NCBI GenBank assembly: GCA_032718475.1
Contig: JAUCBJ010000548.1
Span: 75,994-139,993 of the forward strand
Direction of reading: 5' to 3'
Length of the DNA: 64,000 nt
From: Nemertoderma westbladi
Taxonomy: Eukaryota > Animalia > Xenacoelomorpha
Below the pieces are notes generated by a model. The model did no database searches and was not told where the DNA came from. It saw only the letters and a list, made by a program, of their open reading frames with translations. The position numbers and the translations under genes are program-made. Shown here one piece after another: positions 1-64,000 of the stretch (position 1 is the first letter of the stretch; every line of letters begins with the position of its first letter).

Positions 1-468
1 TTGTCCCTGAATGACACAACACAAAACTAGGTGGAAACATATGTGGAAACGAATGTGGTTGAGCATCCGTAATAAATTGAGCTAATAGCATCAATGATTT
101 TATTAGGTAGCCTATTGGTTTGTATTTGTAAAACATTTCTTCAATGATTCTTCTAAGTGAGAGAGAGACTGCGACCAACCTATTTGTCTGCGGTAATTAT
201 TGACCAGGTTGCCTCCGGTGCATCGTGTTTTACTTTCACTTTAGGAACTTTCTCTGGGGATGTCAAACTAGAAGGGCGACAATGAAGAACCCAAGTGAGA
301 ATAATATTATAAAAACGTTGGGTCTGAGCCAATCAGGTGGATGAAACTAACCTCTAGGAAGCAGCACCACAAACTTGTGCCAATAATGAAAATCTAATCT
401 AATCTAAACCTAAAAGTCAAATATGAGTTCATTTATTTATGTAACTACCTTAACTATTATTATATTAC

Positions 469-633
469 CTTGAACATTCGTGACGTCATATAAAATAAAG
501 CAACCGATACAACCAAATAAAGGGTCTTGGTAACCATGGTTGCGATACCGAGTTTGTTCTTTTGGGCGAGATTACCCAGACAGCCGTGAGGTTGCATGTA
601 AGCTTTAAATGTCATCGCCAACCAACAAGCAAC
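469..633 (-). CDS. Innexin exon 2 (putative constant exon: end of cytoplasmic loop + TM3); gene continues off the left edge of the window
   Basis: Minus strand: polypyrimidine acceptor ...ttttacattttgcag|GTT, then 165 nt in phase 0 translating VACWLAMTFKAYMQPHGCLGNLAQKNKLGIATMVTKTLYLVVSVALFYMTSRMFK, then donor AAG|gtaata. The W-L...K.LYL...hydrophobic...MF pattern fits innexin CL/TM3, and it joins in frame to all three upstream exons. Not in the ORF track. Confidence 0.88.
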
Positions 634-1300
634 CTGCAAAATGTAAAAGTAAAAATTATATTAATTATTATACTCATACTGTCTGAACTCATTTCAACGT
701 ATCGTTTTAGAATTGGTGATAATTAAATAGCAAGATTAACAATTACATATCTTCATGGAGACCTATGGAGACTTAATTTAGCGAATATTTAATATATTTT
801 TTGACCCAGGAGGATCAAAAATTGAATTTTAAGATTAGGGTATGATCGATCAACACAACACCCGAATGCAGAGAAGTAGAATCTACTATTATACTACAGA
901 ACAAGTAAAACTGGTAAATTTTATAAAAGCAGATTCCGGATTTATATAAATGCATTTTAGTTTTAATCCCGAACAAATTTAAACTAGTAATAACTAACAG
1001 AGCTAAAAATATATAAAAGCAGCCGCAACTAAAAAAGTAGAAATTACTATGATTAAAACTAGAAGATTCCACTAATCTACATACGGGAGCTGATCAGATC
1101 GAAGATATGGTAAACATATTAAAAACTTTCCTAACATAAAATGCAGTTTATGCAACACAACAGACTAAACCAATAAAATCCGCTATTACACATATTTTAA
1201 TATTTATTAACGGATTTTATATCTTGGTGCCAAGACGAATATAATGTGTGCATCACAACCATGAATTGAGTTATGTCATAAAACAAATGTCTTCACATCC

Positions 1301-1512
1301 TGAGACAGGTGGGGAAACTGGACGCAAATCCCATCTCGCGAATTAATATTTTGTCTCAATGTTAACTTACCAATTTAGGGAAAGGAACAGGTTACACTGG
1401 CACGTTATTCTAACTAAAACCATAAACGAAAGTCAATAGAACAAGTTACAGTTTTATTTTTTAGAATAATCAGCTGTTATTTGCGTCGATTTTCACCCGT
1501 AAAGGATAGATT
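1301..1512. promoter_or_regulatory. Conserved non-coding module B, copy downstream of innexin exon V3
   Basis: Clearly alignable with 13744-13954: gagacagg..ggggaaactggacgcaaatc, caatttagggaaagga.caggttaca, tagaaca.gtt.cagttttatttt, aataatcagctgttatttgcgtcga. Its function is inferred. Confidence 0.5.
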
Positions 1513-2420
1513 GCGTCGAATTAATTTTTACTGAATTTTACTGAATATCACTGAAGACGTGTGTCATTAACCTACACGAAATGGCCATATAATAATGATA
1601 TTTATTTTATTTAAAATCGTTGATTAGACCCCCATGACCCCAACATATTTCTTCGCCGCGAACGATATCTTTTAGACCATGATTTGAACCATCCATAGAA
1701 ATACAACAAATGTATTCTAGACTCCCCGCGCCATAAAATATTTTAGACATTGGTGCATAATGCAATGTATTTACAAAGTGTGCAGGACATTAATAAAAGT
1801 ATAATGTATATTTATAAGCAACAAAGTATGTGCATCAATAAGCCACAAAATTACATATGTAGAGTATTACAAAATGTGGCGAATACGATTAATAGTTTAG
1901 AAAATTAGGATACGGTCTGCTAAAGTCTGATAAAGGCATGATTGTTTCACTTATTATATTATTAATTTAGTTTAAGACAAAAATATCTTAAGCAGAATGA
2001 CAAGTATATTCCTTATTGAGATTGATATTTTTATGATTTTTTATATCTCCCGAATCGCGGACCAAAAGGAAGTCCTTGAGAACGATCTGGAGATTATTCT
2101 GGATTGATTGTGATCGCCTTGAATTTAATTTATTTTTAAATCATATTAAAGATATTGATTGTAATTCTTGCTTCATTTATCACAAAACGGTGAACTGAAC
2201 AAAACTTCTTTATCACATGGTTGGCACAGAATAAACAACAACAAGTAGCAAAGCTCATAGAAAAGAAGAGAAGAACAATAAACAATAAAACCTACTACAA
2301 TATAAAGCATAAATATTATATGTAACACAAAATTAAATGTGTACAACAATAACTCAGAAGAGATGTTAGCAAGCTAAGCGGTTTAGAGGTAGTCTTAGCG
2401 AGGATGGGGTATTTAATTAC

Positions 2421-2978
2421 CTTATTGGATTTCTTTTCAATTCCAGCTTCATCATCAATAGCGTATCGCAATTCGCTAACTAATTTCTTTATCTCCGCCA
2501 TTCCCCACGACTTATACATAAGGTAGGGAAAGTAATAGCATCCGGCGCCCAAAAAGAAATAGAAAGGCACCCACTGGTACCACAGATGGTAGATCCTGGT
2601 GGGCGGAAGAACATTGTCGGGGTCACAAGGTATCACGTTGCCTTGAAGATCTAAACGACCTTGTTGGCAATGTGGTATATCTTCTGGAAGTATACCTGGG
2701 TAAGGGAGGTACTGAGTTGGTATATCGTAGGCCTCTTTCATAGTATATAGACCTTGAGTCCAACAATAGTCCTCCGAGAATTTGACCGTAAACTTTGTAA
2801 ACCCATGGCATTCTAGAATGTTGCCCAAGTATGTTCTTAGTGTTACCACAGTTCCCATCATCATCATCATTGTAAACATAACAACTCTATTGAGTTGATC
2901 GAAACCATCATCTACAGTTATACCGCCTCTACTTATAGGGATTGCTCCTTTCAACTTAGATAACTCTCCAATACCCAT
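2421..2978 (-). CDS. Innexin N-terminal (variable) exon V3: NT-TM1-EL1-TM2-CL start, 186 codons
   Basis: Innexin motifs DDGFDQLNR, C-HGF, EDYCWTQG, YHLWYQWVPF, PYLMYK. Similarity to the paralogs stops at ...SNK, followed by a canonical donor AAG|gtaatt at 2420. Confidence 0.93.
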
Positions 2979-5548
2979 ATCTTTTTATTTCGCCTAACGA
3001 TTGTCCCGGTATAATAGGCAATTTCAGTACATAAAAATAGATATTACTAGATTCTGTTTATAATATTACTCAATAAATTTTAGAAAAGTAAATATTGTAC
3101 CCCAAATACATGGTATAAAAATATATTTATACAGACACAGAGTAGCTAAAGAAGGCTACCACGACCATATGAAATACGATCCATAATAGGCAGCCATTTG
3201 TAATTATTTAATGAGAAGACGCCATTTCGCAAGCATTTAAAAAACCGCTAAGCTATGAATTATTGATTGGTGAAAAAATTTGCCGTAGTTTTGTTGCCAT
3301 CGATTTGCCATAGATTTGCCGCACGATTTGTCAACAGTTTTTCTGTCCTGTCCCATTTTACTCCATGGTTTGAACATCCTTCACTATCCAACCACTTTTC
3401 TTTACTCCTCAAACAGGTTTCCTTGACGTTGGATCAGCGCACAAGTTTCAATATTGTAAGAGGCTCGATCCAGGATCGAACCCGGCACCTCCTCGCAGTA
3501 TAGTAGGCCTGGTGGATTACCGGTACCCTTTGTGTTAAGTGCTATATGCCTACGTCGAATGCGAAATTCAACTTTCGAGTAAAGTTACTATGTCGTGAGA
3601 ACCTGGACAAAATTAAGCTCGAGTATTCAAGTAAAGTAAACTTTTCACAAATCTACGGCAAATTGTGGGCAATTTTTTGCTGCGAGGAAATTTACCCCAA
3701 ATTACATGATGTTCATTCATATATGATATGTTCCTATTAGTTGTATATACGTCGTTGTGTTCTTCCGTAAGTTGTAGAGTGACACGCAATTCATACATTC
3801 TATGTAAAAGTAAAACTAATCGCTAGGCAAATAATACGTACTTATCTTGCTAACCGAACAAATATTGCGAAATTAACGTTTAATAGACTGTCTTTCTCTA
3901 TTTGAATTTGAAACTACTTGGACTTTAACATAGCATAAAACTTAAACCTGATTTGCTTGAAATATTATTTTTCAACTTCCTGTAATTACGATTTTACGGT
4001 TATGCAGCACTACAACAATTAATCCTCGCATTTAATGTGAATTGAACCCGGCACACCAACAGTGCACCTTTATCCTTTATAAATGTTGTTCACCTTACTT
4101 AACCCCAATATCAGCTGGTAAAGTATTTGTGAGAGTAACGTAGGGCCTGGTCCCTCGCAAGAGGCCCTAATTGTTCCGATAACGGCCCTCATAATTCGAG
4201 ATCCCATGACTCCGTTATGTGTCATACGCTTTACAAATACGGTGCTGTTAAACTTGAACGATAATGGCACGCACATTCGCAGAAGACAGTCAAGTTGAAT
4301 TACCTCAAATTTGTCTCTTCATTGCCTTGTTTATACATCAGCCAGCCAACCAAATCAATTTTACTATAGTGTGTCATAGTGTATGTCCAGTCAATGTCCA
4401 ATCTACCAAATTGGTTTATGTTTCGTAGTTAATGGAATTTAACCTGGTTCACAGGTTTCGAATCAAAATATCGGCATGCAGGAGCATCGCTTATCGCTAA
4501 ATGTTCGCCCACAACTAGGCTAGCCCCGTAGAACTCTTCATGCATCTAAGGCATACGAGACACAGGTTCATCCCCAAACATGTATAAAAATTCTTAAATT
4601 TGAAATGTATGTAAGAAACAATACGGATAGAAAAAAATAGTTTTACCAAGAAAACGATCAAATAATGATAGAATCCTGCTAGAAACTTACCTCACAAACA
4701 GCAACAACTATCACGGCAAAAATTTAATTGTAGACGAGCATCAAAGTAAGCGAGCTTAGCATACTGGTACCGCTGTTTCAACCGATGTCTGTCGTTAGAG
4801 GTTGGTCTGTCGGTCTGCCTGTCTCTCTGTCTGTTGGTTGGTATGTCTGTCTGTCTGTCGGCATGTCTGTCGGCAAATGTTTGAAGTGTAATAACCCAGT
4901 CAATCTTTGATGAAATTAAAATTTGATCTTCCTGCAGATCTTCCACCAAGCCTCACGTATTTAACACAATAATTGAAAGTTCTAGAAATGTCGAAAATTC
5001 TAACAATAATCCATGACCAGTCGTGGTGGAGTTATTTAAATGAACTACAGATTGATACATTAATGCCAATGAATGGAGATTGAATGTTTTGTCTGGAATG
5101 ATAATAATCATGGACCATTTAATAACGGAAAAATTCAGTTAACTTTAGTGCACAGCCTTCTCTACGTACAATGCTTGTATAATGTATTAAGACAATTTAA
5201 TGTTATGAAGTCATATCGTAAATAAATTACTATCACTATGTAAATAAATGATTTTGGGCTATAGCAGTAAACTGTATGTCTACCATCTGATTGAATATGA
5301 ATGATAGTAACTGTCCAATTGTGCATTAGGAAAACGGCTGGATGGTCTGATTATTTTAAAGTCTCCAGAATTAGTAAATAGAAATAATGTGTAAGTCTAC
5401 TGTACTAATTGTATATAAAAAAAACAGCATGGCGAAATTCCTTATTTTAAATTGATAAACAATAGGCAGATACGTGGGCAAATATAGAGCCTAATGATGT
5501 ATATATATTATTTATAACAAATTAGAAGTAGTTAATTAGTACTAAAGA

Positions 5549-5718
5549 AACAGGTGGACTATTGACGCATGTCCCATATATGCCCACCAACAATAATAAT
5601 TATCGATTAATGGAAAAGAACAAGTTACAGTGGCAGGCTACTTGAGAACTAACAGGTTACAGGCTTATTTAACCTTGAATAAGCAGCTGTTATTTGTTTT
5701 GATTTTCCCGGCTGATGG
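5549..5718. promoter_or_regulatory. Conserved non-coding module B, diverged copy between innexin exons V2 and V3
   Basis: Same ordered motifs as the other two copies: aacaggtgga..tgacgcat, agaacaagttacagtgg, aacaggttacag, aataagcagctgttatttg...gattttcccg. Confidence 0.4.
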
Positions 5719-5838
5719 TTTAATTTTGACTTGAGTCAATAGTCCCTCCCAAGTTTTGATAGCATAGTGAAAAAAATATCACTGCAACACACAGACAAAA
5801 TGCATTGTTTACATACGTAATACATAGAGAAAATACAG

Positions 5839-5889
5839 TACATACATACATACATACATACATACATACATACATACATACATACATAC
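5839..5889. repeat. (CATA)n microsatellite
   Basis: About 12 perfect tetranucleotide units. Confidence 0.95.
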
Positions 5890-6850
5890 CGCATAAGATG
5901 TAGTAATATAGTAATAATTGTATATACAATGTAACAATATATAGTTATTGCTATTTATGTTTCAATTGAAGCAGGCCGGTTTAGTGTATTGGCAATACTT
6001 CCAGTGTCATATCCAACCAACTTACTCCACTTATAGTGATTGAGTGTTACTCATTACAGTAATAATACAGTAGAACTAATTAATTACTTTAGAACAACGT
6101 CATCTGTGAGCTGGATTTTACACAAGTTATAAAATTAACTTATTTCTGTCGTGTGGTTGAGATATACTTGCAAGTTCTTACTGGAATAATGTTATATTAT
6201 TTTTGTTGTTGTTGTGGACAAATATTATTTATTATATTATAAAATATTTATGTTATTCTAAATAACTTGATAAACAATTTATCCATCGACAAAATTACAA
6301 TAATTTTAACTTAACAGCACAGTATACTTCAGTATGTAACTACAACCATCCATCATCAAACTTTATGATATCCTCTATGATAACCATGTGTTTCAATTTC
6401 TATTCCTGAATAGCCATCAACGAGCCAACCGGGCCTATTTTTATTATTTTATTGTTTTTATCGTATGTAGGCCAATTGGAGCTTCTTCCATCGAATATCC
6501 CCCCCCCCCCCCCCTCCCCTAACTACTGAACTAGATAGCAGCGGTAAGCCAATATGGCTGCGTTAAATTTATTTTATTAATGTTGTGTTCTCAGAGACAG
6601 ATGCGTACATAGAAACGAATTGTTTTTATTGTCTCCCTATAGTCTGTAGCTATCGGGAATATTCGCTCATGGACAATCAGAAGCAATCACAACATTTCAA
6701 ATTTGCTGAACTCAGGTGCTGAAAAGAGGAAACTTAAATTAACTTTCATTTTGATTTCTTATAAGCAGGCCACTACCAAATAAGTGAAAGCAAGTATAAG
6801 AGTATGGAAAGACAGAACCAAAGTTATAATAAAAATTTATATTATTATTA

Positions 6851-7445
6851 GGCCCGGCGCACACTAGAGATGCAAGATGCACGATGCAAGATGCACGATG
6901 CAAGATGCAAAAAAGGACATCCTCCATATTCTATTTTTGCATCTCGAATTATAGAATACATGGTAGACTATAGGAGGCCGTACACTAGAGATGCAAGATG
7001 CATGATAAATTCTTTGAAATATACATTAAAATAATCAAAGTATAATATTAGCGTGTGTTGCCACCCAATATTATAATATACTGTACCTCCTCGGTGTGAC
7101 TAACACTTAAGTGACAAGCAAATATCTGTGGTCGGGATTATCTCGCAAGTGATCATATAACTTTTCCATAACGCCCTCTTGAAAATTATTCTATGTATCC
7201 AATCAATGCTCTCGTGAAATTAGGTTTGTTTGTTCTCACAACATATGCAGAAACAGTTTCAATAACTTCATCATCACTGTCATTCGTTGAAAATTAAATA
7301 ATAAGTGGATGGTCAGAAACGCAATAAATAAATAACATAAAAGCTATCAATATATAAAATAAAATACGATGCATCTTGAATCTCTAGTGTACGTCGGGAA
7401 CGATGTTTGCATCTTGCATCTTGCATCTCTAGTGTGCGGCGAGCC
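6851..7445. mobile_element. PIF/Harbinger-like MITE
   Basis: Terminal inverted repeats ggcccggcgcacactagagatgcaagatgc / gcatcttgcatctctagtgtgcggcgagcc, TTA on both flanks, and an internal second inverted pair (about 6975 / 7370). Confidence 0.7.
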
Positions 7446-8429
7446 TTAGAATAATTATATTATCAATTATTTAGAAATGTTTGTTTAAAGTTGAAAAAGA
7501 TACTGCGTATATTAGCGGGTAGGAGCCCGCATTAGAGAATAATCAAGGGGCCTTGAAATGGCAGCCCTGCGCTATGCTCTGTTTATAAAATACCCTTGTG
7601 ATCAGGGTATACCTCTGAGTCATTCATAGCGACTAACCCACTGCGAACAAACAATGAAACAAACTGCAACAAACTGATCTAATCGAATTTTAACTTCAAA
7701 CTATGTCGAAGCCCATGAAAGTTTGATATCGAGACATTTGGGAGGCATTCCTCGTTGCAATTAGACAACATTTTCGAGGTTGGACAAACAGACCCATACA
7801 CTCAGCCACTCTACCCTACACAACAACAATTAAGAGTCGCCAGCTGACCTTCATCACACAGATAACTAACTCTTAACGCTATTGCAAAGGCCTCGCCCTA
7901 ATCCCATCCAGAGAACTACGATATCACCGTCATTACCAACCGAGTTGGGAGCCACCATTGGGACGGTACAAACGTCTGGTTCCATCGCCAAGAATAAATA
8001 ATAACAATACCTTTCCAAAGAGATCGATAGCAGAGGTTGTGTAATTACAGTACACTTCTGTAACGGATCCAAGTATTGCTGCTATTCTGTGCCGCACATG
8101 CCTTATATGTATTTCTACGATCCGCAACACAATCATTTTGTGTCTGGTTTAACATCACCTCCTCCAAAAGGGCAGCTCCACCATCAAAAATACCCTGAAT
8201 TCCCCGTGATAAATGCGCTGGATTCGCTTGAAACTATCTCACTCCGCGATTCTACCCTGTGAAACGGCATGCCACCCAATAGGGTCTCATCAAAACACAT
8301 GAGAAGGCGTGCCTCTCTGCTTGACTTCACTAATAACGTTAACGTCAACCCTGCCAGGCAGCCCCACCACCCTCACGTCACCCCAACCCGAGAATATGCC
8401 GCGGAATTCGGAAGTTAACAAAACCTTCC

Positions 8430-8730
8430 AATTGGACTACACATATTCAGAAACATTGGCAACAAAATACCTCTTGGTATCATCCATGCTGTATGCGCTG
8501 GACACAAATGGTGGCACCGTAGTGCTTCATAGTTGGTCATGCTCCACAAACTCTAATGATATCACAAACGGAATCCTTCCCTTTTGCATAACACAGTGGC
8601 TATGGCATATACTAACTCATGCAAACTGTATGTTTCCGTTGAAACTCCAGAACATTCTGGAAGTTTTCCGTAACTAAGCCATGTGGCACTACACCCAAGG
8701 AAACTGAATGCCCCTTCCACCACCAACCCA
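8430..8730 (+). mobile_element. Possible highly degenerate CR1/L2-type LINE 3' fragment
   Basis: Frameshifted peptides NWTTHI..IGNKI..GII, LVMLHK and SF.P resemble the post-RT region of CR1/L2 ORF2; weak. Confidence 0.3.
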
Positions 8731-9040
8731 TAGTAGTGTGGATCTCGTAAAACTACAACTGGCCATAGTTCCAATTACAAACCTTTATATATGTATATAC
8801 GGTATATGTATGACATCCTAGTTGGTGATTGCATATCATTGGGTATTCCAAGTCACCATTTTAGAAGGCCACCTGTCTGTCACTACAACCTTTGAGGTTG
8901 TTGCCTTTGCTTGAGGGCGTCCCAATGATCCATTACAAGGGTGGTGGTGGGACAGGAGTTTCAATAGCCCCATAAGATAATTAAAAGTTAAATAATTAAT
9001 TAATTAATTTGTCTTAAGGCCCGTTCACATCCAATGGAAC

Positions 9041-9524
9041 GGTACACTGGGCGGTGTACCGCCGGGCCAGCGGTAAACCGCTGAGTGTGAACGACCCTGC
9101 GGTACACTGCGCGGTGTACCGCAGGGCCATCGGTAAACCGCTGAGTGTGAACGACCCTGCGGTACACTGCGCGGTGTACCGCAGGGCCATCGGTAAACCG
9201 CTGAGTGTGAACGACCCTGCGGTACACTGCGCGGTGTACCGCAGGGCCATCGGTAAACCGCTGAGTGTGAACGACCCTGCGGTACACTGCGCGGTGTACC
9301 GCAGGGCCATCGGTAAACCGCTGAGTGTGAACGACCCTGCGGTACACTGCGCGGTGTACCGCAGGGCCATCGGTAAACCGCTGAGTGTGAACGACCCTGC
9401 GGTACACTGCGCGGTGTACCGCAGGGCCGGCGGTAAACCGCTGAGTGTGAACGACCCTGCGGTACACTGCGCGGTGTACCGCAGGGCCATCGGTAAACCG
9501 CTGAGTGTGAACGACCCTGCGGTA
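9041..9524. repeat. 60-bp tandem repeat (~8 copies) with internal palindrome
   Basis: Unit ggtacactgcgcggtgtaccgcagggccatcggtaaaccgctgagtgtgaacgaccctgc, almost invariant. Preceded by ttaaggcccgttcacat, a Harbinger-like end also seen inverted near 48943-48962. Confidence 0.95.
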
Positions 9525-9945
9525 TTCCAACGGTGTCTGACTGGTAAATGATTTTGATTACCGCTGACTGTGAACGACTGTAATGTTGTTATTATATTTC
9601 AGAAGTAATTTGTATGAATTATGAAATTTGAAATTCCATAGTTCGAAACTGTCATTGTTTAAATCGAGTAATAGTTGATCTATGTAGTACCATGCCACCA
9701 AAATTAGTCACTAATTTCGTCGGCTTGGACGAGTCGCTTATGTAAATGTTTACTGTTCTGTTAATTATATTTATTTATATGTACGTTTATTACAATTTAT
9801 CATCCATACATTTGCACCTGTCTGTGTCACTGAGACAATAAATGACCAGCAAAATATCAAAATGGAGTCAGATTTTTGATATCGATATTTGGCGCAGCAC
9901 AATAAGTTTTTTTTCCCTATTCGTATAGACGGTCTGGTGAGCCGG

Positions 9946-10745
9946 AACAGTATATAGGTGGAGAGAGTTACTAAAGATACTCCCTAGTAGTCTTACTCAA
10001 CAGTATATAGGTGGAGAGAGTTACTAAAGATACTCCCTAGTAGTCTTACTCAACAGTATATAGGTGGAGAGAGATACTAAAGATACTCCCTAGTAGTCTT
10101 ACTCAACAGTATATAGGTGGAGAGAGATACTAAAGATACTCCCTAGTAGTCTTACTCAACAGTATATAGGTGGAGAGAGTTACTAAAGATACTCCCTAGT
10201 AGTCTTACTCAACAGTATATAGGTGGAGAAAGTTACTAAAGATACTCCCTAGTAGTCTTACTCAACAGTATATAGGTGGAGAGAGTTACTAAAGATACTC
10301 CCTAGTAGTCTTACTCAACAGTATATAGGTGGAGAAAGTTACTAAAGATACTCCCTAGTAGTCTTACTCAACAGTATATAGGTGGAGAGAGTTACTAAAG
10401 ATACTCCCTAGTAGTCTTACTCAACAGTATATAGGTGGAGAAAGTTACTAAAGATACTCCCTAGTAGTCTTACTCAACAGTATATAGGTGGAGAGAGTTA
10501 CTAAAGATACTCCCTAGTAGTCTTACTCAACAGTATATAGGTGGAGAGAGTTACTAAAGATACTCCCTAGTAGTCTTACTCAACAGTATATAGGTGGAGA
10601 GAGTTACTAAAGATACTCCCTAGTAGTCTTACTCAACAGTATATAGGTGGAGAGAGTTGCTAAAGATACTCCCTAGTAGTCTTACTCAACAGTATATAGG
10701 TGGAGAGAGTTACTAAAGATACTCCCTAGTAGTCTTACTCAACAG
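9946..10745. repeat. 53-bp tandem repeat, 15 copies
   Basis: Unit aacagtatataggtggagagagttactaaagatactccctagtagtcttactc; period 53 from 9946 to 10741. Confidence 0.95.
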
Positions 10746-11017
10746 TGTTAGTCAACTCTTTTTTACTTTAGTTTCATGGTTCTTTGTTCAATCTATTTAT
10801 GGAAGGAACTAACTTTTATGTGTACACTACAGCACTCTTTAGTCGAAGACAGTGGAACTTCCGTAGGCCTAATCAGCTTAAGTTCGGTAAGTTTTCATCA
10901 ATGAAATTCTGTCCATTCCATCGGCTATTGTTATTTTTATTACTTATTAGAAATAAATAATGCTATGTATTGTATATTACTACTGCGAATTAAAAGCTTC
11001 AACTAAAACTAATTTAC

Positions 11018-11566
11018 CTTATCGACTCTCTTTTCAATAGCAGCATCATCATCAATAACGAAACGCAACTCTTTAACAACCCTCTTAACCTCTGCCATTC
11101 CCCATGACTTTAGTATCAGGTAGGGAACATAGTATGCACCAGCTCCAAGGAAGAAATAGAAAGGTACCCACTGGTACCACAGATGGTAGATTCTAGTAGC
11201 CGCAATCACATCATTGGGGTCACAAGGAATGACGTTCCCAGAGAGATCTAAACGACCTTGTTGGCAATGAGGTACATCTTCAGGAATGATACCGGGGTAA
11301 GGGAGATACTTGGAAGGTACATCATAAGCTTCCTTGATGGTATACAGTCCTTGAGTCCAACAATAATCCTCCGAGAACTTTATAGTAAACTTGGTAAACC
11401 CGTGGCATTCTATAATGTTTCCAAGATATGATCGTACAGAAGAGACTGTTCCCATGACCATCATTAAGGAAAACATTCCGATGCGATTCAACCGACCCCA
11501 GCCATCATCTACGGCTAGTCTGGCCTTGGCGAGTGGAATCGCCTTGAAAATGTCAACGAAACTCAT
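11018..11566 (-). CDS. Innexin N-terminal (variable) exon V2, 183 codons
   Basis: ATG-initiated, with motifs EDYCWTQGLY and YHLWYQWVPFY. Ends ...RVDK then donor AAG|gtaaat at 11017; an in-frame stop follows two codons into the intron. Confidence 0.93.
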
Positions 11567-11944
11567 GATGCGTTTTCATATATTATTACTTGTAACTCGC
11601 AAAAATGTAACTAAAACAAAATTAAGATTGCTGTGGTCTACTTTGAGTTCATTGCCAGAAGACTTTAGTGTTTATTTTATGTAGTAAATTAAAGGTATTG
11701 TAAATTTAATGTTACATGTTTTTGTCGAATTTATTTGTGTTTAGTAGTGGTAAGGTGAGGAGGGCCTTTCCATGAATAATGGTAGTTTCGAGCGAACTAC
11801 AAGCAACTTCCTTAGTCAATGCTATCACTTGTTGTTAGAAACTAAACTGCCCCCATAAATTTTGCCCAGGACAATTCTCACCCGGACAATTCCCCCTTAG
11901 ATCAAAATAGCCCCCAACCCGTGAACAATTTCCCCTGAACAATA

Positions 11945-12979
11945 CAATAGGGTTGGTGCGCGAAAAAAATTGTTGGGCTAGAAATAATTTAATAAAGAGT
12001 AACAAGGTACCCTGAATCGAGTGGCGGGTGTGTTTTTTGTACGAACACGAGGGAGCGGTCGAAATCGCGGGTTTAAGTAAGCGCGGGAAGCAATCATTGA
12101 AAATCGGCTGTGATTGGCTGCTACAAATTTGACGTCACTACAACGTGCTCTTATAATTTCTTATCTTAATTTTTATGGATGGTGATTTTCGATCCATCCC
12201 AATACACATAAAATCGTAACCTTTTCACACGTGGCTTATATCATGTAAGCGGATAGTCCATAGTTTTGCGCGACTTTTGACACTATTAATTAAATTCATG
12301 ATGAGGAACATTGATAAAATGATGTTTCCAGCATTATTTCCAGCAGCAATACTGCTTTCCAAGCTTTATTGAGTTTGAGTACGGTAAGGTCTACAGATTC
12401 GATTTATAATAACACTAAACTTGTAATACATGTCAGTCGGTACTATAATAATAATTGGCAGTAGGCTACTTGTATATTAAAAATGTGTCACCGGTAACCC
12501 CAACTTATGAACTAAGCTGAAATACTCAGATAATGCAATAGGCTGATACTGAGTGCTTGGTAGGCCTACCGGTCAGGCAATCTGCCGAGTTTGCAATTAT
12601 GAATAGCCCTTCATCAATCTTCCTAATCATTAATTTTTTAGTTGTTGTGTTAAATGATACGTAATACTCTCAGCTTTCAATTGTTAAGCCACGGGGAAAC
12701 TTATTGAGATTAAATGTGTATTTAAATGGATCTAAAATCACCCTCCATAGAAAACAATATAATAAATTATCAGAGTACTGCGTAATGACGTGAAATCTGT
12801 AGCAGCCAATCACAGCCGATTTAAAAAATTGGCTTCCCGCGCCATTTCGACCGTTTCCACATGTTTTTACATAAAACACATCCCGTAACTCGATTCAGAG
12901 CACCTTGTTAGCCCTTATTCGTTTATGTTTAGCCCAATAACTTTTTGTCCAATCTTAAAATTATGTCCAACCCTATTGC
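11945..12979. mobile_element. Non-autonomous DNA element with ~200-bp imperfect terminal inverted repeats
   Basis: Ends caatagggttgg / ccaaccctattg; inner inverted matches aacaaggtaccctgaatcgagt / actcgattcagagcaccttgtt and aatcggctgtgattggctgctaca / tgtagcagccaatcacagccgatt. Confidence 0.75.
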
Positions 12980-13660
12980 CCCCCGTGACTGCATACTGCA
13001 CTAAATTTCAACCAACGCCCCAACCAGCCACCCGACAAAAATAATTACACATACAGCAAAATGCAATTATTGGTGTAATATGTAAGTTAAAAAAAATTTG
13101 ATAATAATTGTTAGCTGCATAAACTTATGTTAAAAAAAAAAGGGGGGCCTCAGTTAGCCATTCTTACAGCCAGAAGTTTATTTTTAATATTGTTGTTATT
13201 TTATAACAATCAACAACATAAATATTATCAATTAAAATATAATTAGTAAATTTAGAAAATTATAAAATAATAAAAGTAAGAAATATATTATAATAACCTA
13301 GGTAGCAATTGTCCGGGTCAATTCATTGTACTTTTTAGATGGTGAGTAATTATTATTATATTGTTGCTTTGCGTTAAATATAATAAAATATAATAAAATA
13401 TAATAGAGCTCATGAAAAGGGCAGCGATAATAACTGTCTGTAATGGCAGCAATATATAATATTTCGTATCTTTTATTTGTTGTTATCTGCTATTCAGTAT
13501 AAAGGGTTACTTACACTTCCTGTTTTTGAATGTCGCATATTACAAAACAGACTTGCATGGCACAGTTATACTTCAGTAATGCTGTTTGTTTGCATAAGAT
13601 TACAGGGCAGTCGTCGTCAGGCTTGTTTCGAACGATTATGGATACAGTAGTTAATAATGG

Positions 13661-13740
13661 CGCGGTTGTGCTTGAGATTGTCACATAAGATTTCTATTTA
13701 ACCTTTGAAACCAAATAAAAGTAGTCTCGTGATGTCGTTA
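13661..13740. promoter_or_regulatory. Non-coding element A upstream of V2 (paralog of 22357-22436 upstream of V1)
   Basis: Ungapped 54/70 identity with 22357-22426; core ctttgaaaccaaataaa. Confidence 0.45.
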
Positions 13741-13743
13741 CGT

Positions 13744-13954
13744 GAGACAGGGGGGAAACTGGACGCAAATCACATCTTGGCGATTTAATATCCCGCCTCA
13801 ATGTTAAGTTCTCAATTTAGGGAAAGGAGCAGGTTACAGTGGACGTTATTTTAACCAAAACAATAAACTAAACACAATAGAACAGGTTTCAGTTTTATTT
13901 TTGAGAATAATCAGCTGTTATTTGCGTCGAATTTCTCCCGGAGAGGGATGAATT
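13744..13954. promoter_or_regulatory. Conserved non-coding module B, copy between innexin exons V1 and V2
   Basis: Alignable over about 210 nt with 1301-1512. Contains a CAGCTG E-box, two ACARGTTWCAG-like motifs and ~20-nt imperfect inverted ends. Confidence 0.5.
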
Positions 13955-14400
13955 GTAAAGTACTTTGCAACAAGTATTTATGTAGTTTTATTCCAAAATT
14001 GTAACAGTACGAAATGATTGTATATATATTATAAGTGATATAAACTGCACAAATTAAATTAGTTGCTGTATTAATAAATGTAAAAATTACATAAATTATG
14101 TTAAAAAAAGTTAGCTTATATTTATTATGGCGTTTGGAGCCATGTTAATAATATAGCTACTGGTTATTAATAGCTATACCCCGCCTACCGGTAGGTAATG
14201 CAGTAGGCCTATCCGGCTGACAGGTAAATACCACCTATTGTTTACGTGGTAACCAATGAAGGCGTTAAGTAATGTCCACTAAGGGGACATTACTTAACTG
14301 AATTATACCAATACAATACTAAATGTACAGGACAATACAATGCTGTAAAATCCTCAAAAGTTGTAAAGTGCTACATAACAACTCGCTGTTAATACTAACG
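13955..14400. repeat. Dispersed repeat (inverted copy at ~48110-48546)
   Basis: Long near-identical inverted match, e.g. tagctactggttattaatagctataccccgcctaccggtaggtaatgcagtaggcctat vs ataggcctactgcattacctaccggtaggcggggtatagctattaataaccagtagcta. Confidence 0.85.
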
Positions 14401-15425
14401 GCATTGAGTAATGTTACAATTTTTGAATAAAGATCATTATATTTATAAATTTAATTTTTTCGCTGTAACAGTGGCCTAGTATCCGAATTTGTAAAGCATA
14501 CTTATTATTACTCGTCGTGGCTGTAAAATAATGTGCTAAATTTTACTACAATTGGATGTCTATAGTCAGTCACGGACATTAATGTTGTCATTTTAAAACA
14601 GAAAGAAATTATTAGGCACTTGCGACATTGCATTATCCTGCTATTTTAGGGCAGTTATGTAGCTTTTCTGTGTCACCTCTCACTTAGGGTCATTCACATA
14701 ACTCTTAGAACGGCTGTACTGATAAATATATTATTAACTGGGTGTGATATATTGGAATATGTCATCATATTGTGGCAAACTGACCACATACCATTCCCAA
14801 ACCTACCGACTGACCCAAACAATAAATATAAACCATTATATAGTCCCCTACAAATTAAGTTTATTTCATCTCCCGCACTCACTCACATTTCACTTCTAAA
14901 TATGTAAAATAATACAAGTAGTATGATATAGATAAGTCGGTAGTTAAAGTAGTCAAATACGCTTTGACCAGTGACAGTTCAAGCTCCACTTTGAAAATAT
15001 TAATAACAATAAAAAATAAGACGATTATTACAACGTATCTACATCTATGCTGAATTGTTACTGTTAATTGCTGGTTAAGTAAATTATGTATGCCTTTTTA
15101 TTGTCCATTATATTATTCATTATTGTTCATTATATTACATCGCATAGGTGAGACCTCATGTTTACTATTTGTAATGTCATTCGAAAATATTTTAAGGAAT
15201 GGAGCAAACTTCAGCACAATAGAATTCCATACATTGCTCTAATTTCAGCAATTTGAAAAATATAATCTGATAAAGTCTCTAGTTATCGAATAGTTGTTGT
15301 ACCTTTGTGCTTGTACCAAAAATGAAAGAGATAAGTAATTCATCTGCTTTATATTCAGAGCCCGAAATGGAAAATTTAATTATTTGAAAAATGCGAATTA
15401 AAAATTCAAACTAAAACTAATTTAC

Positions 15426-15974
15426 CTTATCAACTCTCTTGTCAACAGCCTCATCATCATCTATGGCGAATCGCAGTTCTGCAACTACCTTTTTAACCTC
15501 TGCCATTCCCCATGACTTTAGTATCAGGTAGGGAACATAGTATGCACCAGCTCCTAGAAAGAAATAAAAAGGCACCCACTGGTACCACAGATGGTAGACT
15601 CTAGTAGCCGCAATCACATCATTGGGGTCACAAGGAATGACGTTCCCGTAGAGATCTAAACGACCTTGTTGGCAATGAGGTACATCTTCAGGAATGATAC
15701 CGGGGTAAGGGAGATATTGGGAAGGTATATCATAAGCTTCCTTGATGGTATACAGTCCTTGAGTCCAACAATAATCCTCCGAGAACTGTATTGTAAACTT
15801 TTCAAATCCATGGCATTCTAGAATGTTTCCGAGATACGATCGTACAGAAGCGACTGTTCCCATGACCATCATTAAGGAAAACATTCCGATGCGATTCAAC
15901 CGGTCCCAACCATCATCTATAGATAGTTGACCCTTGGCCAGAGGGATCGCCTTGAAAATGTCAACAAAACTCAT
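15426..15974 (-). CDS. Innexin N-terminal (variable) exon V1, 183 codons
   Basis: Same motifs as V2 (19 aa differences in 183). Ends ...RVDK then donor AAG|gtaaat at 15425. Confidence 0.93.
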
Positions 15975-16901
15975 CTTATCTGAGTTGTCACATATACCAG
16001 GTATCGTATATTGTAATTAAAACAACAGTAACTTTTACTGGCAGGTTTCTTTTATTGGGTAAATCATTATTTATCATATGTATTTGTGTTTGGTAAAACG
16101 TGAACTGATCGTGTCGTGTTAAGGAGGCGCAATAATAATGGATACTGGTCGCTTGGTGTGGACCACAAACGATTTATGACAATCATTGAAGTCATTATCA
16201 ATGGTGTTTGTAGTTGTTGCAATGAGATATCAAGTGCGTTTAGGTAATAATCACGATTCAGCAACAGTCGCGATTTGGTAATTCATTTGTGATTCGGCAA
16301 AAAAAGTCCACAGTTACGAAAACCAGTAAAATAAAAATTTCTAAAATATATTCTCACAGCAGAATAATCATTGTTCCACAGAGATAGAAAGACTGTTATC
16401 ATTGATAATAGATACACAATTATCATCAGAGAAAGCTATTCTATATTGACCTGTATTGTTATGTAAATGGATCAAATCTGATTAAAGAATATGGGTAGGT
16501 TTGTTGATTCCATTCAAGTCGTATACAAAGCTGGTCCCGAAACACCAATTCATTTAAACTAAACAGCACTACAGGAGTTCGATTGTATGTAATAATAATT
16601 GTGTATCAGATTAATTATTATTATTATTAATATTTTCATAACAACATGCGCACTAAGCGCTATAGTTTAAATTGCCCGGTTCAGAATACTCAACATAATC
16701 ATGAACATACAGTAGGTTATAATGTATGCATAGGTACCGAAAAAAGAAACCGTGAAAACCCAATCAATTTCAATTTATAACTAATATTATTATACCATAC
16801 CAGACTTTTATAATAACACTTAATATCTAATAGGCTTACATTAATAATTATGGAATTAATAAATGAAAACTGCGGTAGTAGCTCTAATTTATATAATACT
16901 T

Positions 16902-17420
16902 TCAAGGTAGGAATTCAGACCGACGTTTAAATGCCTTAAAAACATATATGCTTAATTGTTTTGTTTTGTTCTGAGATGGTAAAGCTAATAACTCAAATAA
17001 TTTACCAATTGTAGGTAATCTTGTGTATTTAGCGGGAAGAAATTTCTCCCGCAGGGATTTATAAAGCGGACACTTCAATACGAAATGGTATTCGTCCTCA
17101 ACCTCCCCCAGATCGCAAAGTTGGCACAATCTCTCGCCACGCGGAATATTGTGCCAACGACCGAGCTCGACCTGCAGACGGTGAGACGAACATCTCAACT
17201 TTGTTAATGTCCGACGCAGGGTTGGGTAACCACTCATATAGTTTAGATACTGCTCCATACCAAACGAGTGTTTAACATACCACAAACTACGTGAGGTACT
17301 AGCTAAATTAGTCCACCATGTTTGAATGAAATTATCTTTTACTATTTGCGATAGCTGACTTATAAGTATTTTAGAATCGGGAACAAATTGATTATCCCAT
17401 ATGTAGTTTAGTCCTGCGCC
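16902..17420 (-). mobile_element. 3' fragment of a non-LTR retrotransposon ORF2 (L2/Crack/CR1-group-like C-terminus)
   Basis: LTKLRCSSHRLQVELGRW...RLCQLCDLGEVEDEYHFVLKCPLY is the C-terminal CCHC-type region typical of APE-type LINE ORF2s. Confidence 0.75.
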
Positions 17421-17515
17421 ATACAATGGTACAATGGTACCATACAATGGTATTAATGGTACCGATACAGTTTAATTTTGTGGAATTATGTTATAAGACA
17501 TAAATACTACTACTA

Positions 17516-18766
17516 CTAGGTCGAGCGAACTCGGACAGTGGAAATGAGATCCTTCCAGGCTTCCCGATTCTCCATAGTTGTCGCAATTTCGTTTCTCCCA
17601 AGTTCAGTATCCCTTTCAAGTTGATCTATATATGTTATGGCCGGTCGTCCACGACTACGCTTTCCATGAGTTGGTTGCCAGAGAAGTAGATCTGGTATGA
17701 CCTCGTCTTTACTTCGCCAGCAGTGCCCAATGAATCTTAACCTCCGTTCACGTAGGGTGGTTGATACAGGTGGTATTGTACCATAAAGCTCGGCGTTTGT
17801 CATGTGTTGTCTCCAGCTGATGTTTAGGGCTGCCCTTAGTAGTCTTGTGTAGCAACCACCAATTCGTTGTTCAAGTGATTTAGTCAGTGTCCAGGTCTCA
17901 CCCCCGTATAAAAATACACTTTCCACTGTGGCTCGAAAGAACTTAGTCTTCAGGTGCCTGGAGAGATCTGATTTCCAGATGGTATCCATTTTTGATAGAG
18001 CTACCCAGGCCTTTGCTTTCCTAACTTCTATGTCCTTTTTGCTACTCTCTATCCATGATCCAAGGTACTGGAAGTCATCGACCTTCCTTAGTTGATTATT
18101 ATCAATGGTTGTCAAGTTCCCATCAACATTAAAGATCATGAATTCGGTCTTTGTAGCATTTATATGCAATCCAACCTCCTTAGCAGCCCTCCCCACTTTA
18201 TTTAGTAGAAGCTGTGCATCTGCTAGCGTATTAGAGAGCAGGGCGATGTCATCCACAAAGTCGGTGTCTGTGACTGTAGTTGCCGGATATCTACTACTTC
18301 TGCGTTCTTGAAGTGTGAATCCCAGATCTTCACCCTTTGTGGCCGTCCTCATTGCGTAATCCAGCACAATTACAAATAGTAATGGTGCTAATGTGTCACC
18401 TTGCAGTACGCCAGCCAGGATTGAGAAAAACTCAGTTTCACCATCTGGTGAGAGTACCTGCGCTTCTGTGTCACAATATAACAATCCAATGCCAGCAACA
18501 ATTACTTCTGGTATTCCATAAGCTCTTAGGATTTCAAGCATTTTACCTCTATGGATGGAGTCGAATGCCTTCTTGAAGTCCACAAAAGTCATGACTGCGG
18601 GGAGATTCTTTGACTTAATTCCTTCAATCAGTCTCCGTAGTGCAAGTATCTGAGCTATTGTTGATCTACTTGGTCGAAATCCGTTTTGGCTCTTACGCAG
18701 TAGTTTCTCTATGTGAGGCCTAATCCTATATAGAATCATTTTATTGTATATTTTGGCAGCTACCAC
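17516..18766 (-). pseudogene. RTE-type reverse transcriptase domain
   Basis: QNGFRPSRST, FVDFKKAFDS, GVLQGDTLAP, DFVDD (canonical FADD), FQYLGS, RRLRFIGHCWR. Confidence 0.88.
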
Positions 18767-18869
18767 AAGCAGACAGATCCCACGATAGTTTGTTGTATGC
18801 CGAGGTCTCCTTTCTTGGGGAGAGGCTTTAGTTGACCTTTAGTCCAAATTGGTGGTGGCTTTTCCCCTT

Positions 18870-19860
18870 TTAACATCCGGTTGCAAATAATGGTCTGTTT
18901 AGCACTCCGGTTTTCCATACCTCCGCTGGGATTTCATCTAATCCACTCGCTTTATTATTGGACATGCTTTTAATGCTTCTTTGGAGTTCGGCAGGTGTGA
19001 AGTCCCCTGTTTCTATAGGTAGTGTCTTGTCATATATTTTCCTTGTAGGGCTGACCTCGATGTTTGGTGGCTGCCCAAGCAAGTTGCTGAAGTGATTTTT
19101 CCACTTCCCAACACGTTCTTCAGGACTATCGGCTTTGAGGCGCCCCTTTGCACAACTTTTACGACCAGATACCTCATTTACAGTTTGCCAGGTAAGTCTC
19201 GATTGTTGCTGTATGTGAGCAGTTGTAATTGCTTCAGTTTTATCCTGTATGTACTTTTCCTGGCTGATGTTGTAGGCCAATTTAAGATCGTCCTTAGCTT
19301 TCTCAACCTTATTAATGTTTTCAGTTGTTGGTTGTTCGGTTTTAACTTTGTAGGCTATCTTAAGATCTTCTCTCTTACAAGTAACCTCAGAGTTTTGCCA
19401 TGGCACATACTGTTTTCGTTTGGGTTTCTGGGGGATATGCCTCTTAGCTGATTCCTTGTGGGCTGTTATTGTATTCTGGTATATTGAATCGGTGGATTGG
19501 TCTTCATCCATTGACTGAAGTGCTTCAAAGCGGTTTTGAACTTCTACTGTATAAGCATCCTTTACAGCATTGTCAGTTCTGAGTTTCTCCCAGTCATAGT
19601 TGATTTGCTTGCTTGTCCTGGGTTTGCTGGCTCTCAAACTGAGTCTTATCTCTGCAGTCACAATTCTGTGGTCCGAACCAATTAGGTTGAACGAGCTGTA
19701 TGCCTCGCAGTTGACCATGCTGTTTCTCCACTTTTTGTTTATAAGGATGTAATCCCGTTGTGCTTTGGTTCCATTAGGGTATTGAAAGGTCCATAGCTTC
19801 CCCTTACTCTTTTCGAATGTGTTGTTTGTTGGTATCAATTCACATTCTTCCATTAGGTCT
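18870..19860 (-). pseudogene. RTE-type endonuclease C-terminus/linker (upstream frame of the same LINE)
   Basis: KLWTFQYPNGTKAQRDYILINKKWRNS...SDHRIV...NRFEAL...WKNHFSNLL. The first ~55 aa of the listed ORF come from an unrelated repeat. Confidence 0.8.
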
Positions 19861-19884
19861 AAAAGTAAGTAAGTACCCATTTCT

Positions 19885-20030
19885 GTTAGAACTGGTGTTA
19901 TAGGTAAGACATAAATAAGCTCTATAAAACACTTCATAAAGATAAATTTAAAAAAATAAAAAAACTCCATATATAAAATTCCAATAAAAAGTCGACCGAA
20001 AAGTGAAATCCTGGTATTCTTCACATGGGC
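19885..20030. repeat. Half copy of a small TIR element family (CCCATGTGAAGAATACCAGG end)
   Basis: Inverted match to 45093-45220; the same end also occurs at ~28820-28878. Confidence 0.7.
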
Positions 20031-20199
20031 GGGAATTATAATTATTGTTAGGTAACCTCTTGTCTATCATAACGCACAATTCAATTCAATTCTTTTATAT
20101 TGGTCTAAAACTTCAGTCAGCAAGCTGAGCTGAAGGCAGTTTAAAACAACTGATAATTATAAGACCAACGTCTACGCTACCCTAAGTACAACCAAACAA

Positions 20200-20460
20200 A
20201 TACGTGAACCACAAGTAATGTTTATTTTAATTTTGGTAATAAGTTATTAAAATTATGAATTTTTTCTTGTTTTAATCGGAAGGTCATTCCATAATTTTAC
20301 CAATTTATTAACTAAACTGTTTTGTACTACAGATAATGATTTACTTATTTTAGGCAATTTTAACTTCCCAGTTAGCCCGTTTAATAAATTAGCCCTAATT
20401 ATATCTGTCTGTCCCAATGAATGGTAATTTAATTTTAGTAAAAGCGTTTCTCAATCCATA
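20200..20460 (-). mobile_element. Degenerate LINE (CR1/L2-like) 3' end
   Basis: The minus strand reads ...QNSLVNKLVKLWNDLP..., the WN.LP motif found at CR1/L2 ORF2 ends. Confidence 0.4.
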
Positions 20461-21059
20461 ACTATATTTGAAAATGAAAAGAAGACCAAAGTATTCTCTA
20501 AAAGCCGATCACAGGGGAATTTTTGCTAATTTTCGCAGGTCAGTGATCGTGCAATCCCTAATCTTCCTGCTGTATAGTGTATACACTGCACGGTCAGTGT
20601 TTATGCAATGCTTCCCCAACATTCAGGCTGGGTAACACCACATACGACCCACTTTTAAACACCACAACCGCACACTCCAACGCTTTTTACAAACTATCAA
20701 CACAACTCATTTAATTGTCTTAATGGGACAATGAGCCCAACCCTTTTAATCGTTTTATCTTACGTGCATTCATAGCCGGTAGTTTATTGTTTGTCCGTAT
20801 TTATCGTTTAAATGTTCCCGTTCATATCGTTTTTACCAACCTTGACTAATATAGCCGCTGGGGCGTAAGCCAGACTGTTAATTAATTAATACAACACGTT
20901 AAGCATAATTCTGTACCTTCTCTAAATTGTATAATATTTCCTTATGACCTTTTGACCCATGTAGTGAAACTACAATAAACAACAGTAATGATGTAATGGC
21001 ATAGTAAGAGTTTTATATATCATAAGTTTAGTTGAATTTTTTAGCTCTCCCTTTATTTT

Positions 21060-21310
21060 ACGTAAACATGATGCGATTTTGTTCTAGTGTCAAGCTTGGG
21101 GGAACCAATGAGACACCTCCAATGTTATATAGTGTCTGGTTGGAGATGTGTGCATTGTACTTGACACAATGAACCCGGCGTAGCATTCTTGTGCATGTGC
21201 CATCCAGTGAATTGGTGTCCTCAGCAGTTAGAGCCCAGCATGGACTCCAATAGCGGAGTACTGGAACTACTGCTGCTCTAAATAATCGGACCTTAAGTTT
21301 CCGATTAATT
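21060..21310 (-). mobile_element. Fragment of the same RTE-like family as 26299-27600
   Basis: Near-identical to 26530-26760 (gttctagtgtcaagcttgggg...ggaccttaagtttccgattaatt); followed by a short ~30-40 bp tandem repeat at 21309-21437. Confidence 0.85.
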
Positions 21311-22356
21311 GGGTGGTGCTCACCGACTAGATGTAGAAACATTGGGTGGTGCTCACCGACTAGATGTAGAAATATTGGGGGGTGCTCATGCTCACCGACT
21401 AGATGTAGAAACATTGGGTGGTGCTCATGCTCACCGAGTACTCAGCAGTCTAGCACTGGAAACATCCAATGTCGGTTTATTTGTAAATGCTACAACATCA
21501 GAATTCCTACTGTAAACTTAATTTCCCCCAGCAGGTAGGAGTTGTCATTGGATAATCTTGTTGGTAGACCAGGCTACCTACGTTCTTGGATTCAAAGAAC
21601 TGTTGAGATCCCATCTCGGGTACAAAATGACAAAGCATGGTTAAATTTATTCCAGGCAGCAGTAGAGTCTACACTGCAATCTGTGAACCCTGATCCCAGA
21701 CTCTTACTGCATGTAAGCGAGATTTCTTGCTATGCTTACGTTCATCTGAGATTTTTTCAAGGGAACTTGGTGAGATGAACAAGAAAACTATATAATGCGG
21801 TCTCGTTTGAATATTTCCCAGCAGTGTCAGGTTCATCCTCTGTGAGTGGGGCGTTTGGAAATATACATCTTTCGAATAATGAAACATTTTGAAGAACTAT
21901 GTAAACTCGTCTTTAATTATTACACAGCTTACAAAATTGCAAATTATCAAATAGTAACTGTATTTTATTTATATTGATATGGAAGGTTACCAATAAATTG
22001 ATGTTTGTCCTTTTGCCGAATTGCGAATTACCAAATACACAACGTTGTAAGTTTGTAATTATCACATACTGTGAGACCAGTGATGATAACATTATAAGTT
22101 GTCTCGAAAGAAGTTTATAATAGGTAATTATTTTTCTATATTTTTAAATAAAAGTGACAATCTCGTAGTAGGCCTATTGTTATCTGTTTAATCGTTATCT
22201 GTTGATCAGTATAAAGTATCAGTGACTTACACCTCCATAATAATCCAAATTTGAATGTACAGTGCTACACCAAACATACCTACGCATTAATCCATTACCA
22301 ATGTTTGCGTAAGACAGCTAAAGTTGTACGACTTGCGCTTACTTATATACAGTTTC

Positions 22357-22436
22357 CGCTGTTGTGCGTGGGAATGACAAATGTGATGTCGATTTGATCT
22401 TTGAAACCAAATAAACGCAGTCACGAGAATTGTTAT
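22357..22436. promoter_or_regulatory. Non-coding element A upstream of innexin V1
   Basis: 54/70 ungapped identity with 13661-13730. Confidence 0.45.
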
Positions 22437-23344
22437 TGTGAAGATCTAATGTGATATTAAGGAATTATAACTTTTATTATAGAATTCCAATAACACTACA
22501 CACCTCCGAAGCTGTGGGGGTTGTAATATGCCGTCAGGGATAATGACTGTAGAAAGGGTCTAATGACACGGTTAATAAAAACAGTTTCTATTTATATGAC
22601 CATTTCATCCTCACGGACATCTTAAGTAAATCAATTAAAATATATATTATACAACATTAAAACACAATTTTTAAACCTAAACCATAATATTAAATTTGAC
22701 GTACGGTACAACTAATTATTATGCTACCATATCAGATATTAGATATATACACAGATATAATACTGTATGTAGGCCTAGATAGAATTGTACATGTGTTGTT
22801 AAGGTATTAAACGTTCAACTGTTAAAAATTAAAAAAAATTAAAATAAAATAAAAGGGTGCTAAATATATTGTTGGCTCGGTAAAAGTAGGTAACAGCAAA
22901 ATTACGGATTTAAAAAAAGAACGTTAAAACCGTAAAATGATTAAAAAATGACTAAAAATTGTTGGTTCCGATATAAAGTTGTTGAAGTTTACCATTTACA
23001 AATAAAGGTGGGGCTGTTAAAAAGCTAAAAAATTTAAAAAAATGTTGGATCTGAAATAAAAAATCATTAAAATATATAATTTAAAATAAAAGAGTACCTA
23101 AGCGTTAAGAGCTGCATAAAATGAGAGGTAAAGATACATTGAGGTTATACATACAGGAGATACATACAAGAGGTTACTGAAATAAAGGGAATTAGTAATA
23201 TGCCGTGGTGTTTTTGTGCTACGGAAAATCCGATAGTCAGCGATACGAATTTAATAAAGACGGGTACCGGTAATCTTAAGAAGTACTAGAACATGGAAAC
23301 ATTTCATTAACATTTCATTTCAGTATTCGCCGAGAATCTGCCAT

Positions 23345-24060
23345 TCAGTGTGGTTGAGATTAATCGCCTGTGCAGCAGTGCCAATCCATCCTGTTCGCCT
23401 AACACCTGTGAATAATCTCCTGTTATGTTTGTTCAGTGGGATCTCGTTTGCGTCTCACACGCACATTTATCTTGTAATTAGGATCGAAACGTATAGGTTT
23501 TATACGTTTGTAAGTCACATGACCCATGTCATCGATCTCCTGCCCTCGTCAGCCCATAGGTGTAATAGGATCGAAACGTAACTGTTTGGCCAACCAGTAG
23601 CTCCGACCAATCAGCATTCAGAACGTTCCGATCCCGATTTGCATAATGTCTGCCTATAAAAGGGCCTGTTTTGTCACTTTCCTCACCTTCTTGCTCCTTC
23701 ACCCTCTGCTTGCGGAAGCCCCTGACTTTTACAACAGTAAAAGTTTTTATATTTTTTGCGTCATTTTTATCTGTAAATATTTATAGTTCCGGCAGTTCTC
23801 AACGACGTCAACCTTGTTTTCTTCTCAACTTCCCATCCTATAAGGTCCACTTCATCGCTAACGGGAGGTGTCAATAAGCCCTCTCATTTCGATAAGACCC
23901 AACTGAACAGGCGCCTTCTCTCAACTCTGCGCCGTTCCTCACACACCAAACCCGATATTCATTGAACTTATTCATCTACCGTGAACGCAAATAATTATCT
24001 TATTATATTCCACTGGTGTAACGATGGCGAATGATTGCCAGTGAAAATAATATAACACCG
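23345..24060 (+). mobile_element. Possible solo-LTR-like or other retroelement terminal repeat
   Basis: GC-richer island with CCAATC (23627), a TATAAAAGG box (23656) and a duplicated taggatcgaaacgta; no partner copy or TSD found. Confidence 0.25.
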
Positions 24061-24139
24061 ATATGTTTAGACTCTACTGATCGCGGGCGAAGATTTCCCG
24101 CGGGTGAAGATTGCACCCAATCCTTCTGTTATGTCCAAT

Positions 24140-25250
24140 TCTAAACATTAATAACTTGGCCAATCCTCGATGAAATAACTGTATCAAACTAACCAAACTT
24201 GGTATACATGTTGTTTGGCATCAATTTTGAAATTTTCCAAGTTGAATTTGAGTGTGGCCTTCGAGAAGCTAAAGATACAATACTAGCAGTTGCTTCGTTA
24301 ATTAAATTGATTACGGTAAAAACTGCATTTTTTCTGCTTGTCCTTTAATGGAAATTAATTATTTTATAGTATAAGATATAAATAATTATACTTAAAAATT
24401 ACACAGCTGTAATCTCCATACCCGTCCCATTATTGTTTTTAATTAAATCAGGTGATTTGCTTTAAGAAATGTGTTTTCAATTGATCTAAACGTAATTAAG
24501 TTATTAAAATACCCCGTCACTCCTATACTTCCAACTCACCCATTCCGTGCTTGCTATTGCATGGCTGGGAACCAGTCCAACCAACAGTTCACCACTACTC
24601 AAAGGCAGCAATGTAATGAGTCAGACTAATAATACACGTTCGTGGGGCCTTCGCGCAGCACGAAAGCCTATATTAGAAAGTACATTATACTAATCTCTAT
24701 TAGATATACGAAAACCGTCTTTCCTAAAATATATATGAGTGAAGGCGATGCTATCAGTTTGTGATAAACTAGTTGTAAAAATAGAGATCCATTTCAGTTT
24801 GCCCTTACACACTTTAACTGTCATTTGTAAACCTTCTAACTAGGGCTATTTAAGTTAAGTATGACATTTTTAGTTTTACAATACTCTTCTCCTTTATTAG
24901 CCTCGTTGCGCTCGTCCTGATTTGTCTTAAAATAATTTCCCTAAACGGAGACTAACGACCTTTATAACTGTGCAAAGTTTCGAAACTGTGAGAGTAACTG
25001 CTGATTTATGGCAGATGGATACTCGTATCCACTGTAAACTCGTTGCGTTCGTTCGTTTTTTACCAAACTTGTGATTCTTTCTAAACTTTTGCCGGACTAC
25101 ATACGTACCAAGTTTCGTTTAATTTCATCAAGGAATAATAACCGAGTTATTAGCGTTCAAACATTTACGACGACAGACGATGACGACGACAGACAACTCG
25201 TTAATGGTACCCATATGCTAAGGCTTCGCTCACTTCGTGGCTCGCCACAC
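24140..25250. repeat. Cluster of a non-autonomous repeat family (Helitron/Helentron-HINE-like), with related copies at 25490-25710, 27640-27680, 29825-30410 and 30995-31425
   Basis: 24150-24480 is an inverted match to 30995-31335; 24895-25000 matches 30290-30410; recurring short hairpin ends gggccttcgcgcagcacga.gcc and gctcacttcgtggctcgcc. The family assignment is inference. Confidence 0.55.
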
Positions 25251-26298
25251 AGCTTGCTTATTGTTTATCTCGCAAAATGGTTGGCTGAGTATTTTATCGT
25301 GATTCTTTATAGAATATAATTCTTAGATTCTTAGAATAATTAGCTAGATAATTTCGTTGACATGGTAAATTAATATCTCAGTATCAATACTATCGTAATA
25401 AGGTAAGTTGTTAATATTTCTTACAAATTGGGGTCGCCTCCACGCCTAAAATAAAATATATTTCATATATTAATTTTAAAAACATATTTCCTGTTAATAT
25501 CTGCCTTTCACCAATCCTCTGAGTGTTGGGGTGTTGTAGATTAAGGGGGAGCGGGGGGAGGGGGGGGGGGGGGTGTGGAGGGGAGGAACTTTCCCCGCTT
25601 CTTTGATTAATTGGCGGTTTGGTTAAATTTCTTAACTACCGATTTTGTGATAGAATTACTCAATTTTAATTTGTATCTCATAACTGAACCTCGTGCTGCG
25701 CGAAGGCCCTACAAACGTGTTTAGTTACGTGTCCCGGTAACAAGATTAACTCATATGCTGTTCCATATAGACGCTAACATTACATTTATTACATTACTAC
25801 ATTACATTTTAAAAAATAGAGTTTGGCCCTAGAGCTGGGTTTGATGGCTAATTACTTTCCCACAATCCAATAGCTATAAAAAGATTTTTTCCGAATAATG
25901 GTGGATCTTTGAGAAAATTAATATCACAAAAGGATCACTAGACTAGAAGATTATGTTGTCCAATCATATTGCAGGCCATGGACACTTCATACTGTAGGCC
26001 TACACTGTACAGTGTACTGTACATGTGTGTAAATTGTCAAGTATGACAAGGTTGGGGGTGTCTTCAAATTGTTATAATAATTAGTTATTATTATAGTATA
26101 TGTTTCCATAACAATGAGAGATTCAATCTTCAGACCATCCTTACAGTATTCCATTCCTATCTAGTTTACAAGGTTGCACAACTCAAATTTATAATAAACG
26201 TAACCACACCGAAAAAATATTTCGCCATATTACAATAATTCAGTGAGTAGCATTATTTAGTACTACTAGGATCGGCATGCTGCTTTGCAGCTGCATTA

Positions 26299-27600
26299 TT
26301 AAAAATGTTGTGCCGGCTTGTCGACAAAATTGCGCCGCCACAACTCCCTATCTCCCATGACATTTGCTAGATCATCCGCATCTTCAAGGCCAGCGTCCTT
26401 TAAGATGCTTCTCAAGAAAGTCATGGGCTGTCCACCATGCTTATTCACTCCATGACGCTGCCAAAGCACAAGATTATGCACTGGCTGGTCCTCACGGCGA
26501 AAGCAATGTCCTGCAAAGCGGAGGCGACTTTGTTCTAGTGTCAAGCTTGGGGAACCAATGAGACACCTCCAATGTTATATAGTGTCTGGTTGGAGATGTG
26601 TGCATTGTACTTGACACAATGAACCCGGCGTAGCATTCTCGTGAATGTGCCATCCAGAGATTTGGTGTCCTCAGCAGTTAGAGCCCAGCATGGACTCCCA
26701 TAGAAGAAGTACTGGCACTACTGCTTCTCTAAATTATCGGACCTTAAGTTTCCGATTAATTATCTGTGACTTCCAAATCCTGGAAAACCTATTCAAGGCT
26801 GCCCATGCCTTTCCCTTACGTATTCGAAGGTCATCGCCTGACTTCCGGATCCATGATCCCAGGTAACAGAAGTCGTCCACATGCTCAGGCATACCATCCT
26901 TTGAGCTTATGCTCATCCGGTCAGAGACTTGCTGAGGATTTTCAAAGTTAACTGTCAAAATTTTGGTCTTTTTGGAGTGAATAAAAAGACCAAAACTAGA
27001 AGCAGCATGTTCTAATGAGCTGAGGAGCCATTGGGCTCCCTCTAGTGATTCTGAGAGTACTCCTAAGTCATCAGCAAAGTCTAGATCACTTAGGTACTTG
27101 GCAGGATTTCCTCGACTTCTGGAGCCAGTAAGTTGAGTTACCATCACCCCATCATCATTATGATGATCTAAGGAGATGCGTAGAACATAGTCAACCACAA
27201 TTACGAACAAGAATGGCGCAAGTGCGTCTCCTTGGAGGACGCCCCATAACACTTCAAATGGTTCTGTGTCACCGTCAACAGTAGACACAAATGTTGTCGA
27301 ACCATCGTACACTGATCTGATTGCTGCAATAATTTCATCAGGAATCCCATATAATGAAAGTATGCTGAACATACGTGATCGAGAGATTGAATCAAAAGCC
27401 TTGAAGAAGTCAACAAAGATAACAGCAAGATGCCTGTCTTTCTTTTTTGATAACTCTTCAATTATCCTTCTAAGTGCCAAAATGGACTCCATGGTCCCAC
27501 GACCTTTGCGGAACCCATTCTGATTTCCACGGAGCAGTCTCCCAATGGGATCCATAATGCGATTTAATATAATTCTATTGTATAGCTTTGCAGCAATCGA
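26299..27600 (-). mobile_element. 5'-truncated RTE-like LINE, RT and C-terminus with frameshifts
   Basis: QNGFRKGRGT, FVDFFKAFDS, GVLQGDALAP, DLDFADD, FCYLGSW, RLRFAGHCFRR. Confidence 0.88.
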
Positions 27601-28039
27601 TTAATTATTTAGTAATTTCATCGTGACAGCGTTAGCAAACTAAAGGTTCACTCCTTATTCGTGGCTCGCCCTACATTCCAGATTAACGTGATTTACGGTG
27701 GGATTTTACAGTCACACGCTGAGCAATGATAGGAAAGAGTTAACTTACGAGGCAACCATTACAAACAATTTTCTTATCACCAGCTGCACAGCCCTAGAGA
27801 CCGCATACCGACCTTATTGGTGTGTGTGAACATCAACTGCTAACAACTCTTTCTCTCCTAATGCGCTTCACATAAGATTTTATAAATATCAACAAATTTA
27901 CTACACGTAAAAAATAACGAGTTAATATGAAGTCGAATACTGTAATATCTCGAATACTTCGAATTAGAGCCTACTGGAGCACTCTCAGTTGGACTGAGCA
28001 TTCTCACTGGACCTCTTAGTTCTTGCCCAACAGCGAGAA

Positions 28040-28785
28040 AACACCTACTGCTAACTGAACATGCGAACACCTACTACTGCTAACTGAACATGCGAACACC
28101 TACTAGTGCTAACTGAACATGCGAACACCTTACTGCTAACTGAACATGCGAACAGCTACTGCTAACTGAACATGCGAACACCTTACTGCTAACTGAACAT
28201 GCGAACACCTTACTGCTAACTGAACATGCGAACAGCTACTGCTAACTGAACATGCGAACACCTTACTGCTAACTGAACATGCGAACAGCTACTGCTAACT
28301 GAACATGCGAACACCTACTAGTGCTAACTGAACATGCGAACACCTTACTGCTAACTGAACATGCGAACAGCTACTGCTAACTGAACATGCGAACACCTTA
28401 CTGCTAACTGAACATGCGAACACCTACTAGTGCTAACTGAACATGCGAACACCTTACTGCTAACTGAACATGCGAACAGCTACTGCTAACTGAACATGCG
28501 AACACCTTACTGCTAACTGAACATGCGAACACCTACTAGTGCTAACTGAACATGCGAACACCTTACTGCTAACTGAACATGCGAACAGCTACTGCTAACT
28601 GAACATGCGAACACCTTACTGCTAACTGAACATGCGAACACCTTACTGCTAACTGAACATGCGAACAGCTACTGCTAACTGAACATGCGAACACCTACTG
28701 CTAACTGAACATGCGATCACCTACTGCTAACTGAACATGCGAACACCTACTGCAAACTGAACACGAGAACAGCTCTACTGCTAAA
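28040..28785. repeat. Minisatellite, 26-29 bp units (core tgctaactgaacatgcgaaca)
   Basis: Invariant core with three linker variants (cctactag, ccttac, gctac) recurring in a semi-regular order. Confidence 0.95.
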
Positions 28786-31700
28786 ACTGAGTTACAAAAT
28801 ACAAATTACAAATACAAATATAAAAATTCAATAAAACTTGGACAGAAAAGTGAATACCTGGTATTCTTCACATGGGGGCGCTCCATCTCGCTGGAGCAAA
28901 TTTAATTCTCAGTATAGTATAATTAACTAAATAAAATCGAAAATGAACTATTAAAATATTTATAAATTAAATCGTTTTAAATAAAATGGCAGCCCAAAAC
29001 TATAAATTAATATATTAATTAATTAAAATGTCAATTATTACCTTCAAGTAATAAAAATCTTATGTAATTTTAAATGATAGAACTTCACAGTATGAACAAT
29101 AAATTAAGAAATATGTTTCAAACTCATAATCAAGTTTCTTAAATCATTTTATCTAAGGGCGACAGTTCGACCTAGACATGTTGGCTTGTATAACAATTAG
29201 TGATCACAAAGAAATTTATCCGAAAAGGATATCTGCAGATCTGCATTAAAGTTCAAGTATAATAATACAAAATTAATGTTAATGTATGCATTAATTAGCT
29301 TCCAATAATGACATAATGCGAAGCAATGAATGTAATTTAACCATGTGGTCATTCAGTGTGACTAATTCCACAAGAGAAATTCTTTAACCTCTTTATATTA
29401 TATAAACCACGTGTTTCGCTTCTGTTTATATCCTTATACCATTCATGCCACATCAGTTTGTTATTACGTCATGAATGACTGACTTCCTATAATTCTATAG
29501 TCGTGAAGTTGATGGTAGTCGTGACTCGCCTGAGTCTAACATTACACAGAACCCTACTTACACAAATATCGGGTCATTTCCAAATTAATCAAATTCACAA
29601 CTTAAAATAGCATGTCAATGAACAAATCCGAAACTTGAATACTGAAAAATGCTTTCGCATAGTTATCCCACCTGTCAATAGCTGATTGGTGGAGCGAAAT
29701 AGATGATCATGGTGCTGCTGGTACAAATCCCACTGACTGCGTTCCATAGTTTATTTTTTCACATTTTAATAAACCCCATGGTTACTAACCTCGAATATTA
29801 TTGTAATGTAGTAATCTACACGTTGGTGGGGCCTTCGCGCAGCACGAGGCCCAGTTATTAGATACAAATTAAAATTGAGCGACTGTATCACAAAATCAGG
29901 TTTTGAGAAATTTACCCACACCACCAATCAATCAAAGAAAGGGGGACAGTACGTGTTCACCCCTTTTAATCTCCCCCCCCCCCCCCCCCCCCCACCCTTC
30001 CCAACCACCAATACATAACCGCGACATCTACCACCCACGGAAGGGTAGCACGAACTTATTTCCAATCGCACGTTAAATATGCAAAGCCAGGTGGTTTATA
30101 GGAATATAATAAACGCAGTACTCGTTTTCATTATAAGCCTCTTTGCGTTCGTCCTGTTTTGTATTTAAATATATTTCTTAAACGCAGGCTAGGACGATCT
30201 TTATAATAATAATAACTAGGGATGCGATCAATATGTGAAGCCAGGTGGTTTATATAATAATTTAGTCAACGCAGTACTCGTCTTCATTATATGCCTCGTT
30301 GCGCTCGTCGCTTGTCCTGTTTTATCATAAAATATTTTTCCTAAACGCAGACTGACGATCTTTATACAGTTATAACTATGCGAAGTTTCGAAACTGTGCG
30401 AGTAACTGTTGATACATCTATGTGGAGATGTGTGATATGTGGAGATGTGTGATACAACGCCAACGCATCTTATGCCGATGTAGTAATATGGGTATTGAAA
30501 TAATATTAAATCAATGTACACTCTTAAAGCTGCAGCGAAAAAATGTAGCTAATTTCCTAGGTTACATATAAAATAATAATATTATTTTTAAGAACATTAA
30601 TTTTACTACTTTGCAAAAATTCAATTAAAAAATAACCAGACATATACATTGTGGAATAAACTATGTCAGAAGCCTACAACAGCCATGCTATGGATGGTAT
30701 TTATGTTATTATATCTGTCATTTACCTGAGATAGCAATACAACACTTATAGTAGAGTCAATGTTGGGATGTTGGATTTAAAGAATGCTGTCTGGGCTGGA
30801 ATAGCAATACTGGTTGCCTATTACAATTCCTCTCTGGTTAGTCTACAGCCACAACTCCCAGCTAGCTCCACACCAGCAGAGACTTGACCAATAATCATTC
30901 CCAGCAACTGGCTGCCTTAACACACATCCTTCCATCTATGTACCAGCATGTTAGCCAATAAATGAGCAGTATTTAATGAGAATCAATTTTTTACGCCGTT
31001 TTAATTACTTTAGATCAATTAAAGACACAATTATTAAAGCAAATCACTTGAACTAATTAAAAACTATAATAGAATGGCGTATGTGGATTACATCTGTATA
31101 ATTTTCAAGTATAATTATTTAAATCTTATACTGTAAAACAATTAATTTCCTTTAAAAGGCAGGTTGAAAATGGTGTTTTTACCGTAATCAACTTAATTAA
31201 CTAATTAACTGCTATTATCTTAGCTTCTCGAAGGCCACACGGAAATTCTACTTGGAAAATTTCTAAACTTTTGCCAAACAACATGTGTACCAAGTTTGGA
31301 TAGATTTCATCAAAGATTGGCCGAGTTATTAATGTTTAAAATTGAACGCGACAGAACGACAGAACGACAGGTTGATTAATGGTACCACTACGCTAAGGCT
31401 CACTCACTTCGTGGCTCGCCCCACATTACAGCTCGCTGCCCATTCAATAAGTTACAATTCAAAAAAATATGCTATAAAATATTGTAAATATAACACTGGA
31501 TCTGTGATAGTGATATTGGGGCATATGAATTGTTTAAATTGTTTGTTGTATCTGCAATATACACAGAAAGGGAACGCGATAGTTGCATGTACAACATGCA
31601 TATACCCGTTACTACGAGGCATTTACTTTACTATATTATCATTTGGCATAGTGTACTTCGGGTGTCGACAGACCATTACTACTCTTACATGTTAGATATT

Positions 31701-31974
31701 CGGATACATCGATTATCTAACATCGCTTGTCACTGTCAGATCTTGTAAAACCGGACAGCAAACCGTACACCTGAGTAGCAACGGTAATGCGGAACTGAAG
31801 GCCGAGTTAAGTGTCAGGCCGAGGGAGGCAGGAGGAATCGCATCAATCCAAACAACTCACCCGCTACATTACTATTAATATAATTCAGGGGTTCCTCATA
31901 CAGGTTCCATTCACTCACTCTATCGGATGTGGGAGAGGGGATCGATTCGTTTTCAGTAGCCGAGACATGATCAC

Positions 31975-34900
31975 GATTTGCGGGACAGCTGTGGGTTACT
32001 GTGGTGGGGTGAAGCTATTTTATGGACAGCTGTGGGTTCCTGTGGTGGGGTGAAGCTATTTTATGGACAGCTGTGGGTTCCTGTGGTGGTGTGAAGAGAT
32101 TTGCGGGACAGCTGTGGGTTCCTGTGGTGGTGTGAAGAGATTTGCGGGACAGCTGTGGGTTACTGTTGTGGTGTGAAGAGATTTGCGGGACAGCTGTGGG
32201 TTCCTGTGGTGGGGTGAAGCTATTTTATGGACAGCTGTGGGTTCCTGTGGTGGTGTAAAGATATTTGCGGGACAGCTGTGGGTTCCTGTGGTGGGGTGAA
32301 GCTATTTTATGGACAGCTGTGGGTTCCTGTGGTGGGGTGAAGCTATTTTATGGACAGCTGTGGGTTCCTGTGGTGGTGTGAAGAGATTTGCGGGACAGCT
32401 GTGGGTTCCTGTGGTGGTGTGAAGAGATTTGCGGGACAGCTGTGGGTTACTGTTGTGGTGTGAAGAGATTTGCGGGACAGCTGTGGGTTCCTGTGGTGGG
32501 GTGAAGCTATTTTATGGACAGCTGTGGGTTCCTGTGGTGGTGTGAAGAGATTTGCGGGACAGCTGTGGGTTCCTGTGGTGGGGTGAAGCTATTTTATGGA
32601 CAGCTGTGGGTTCCTGTGGTGGTGTGAAGAGATTTGCGGGACAGCTGTGGGTTCCTGTGGTGGTGTGAAGAGATTTGCGGGACAGCTGTGGGTTCCTGTG
32701 GTGGTGTGAAGATATTTCCGGGACAGCTGTGGGTTCCTGTGGTGGTGTGAAGAGATTTGCGGGACAGCTGTGGGTTCCTGTGGTGGTGTGAACCGGGACA
32801 GCTGTGGGTTCCTGTGGTGGGGTGAAGCTATTTTATGGACAGCTGTGGGTTCCTGTGGTGGTGTGAAGAGATTTGCGGGACAGCTGTGGGTTCCTGTGGT
32901 GGTGTGAAGAGATTTGCGGGACAGCTGTGGGTTCATGTGGTGGTGTGAAGATATTTCCGGGACAGCTGTGGGTTCCTGTGGTGGTGTGAAGAGATTTGCG
33001 GGACAGCTGTGGGTTCTTGTGGTGGTGTGAAGAGATTTGCGGGACAGCTGTGGGTTCCTGTGGTGGTGTGAAGAGATTTGCGGGACAGCTGTGGGTTCCT
33101 GTGGTGGTGTGAAGATATTTCCGGGACAGCTGCGGGTTACTGTGGTGGTGTGAAGAGATTTGCGGGGCAGCTGTGGGTTACTGTTGTGGTGTGAAGAGAT
33201 TTGCGGGACAGCTGTGGGTTCCTGTGGTGGGGTGAAGCTATTTTATGGACAGCTGTGGGTTCCTGTGGTGGTGTGAAGAGATTTGCGGGACAGCTGTGGG
33301 TTCCTGTGGTGGTGTGAAGAGATTTGCGGGACAGCTGTGGGTTCCTGTGGTGGTGTGAAGATATTTCCGGGACAGCTGTGGGTTCCTGTGGTGGTGTGAA
33401 GAGATTTGCGGGACAGCTGTGGGTTCCTGTGGTGGTGTGAAGAGATTTGCGGGACAGCTGTGGGTTCTTGTGGTGGTGTGAACCGGGACAGCTATGGGTT
33501 CCTGTTGTGGTGTGCACCGGAACAGCTGTGGGTTCCTGTGGTGGAGTGAACCGGGACGGCTGTGGGTTGCTGTAGTGGTGTAAAGAGATTTGCGGGACAG
33601 CTGCGGGTTACTGTGGTGGTGTGAAGAGATTTGCGGGACAGCTGTGGGTTCCTGTGGTGGTGTGAAGAGATTCGCGGGACAGCATGGGTTACTGTGGTGG
33701 TGTGAACCGGGACAGCTGTGGGTTCCTGTGGTGGTGTGAACCGGGACAGCTGTGGGTTCTGTTGTGGTGTGAACCGGGACAGCTGTGGGTTCTTGTGGTG
33801 GTGTGAACCGGGACAGCTATGGGTTCCTGTTGTGGTGTGAACCGGGACAGCTGTGGGTTCCTGTGGTGGTATGAACCGGGACGGCTGTGGGTTGCTGTAG
33901 TGGTATGAACCGGGACGGCTGTGGGTTGCTGTAGTGGTGTAAAGATATTTGCGGGACAGCTGCGGGTTACTGTGGTGGTGTGAAAAGATTTCCGGGACAG
34001 CTGTGGGTTCCAGAGGTGGTATGAAGAGATTCGCGGGACAGCTGTGGGTTCCTGTGGTGGTGTGAAAAGATTTTCGGGACAGCTGTGGGTTCCTGAGGTG
34101 GTATGAAGAGATTCGCGGGACAGCTGTGGGTTCTTGTGGTGGTGTGAAGAGATTTGCGGACAGCTGTGGGTTCCTGTGGTGGTGTGAAGAGATTTGCGGG
34201 ACAGCTGTGGGTTCCTGTGGTGGTGTGAACCGGGACAGCTGTGGGTTCTGTTGTGGTGTGAACCGGGACAGCTGTGGGTTCTTGTGGTGGTGTGAACCGG
34301 GACAGCTATGGGTTCCTGTTGTGGTGTGAACCGGGACAGCTGTGGGTTCCTGTGGTGGTGTGAACCGGGACGGCTGTGGGTTGTTGCTGTGGTGGTGTAA
34401 AGAGATTTGCGGACAGCTGTGGGTTACTGTTGTGGTGTGAACCGGGACAGCTGTGGGTTCTTGTGGTGGTGTGAACCGGGACAGCATGGGTTCCTGTTGT
34501 GGTGTGAACCGGGACAGCTGTGGGTTCTTGTGGTGGTGTGAACCGGGAAAGCTATGGGTTCCTGTTGTGGTGTGAACCGGGACAGCTGTGGGTTCTTGTG
34601 GTGGTGTAAACCGGGACAGCTGTGAGTTCCTGTGGTGGTGTGAACTGGGACGGCTGTGGGTTCCTGTGGTGGTGTAAACCGGGACGGCTGTGGGTTGCTG
34701 TAGTGGTGTAAAGAGATTTGCGGGACAGCTGCGGATTACTGTGGTGGTATGAAGAGATTTGCGGGACAGCTGTGGGTTCCTGTGGTGGTGTGAAAAGATC
34801 TCCGGGACAGCTGTGGGTTCCTGAGGTGGTATGAAGAGATTCGCGGGACAGCTGTGGGTTTCTGTGGTGGTGGTGTGAACCGGGACAGCTGTGGGTTACT

Positions 34901-37900
34901 GTTGTGGTGTGAACCGGGACAGCTGTGGGTTCTTGTGGTGGTGTGAACCGGGACAGCTATGGGTTCCTGTGGTGGTGTGAACCGGGACAGCTGTAGGTTC
35001 CTGTGGTGGTTTGAACCGGGACAGCTGTGGGTTACTGTTGTGGTGTGAACCGGGACAGCTGTGGGTTCCTGCGGTGGTGTGAACCGGGACAGCTGTGGGT
35101 TACAGTTGTGGTGTGAACCGGGACAGCTGTGGGTTCCTGTGGTGGTGTGAACCGGGACAGCTGTGGGTTACTGTTGTGGTGTGAACCGGGACAGCTGTGG
35201 GTTCTTGTGGTGGTGTGAACCGGGACAGCTATGGGTTCCTGTTGTGGTGTGAACCGGGACAGCTGTGGGTTCCTGTGGTGGTGTGAACCGGGACGGCTGT
35301 GGGTTGTTGCTGTGGTGGTGTAAAGATATTTGCGGGACAGCTGTGGGTTCCTGTGGTGGTGTGAAAATATTACCGGGACAGCTGTCGGTTCCTGAGGTGG
35401 TATGAAGAGATTCGCGGGACAGCTGTGGGTTCCTGTGGTGGTGTGAAGAGATTTGCGGGACAGCTGTGGGTTCCTGTGGTGGTGTGAAGATATTTCCGGG
35501 ACAGCTGTGGGTTCCTGTGGTGGTGTGAAGAGATTTGCGGGACAGCTGTGGGTTCCTGTGGTGGTGTGAAGAGATTTGCGGGACAGCTGTGGGTTCTTGT
35601 GGTGGTGTGAACCGGGACAGCTATGGGTTCCTGTTGTGGTGTGCACCGGAACAGCTATGGGTTCCTGTGGTGGAGTGAACCGGGACGGCTGTGGGTTGCT
35701 GTAGTGGTGTAAAGAGATTTGCGGGACAGCTGCGGGTTACTGTGGTGGTGTGAAGAGATTTGCGGGACAGCTGTGGGTTCCTGTGGTGGTGTGAACCGGG
35801 ACAGCTGTGGGTTCTTGTGGTGGTGTGAACCGGGACAGCTATGGGTTCCTGTGGTGGTGTGAACCGGGACAGCTGTAGGTTCCTGTGGTGGTTTGAACCG
35901 GGACAGCTGTGGGTTACTGTTGTGGTGTGAACCGGGACAGCTGTGGGTTCCTGCGGTGGTGTGAACCGGGACAGCTGTGGGTTACTGTTGTGGTGTGAAC
36001 CGGGACAGCTGTGGGTTCCTGTGGTGGTGTGAACCGGGACAGCTGTGGGTTACTGTTGTGGTGTGAACCGGGACAGCTGTGGGTTCTTGTGGTGGTGTGA
36101 ACCGGGACAGCTATGGGTTCCTGTTGTGGTGTGAACCGGGACGGCTGTGGGTTCCTGTGGTGGTGTGAACCGGGACGGCTGTGGGTTGTTGCTGTGGTGG
36201 TGTAAAGAGATTTGCGGGACAGCTGTGGGTTACTGTTGTGGTGTGAACCGGGACAGCTGTGGGTTCTTGTGGTGGTGTGAACCGGGACAGCATGGGTTCC
36301 TGTTGTGGTGTGAACCGGGACAACTGTGGGTTCTTGTGGTGGTGTGAACCGGGAAAGCTATGGGTTCTTGTTGTGGTGTGAACCGGGACAGCTGTGGGTT
36401 CTTGTGGTGGTGTGAACCGGGACAGCTGTGAGTTCCTGTGGTGGTGTGAACCGGGACGGCTGTGGGTTCCTGTGGTGGTGTAAACCGGGACGGCTGTGGG
36501 TTGCTGTGGTGGTGTAAAGATATTTGCGGGACAGCTGTGGGTTCCTGTGGTGGTGTGAAAATATTTCCGGGACAGCTGTGGGTTCCTGTGGTGGTGTAAA
36601 GAGATTTGCGGGACAGCTGTGGGTTACTGTTGTGGTGTGAACCGGGACAGCTGTGGGTTCTTGTGGTGGTGTGAACCGGGACAGCATGGGTTCCTGTTGT
36701 GGTGTGAACCGGGACAACTGTGGGTTATTGTGGTGGTGTGAACCGGGAAAGCTATGGGTTCTTGTTGTGGTGTGAACCGGGACAGCTGTGGGTTCTTGTG
36801 GTGGTGTGAACCGGGACAGCTGTGAGTTCCTGTGGTGGTGTGAACCGGGACGGCTGTGGGTTCCTGTGGTGGTGTAAACCGGGACGGCTGTGGGTTGCTG
36901 TGGTGGTGTAAAGATATTTGCGGGACAGCTGTGGGTTCCTGTGGTGGTGTGAAAATATTACCGGGACAGCTGTGGGTTCCTGAGGTGGTATGAAGAGATT
37001 CGCGGGACAGCTGTGGGTTCCTGAGGTGGTATGAAGAGATTCGCGGGACAGCTGTGGGTTCCTGTGGTGGTGTGAAGAGATTTGCGGGACAGCTGTGGGT
37101 TCCTGTGGTGGTGTGAAGATATTTCCGGGACAGCTGTGGGTTCCTGTGGTGGTGTGAAGAGATTTGCGGGACAGCTGTGGGTTCCTGTGGTGGTGTGAAG
37201 AGATTTGCGGGACAGCTGTGGGTTCTTGTGGTGGTGTGAACCGGGACAGCTATGGGTTCCTGTTGTGGTGTGCACCGGAACAGCTATGGGTTCCTGTGGT
37301 GGAGTGAACCGGGACGGCTGTGGGTTGCTGTAGTGGTGTAAAGAGATTTGCGGGACAGCTGCGGGTTACTGTGGTGGTGTGAAGAGATTTGCGGGACAGC
37401 TGTGGGTTCCTGTGGTGGTGTGAAGAGATTTGCGGGACAGCATGGGTTACTGTTGTGGTGTGAACCGGGACAGCTGTGGGTTCCTGTGGTGGAGTGAACC
37501 GGGACGGCTGTGGGTTCCTGTGGTGGTGTAAACCGGGACGGCTGTGGGTTGCTGTGGTGGTGTAAAGATATTTGCGGGACAGCTGTGGGTTCCTGTGGTG
37601 GTGTGAAAATATTTCCGGGACAGCTGTGGGTTCCTGTGGTGGTGTAAAGAGATTTGCGGGACAGCTGTGGGTTACTGTTGTGGTGTGAACCGGGACAGCT
37701 GTGGGTTCTTGTGGTGGTGTGAACCGGGACAGCATGGGTTCCTGTTGTGGTGTGAACCGGGACAACTGTGGGTTATTGTGGTGGTGTGAACCGGGAAAGC
37801 TATGGGTTCTTGTTGTGGTGTGAACCGGGACAGCTGTGGGTTCTTGTGGTGGTGTGAACCGGGACAGCTGTGAGTTCCTGTGGTGGTGTGAACCGGGACG

Positions 37901-40900
37901 GCTGTGGGTTCCTGTGGTGGTGTAAACCGGGACGGCTGTGGGTTGCTGTGGTGGTGTAAAGATATTTGCGGGACAGCTGTGGGTTCCTGTGGTGGTGTGA
38001 AAATATTACCGGGACAGCTGTGGGTTCCTGAGGTGGTATGAAGAGATTCGCGGGACAGCTGTGGGTTCCTGAGGTGGTATGAAGAGATTCGCGGGACAGC
38101 TGTGGGTTCCTGTGGTGGTGTGAAGAGATTTGCGGGACAGCTGTGGGTTCCTGTGGTGGTGTGAAGATATTTCCGGGACAGCTGTGGGTTCCTGTGGTGG
38201 TGTGAAGAGATTTGCGGGACAGCTGTGGGTTCCTGTGGTGGTGTGAAGAGATTTGCGGGACAGCTGTGGGTTCTTGTGGTGGTGTGAACCGGGACAGCTA
38301 TGGGTTCCTGTTGTGGTGTGCACCGGAACAGCTATGGGTTCCTGTGGTGGAGTGAACCGGGACGGCTGTGGGTTGCTGTAGTGGTGTAAAGAGATTTGCG
38401 GGACAGCTGCGGGTTACTGTGGTGGTGTGAAGAGATTTGCGGGACAGCTGTGGGTTCCTGTGGTGGTGTGAAGAGATTTGCGGGACAGCATGGGTTACTG
38501 TTGTGGTGTGAACCGGGACAGCTGTGGGTTCCTGTGGTGGAGTGAACCGGGACGGCTGTGGGTTCCTGTGGTGGTGTAAACCGGGACGGCTGTGGGTTGC
38601 TGTGGTGGTGTAAAGATATTTGCGGGACAGCTGTGGGTTCCTGTGGTGGTGTGAAAATATTTCCGGGACAGCTGTGGGTTCCTGTGGTGGTGTAAAGAGA
38701 TTTGCGGGACAGCTGTGGGTTACTGTTGTGGTGTGAACCGGGACAGCTGTGGGTTCTTGTGGTGGTGTGAACCGGGACAGCATGGGTTCCTGTTGTGGTG
38801 TGAACCGGGACAACTGTGGGTTATTGTGGTGGTGTGAACCGGGAAAGCTATGGGTTCTTGTTGTGGTGTGAACCGGGACAGCTGTGGGTTCTTGTGGTGG
38901 TGTGAACCGGGACAGCTGTGAGTTCCTGTGGTGGTGTGAACCGGGACGGCTGTGGGTTCCTGTGGTGGTGTAAACCGGGACGGCTGTGGGTTGCTGTGGT
39001 GGTGTAAAGATATTTGCGGGACAGCTGTGGGTTCCTGTGGTGGTGTGAAAATATTACCGGGACAGCTGTGGGTTCCTGAGGTGGTATGAAGAGATTCGCG
39101 GGACAGCTGTGGGTTCCTGAGGTGGTATGAAGAGATTCGCGGGACAGCTGTGGGTTCCTGTGGTGGTGTGAAGAGATTTGCGGGACAGCTGTGGGTTCCT
39201 GTGGTGGTGTGAAGATATTTCCGGGACAGCTGTGGGTTCCTGTGGTGGTGTGAAGAGATTTGCGGGACAGCTGTGGGTTCCTGTGGTGGTGTGAAGAGAT
39301 TTGCGGGACAGCTGTGGGTTCTTGTGGTGGTGTGAACCGGGACAGCTATGGGTTCCTGTTGTGGTGTGCACCGGAACAGCTATGGGTTCCTGTGGTGGAG
39401 TGAACCGGGACGGCTGTGGGTTGCTGTAGTGGTGTAAAGAGATTTGCGGGACAGCTGCGGGTTACTGTGGTGGTGTGAAGAGATTTGCGGGACAGCTGTG
39501 GGTTCCTGTGGTGGTGTGAAGAGATTTGCGGGACAGCATGGGTTACTGTTGTGGTGTGAACCGGGACAGCTGTGGGTTCCTGTGGTGGAGTGAACCGGGA
39601 CGGCTGTGGGTTGCTGTAGTGGTGTAAAGAGATTTGCGGGACAGCTGCGGGTTACTGTGGTGGTGTGAAGAGATTTGCGGGACAGCTGTGGGTTCCTGTG
39701 GTGGTGTGAAGAGATTTGCGGGACAGCTGTGGGTTACTGTTGTGGTGTGAAGAGATTTGCGGGACAGCTGTGGGTTACTGTGGTGGTGTGAAGAGATTTG
39801 CGGGACAGCTGTGGGTTCTTGTGGTGGTGTGAAGAGATTTGCGGGACAGCTGTGGGTTACTGTTGTGGTGTGAAGAGATTTGCGGGACAGCTGTGGGTTA
39901 CTGTGGTGGTGTGAAGAGATTTCCGGGACAGCTGTGGGTTCCTGTGGTGGTGTGAAGAGATTTGCGGGACAGCATGGGTTACTGTTGTGGTGTGAACCGG
40001 GACAGCTGTGGGTTCTTGTGGTGGTGTGAACCGGGACAGCTATGGGTTCCTGTGGTGGTGTGAACCGGGACAGCTGTAGGTTCCTGTGGTGGTTTGAACT
40101 GGGACAGCTGTGGGTTACTGTTGTGGTGTGAACCGGGACAGCTGTGGGTCCTGCGGTGGTGTGAACCGGGACAGCTGTGGGTTACTGTTGTGGTGTGAAC
40201 CGGGACAGCTGTGGGTTCCTGTGGTGGTGTGAACCGGGACAGCTGTGGGTTACTGTTGTGGTGTGAACCGGGACAGCTGTGGGTTCTTGTGGTGGTGTGA
40301 ACCGGGACAGCTATGGGTTCCTGTTGTGGTGTGAACCGGGACAGCTGTGGGTTCCTGTGGTGGTGTGAACCGGGACGGCTGTGGGTTGTTGCTGTGGTGG
40401 TGTAAAGAGATTTGCGGGACAGCTGTGGGTTACTGTTGTGGTGTGAACCGGGACAGCTGTGGGTTCTTGTGGTGGTGTGAACCGGGACAGCATGGGTTCC
40501 TGTTGTGGTGTGAACCGGGACAACTGTGGGTTCTTGTGGTGGTGTGAACCGGGAAAGCTATGGGTTCTTGTTGTGGTGTGAACCGGGACAGCTGTGGGTT
40601 CTTGCGGTGGTGTGAACCGGGACAGCTGTGAGTTCCTGTGGTGGTGTGAACCGGGACGGCTGTGGGTTCCTGTGGTGGTGTAAACCGGGACGGCTGTGGG
40701 TTGCTGTGGTGGTGTAAAGATATTTGCGGGACAGCTGTGGGTTCCTGTGGTGGTGTGAAAATATTTCCGGGACAGCTGTGGGTTCCTGAGGTGGTATGAA
40801 GAGATTCGCGGGACAGCTGTGGGTTCCTGTGGTGGTGTGAACCGGGACAGCTGTGGGTTCCTGTGGTGGTGTGAACCGGGACAGCTGTGGGTTCTGTTGT

Positions 40901-41980
40901 GGTGTGAACCGGGACAGCTGTGGGTTCTTGTGGTGGTGTGAACAGGGACAGCATGGGTTCCTGTTGTGGTGTGAACCGGGACAGCTGTGGGTTCTTGTGG
41001 TGGTGTGAACCAGGACAGCATGGGTTCCTGTTGTGGTGTGAACCGGGACAGCTGTGGGTTCTTGTGGTGGTGTGAACCGGGAAAGCTATGGGTTCCTGTT
41101 GTGGTGTGAACCGGGACAGCTGTGGGTTCTTGTGGTGGTGTGAACCGGGACAGCATGGGTTCATGTTGTGGTGTGAACCGGGACAGCTGTGGGTTCTTGT
41201 GGTGGTGAGAACCGGGTTGTGGTGGTGTGAATCGGGACAGCATGGGTTCCTGTTGTGGTGTGAACCGGGACAGCTGTGGGTTCCTGTGGTGGTGTGAACC
41301 GGGACGGCTGTGGGTTGCTGTGGTGGTTAAAGAGATTTGCGGGACAGCTATGGGTTCCTGTTGTGGTGTGAACCGGGACAACTGTGGGTTCCTGAGGAGG
41401 TGTGAACCGGGACAGCTGTGGGTTCTTGTGGTGGTGTGAACCGGGACAGCTGTGAGTTCTTGTGGTGGTGTGAACCGGGACAGCTATGGGTTCCTTTGTC
41501 GTGTGAAACAGGACGGCTTTGGGTTCCTGTTGTGGTGTGAACCGGGACAGCTGTGGGTTCCTGCGGTGGTGTGAAGAGATTTGCGGGACAGCTGTGGGTT
41601 CCTGAGGTGGTATGAAGAGATTCGCGGGACAGCTGTGGGTTCTTGTGGTGGTGTGAAGAGATTTGCGGACAGCTGTGGGTTCCTGTTGAGGCGTGAAGAG
41701 ATTTCCGGGACAGCTATGGGTTCCTGTGGTGGTGTGAAGAGATTTGCGGGACAGCTGTGGGTTCCTGTGGTGGTGTGAAGAGATTTGCGGGACAGCTGTG
41801 GGTTCCTGTGGTGGTGTGAAGAGATTTGCGGGACAGCATGGGTTACTGTTGTGGTGTGAAGAGATTTGCGGGACAGCTGTGGGTTCCTGTGGTGGTGTGA
41901 AGAGATTTGCGGGACAGCTGTGGGTTCCTGTGGTGGTGTGAAGAGATTTGCGGGACAGCTGTGGGTTCCTGTGGTGGTGT
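31975..41980. repeat. 10-kb G/T-rich satellite of 41- and 34-bp units with 1048-bp higher-order repeat
   Basis: Units gggacagctgtgggttcctgtggtggtgtgaagagatttgc (41) and gggacagctgtgggttcctgtggtggtgtgaacc (34). Identical ORF translations recur at 36958, 38006 and 39054 (spacing 1048). Confidence 0.97.
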
Positions 41981-42962
41981 TAAGAGGCGCCCAACCAGAT
42001 CAACACGGCCGGCCGCGGAGACCAATAAGTCAAAATAACAAAAAAATAATATTTTATTCATTTTAAGAACTTTTTATCTATGTGCGATTTTACCATTTGG
42101 TTGTTTGATACGCGCCAGAGAAAATTACATAATAAACTATAGATAAGAAACTCCGCCACATAATTTTATAATAAAAATAACAGTTTAAGTTCACCTTAAC
42201 ACAGAAGTCGAAGGACAGTTCAAGGACTAATTCAGATTATAATGTAACTTTTGAACAATTTACAAAATGTTATATTAAGAAATTAAATAATTTACTACAA
42301 AAAAGTGTTTACAATAATAAAGATAGCACTGTATGCTTGGTAGTACAATAAATAATAATTAGTAAAAGTAAAAAACAAATAATACTTAACTTAACATTCA
42401 TATAAATGGTATCTAAAACAATATTTCATTTCAGATATTATGTTACACCAACTAATAATATACAAGTGAAGTATCAACCTAAAACGCTGATGAAAGTTGA
42501 CAAAAATTCGCGGGTTCGAGCTACAGGTTGTAAAAAATAACTATTTACATAAAGTAGCACTTTATATCACATTAAATGTTATTCCTTAATTTAATTAGAA
42601 AGCCCTATTACGTACAGTAATAATAAATATATACAAAGTATATCTGTAAAACCTACGCCTACTAACATTCTCCTCATCTAAATAATTTGTGAAATATGTG
42701 TGAATTATTTTATCCTAATACGTACGTAAGTTCCCTGGCATGGAAACCTGTTTTTCAATGTCATACAGACTACGGACTACTACAGTACATCAATGCTCAA
42801 TGATCAAATATTATAATAAGAAACTATATTAGTTGTAGCCAGTTATCATTGAGGTCCTCGCACTCAATATCCCCCCCCCCCCCCCCCCCATATATGCCCC
42901 CCTCCGCGGTGCTTATACTCACTATCCAGCCCCCCAGTATGCCTCCATCCCGCAGTAAGACC

Positions 42963-44594
42963 TTATTTTTTATTAACGACCTCCCTCTTCAGTATATCTG
43001 CGAGGGCTCGTCTCATAGCCAAGCGCTTATCATCGTCCGTAGCAACAGTTCCAATCTCTTTAGACTCCTCGCTTCCTTTGAACCCAGAGGCGGCTAGTTC
43101 CGTGGCGCGTTGCTGTTTCCGTAGCAACAACAACCGATTGCGCTCCTCCTGCAGGGAGCGATATCTCGACGCGCTAGTCCCGGTCCAGTCTGGTCGTGAG
43201 GGATCGAAGGCCCCCGCCGAGGCACCGATCGATCTTATAGTGTCGACGGATTCGGAATCGATGGACTTCCGGGTCACCACCGGGGGTAGAACCCGGGCCG
43301 GCGAACGCGGCTTCGTACCAGCTGGCGGTGGCCTTGGTAAGCGATGATCGCGAATCTCGCCCAGGTTACTAGGTGACGTCGGGGGTGACCAATCGGTGTC
43401 TTCCGTTGCGGAGGAGACAGACGCCGCGGCTCCTGCGATGCGAGCCAACTCGGCGTAGTTGGGAAGGCGCTCGTCCGAGGGAGAAGAGTCAGAGTGTGGG
43501 ACCATGTCACCGGAGTGATGGAAGCTGGTGCCAGTCTGGGAGAACGTGTCAGACGGCGCGAACCTCTTATCGGACTGCGTGACTCTCTCACCAGAATGAG
43601 CGACCCTTTCACCAGTGTCGATCTCACCAGAGTGTGCGACGTTAGTATCACCAGCAGTTCCCACCAAACCTCCCACAGCCTGTGACTCAGCACCAAGACT
43701 ACCTGACTTGTAGTTAGTTGCCAATGATTCATACGCGGGTGGTGGGGAACGACTTGGGTACGTCGAGGATTCCCCAGAACCGACACCAGACGCGACCTTC
43801 TCTTGACCGAGTTTATCCTTCGCATCAATGTTGCAAGTTGAATCCATAGTTCGTTCTGTGAAGGAGTTTCCCGCGTGGGATTCAAGATCTAATAAAGACA
43901 ACCGAATGGCCTGCTCCAACGATACCCGTTCATCCTCCCCCATACGACTAAGGTCTTCGCTCTCACGTCGACTCAACGACAGAACGTGCCGTAAATTATC
44001 TGAGTATTCATCATGCTGCATCCGAACGCGCTGAAACTCCTCCTGGGAGATTCGAATCGCCCTCAATAAATCCGAAAACTCCTGCTCCTCCATTGGACGA
44101 TATCCGTTATCACTTGACTTATCACCGGATTCGTCACCCATCATTAGAAATCCCTTCTTCTGCAACGTTTTCAAAGCTTCTAATTCTAACTCCATATTCT
44201 TAGAAACCATTATTCTTTTGAAAAGTAGAAAATCATCCGCTGCCCAAACCTCTTCTAAGATCTTACTCGATACAGTAACGTCGTCCTTTTTCGTGTTTTT
44301 ACCAGTACATATACCAATGAATTGTTCTATAGTTATTCCGATGTCATACAGATAACTTTCCAACAGATGTTCTACAAGTTCCCGGTAGCTGTTGTGCACT
44401 GGAGTATATTCGAGTTTATTTTCTTCATTATTATCAAATATGATACATTGCGATTCTATATAGTTGGCGACAGGAACACTCCACAGCGGGCTGATGAGAA
44501 ATCCAACAACGCCATCAGCAATCCAGTCGTCGGGATCATCCGTACTCTTAGTTTGGGAACCGCGTCTTTTCTTAGATTTCCATCCGAAAACCAT
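42963..44594 (-). CDS. CFAP36: Cilia- and flagella-associated protein 36-like (BART/ARL2-binding domain), single coding exon, ~543 aa
   Basis: N-terminal BART domain (W..PV..YIE..C.IFD..EENKLEYT.VH..Y.ELVE.LLE.YL.DIGIT.EQF...C; AADDF..FK..MV.KN.ELELEAL) and C-terminal RRALADILKREVVNKK like CFAP36/CCDC104. First in-frame ATG is at 44594 (the listed start is TTG). Confidence 0.88.
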   Translation of the reverse strand: MVFGWKSKKRRGSQTKSTDDPDDWIADGVVGFLISPLWSVPVANYIESQCIIFDNNEENKLEYTPVHNSYRELVEHLLESYLYDIGITIEQFIGICTGKNTKKDDVTVSSKILEEVWAADDFLLFKRIMVSKNMELELEALKTLQKKGFLMMGDESGDKSSDNGYRPMEEQEFSDLLRAIRISQEEFQRVRMQHDEYSDNLRHVLSLSRRESEDLSRMGEDERVSLEQAIRLSLLDLESHAGNSFTERTMDSTCNIDAKDKLGQEKVASGVGSGESSTYPSRSPPPAYESLATNYKSGSLGAESQAVGGLVGTAGDTNVAHSGEIDTGERVAHSGERVTQSDKRFAPSDTFSQTGTSFHHSGDMVPHSDSSPSDERLPNYAELARIAGAAASVSSATEDTDWSPPTSPSNLGEIRDHRLPRPPPAGTKPRSPARVLPPVVTRKSIDSESVDTIRSIGASAGAFDPSRPDWTGTSASRYRSLQEERNRLLLLRKQQRATELAASGFKGSEESKEIGTVATDDDKRLAMRRALADILKREVVNKK

Positions 44595-44792
44595 AGTAAC
44601 GGGGATAATAACCAAAACATTTACATCACAATCAAACTACGATAGCTATAATTGATTGATCGCTTTGGGGTGGTCAGGCGATTGTGAGCTACTTTATACA
44701 TGGTGGACGCAAAAATACGGTCGTGGTGGAATGGAAATAATTTCTTATAATATATAAGATTCTTACTATATTATATTATTATTTTTATTTTA

Positions 44793-45085
44793 GGTCACAC
44801 CTTGGTGTAGTGGTTGCATTGAATTCACATCTCCTGTAGGTCGTGGGTTCGATCCGCACTTGGGCCAGGGCAGTTGTCGTTTCGGCACGAATGCTTTGAA
44901 AGGACCAGCCAGGGCGCATCTAGGGCGCATCTCTGCCTTGCATGCATCCTTAAGTGGTAGCTGAATGAGTACTGGAGTTTTCTCGGTGGAGTATAGTTCT
45001 GGGGGGACCGCACTAGAAATAATTCGTCAGACTTTGTGCGCAATCCCTGGACTAACGGCCGAGAAAATGTACTTTTTTACTTTAC
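44793..45085 (+). mobile_element. tRNA-derived SINE
   Basis: Pol III A box (tggtgtagtgg) and B box (ggttcgatcc) at tRNA-like spacing but no proper cloverleaf; followed by a unique body and a (tttac)n-like tail. Confidence 0.55.
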
Positions 45086-45092
45086 TTTACCG

Positions 45093-45313
45093 CCCATGTA
45101 AAGAATACCAGGATTTCTCTTTTCGGTCGACCTTTTATTGGAATTTTATATATGAAGATTTTTAATTTTTTTTAATTTATCTTTATTAAGTGTTTTATAG
45201 CGCTTATTTCTGTCTTATAACCTGTACATATACTAATTCGTTTATTGTTTTGGTTAGATTCAGCCCTTCTGTAACCTGTGTTTTTGGTGAAAACCTGGTA
45301 TTCTTCACATGGG
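45093..45313. mobile_element. Small MITE with CCCATGT(A/G)AAGAATACCAGG terminal inverted repeats
   Basis: cccatgtaaagaataccagg at 45093 and cctggtattcttcacatggg at ~45294-45313. Confidence 0.7.
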
Positions 45314-46419
45314 GGTAACTGCAAAGTGAAATATAACGGCAGAAAGTCTGGTATTTTCGCATGGGCCTACTTTACTATATTATAAATATACTTACAGTTA
45401 CAATGTTATGGTAATGAAATAAATCAATTGAACCCCCAATTTATTGATCAATTTTCTTACCTTGTAAAATATAGAATATTGTAACACAATTAATTTGATA
45501 AAGTGAAAATAATGACACGTTATTAAAATTTCATATACCAGGTAAGTGCTTAGTTAGTCTTAGTCAGAACTTATACTCCGAGCAGGGGCCAAGAATCATT
45601 CACAGTGTCACATCCATGACACTATATAATGTAAATTATCTTAACTACATTCTACTTACTACAGGTAACATGTACGCGCACGAGACAGTCTGAGCGTTAA
45701 CATATTATAAAAACATTATGGATGAATGGTATGTAATGCTTGGTGTTGTAATACATAATAAAACCTGATCATTTTTGTTGAAAAAAAAATACATATTTCT
45801 AGACCTATTACCTATCAGCATCTCCTCTCACCTCTGCTCTATATCAATAACTAGAGTGTCTTTACAAGATGGTATGTACGTACCAGCGGTACGCGGCTTT
45901 AAATTAATATATCGGTAAAACTTGCAAGCAATTATTTGCCAATTGGCATGTACTGTTGTGGTTGTCCTCTACTACATGAAATACGGCACGTTATATTTTG
46001 TTCTACTATCTACTTAAGGTACCGGGTACCCTTCCTAAAGGTATACAAGTATAGGCCATGGAAAGCACATCCTGACATTAAAGAACACACTGGATGCAAA
46101 AAGTGGTGAAGTGTGCCAACATAATTACTGTTGCCATGCCAACCAGCAGGACGGCCTTGTAGGAATACCCAATGGCCTACGGTTATCTTAGTAACCTATG
46201 ATTCGCCAGAACACCTTCTAAGCAACAACTATGCCTAAACAATTTGCAGCTTCAATTTGTAGCTGCAATGCACGCTTCTTTGAATAGGATATTATTAGTG
46301 TAGAATATCTATCTATCCATTATTGTACTAGTATTATATTTGGAAGTTACGAACTTATTATTGTAATATTAATGTATTAATAATATACATTTCCACTCCG
46401 TTGGCATTTTAAACCCGCC

Positions 46420-46928
46420 AACTCGTGTAGAACTCAACCACTCGGACAGAATAGTTGAATTTCGCTAAATTGAAATTAAGTGAAAAAAAGCGTGTAACGC
46501 TTACTTTTTTAAATATATATAATATGTTGGACACACCATCCAACACTTGTTTGAACGCGTTAGACAGCACCAGGGTGGGACGGCCAATGATGGAAGCGAA
46601 CAGGGTAAGACTGTGCACAACCACATCATGACGCACCGCGGCGAGCCCAATACACGTTGGCTGACTGACTGGTGTGAATTGTACGGTGCTGTACAATTTT
46701 ACGGTGCTGCTTCCCAGTGGTTAGTTACAGTACAGACATATCTTCATTTCGTTACCTGTTCCGGCCCCCTTTGGGAATTTCTCTACATTTCCTGGTTTGG
46801 CCTCCTGAGAATGCCTTCAGTTGCGGGGCGATCAGCAGGCTGCCGTCAGCTGATCACTGATTGCATGCAACGTCTAGGTCTTGTTGCTTTTTAGTTTTTT
46901 ACATACTTTGGCACTGACATACCTAGCG
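46420..46928 (+). promoter_or_regulatory. Candidate promoter/5' UTR exon of the MGAT3-like gene
   Basis: CpG-richer island ending in a donor-like GCG|gtaaga at 46929; a matching acceptor tttcag| at 49084 lies just before the CDS. Inference only. Confidence 0.3.
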
Positions 46929-48109
46929 GTAAGATTTTTACTTAACGTGCTTGATAATAAATAAACATAATTAACTCTTTATTATTGGATTTTCAAGCTT
47001 CTACTTCAATTACTTTTTTATCGAATAATAGTCCTTTTTTCGATACTATGTCCATAATGTTCTAGAATCGGATTATTAGAGTCCAAAAATATAAATCTAT
47101 TACGCTTTCTTGAGTTGTCAGGAATTCGCGGTATAATAATATCCTATTATTGTTCTACAACATTATTCTGGGGAAATCAAACAACCTTTTTACCTTCCTT
47201 TTTCTTATATAATCTGTAGTTCTTGCTGGATGCGCATATCCACACTTTATTCTCTTTGTTTTTTTCGTTTTTGTAATTATTCTTTGAACTTTCTTTTTGT
47301 TTTAATTTAAATTTAATCATTTGTTTTATTTTATATTCAAATGTCGAATATATTATTGTCTTTTAAAGCTTAGTTACTCACATGTAAAATTGTTATCACA
47401 TCAATGGTGAACAAACACACTTCTTGCCTTTTACTATCCACACTGTTAATAACAGTAGACTTATAACTTATGCATTTATTTTACTGTTTGCTATATCCGA
47501 ATAAAGTTCGCAGGTATTAAAGACTGTATTTGATGATCTATGGTTAATCCACTCTAAAATAAATTAGCCAACAAGCACAGGCTATGTAAATTCTTATATA
47601 TTTGAATAAAATGATGAAGTTGTAGTAAATTACTCATCTATAAATACTCGTAATAAATATACACGGAACTATAATTGTTGCTGTATGAAATTAAATGGTA
47701 ATATTTAGGAAATATGGTAATTGTTTGCAATTGCGATTTCGGGATTTGGTGCCGTGTAGATTTATGTCACTTAATAATTAAATTATATTATTTCCAACGC
47801 GGCGTAAAAACAATTTTTGGTATAACCTTTTAAAATTTATTTAATGATATGAATAAACTTTTATTTTAATGATTAAATATATTTTTAAATATATATTTAA
47901 ACGTCGGTTCACCTTAATAAGGATTAACAATTTGAACTTTTACATATCATAATTTACTATTTGTTTCATTGTATTCATAATTTAGCATTTTGCATTGGAG
48001 CAGTAAGTAAGTTCATGTCTCTAATTCAATATTAAAAATGGACACGAGAACTGCATCCTGCATTTATGTCACACATTACAATACAGTACACAGCAACAAA
48101 AGTTTTATT

Positions 48110-48546
48110 TATTAGCGAGTTTTATTTAGCACTTTACAACTTTTGAGGACATTACAGCATCGTATTGGCCTGTACATTTAGTATTGTATTTGGTGTTAGT
48201 AGTTAAGTAATGTCCCCTTAGTGGACATTACTTAACGCCTTCATTGGTTACCCGTAAACAATAGGTGGAAATTTGCCTGACAGCCAGATAGGCCTACTGC
48301 ATTACCTACCGGTAGGCGGGGTATAGCTATTAATAACCAGTAGCTATATTATTAACATGGCATCAAACGCCACCATAAATATCAGCTAACTTATTTATAA
48401 CATAATTTATGTCATTTTTACATTTATTTATACAGCAACTAATTTAATTTGTGCAGTTTGTATCACTTATAATATATGTACAATCATTTCTTAATATTAA
48501 AATTTTGGAATAAAACTACATACATACTTATTGCAAACTACTTTAC
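48110..48546. repeat. Dispersed repeat (inverted copy of 13955-14400)
   Basis: See 13955-14400. Confidence 0.85.
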
Positions 48547-49108
48547 AGTGTTCTGATCCTCGTGGCTTTACAGTATTTTCACTCACTCACTAACGTTCGT
48601 TCGTGTAACAAAGCCACTCGGATCATCATACTGTAAAGTGCTACTTTACACACAAGTATGTAAATAGTTATTTCCGTAAATCGTAGTCTTCTTAAATATA
48701 GTCTACATAAATAGGTTAATTTTCAACTATGAACGGGTTCTTACAGGTTTTTAAAAAAAAAGCCCGCCCATAGGACGGGTTCTCAATGCTGGAAATGCAG
48801 CTTTCAAATTTCAAGTAAGATAGAACATAGGACTAGTGCATTTTTTAAGTTGAAAGTTGCATGTTGAAAGTTGACTGTTTATGTGTGAACGTCCCCATTG
48901 GCTACAATATGTTCTATCTTATAATTGAAAGTTGAAAGCTCATGTGTGACACGGGCCTTAAGAGTATCACTGGAAAGTATCATGTATGTATTGTATAATA
49001 ATAGTCAAATAATAATAGATTTAAAGTAATATTGATTATAGAGTTTTTGTATACTGATGTATATTATACTATTGTTATTTTCAGCAGTATGATTATTACA
49101 ATAACAAT

Positions 49109-50611
49109 ATGAAGAAGTATTTCTACTGCTCTTTCGGGTTTGTCTTCATATGTTCCATTATTATATACGTTTATTTGTATTTCTTTGAAACAGACTTCCC
49201 AAAGTTACCCAGTCAGCTGATAGAAAACTACCATAAGCTGTTACCCCACGGCTATGTAGCAGTCCACTCTGGTGATGATAAGGGTGTGGATAATACATTC
49301 AATGTGCCTTTAGAACAACTCACTCACTTATCAAAAAATTCAACAAGATCTTCCAAACAATTACAACAATTTAGGAAGAAAACTGAATTATCAAATGAAA
49401 CAGGTATTGCTAACAGGGGAACTTCAGATGATATTAATCGACAAGTTTCCGTTGATGAAAAAAACCACTGCCCAAATAATGTCGAGGTTTTCCAACTATT
49501 GGATTCTGAAGAATCTCTTGTAAAACAAATCGATAATCACAGTTGTCTGACCGAAGGTACGAACTTCCAGATCAGTATTTCTATACGAAAATGCGTGTGT
49601 CTGTCTGGTTGGAAAGGACCCCAGTGCAACATACCGAACATTATACTCAGCTCTACACTGCCAACCACAATCACTCCTATTTTACGCCAAGCTCCCCGTC
49701 GTCTTATCAATGCATTCCCTATAAACATTGAATTCGAATTATTACAAGCGCGATTTCACGAACTTTCAGGATTAGTTGACGTCTACGTTATTCTAGAATC
49801 GAATTATACGATGAATGGATCAGCGAGGCCGTTGTTTCTCCAAGACAAACTCAGGGAAGGAGTTTTCGGAATAGAAGCCAAGAAGATATTATACGTCTGT
49901 TTGGGTTATTTTCCTAAAGGTGCGGATAAAGATGGTTGGATTTCGGTTAATTTGCATCGAGATTACATCGGGGAGGCAGGGTTGGCCGAGCGATTACGCG
50001 GATGGCGTCACGACGACTGGTTTATTCTAAACGACGCGGACGAGATTCCGCGTCGCGAATTAGTCGTGTTTCTTCGGAGTCACGACAACATTCCTTTCCC
50101 CGTAAGCGTCCGCTACAAGACGACTACCTTCGGGTTCTTCTGGGGTAACAAACAGGCTTCCCAACTGCCAACTGCCGCCCCTATGGCCTATATGCGCGAC
50201 GTTATAAACTATAAATGTAACGGATTGAGGGGATTGAACCGACAAGGTTTACAAACTGCCGCTTTTGCGGCCTTCAAACAGTCTTTCCCTGAGCTTCCTG
50301 TCTCGGCGTGGGTCGCAGGCATTGGTCTTAGCTACGGTGGGTGGCATTGCTCCTGGTGTTCTAGAATAGAGGGAATTCTAAGTAAACTCGTGTCTGCACC
50401 TAACTGCGACTTCCCTAGATGGGGAGATTACCCAGGGAAGCGGGACTTGGGATATATTCGCAATTTGGTCGCTAAGGGCGTGTGGTTTGCCGGTGAGCAG
50501 CAGGTCTATGTGGCTGCGAACCCTGCGTCTATTGATTACGCCCCCGGATACTTTATGCAGCACAAAAAAGAGTTTTCCTACATACTTTACAACCCATATA
50601 ACAGCACATAA
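49109..50611 (+). CDS. MGAT3: Beta-1,4-mannosyl-glycoprotein 4-beta-N-acetylglucosaminyltransferase-like (GnT-III, GT17), 500 aa
   Basis: Type II membrane anchor at the N-terminus; PRRLINA...E..LL..RF.EL...VD..VILESNYT, DxD motif (NDADEIP), GWHCSWC, KLVSA.N.DFPRWGDYP.KRDL.YI..L...G.WF, YAP.Y are all GT17 hallmarks. Confidence 0.92.
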   Translation: MKKYFYCSFGFVFICSIIIYVYLYFFETDFPKLPSQLIENYHKLLPHGYVAVHSGDDKGVDNTFNVPLEQLTHLSKNSTRSSKQLQQFRKKTELSNETGIANRGTSDDINRQVSVDEKNHCPNNVEVFQLLDSEESLVKQIDNHSCLTEGTNFQISISIRKCVCLSGWKGPQCNIPNIILSSTLPTTITPILRQAPRRLINAFPINIEFELLQARFHELSGLVDVYVILESNYTMNGSARPLFLQDKLREGVFGIEAKKILYVCLGYFPKGADKDGWISVNLHRDYIGEAGLAERLRGWRHDDWFILNDADEIPRRELVVFLRSHDNIPFPVSVRYKTTTFGFFWGNKQASQLPTAAPMAYMRDVINYKCNGLRGLNRQGLQTAAFAAFKQSFPELPVSAWVAGIGLSYGGWHCSWCSRIEGILSKLVSAPNCDFPRWGDYPGKRDLGYIRNLVAKGVWFAGEQQVYVAANPASIDYAPGYFMQHKKEFSYILYNPYNST

Positions 50612-51010
50612 ACATCATATTTTTTAATTGAATTTGTTGTTTTTATTAATTTGATAGCTTTCGCCCCACTTTTCAATTTCCAATAACTTTCGGCAGGTTC
50701 CGTTAATTGTCCTCTCAGAACTATCCTAAAACCGTTTATGGGAGGTAGACCCCAGGACCCATCATTATAATCCTAAAAAACAGTTTCACAGGGTTTATAT
50801 AGGCCAATAATATTTGAAAATTACTGTATCATCAATCAATAGTAATAACATATGGTTTTAATGTATAAGAAAAAGCGCAGTTGTTGCAATAGTTTTTAAT
50901 AACTAACATATTTTTAATTTAAGATTTAAATTACATTAGTTTAGTTTTAATTCATTAGTTAGTTTGTATTTACGATTGTTTAGACCCGAGATTAAAATTT
51001 ATAGGTAATA

Positions 51011-51155
51011 GAGGTAAATAACGTTAGCCTAATTAAATGGAGGTAAATAACGTTAGCCTAATTAAATGGAGGTAAATAACGTGAGCCTAATTAAATGGAG
51101 GTAAATAACGTTAGCCTAATTAAATGGAGGTAAATAACGTTAGCTTAATTAAATG
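51011..51155. repeat. 29-bp tandem repeat x5
   Basis: Unit gaggtaaataacgttagcctaattaaatg. Confidence 0.95.
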
Positions 51156-51578
51156 TTATTAAAATAATATTGAAACTGATAGATTATTAACTGAATAATA
51201 GGTTTTATTGGTTTAAATTATAAATTTATCATTTTTTCAATAGTATTTATTTCGCTCTAGATGCTATAAAGTTGATCATTGAAAATCCTGTACATAAATA
51301 AATTCAAAAATTCATTTTTTTTAATTCATTTTTTTTCGCTCCATTTGCTATAGAGTTGGATCATCCTAAGTCCTGTTTAAATTACTTAATAATAATAATT
51401 AATTTTATAAATAATATTATTCATGAATTTAATAATTAATATATTTATTAACTAATAAATTAATAAAAAATTATTAATGATTTTATTAAATAATAGATTC
51501 ATGAATAAATAATAATTGTATATAAATTATTATTGAGAGTTTACAGTATGATAAACCAGCGACAATTTAAATCATATA

Positions 51579-52391
51579 CACCGTGACCCGTAATATAGTG
51601 TCATTTTCTGATGACACGGATCCCCCCCCCCCCCCCCCCCCAGATTTTTCTACAAATCTTTATCATATTGCTTGAAATTTGAAACACCAGTAGTTCCACT
51701 CACCGTCGATGACCACATGAAGCCGGAATTTTTGATTTTGCCTTTAAATTTTTTTATAAGCGTTTCAAAAAACTGTCTTTTGCGAAATCGAACCCTCCGT
51801 ATCGCGGCCATTCTTCACATTAGACGTAACAAAATTCTAGAATGTGTTATTTATTTTATAAGTTGGTTGGCAACAGCGGGCGGTATTCCTATCCAATATA
51901 TCTATAGCGTAGCTATTCATACTTGAACAAAATGTTCCAGAACATTGTGTATTTATTAAATAGAATAAATGGCCTTCAGTGAACGTTAATTATTGTGTAG
52001 AATTTTGTGTATTTATTAAATAGAATAAATGGCCTTCTTGCACTTCTTGCAATCTTTGAACACCTATATCTCAGCTGTTTCTCAACGAAATTCAGATATT
52101 GTTACATATTTCATTTCGAATCCTTGCAAAGCAAGCTTTCTAATAATGATATACTTGCTAATGTGAAGAATGGCCGCGATACGGAGGGTGCGATTTCGCA
52201 AAAGACACTTTTTAAAACGCTTATAAAAAAATTTAAAGGCAAAATCGAAAATTCCGGCTTCATGGGGTCATCGATGGTGAGTGGAACTAGTTGTGTTCCA
52301 AATTTCAAGCAATATGATAAAGATTTGTAGAAAAATCTGGGGGGGGGGGTCCGTGCCATCAGAAAATGACACTATATTACGGGTCATGCTG
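51579..52391. mobile_element. Tc1/mariner-type non-autonomous element with ~240-bp TIRs
   Basis: TA|caccgtgacccgtaatatagtgtcattttctgatg ... catcagaaaatgacactatattacgggtcatgctg|TA; long inverted arms 51579-51823 and 52158-52391. Confidence 0.85.
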
Positions 52392-52722
52392 TATAATGTT
52401 GCAGTCCTCAGTAAAAGCTACATGAAGCTTAAATTTTCAATAACTGTTTACATCATTGCGTGCAAAGTAGCACTTTGTAGCGTTATGACCCGAGTTTATT
52501 TATGTACCGAGCGAGCGCAGCGAGGGAGGTTTACATAATAAACAAGGGTCTTTAACGCTGAAAAGTGACCTTTGCAAGCAATCATGTATGTAATTTTGTT
52601 ACATTATGTCAACTTATCAGTTCGGTATGTGAAAAAAGGATTTTATGGATGCTCATTTATACATTTTTTTAATGTACTATTTCAAATATAAGTGAAATTG
52701 ATTAACAGGTACACAGTATTAA

Positions 52723-53977
52723 CCCTTTCCAGCCCATGGCATATATCTATGCCACCACTAAATGCTCCATGGCATATATTTATGCCATGGTTATCCTTTG
52801 AGATGTACGGCTTGTTTGTTTTGTAGAGCAGTACTAGGGATGTTCTGTGAGCTGTTGGAGCATTTCTAGGCAACATAATATGCTGCACACCAACTTTTGG
52901 CGGTAAATTCAAACCTATTTAGGCCTTATTAGAGTGTTGTATTGATACTGCAGTTCAGTACACAATTGTACATTCAAGGCTTTATACGACTTGTTATGCA
53001 TCAGTATTCCCCTTAGCCCCCCCCCCCCCCCCCCCCCCATACGTTTAGACAGTATCTAAGGTACCGAAGTCTGGATTATGTTACTGGTAGGCTGTCTTAT
53101 TGCACCAATAGATGTTTGTTTATTGTTTTGGTTACTGCCTACCGGTAAGTAACCTAGGTACTAACCCTAAATAGTCCATCCCTAAGTAGTAATATTTCCA
53201 TTCAGCCATTATAATTTCGCTATAATTTCGGACTGTCGGACACTATTGTCACGCGAATGTAACAATCCGGATATAGTCATGTAGGATATACCGGTAGCCG
53301 ACTACTGGCAGACTGGACTAGACCTAACGCCCTAGTCAGCTAGTGTTGGAAATTGGCTGAGAATGCCATACCCAGTACGGCAACGAAAACCACCCCATTC
53401 TTATGGTTTTTCGGGAGTGGATTCAGATGAAGACATAGACGAAGATGGTAGTGAGGCTGACACAGCTGGAAGTGACGACGACAGTGTTAGTGGTACCAGT
53501 AGTAGCGATGATGACGATAATTGGTAATAATTATTTTGTTTTTATTAGCGTGTTGCTGTTATTATTTTGTTGAATCATTATAATTGGCCTGTTGCTGTTA
53601 CCTATTATTTTGTTGAATCAAAGAATCGATCAATCAAAATCAATAACCGATCAATCAATCAATAACTTGTGCTCAAAAATGTTTTTTTACTTGAAATTCA
53701 AATTCTACATAAAAATTTAAGTCAGAATATGTAAAAATTATTTTTAATTATGAACTATTGTACAAATCAATTAATTGATAAATAAATTGATCAAAATCAA
53801 TAACTAATCAATAAATCGATAAATTTGAAAAAAATTAAAAATCATCCAGAAATTCGGAATCTACAGATCATTTTGTGTAAGAAAAGTAAAATGGACATTT
53901 CTGAATAAAACTTTCAATTTTTCCAATTTTACGGAGCATTGGCCCACACTTATTTTAAAGCACTGGGCTGGAAAGGG
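52723..53977. mobile_element. piggyBac-type non-autonomous element
   Basis: TTAA|ccctttccagccca ... tgggctggaaaggg|TTAA: 14-bp TIR and TTAA target duplication. Confidence 0.85.
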
Positions 53978-56141
53978 TTAATTATACAATTAAATCTAAT
54001 TCAAGTTTATTTGAAGTTATCTCCTGCATGGATGTGATAAATCATTAATCCATCTTGACTATAGTCGACTGAAGCAAACTTAGTCACCGTCTGTGTCCGT
54101 TCAGTTTTACTGAACTCTGTCGCCATTTTCTTTGGTCATTTTAGTGACTTCTATTGGACGTTTCGCCATAATGGATTACAGTACACGTTAAACATTATTT
54201 ACATACAGTACATATTATTAACGGATACTATTTACATAGTGTCCGTCTGTCGCGAGGCCTGCTTGCTGTGGTTGCAACCTTAGATCAGGTCGCTGCGTTC
54301 GTTGTTCGTGTGCGAGGTCGGGATTGCCATGCGCCTCCTGTGCTCCGATGGCGAGTCGGCGTTGTTGTAACGCACTGGGAGCTGTCAGTTCGCAGCCAGT
54401 CTTCTCCGGCACTTTGCGCTACATATCGCCTTCCAAAAACAGCAGTGCATCCCAACCGACTGCCAAATCATCAACAGGAGAAGATGGCGACGAGACCCTG
54501 GTAGACCATGATATAACCCTGGCTTCATCTCCCAGCTCGTCGTTTCAGCTACCCAATAGGACAGCGACCCAGTTTCACACAGCCTCAGAATCCGTTCCCA
54601 TAATGATGCCTCCCGGTTACAGCGGGTCTGTGGGCCACTGCGTACTTGACTACATGTTAACCAACTCGCCGCGGACGAGTCAGTCTACAATAACGAAAAA
54701 GGGCAGGGTCCAGGCACCAAGTGAGACACCACAAATAAACTCAACTCTGGATGAACTCGACTACCTCATGGAATCCGCGTCGGGCTCTCCCCAGTCTGTG
54801 ATGGGTGTCCCCATATCTGAACCGGGTGTCTCCCAGTCTGTGCCAGGCTCCCCCCTATCTGAGTCAGGTGCTCCCCAGCCCGTATTGGTTGCCTCCCAAT
54901 CCATGTCGTTTCCCCCTACCCGTGTCGGGTGCTCCCCTATATATCGGGTTCCCGCCAGCTGGGTGCCCCCCAGAATGTGTCGGGTGCCCCCCAATCCACG
55001 TTGTGTGTCCCTCTGTCTATGCCTGATGTCCATTTGTCCATGTCGAGTGCCACCCAGTCTGAGTCGGATGAACCCTTTGTTTGTGTCAGGTGTCCCCCTG
55101 TCTATGTCGGGTTCCTCCCAGTTGGGTGCCCCCCAGTCTGTGTCGGATGCCCACCAGTCTGTGTTGTGTGTCCCGCAATCTGGAGTGGGTGCCCCCCAGT
55201 CCATGTCGTGTTTCCCCCAGTCTGTATCGGGTGTGGGGCCTACAGCAGCGTCGGGTTTCGCTCAGACAGCGTCGGGTATCGGTGTCCCTCATACAGCGTT
55301 GGGTATTCCCCAGACAGCGCCGGGTGTCTCCCTGCCAGTGTTGGGTGTCCCCCAGACAACGTTGGGTGTTTCCCGGACGGATTCGGGTGTCCCCCAGACA
55401 ACGTTGGGTGTTCCCCAGACAGCGCCGGGTGTCTCCCAGCCAGTGTTGGGTGTCCCCCAGACAACTTTGGGTGTTCCCCGGACGGATTCGGGTGTTCCCC
55501 AGACAGCGTCGGGTATCCCCCAGACAACGTTGGGTGTTCCCCAGATAGCGCCGAGTGTCTCCCAGCCAGTGTTGGGTGTTCCCCAGACAGTGTCGGGTGT
55601 CCCCCCAGATGGATTCGGATGTCCCCCAGCCAGCGTCGGGTGTTCCCCAGACAGCGTTGGGTGTCCCGCAGACAGCGTCAGGTGTCAACCAGACTGCGTC
55701 AGGTGTCAACAAGACAGCATCGGGTGTCCCCCAGAGAGTGTTGGGTATTCCACGACCAGATTCGGGTATCCAACATCTGGTGTCGGGTGTCCCCCATTTG
55801 ATGAGCCAGCCAGCCAGCCAGGCCGTGTCGGATCCTCTCCTTCCCCAAGGATTGCCACATTGTTGCCAGTGTGTCATTACAAGTCGTGGGTGCTGCATTA
55901 CAGGTAAGTGTGGGTGCATGAGAGGAAATCGCCCATGCACTTCATGCTCACTCATAACGGCGGGTCATTGCAAAAACCCATTCACTTCCTTGTGGAAACC
56001 CACACACCCACTATCTGCCACAGCACAGCTCAGCCACAGCCCAACATCGTGTGGGAGGCGCTCCATTCCCGACTCACTCGTCTGCCCATTCGCCGTTATA
56101 TCGTACCGGGTGGTAATGCAGGACGTAAATTAGTTGATGTA

Positions 56142-56970
56142 CCGGGTGTTCCATAATGATTGCATTGACACCCCCACCTCCCTGGCCAGCCAGAACTTGT
56201 CAGACATGCACCTTAGTGTAATATACCATTCGAAAGAGAATTTAATTCTGAGCTGGCATGCAAAAACTTAGGGTCCAATACAAAAGTATAACAATTTTAT
56301 AGGCAATTCTTTAAACCTATCTTACTTCTCAATATTTGTGATTTAATCACAATTAAAAAAAATATAATTTATCCAGCGTTAGTCATCAGCTTTACAGCCA
56401 TGTTTCCCCTTTGCAGCACGGGGAGCTCCTCGATAGTGGCAAAGGATGTTTGCCCTTAAAAGGGCCGTTTTGGTTTGCGTTCAGGTTGATTATGTCACAG
56501 AATCACGACCCTATCGAAAAGTAACATCTCTGATCCTGTCAACCTTACGTTTTTCTTCAGAGTCATCGAAGATTGCACTGGAACTTGTCATTTTAATTAC
56601 TTCTGTTAGGCCTAATTCAGTAAAATTACCAAAGAAACACTAATACCGGTAACTGAGTACTGTAATATATTGCAATACAGCAAAAGTCACGCAGTAATAA
56701 CTGTTTAAACAGGGCTGCAACCTGCAAAGCTGATGCCTGACGCTGGACAAATTATATTTTTTTAAAGTTGTGATTCAATCACAAATATTGAAATGTAAGA
56801 TAGGTTTAAAGAATTGCCTATAAAATTTTTATACTTTTGTATTGGACCCTAAATTTTTGCATGCAAGCTCAGAATTAAATCCTCTTTCCAATGGTATATT
56901 ACACTAAGGTGCATGTCTGACAGTTTTTGCTGGCCAGGGGGGGGGGGGGCAATCATTATGGAACACCCGG
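56142..56970. mobile_element. Tc1/mariner-type MITE inserted in the CRE element
   Basis: TA|ccgggtgttccataatgattgc ... gcaatcattatggaacacccgg|TA with ~260-bp inverted arms. Removing it restores YIVPGGNAGRKLVDV|LTREIENL. Confidence 0.9.
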
Positions 56971-57479
56971 TACTCACACGTGAGATTGAGAACCTGACAG
57001 GTGGTAACTTCCCTTCTGAGAGGCCCCTCTGTTTTTTAGCAACGGTCTTTCAAAGAGACCAAGATACAACAAAGACACCCGACATCCGTAGAACCATACA
57101 TACTCCTAGCCGAGGCTGAAAGATGCAGCACTCGGTTTCCATCATGGTCTGCCACTGCTTCAAAGGAAACAGCTAAACTGTACAATCATAAAGTTCTAGC
57201 TGGGATGAATCGTTCAGCAGTTCGCATGGCCACTGACCGTGATAGGGGGGTGTTCTCCATCCTGAGTCTCAGGCTGAGGGACGGCCTCCATCCGTTAGGG
57301 ATGTCCTCTCCAGCAAACACCCCCCTCAGATGCCAGTATCCATGGCCGCGTTTGAACCCTTTGTGATGCCAACCCAGTCCGAGGGGGTTGACATTACGGG
57401 TACCACCGTACTTAACGTCGCATGATCCCTCTTGGGGAGTTCTGGTCCAGTAGGAGGAGATGCTGAGTCTTGAGGCGCG

Positions 57480-59853
57480 TTGCTCATACGGTATGATGCC
57501 CACAGTTCCCGTCTTCGTGAAGCAATTGCTGGACTAGCCCGCCGCCTTGCCAACACCATTGTGTCATGGGGAGAAATCCGGGCTCTGCGTGCTTGTCGAC
57601 TAATTGCTCTGGACAAGCAGCCGGGAGTTCGCCCAATCGGTGTAGGGGAGGTACTCTATCGTTTACTAGCCAACTGCATTGCATCAACCACAAAGTCAGA
57701 CAACATCCAGGAAAGCAGGGCCAACCAACTCTGTGCTGGGATGAAGGCCGGGGTAGAGGCCGCAGTACACGCCATGACCTCCCTCTTCGACGAAGACTCA
57801 ACACAGGGGATGTTGCTGGTAGATGCCAGCAATGCATTCAACAATATCAGCCGTCCCGTCGCACTGAGGAACTGCCATCTACATTGCATCGTGTGTCTCG
57901 TTTCATATACAATGCATACAATGGCAATGCAGCTCTTTATATGCACGGAAGCGAGAATCCCCTTTGGAGTCGAGAAGGGTTTACACAAGGTGACCCACTC
58001 GTGATGTTTGGTTACGGCTGCACCACGCTTCCTCTAATTCGGCTCCTGCGCAAAACTCAACCTCGGAAGCTGAACCATTCACCCCCCACAACACCCAACC
58101 ACAGCTCCAGCCAACCACCAGAACAGTGCCCACTTCAGTCTCTCCACAATCAGTCCACTGCCCACCACCCACGGGTCAACTGTACCGAACCCACAGAGCC
58201 CAGCCTGCCTCCTGGACATCCCGCTTACTGACATGCAACCTAAACCCAGGTACCAGCAAGCTAAACCTCCACCAGAACCAACCCTAAATCCGCCACAGCA
58301 ACAGCAACATACCCAAGTTTGGTTTGCCGATGACTCCTCTGATGCTGGAACCATTGAAGACATCTGGGTATGGTGGGAAGCGCTGCTAACTCATGGGCCC
58401 TCCATCGGCTATATCCCTACACCAACCAAGTCTTACTTGGTTGTGAAGCCAGAATTTGAGGTGAAGGCACGCGAGTTGTTTGGATCAACCGGGGTACAGG
58501 TTGTCACTGGCCATCGGTTCCTTTGTGGATTTATAGGAGCGAAGTCCAGCCGCAAGGAATACATCGAAACCAAGGTCGAGGGGTGGGTTGATACCATCAA
58601 AAAGATATCCGAGATCGCCAGGGAGTATCCTCAAACTGCACACACAGGAATGACCCGTTGTGTGCACGCTGAGTGGGACTATCTCCTCCGTGTAGTCGCA
58701 ACCAGTGAGGATGATTTCATTCCCATTCGATCGATGCTGATGAACAACTACATTCCTTCCCTCTTCGGCGCCGCTCCTGGCTCAGTGGAGGATAATCTCG
58801 TGCTCCTCCCAGTTCGACATGGAGGCATCGGGTTGCGAGACCCAACAACATGGAGGGAAACTGCCAGGGAAGCATCTGTGGATGGAACCTCCCTCCTCAG
58901 CTGTGCAATACGCTCTGGACAACCCCTTCAAGTGACCGACCATGAACAGCATCTACGGGAGGCAATCAAGGAGCAATCCACGGTGCAGGCTGCCAAATAC
59001 ACTCTACAACAGGAGGCAGCAGTCTCAGCGCTCTCACCAGCCCGCAAACGAACTGCCCAGCGTGCTATATCCCACAAGATCGGAGGATGGCTTACGGCAC
59101 AGCCATCCACCCTAGGTCACACAGATCTGAGTCCTGATGAATTTCGGGACAGGCTGGCCCTGAGGTATGGTCTCACCCCACCGGGTCTTCCAGCGAAGTG
59201 CGAAGGTTGTGGAGATGCATTTTCCACCTCACATGCTCTAAGCTGCAAGTCTGGCGGGTTGAATATTGCGCGCCATGATGAGGTGGGGAGGTCTTTGTGG
59301 ACCTCATCGCCAAGGTGGTCGGCAGCTCCAGCGTGGAGCGCGAGGTGACCTCTCCCAGGGGCACCTGGACAGAGAGGGCCATGAGGTGGGGGGAGTATGG
59401 GCAGACCTGGTTGCACGGGGGGTCTGGGTGAACCAACGAGTCGCGTTGTTTGACATAGTGTTTATTAACGCGGACGCGAGTTTGTACACTCAAACCAACC
59501 GTTCGATGGAGTCCCTTATTGATGCGCGCTGTCGCCTCAAGAAGATCCACTACAGGTCTGTCTGTGAGGAGCGGAGGATCGAATTTACACCATTAGTGGG
59601 CACCACCGATGGCATCTGGTGCACCGAGACCCAGATTCTAATCTGCCATCTCACAGAAATACTTGTCGCTAAGCGGGATGGCATGCGTGACAGGGGTCTA
59701 GCGTGTCTATTGGGGGGCATTCGGCGTCGATTGCTCTTCACACTCCTTCGCTCCAGCTCCCTCTGCCTGCGAGGGGGTCGCCGACCTTGGCGTGGCCTAG
59801 GGTTTGGTGATGGTGCGAGGTTACGGGGCTACAATCTGGCCGGGCAGTTCTAA
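57480..59853 (+). pseudogene. CRE-type RT + zinc knuckle + RLE coding region (split over four frames)
   Basis: ORFs 57480-58004, 57566-58231, 58233-59348 and 59266-59853 carry consecutive RT and RLE motifs. Confidence 0.85.
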
Positions 59854-60734
59854 TGACGTATTGGATTGCGCCATAACCATGGACGACGAACTCAAATGTA
59901 GGGATGAGTGACTTCAGATTACAGATGATACTTCCGGCTGAACTCGTACACTAACTATAAATTTAACTGGTTGAATTATTAATGTGCTATATAAAATAGG
60001 ATTGTACCGGCACTGCAAAAAAAATTATTTACATACAGTAGCTAGTCCCGTCACTACAAACTGGATAATAAAGCAGCACTCATTAACATAAATGGAAATA
60101 ATACATTCTGGAATACGGTAATTGAAGTTGTTTCCCTGTCATTGGTTACTTTGCAGCGTTCCGTCCTATAGGCCGCAACGCTGCAAAGTAGTACTTTGCA
60201 GCGTTATGAGTAATTCAACAGAACGCTGTTAAGTTGACATAATGTAACAAAAATATATGACTCACTTCCAATTCTGTATTGGTACTACTTCGCATTGACG
60301 ACATCCCGGACAATTTTTTAACCGGTCATTCTTTCGTGTTTTTTAGTGCTTTTATGATGGTGAATGTTCTCGAATATTACTAGATATTTTTTTATGGCAG
60401 CTTGTGCTTTTCAATAGCTTGTATTTTTGAAATTTTAAAAATATTTTTTGGATTTTTGTTACTGGTAAGTGTTCTAGAACATTTGACGACATTATTTATT
60501 AAGGTATGCAGTTATTTTTCTTTTTTTACTAGCTAGTATATTTTGAAATTATAAAAAATTTGTGAAAATATTGATACCGTATATTATAATTAAACTGTTG
60601 CAGAATTATTGCGGAATGCAGCATATTAATGACCAAAAATATTTATGATAGATATTATACAGTAGCATTTAACAATTTATATTTAAAGCAATATAATATA
60701 TTATTGTATTCCTTGCACACTTTGTATTACCTAA

Positions 60735-61119
60735 AGGCCTGTTTACACGTGGCAACTTTTAGAGCAACTTTCTCGGCAACTTGTAGAGCAACCCAGGTTG
60801 CCGATCAAGTTGCTCCGTGTAAACACGTAAAAAAGTTGCCGTAAAAGTTGCTCAACTTTTACGGCAACTTGAAGGAATTTGCGTTGGCGAATTAAAGCGG
60901 GATAATCAAATTAAATTATCAAAAACTAGCTAGTAGATAAAATGACCCACTATTTTACAGTCAAACTAGCCAAGTTGCTCTAAAAGTTGCCGGCCAAGTT
61001 GCTGGTAAAGTTGCTGGTAAAGTTGCCACGTGTAAACAGCGATTAAATTAAGTTGCTCCAAAAAAAGTTGCTAGTTGCCGAGAAAGTTGCTCTAAAAGTT
61101 GCCACGTGTAAACAGGCCT
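60735..61119. mobile_element. PIF/Harbinger-like MITE
   Basis: TIR aggcctgtttacacgtggcaacttttagagcaactttctcggcaact and its exact complement; TAA/TTA flanks. Confidence 0.8.
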
Positions 61120-61192
61120 TTATACTCTAGGATAATAATTTAGATTAGATATAACCCAGCAACTATAGAGGGTTTCAACATTAGAATAATGC

Positions 61193-61741
61193 GGTACTAC
61201 TGTGTTTGGACACACCCCTCACCAAATTTTTTATATTAGCTAGTTTTTGTTACTTTTTTTTTTTAATGTTCTAGAGAATATTATCTATTCATTTAATATA
61301 AAAATTTTGTTCTAGAACACAGAAAAACTAGCTAATTTGGTATTTTTGTTAATTTTTTGTTGTATGTTATCTTGGTATCACATATTTAATAAAAATCACT
61401 AGCTACAATGGAAATTGTTGGAAATTGTGAAATTGAAATTGTTTTTAACACATAAAAAACACCGCAAAAAATCTTTTTTTTTAAATGTTCTAGAACAAAA
61501 AACATTTGTTCTAGAAATGAATAGACGATATGTTCTAGAACATTTTTAAGAAAAAAACGAGCTTTGATAACAACAAAAAAACTAATTAATTAATTTCGTT
61601 CTAGAACATCAATTATTTTTCTAGAACAAAATTAATTAAAAAATGAATAGATTTTATGTTCTAGAGCATTTTTTTTAAAAAGTAACAAAACTATCTATTT
61701 TAAACATTTGTGGGGGGGTATGCCCAAAACACAGTAGTACC
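61193..61741. mobile_element. MITE-like element with ggtactactgtgttt...aaacacagtagtacc ends
   Basis: Imperfect inverted arms over 100 bp, with repeated gttctagaac palindromes inside. Confidence 0.65.
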
Positions 61742-62426
61742 AAATAATGGCAGGTGGTGTCGACAGGGCAAAGTAGTTACCATTGTATTAGTGGGTACCG
61801 TGACGTTGAATAACCTCACGTTTCATAATTTTACTAAACCAGATGCTACCAATTGAGGGAGAGGAGTAGGTTACAGAGTTGACACCAATTGAAGGAAAGC
61901 AGTAAAAATAATAAATATTTATTATATTGTGTATACTGTAATGTAGCACTTTATCTCACGCCAGTCCCGAGTGTTAATATCTACACGAACGAGCGGAGTG
62001 AGTGAGTGATATATTGAAACGAGGGACCGAAGTGAGATAAAGGTACATTATACGCAATATAATATGTTGTTTTATTGTTAAATTTTGCATTACTTAACAA
62101 GATTTATAATAGATAATATTGGCCATTTCTTATATTTGTATGTTTTGTTCACGATTCACGAACATTTTCGCTATTATATACTAAATTTCTAGAACTAATG
62201 TTCTAGACTTCTTAAAAAGGTTACAGAAAAAAATTCGGGAACATTTTATATACCAGCAAACATGTTTCAGAACAACAATTTAAAAATAACAAAAACTAGC
62301 TAAATATATTAATTTTGAACTATTTTAAAATGTAATATAATTATATAAGTAATAGCTACTGTATCATGTTGATAAACATACTAGCTTGTATAAAAAAATC
62401 TTATATTAGGTAATTTTCTATATTAA

Positions 62427-63094
62427 GGCCTGTTTACACGTGGCAACTTTTAGAGCAACTTTCTCGGCAACTAGCAACGTTTTTTGGAGCAACTTAATTT
62501 AACGCTGTTTACACGTGGCAACTTTACCAGCAACTTGGCCAGCAACTTTTAGAGCAACTTGAGTAGTTTGACTGTAAAATAGTGGGTCATTTTATCTACT
62601 AGCTAGTTTTTGATAATTTAAGTTGATTATCCCGCTTTAATTCGCCAACGCTAAATTCCTTCAAGTTGCCGTAAAAGTTGAGCAACTTTTACGGCGACTT
62701 TTTTACGTGTTTATACGGAGCAACTTGATCGGCAACCCGGGTTGCCCCACAAGTTGCCGAGAAAGTTGCTCTAAAAGTTACCAAGTGTAAACAGGCCTGA
62801 CACGTAAAAAAGTTGCCATAAAAGTGGCTCAACTTTTATGGCAACTTGAAGGAATTAGCGTTGGCGAATTAAAGCGGGATAATCAACTGAAATTTTCAAA
62901 AACTAGCTAGTAGATAAAATGACCCACTATTTTACAGTCAAACTACCCAAGTTACTCTATGAGTTGCCGGCCAAGTTGCTGGTAAAGTTGCTGGTAAAGT
63001 TGAAACGTGTAAACAGCGTTAAATTAAGTTGCTCCAAAAAAGGTTGCTAGTTGCCGAAAAAGTTGCTCTAAAAGTTGCCACGTGTAAACAGGCC
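62427..63094. mobile_element. Composite Harbinger-like MITE (full inverted copy + partial direct copy of 60735-61119)
   Basis: 62427-62797 is a complete copy in the opposite orientation; 62801-63094 is a 5'-truncated direct copy; outer ends taa|ggcc...ggcc|tta. Confidence 0.8.
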
Positions 63095-63741
63095 TTAAGT
63101 AATCCAGAAATTTAACAATAAAATGATATAGATCTCTTTTCAATGATTATATGCAATAATTGGTTTGTTTCTATTTGTGGTTTCGTCTAAGGCCCCTTCA
63201 AACGGAGCAACTGGATTCTGCAATCTGGACCCCCTCGCAGACAGAAACTTGTTGCTGCAACTTGTTTCTGTGTGTGAGGGAGTCCAGCAACCTCCAGTAG
63301 CAAGTTTCAGAAATAAGTTTCAGAAACAAGTTGCTCCTCCCGAGGCGAGGGTGGCCTAAGGGAGAAAATACATATTGTTTTGTTTCCAGTGTGTAATATT
63401 GTATAGAAATTTGAATATGTTTGTTAGAATTATATTTAGTTTAGGACCCTGTTTAATTTAAGTATTATTGTCGAAAATATGGTGCATTTACATTACTTTT
63501 GCAAAATCATTCAATATAAATAAGTTCGTTTTAATTCTTTTATTTCTCTTGATCTATCTCTTTCTAATTTTAATTGACTGACATTCAATTATTCTGTTCT
63601 AGTGTATTGGGAGGGGATGGTACAAAGACAATGATGGTTACATGATGACATGGTTACAAGATGGTTACAGGACAAGTTGTATCTAGTCATGTTTTTTCAA
63701 AATCGTAAAAGAAACAATTTTATACTGTAGTCAAATTTTGT

Positions 63742-63845
63742 TTGTTGGGGGCTGCCACCCCCAAACCCGCGCTTCTTTTGTTGGGGGCTGCCACCCCCAA
63801 ACCCCCGCTTCTTTTGTTTGGGGCTGCCGCCCCCAAACCCCGGCA
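63742..63845. repeat. ~35-bp tandem repeat x3 with GGGGG/CCCCC hairpin
   Basis: ttgttgggggctgccacccccaaaccc..gcttctt repeated three times. Confidence 0.85.
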
Positions 63846-64000
63846 ATTCCCTGTGTGCCCGTGGTGAAAGACTTTAAGACCATCTTTAAATAATTAATTC
63901 AAATTTGTATCATCACATAATAAATTGACTAACCCTGAAGTAGGAACTGCTTTGAATGTTTGTGACGGGATCCAAGAGGGTCCCGGTTTATCCGGTGTTG

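Follow-up and report, generated by a model that had tools for sequence, protein, structure and literature searches.

There is probably a single innexin gene, likely of ctenophore origin, in the 64-kb stretch of DNA analysed here (hereafter the window), and it carries three tandem alternatives for its first coding exon, termed V1, V2 and V3. V3 is spliced to a constant exon 2, V2 is likely to be spliced to it and V1 is possibly so. The gene would likely provide two or three subunits that are predicted to share their docking surfaces and to differ in the pore entrance and in gating. We hold this reading with good confidence.

Arrangement and identity of the exons

There are only four significant innexin segments in the window, and they correspond to V1, V2 and V3 (E 1e-67 to 1e-71) and to exon 2 (E 2e-11). 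The queries were 10 full-length ctenophore innexins, used in tblastn, and an HMM built from those; the next best match in the window has an E of 2.5. Similarly, no second copy of exon 2 was found in the window by tblastn or blastn, and no fourth V exon was found by nhmmer (E<=1). The first-pass annotation had described one exon 2 downstream of three V exons with no second-half innexin exon between them, and both statements are upheld by these searches. Its exon coordinates, intact ATG frames and phase-0 donors are all exact on re-checking (Table 1).

Table 1. Coordinates of the variable and constant exons and of associated features in the window
Feature	Positions	Strand	Remarks
V1, variable first coding exon	15426..15974	(-)	183 codons, NT-TM1-EL1-TM2-start of cytoplasmic loop, phase-0 donor
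V2, variable first coding exon	11018..11566	(-)	183 codons; splice to exon 2 deduced from contig geometry
V3, variable first coding exon	2421..2978	(-)	186 codons; joint to exon 2 in run X4
Exon 2, constant, common to V exons	469..633	(-)	55 codons, end of cytoplasmic loop and predicted TM3
V3-exon 2 intron	634..2420	(-)	1787 nt, GT..AG; joint in X4, none in X1, X2, X5
V2 5' leader	11567..11719	(-)	Continuous with V2 in X4 contig; acceptor-like site at 11610
V3 5' leader	2979..3145	(-)	Continuous with V3 in X4 contig; contig start coincides exactly with acceptor-like site
V1 codons 62-133 (EL1)	15576..15791	(-)	0 synonymous differences from V2; likely gene-conversion tract, permutation p=7e-5
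V2 codons 62-133 (EL1), partner tract	11168..11383	(-)	X4 allele has the V1 letters at 11191, 11240, 11241

Each V exon is ATG-initiated, stop-free and ends in AAG|GTAA in phase 0. The array consists of tandem paralogous single first exons that share a frame, with constant exons absent between the copies. The acceptor of exon 2 is a pyrimidine-rich CAG and its donor, AAG|GTAA, leads beyond the window; we infer that the constant part continues leftward through EL2, TM4 and the C-tail. When a V exon and exon 2 are aligned together to homologues, the alignment is gap-free at the junction. V1 and V2 are 90.7% identical in nucleotides. The surroundings of the locus contain many repeats and retroelement pieces.

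All three V exons match the Pfam family PF00876 (Innexin) with 69-80 bits (cut-off 25) over profile positions 1 to ~138 of 333. Exon 2, which contains a hydrophobic stretch, has no Pfam match on its own and is recognised by the ctenophore innexin HMM (E 2e-11). In a 42-row alignment (V3 numbering), C57 and C72 are invariant and P151 is nearly invariant, and the two EL1 cysteines and the TM2 proline are present in V1, V2 and V3. Domain borders are taken from a modest structure model (mean pLDDT 67.5, pTM 0.50) with helices at 4-12, 25-51 and 134-157. The top Foldseek rows for this model are INX-6, with weak E values of 0.14-0.57; a VIA-align search returned generic helical pairs only (best Z 6.3), and a PDB sequence search returned no match at E<=0.1.

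V1-V3 form a single clade (support 100/100), which supports the earlier suggestion of exon duplication and points to an array that arose within its own lineage. The V exons cluster with Mnemiopsis and Bolinopsis proteins, apart from 11 distant innexins (100/100). The gene is likely a ctenophore-type innexin, as had been proposed, and probably comes from a ctenophore. With weak support (81/87, 86/90), the clade falls close to the family of Mnemiopsis ACHWQZ_G001460, and it joins none of INXA, INXB and INXD. Derivation from the INXB-C-D cluster is rejected because V1-V3 are mutual closest relatives. That cluster resembles the V array in that innexin sequence is duplicated in tandem, but it is described as consisting of whole separate genes (PMC9949713). 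A protein search found three half-length relatives of V3, none of them a close V-like exon, and no relative with the same layout; the comparison of exon 2 with longer proteins, in which four candidates were examined, likewise found nothing. No report of such a variable-first-exon innexin layout in ctenophores was found in the open-access literature.

Contig evidence for splicing

There are six public runs listed and none is recorded as RNA; X1, X2, X4 and X5 were compared with the locus, and X1 and X2 are DNA. From its coverage pattern we infer that run X4 is RNA despite its 'DNA?' label, with zero depth in intron bins that the DNA runs X1 and X2 cover. The RNA-type evidence comes from one run and consists of contigs, from which neither starts nor strand nor level can be read. 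One X4 contig skips the intron exactly at its GT..AG borders and joins V3 to exon 2, which is the junction from 2421 to 633 that the first-pass annotation had predicted. The table of joints for X4 spanned V3 and exon 2, and V1 and V2 were never in the same comparison as exon 2.

The ends of the contigs are informative with regard to V2. In X4, the V3 contig ends 25 nt into exon 2, while the constant contig begins 5 nt before exon 2 and is 2164 nt long, of which only letters 4-170 match the window (at 469-635). The V2 contig (11016-11719) carries a 25-nt overhang at the donor, the same length as that of the V3 contig. Contig breaks in a k=31 graph were simulated for five splice scenarios. Joining V2 and V3 to exon 2 yields 25/25/5, as in X4, whereas V3 alone yields no break, V3 with unspliced intron yields 28/2, and joining all three V exons yields 24/6 for V2 and many breaks. 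The combination of V1 and V3 likewise gives 25/5, but the observed contig belongs to V2. Splicing of V2 to exon 2 is therefore strongly implied, by contig geometry rather than by the letters of the V2 overhang. The unbroken V2 contig with its 25-nt overhang also fits a V1-free graph, although this one run is uninformative on whether V1 is silent.

There is no coverage of V1 in X4 at 95% likeness, though X2 covers V1. This absence says nothing about silence because contigs drop rare variants and there is a single such run. No V1-exon 2 junction appears in these data. The earlier claim of one gene with variable first exons on a constant part is supported by V3, whose junction is seen, and by deduction for V2; 'at least three' subunits is unproven. 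The X4 assembly contains no V-to-V or leader splice, and both V contigs are free of unmatched 5' letters. Contig depths in X4 are 647 (constant), 262 (V3) and 176 (V2), which are not expression levels, and X5 has no coverage on V3. Run X2, from a separate sample and a separate study, bridges the start and the donor of V1, V2 and V3, all three of which have flanks of their own. The order of the V exons rests on the window assembly, as no X2 contig covers two of them.

V2 and V3 have separate continuous 5' leaders in the X4 contigs (153 and 167 nt, respectively, in contigs that cannot show starts). The upstream DNA of V1 and V2 is not clearly alignable (best local score 27, versus 21-22 for other pairs), and there is no significant upstream motif shared among the V exons. 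Acceptor-like sites occur here once per 352 nt.

Divergence of the variable exons and known systems

The differences among the V exons cluster at the N-terminus, in TM1 and where the cytoplasmic loop begins. Between V2 and V3 there are differences at 27 of 48 positions of NT and TM1 versus 14 of 82 in EL1 (Fisher p=5e-6), and identity is 7/20 in NT and 21/27 in the EL1 cysteine loop. EL1 is the least diverged loop (68/82 identical for V2/V3, 75/82 for V1/V2); among the V exons its cysteine loop is identical at 21-26 of 27 positions, and identity across TM2 and EL1 is 83-100%. This V2/V3 pattern, with NT diverged and the EL1 loop kept, reverses that of the controls, which are ctenophore innexin paralog pairs of similar overall identity among the 13 pairs listed. 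Identity in NT and in the EL1 cysteine loop is 16/19 and 8/27 for P0002/P0149, and 14/19 and 13/27 for P0005/P0006. Ctenophore innexins normally conserve NT well (identity is 19/19 for each of three close pairs and 16/19 for a comparison of two families), and the EL1 cysteine loop is the most variable between ctenophore paralogs. The first-pass annotation had proposed V exons with different gating and docking halves. The docking part of this proposal is weakened, as EL2 is shared and EL1 is least diverged; the differences are concentrated in NT, TM1 and the first part of the cytoplasmic loop.

Values of dN/dS are 0.054/0.284 for V1/V2 and ~0.18/1.4 against V3, with ratios of ~0.13-0.19. V1 and V2 appear to have been homogenised in EL1 by gene conversion, and outside the tract their synonymous codons differ at 21 of 110. 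When changes are polarised on V3, there are 5 synonymous and 7 amino-acid changes on the V1 branch and 8 and 7 on the V2 branch. Paralogous segments are swapped in other ctenophore innexins too, including N-terminal and EL1 segments between isoforms.

More than one variable exon is probably spliced to the same constant exon, as observed directly for V3 and as indicated by matching contig geometry for V2. Chelicerate sDscam is reportedly another variable-first-exon cluster. The array resembles UGT1, GCNT2 and the clustered protocadherins, as these are outlined in PMC1885805, in that its large first exons are tandem paralogues almost equal in length and frame, its constant exons are shared, its duplication is lineage-specific and gene conversion appears to act between neighbours. 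Unlike those clusters, there are only three variable exons here, the product is an ion channel rather than an enzyme or adhesion molecule, and no shared upstream motif was found among the V exons.

Among innexins, the Drosophila shaking-B variants Lethal, Neural and Neural+16 are described as forming heterotypic junctions that rectify in the giant-fibre system (PMC5412853, PMC7455501). The ShakB locus, as portrayed there, is similar in placing alternative N-terminal regions that include TM1 and EL1 on an identical C-terminal part, and different in that the variable/constant border of the present gene lies one helix further on. Because the V exons fall among ctenophore innexins, the array probably has an origin independent of ShakB; orthology to insect ShakB is unlikely, as judged from a tree in which ShakB is absent. 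C. elegans unc-7, for which PMC7455501 describes 10 isoforms, is likewise comparable in that alternative first exons alter the innexin N-terminus and one UNC-7 isoform gives rectification. Unlike the V exons, these isoforms are described as differing only before TM1 (and at two loop residues) and are not duplicated half-channel exons (PMC7455501).

Alternative readings and proposed function

It is somewhat unlikely that the gene has two isoforms only, with V1 a recent copy of V2 and an unused relic that exchanges sequence with it by gene conversion. Such conversion could hold the V1 frame open without selection, and this reading would also fit the missing V1 junction and the lack, within 220 nt of the V1 ATG, of an acceptor-like site such as V2 and V3 possess. 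However, the ATG, frame, cysteines and donor of V1 are preserved despite the synonymous differences outside the tract, the changes on the two branches show no clear decay, and V1 is present in the independent sample X2. A purely regulatory role, wherein separate promoters supply different cells with interchangeable subunits whose protein sequences have diverged by drift, is unlikely. The unrelated upstream flanks and the similarity of TM2 and EL1 agree with it, but drift does not sit well with a V2/V3 divergence that falls in NT, which is usually among the best conserved parts of ctenophore innexins. The docking code put forward earlier, wherein the V exons give unlike extracellular surfaces and coupling occurs only between matching isoforms, is rather improbable. 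EL1 does lie within the variable exon and differs between V2 and V3, and EL1 segments are swapped between isoforms elsewhere in ctenophores, yet the cysteine loop is nearly uniform, V1 and V2 look homogenised there, and EL2, described as junction-sealing in INX-6 (PMC6084585), belongs to the shared part.

There are 15 of 20 ctenophore innexin loci that start with an AT-rich leader ending in TTGAG, versus 2 of 743 control windows, and TTGAG is given as a leader end in PMC8527503. Choice of the first exon by spliced-leader trans-splicing is conceivable, if quite improbable; a single upstream promoter would then give a long precursor, and the leader would be added at an acceptor in front of the V exon chosen. 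An acceptor-like site coincides exactly with the start of the V3 contig, and another lies 44 nt ahead of the V2 ATG. However, the V2 contig extends 109 nt past the latter site, and neither V contig of X4 carries leader letters. Work on nematodes leads one to expect that such acceptors would be captured by an upstream cis donor, and neither of the two V-to-V joins would keep the reading frame. Leader addition could also go together with separate promoters. Three truncated genes, pseudogenes or an assembly artefact are hardly credible and already largely refuted: left unspliced, V1 and V2 would meet a stop two codons beyond the donor, and the region is rich in repeats, but the V3 junction is seen, the V2 contig geometry fits splicing, the dN/dS ratios are low at ~0.13-0.19 and the V exons have distinct flanks in X2.

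For the favoured arrangement of one gene with two or three subunits, each V exon would be under its own promoter, splicing from the donor nearest the 5' end to exon 2 would skip the V exons that lie further downstream, and cell types would choose either V3 or V1/V2. Near-uniform EL1 and shared EL2 would keep the hemichannels mutually compatible. Pairings of V2 with V3 could rectify like those of ShakB(L) with ShakB(N+16), because the unlike N-terminal helices and TM1 would set voltage dependence and permeability. In INX-6, according to the structural account in PMC6084585, the N-terminal helix forms the pore funnel, TM1 lines the pore, the E1 helix also narrows it and EL2 hairpins seal the junction. 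Rectification is reported to be set by N-terminal isoforms in ShakB and UNC-7, and in ShakB a swap of the N-terminus alone is reported to have transferred gating incompletely (PMC5412853, PMC7455501). Since EL1 differs between V2 and V3 and the E1 helix narrows the pore in INX-6, the V exons may also affect docking.

According to PMC9949713, ctenophores lack a good part of the usual transmitter toolkit, and a large share of their signalling is believed to run through gap junctions. The ctenophore innexin repertoire has so far been counted by genes, one isoform each; PMC9949713 is described as having retained one isoform per gene, and its full text has zero occurrences of 'exon', 'intron' and 'splic'. 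The locus indicates that one gene can supply subunits that are only ~70% alike over their first half, and annotators would likely miss V1 and V2. As a tentative extension, ctenophores may have evolved, independently of insects, a one-gene kit for asymmetric electrical synapses. In such a kit, gene conversion and selection would maintain a uniform EL1 that lets all isoforms dock, and divergence of the pore helix would make mixed pairs rectify. Together with the segments swapped elsewhere, exon choice might then be a hidden, phylum-wide source of gap-junction diversity that gene counts have missed. The locus offers a natural experiment in which two or three channels have their C-terminal half in common and almost identical outer loops but differ at the pore entrance. 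A design that recurs in insects and ctenophores would point to the N-terminal half as the usual site of innexin diversification.

Architecture of the innexin exon array

There are three innexin first coding exons at this locus, V1, V2 and V3, and each runs on the minus strand from an ATG start to a phase-0 AAG/GTAA donor, at the positions that the first-pass annotation had assigned to them and to the single exon 2 (table). Each V exon scores 69-80 bits with the Pfam Innexin profile and covers the first 135-138 of its 333 positions. It had also been claimed that no second-half exon lies between them, which is borne out: 10 full-length ctenophore innexins used as queries, and an HMM built from the same 10, match four segments of the window and no others, namely exon 2 and the three V exons. 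The search is able to detect a diverged second half, since exon 2 is found at E 2e-11 despite being 27-33% identical to the queries. There is neither a second exon 2 nor a fourth V exon in the window. If spliced to exon 2, the introns would measure 14792 (V1), 10384 (V2) and 1787 nt (V3).

Features of the window
Feature	Position	Strand	Remarks
V1	15426-15974	-	first coding exon
V2	11018-11566	-	first coding exon
V3	2421-2978	-	first coding exon
Exon 2	469-633	-	constant exon
Tandem array	9040-9524		60-nt unit x 8.1, 98% matches; V2 intron, partly self-complementary
Tandem array	9946-10746		53-nt unit x 15.1, 98% matches; V2 intron
High-copy interspersed elements	1301-1505, 13743-13946, 13954-14387, 11964-12946		between V exons, some as inverted pairs
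Tandem array, 10-kb	31981-41985		34-41-nt units; upstream of innexin locus
BART-domain protein	42966-44636	-	long single ORF; PF11527, E 7.5e-34
Family-17 glycosyltransferase with EGF-like motif	49109-50608	+	long single ORF; PF04724, E 8.6e-22
Retroelement piece	26737-27600	-	reverse transcriptase, E 1.3e-22
Retroelement piece	54240-59850	+	reverse transcriptase match at 57474-58001, E 0.001; rest by eye
Retroelement piece	18873-20063	-	judged by eye

The V array locus is real, and it is very unlikely that the repeat is an assembly artefact, because each V exon is bridged to its own flanks in X2, a sequencing run from another sample and another study than X1, the possible source run. X2 contigs lie over the donor and start of V1 (15166-15522, 15873-16572), V2 (10780-11114, 11465-12039) and V3 (1808-2592, 2650-3326), with at least 31 letters on each side of every donor and start. 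These contigs span at most one V exon apiece, and the order of the exons comes from the window assembly. V1 and V2 are 90.7% identical, their flanks are unrelated past about 34 nt of intron, and they are real separate loci. At 14485-15069, X2 gives little or no cover at 95% likeness, which may reflect a length polymorphism or a diverged allele between V1 and V2.

Splicing to the shared exon

We infer that X4, a run catalogued as 'DNA?' (a guess), is RNA, because within 1-8900 its reads fall in 14 of 30 bins, intron bins covered by X1 and X2 are empty in it, and one of its contigs omits 634-2420 exactly at GT..AG. The same joint is absent from X1, X2 and X5. This joint links V3 to exon 2, and it bears out for V3 the first-pass proposal that the V exons are spliced to a shared exon 2; for V2, the case is made from the overhang of a contig, and V1 is possibly spliced in the same way.

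The V3 contig ends 25 nt inside exon 2. Another contig, 2164 nt long, begins 5 nt ahead of exon 2, covers it, and runs out of the window from the donor of that exon. Such a break is expected from the assembler only where another sequence joins. The last five letters are identical in V1, V2 and V3, and the sixth letter of V3 is unlike that of V1 and V2. A V2 contig of 727 nt, on 11016-11719, extends at the donor end by GT and 23 letters that have no match there, which is 25 again. Five graph scenarios were simulated with k=31, a value drawn from a 31-letter-word description and in agreement with the 30-letter overlap. V3 alone yields zero breaks, V3 with unspliced intron yields 28/2, and all three V exons yield 24/6 with 12 breaks for V2. 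The pattern 25/25/5 arises when V2 and V3 are both joined to exon 2. V1 with V3 also gives 25/5, but it is not the match for X4, since the observed contig has the V2 leader and agrees with V2 at 48 of the 51 sites that are diagnostic. It is thus highly probable that V2 is spliced to exon 2.

Upstream of the ATG, the X4 contigs are unbroken for 153 nt (V2) and 167 nt (V3) and hold no foreign letters there, which fits separate first exons; contigs cannot show starts. There is an acceptor-like site at 3145-3163 (minus strand), exactly at the V3 contig start, and another at 11610-11628 (minus strand), 44 nt ahead of the V2 ATG, with none ahead of V1. The V1 and V2 upstream regions also have an 11-nt match in common, at about 16069-16095 and 11720-11746 on the minus strand, which immediately precedes the start of the V2 contig. 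It is possibly a promoter remnant, with a score of 27 that is near background.

Divergence and probable conversion among the V exons

When domains are delimited on a V3 model made with AlphaFold (pLDDT 67.5), V2 and V3 are identical at 6/21 positions in the N-terminus, 15/27 in TM1, 68/82 in EL1, 20/24 in TM2 and 18/29 in the loop. This is the reverse of the usual pattern among the ctenophore innexin sequences compared. The proteins P0002 and P0149 keep 16/19 N-terminal positions but 8/27 in the cysteine loop of EL1, and P0005 and P0006 keep 14/19 and 13/27, whereas V2 and V3 in the same comparison keep 7/20 and 21/27. Overall identity is similar (118/181 for P0002/P0149, 128/182 for V2/V3). 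In the more distant pairs P0010/P0014 and P0013/P0183, both regions have diverged.

There are no synonymous differences between V1 and V2 in codons 62-133, an uninterrupted stretch that takes in 64 of the 153 eligible codons (permutation p=7e-5). Synonymous sites of the EL1 tract are free to vary, since within 87-133 V3 has changes at 12 of the 36 codons of this kind, and the tract therefore points to gene conversion between V1 and V2. Five amino-acid differences are left in it. An X4 allele of V2 carries V1 letters at three of four coding differences, all inside the tract; one of them is 26 nt from a V2-specific letter, a spacing too tight for an assembly chimera. V3 and V1 match without a difference over 31 and 26 nt at aligned nt 377-407 and 298-323 (26 and 26 with V2) despite a dS near 1.4, possibly from older conversion or from strong constraint. 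Between V1 and V2 the dN/dS ratio is 0.19, and in comparisons with V3 it is about 0.13.

Origin, relatives and possible function

Trees built from 37 and 28 rows unite V1-V3 in a single clade (100/100), in which V1 and V2 are sisters (100/99), and place them among proteins that carry Mnemiopsis and Bolinopsis names. The nearest family is uncertain, with support of 81/87 and 86/90 and a warning of long branches. These trees, and best search scores of 221 bits to ctenophore proteins, make a ctenophore origin of the locus likely.

Swapped segments are found in other ctenophore innexins. The Mnemiopsis gene ACHWQZ_G001800, which is INXB as judged by eye against a probe in the PMC9949713 supplement, has two NCBI isoforms (KAL5271279.1, P0149; KAL5271280.1, P0150) that differ at 10 positions, all in residues 51-87 of 402 (EL1). 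Genomic fragments P0029, P0030, P0033-P0035 and P0040 carry either version with similar borders, and Bolinopsis P0151 is of the second type. The two variants probably come from mutually exclusive exons that have been conserved as a pair. A second family (P0002, P0166, P0168, P0169, P0027) has alternative N-terminal and mid-EL1 segments and near-identical C-halves: 8 of the 11 total differences of P0166 fall in 77-102, P0168 departs in its first 19 residues while the remainder is nearly identical, and fragment P0027 holds two EL1-like segments consecutively. The swaps in both families have the look of duplicated exons used in a mutually exclusive way, though the proteins of the P0002 family may be from different species.

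The choice of V exon is likely made by promoter. Spliced-leader trans-splicing may contribute, because the V3 contig starts at an acceptor-like site and, among 20 ctenophore innexin loci retrieved, 15 (L002-L012, L014, L015, L017, L018) have a leader-like start in the first 60 nt, ending TTGAG like the spliced leader described in PMC8527503. The INX-6 N-terminal helix forms the pore funnel with TM1 toward the pore, the E1 helix narrows the pore, and the junction is sealed by hairpins of E2 (PMC6084585); ShakB variants are unlike only up to TM2 and their heterotypic pairs rectify (PMC5412853); and the UNC-7b N-terminus confers rectification (PMC7455501). By analogy with these innexins, V choice would alter gating and permeability, while a shared EL2 and near-uniform EL1 would leave the isoforms able to dock and co-assemble.

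The variable-first-exon layout is already known from UGT1, GCNT2 and protocadherins (PMC1885805), and its use in an innexin is known from ShakB. No report of such an array in ctenophores was found in searches of the open-access literature, and 'exon', 'intron' and 'splic' have zero occurrences in the text or supplement of the ctenophore innexin survey PMC9949713. What would be new is the likely ctenophore occurrence, a variable exon that encodes half a channel, the reversed divergence pattern, and apparent conversion across EL1.
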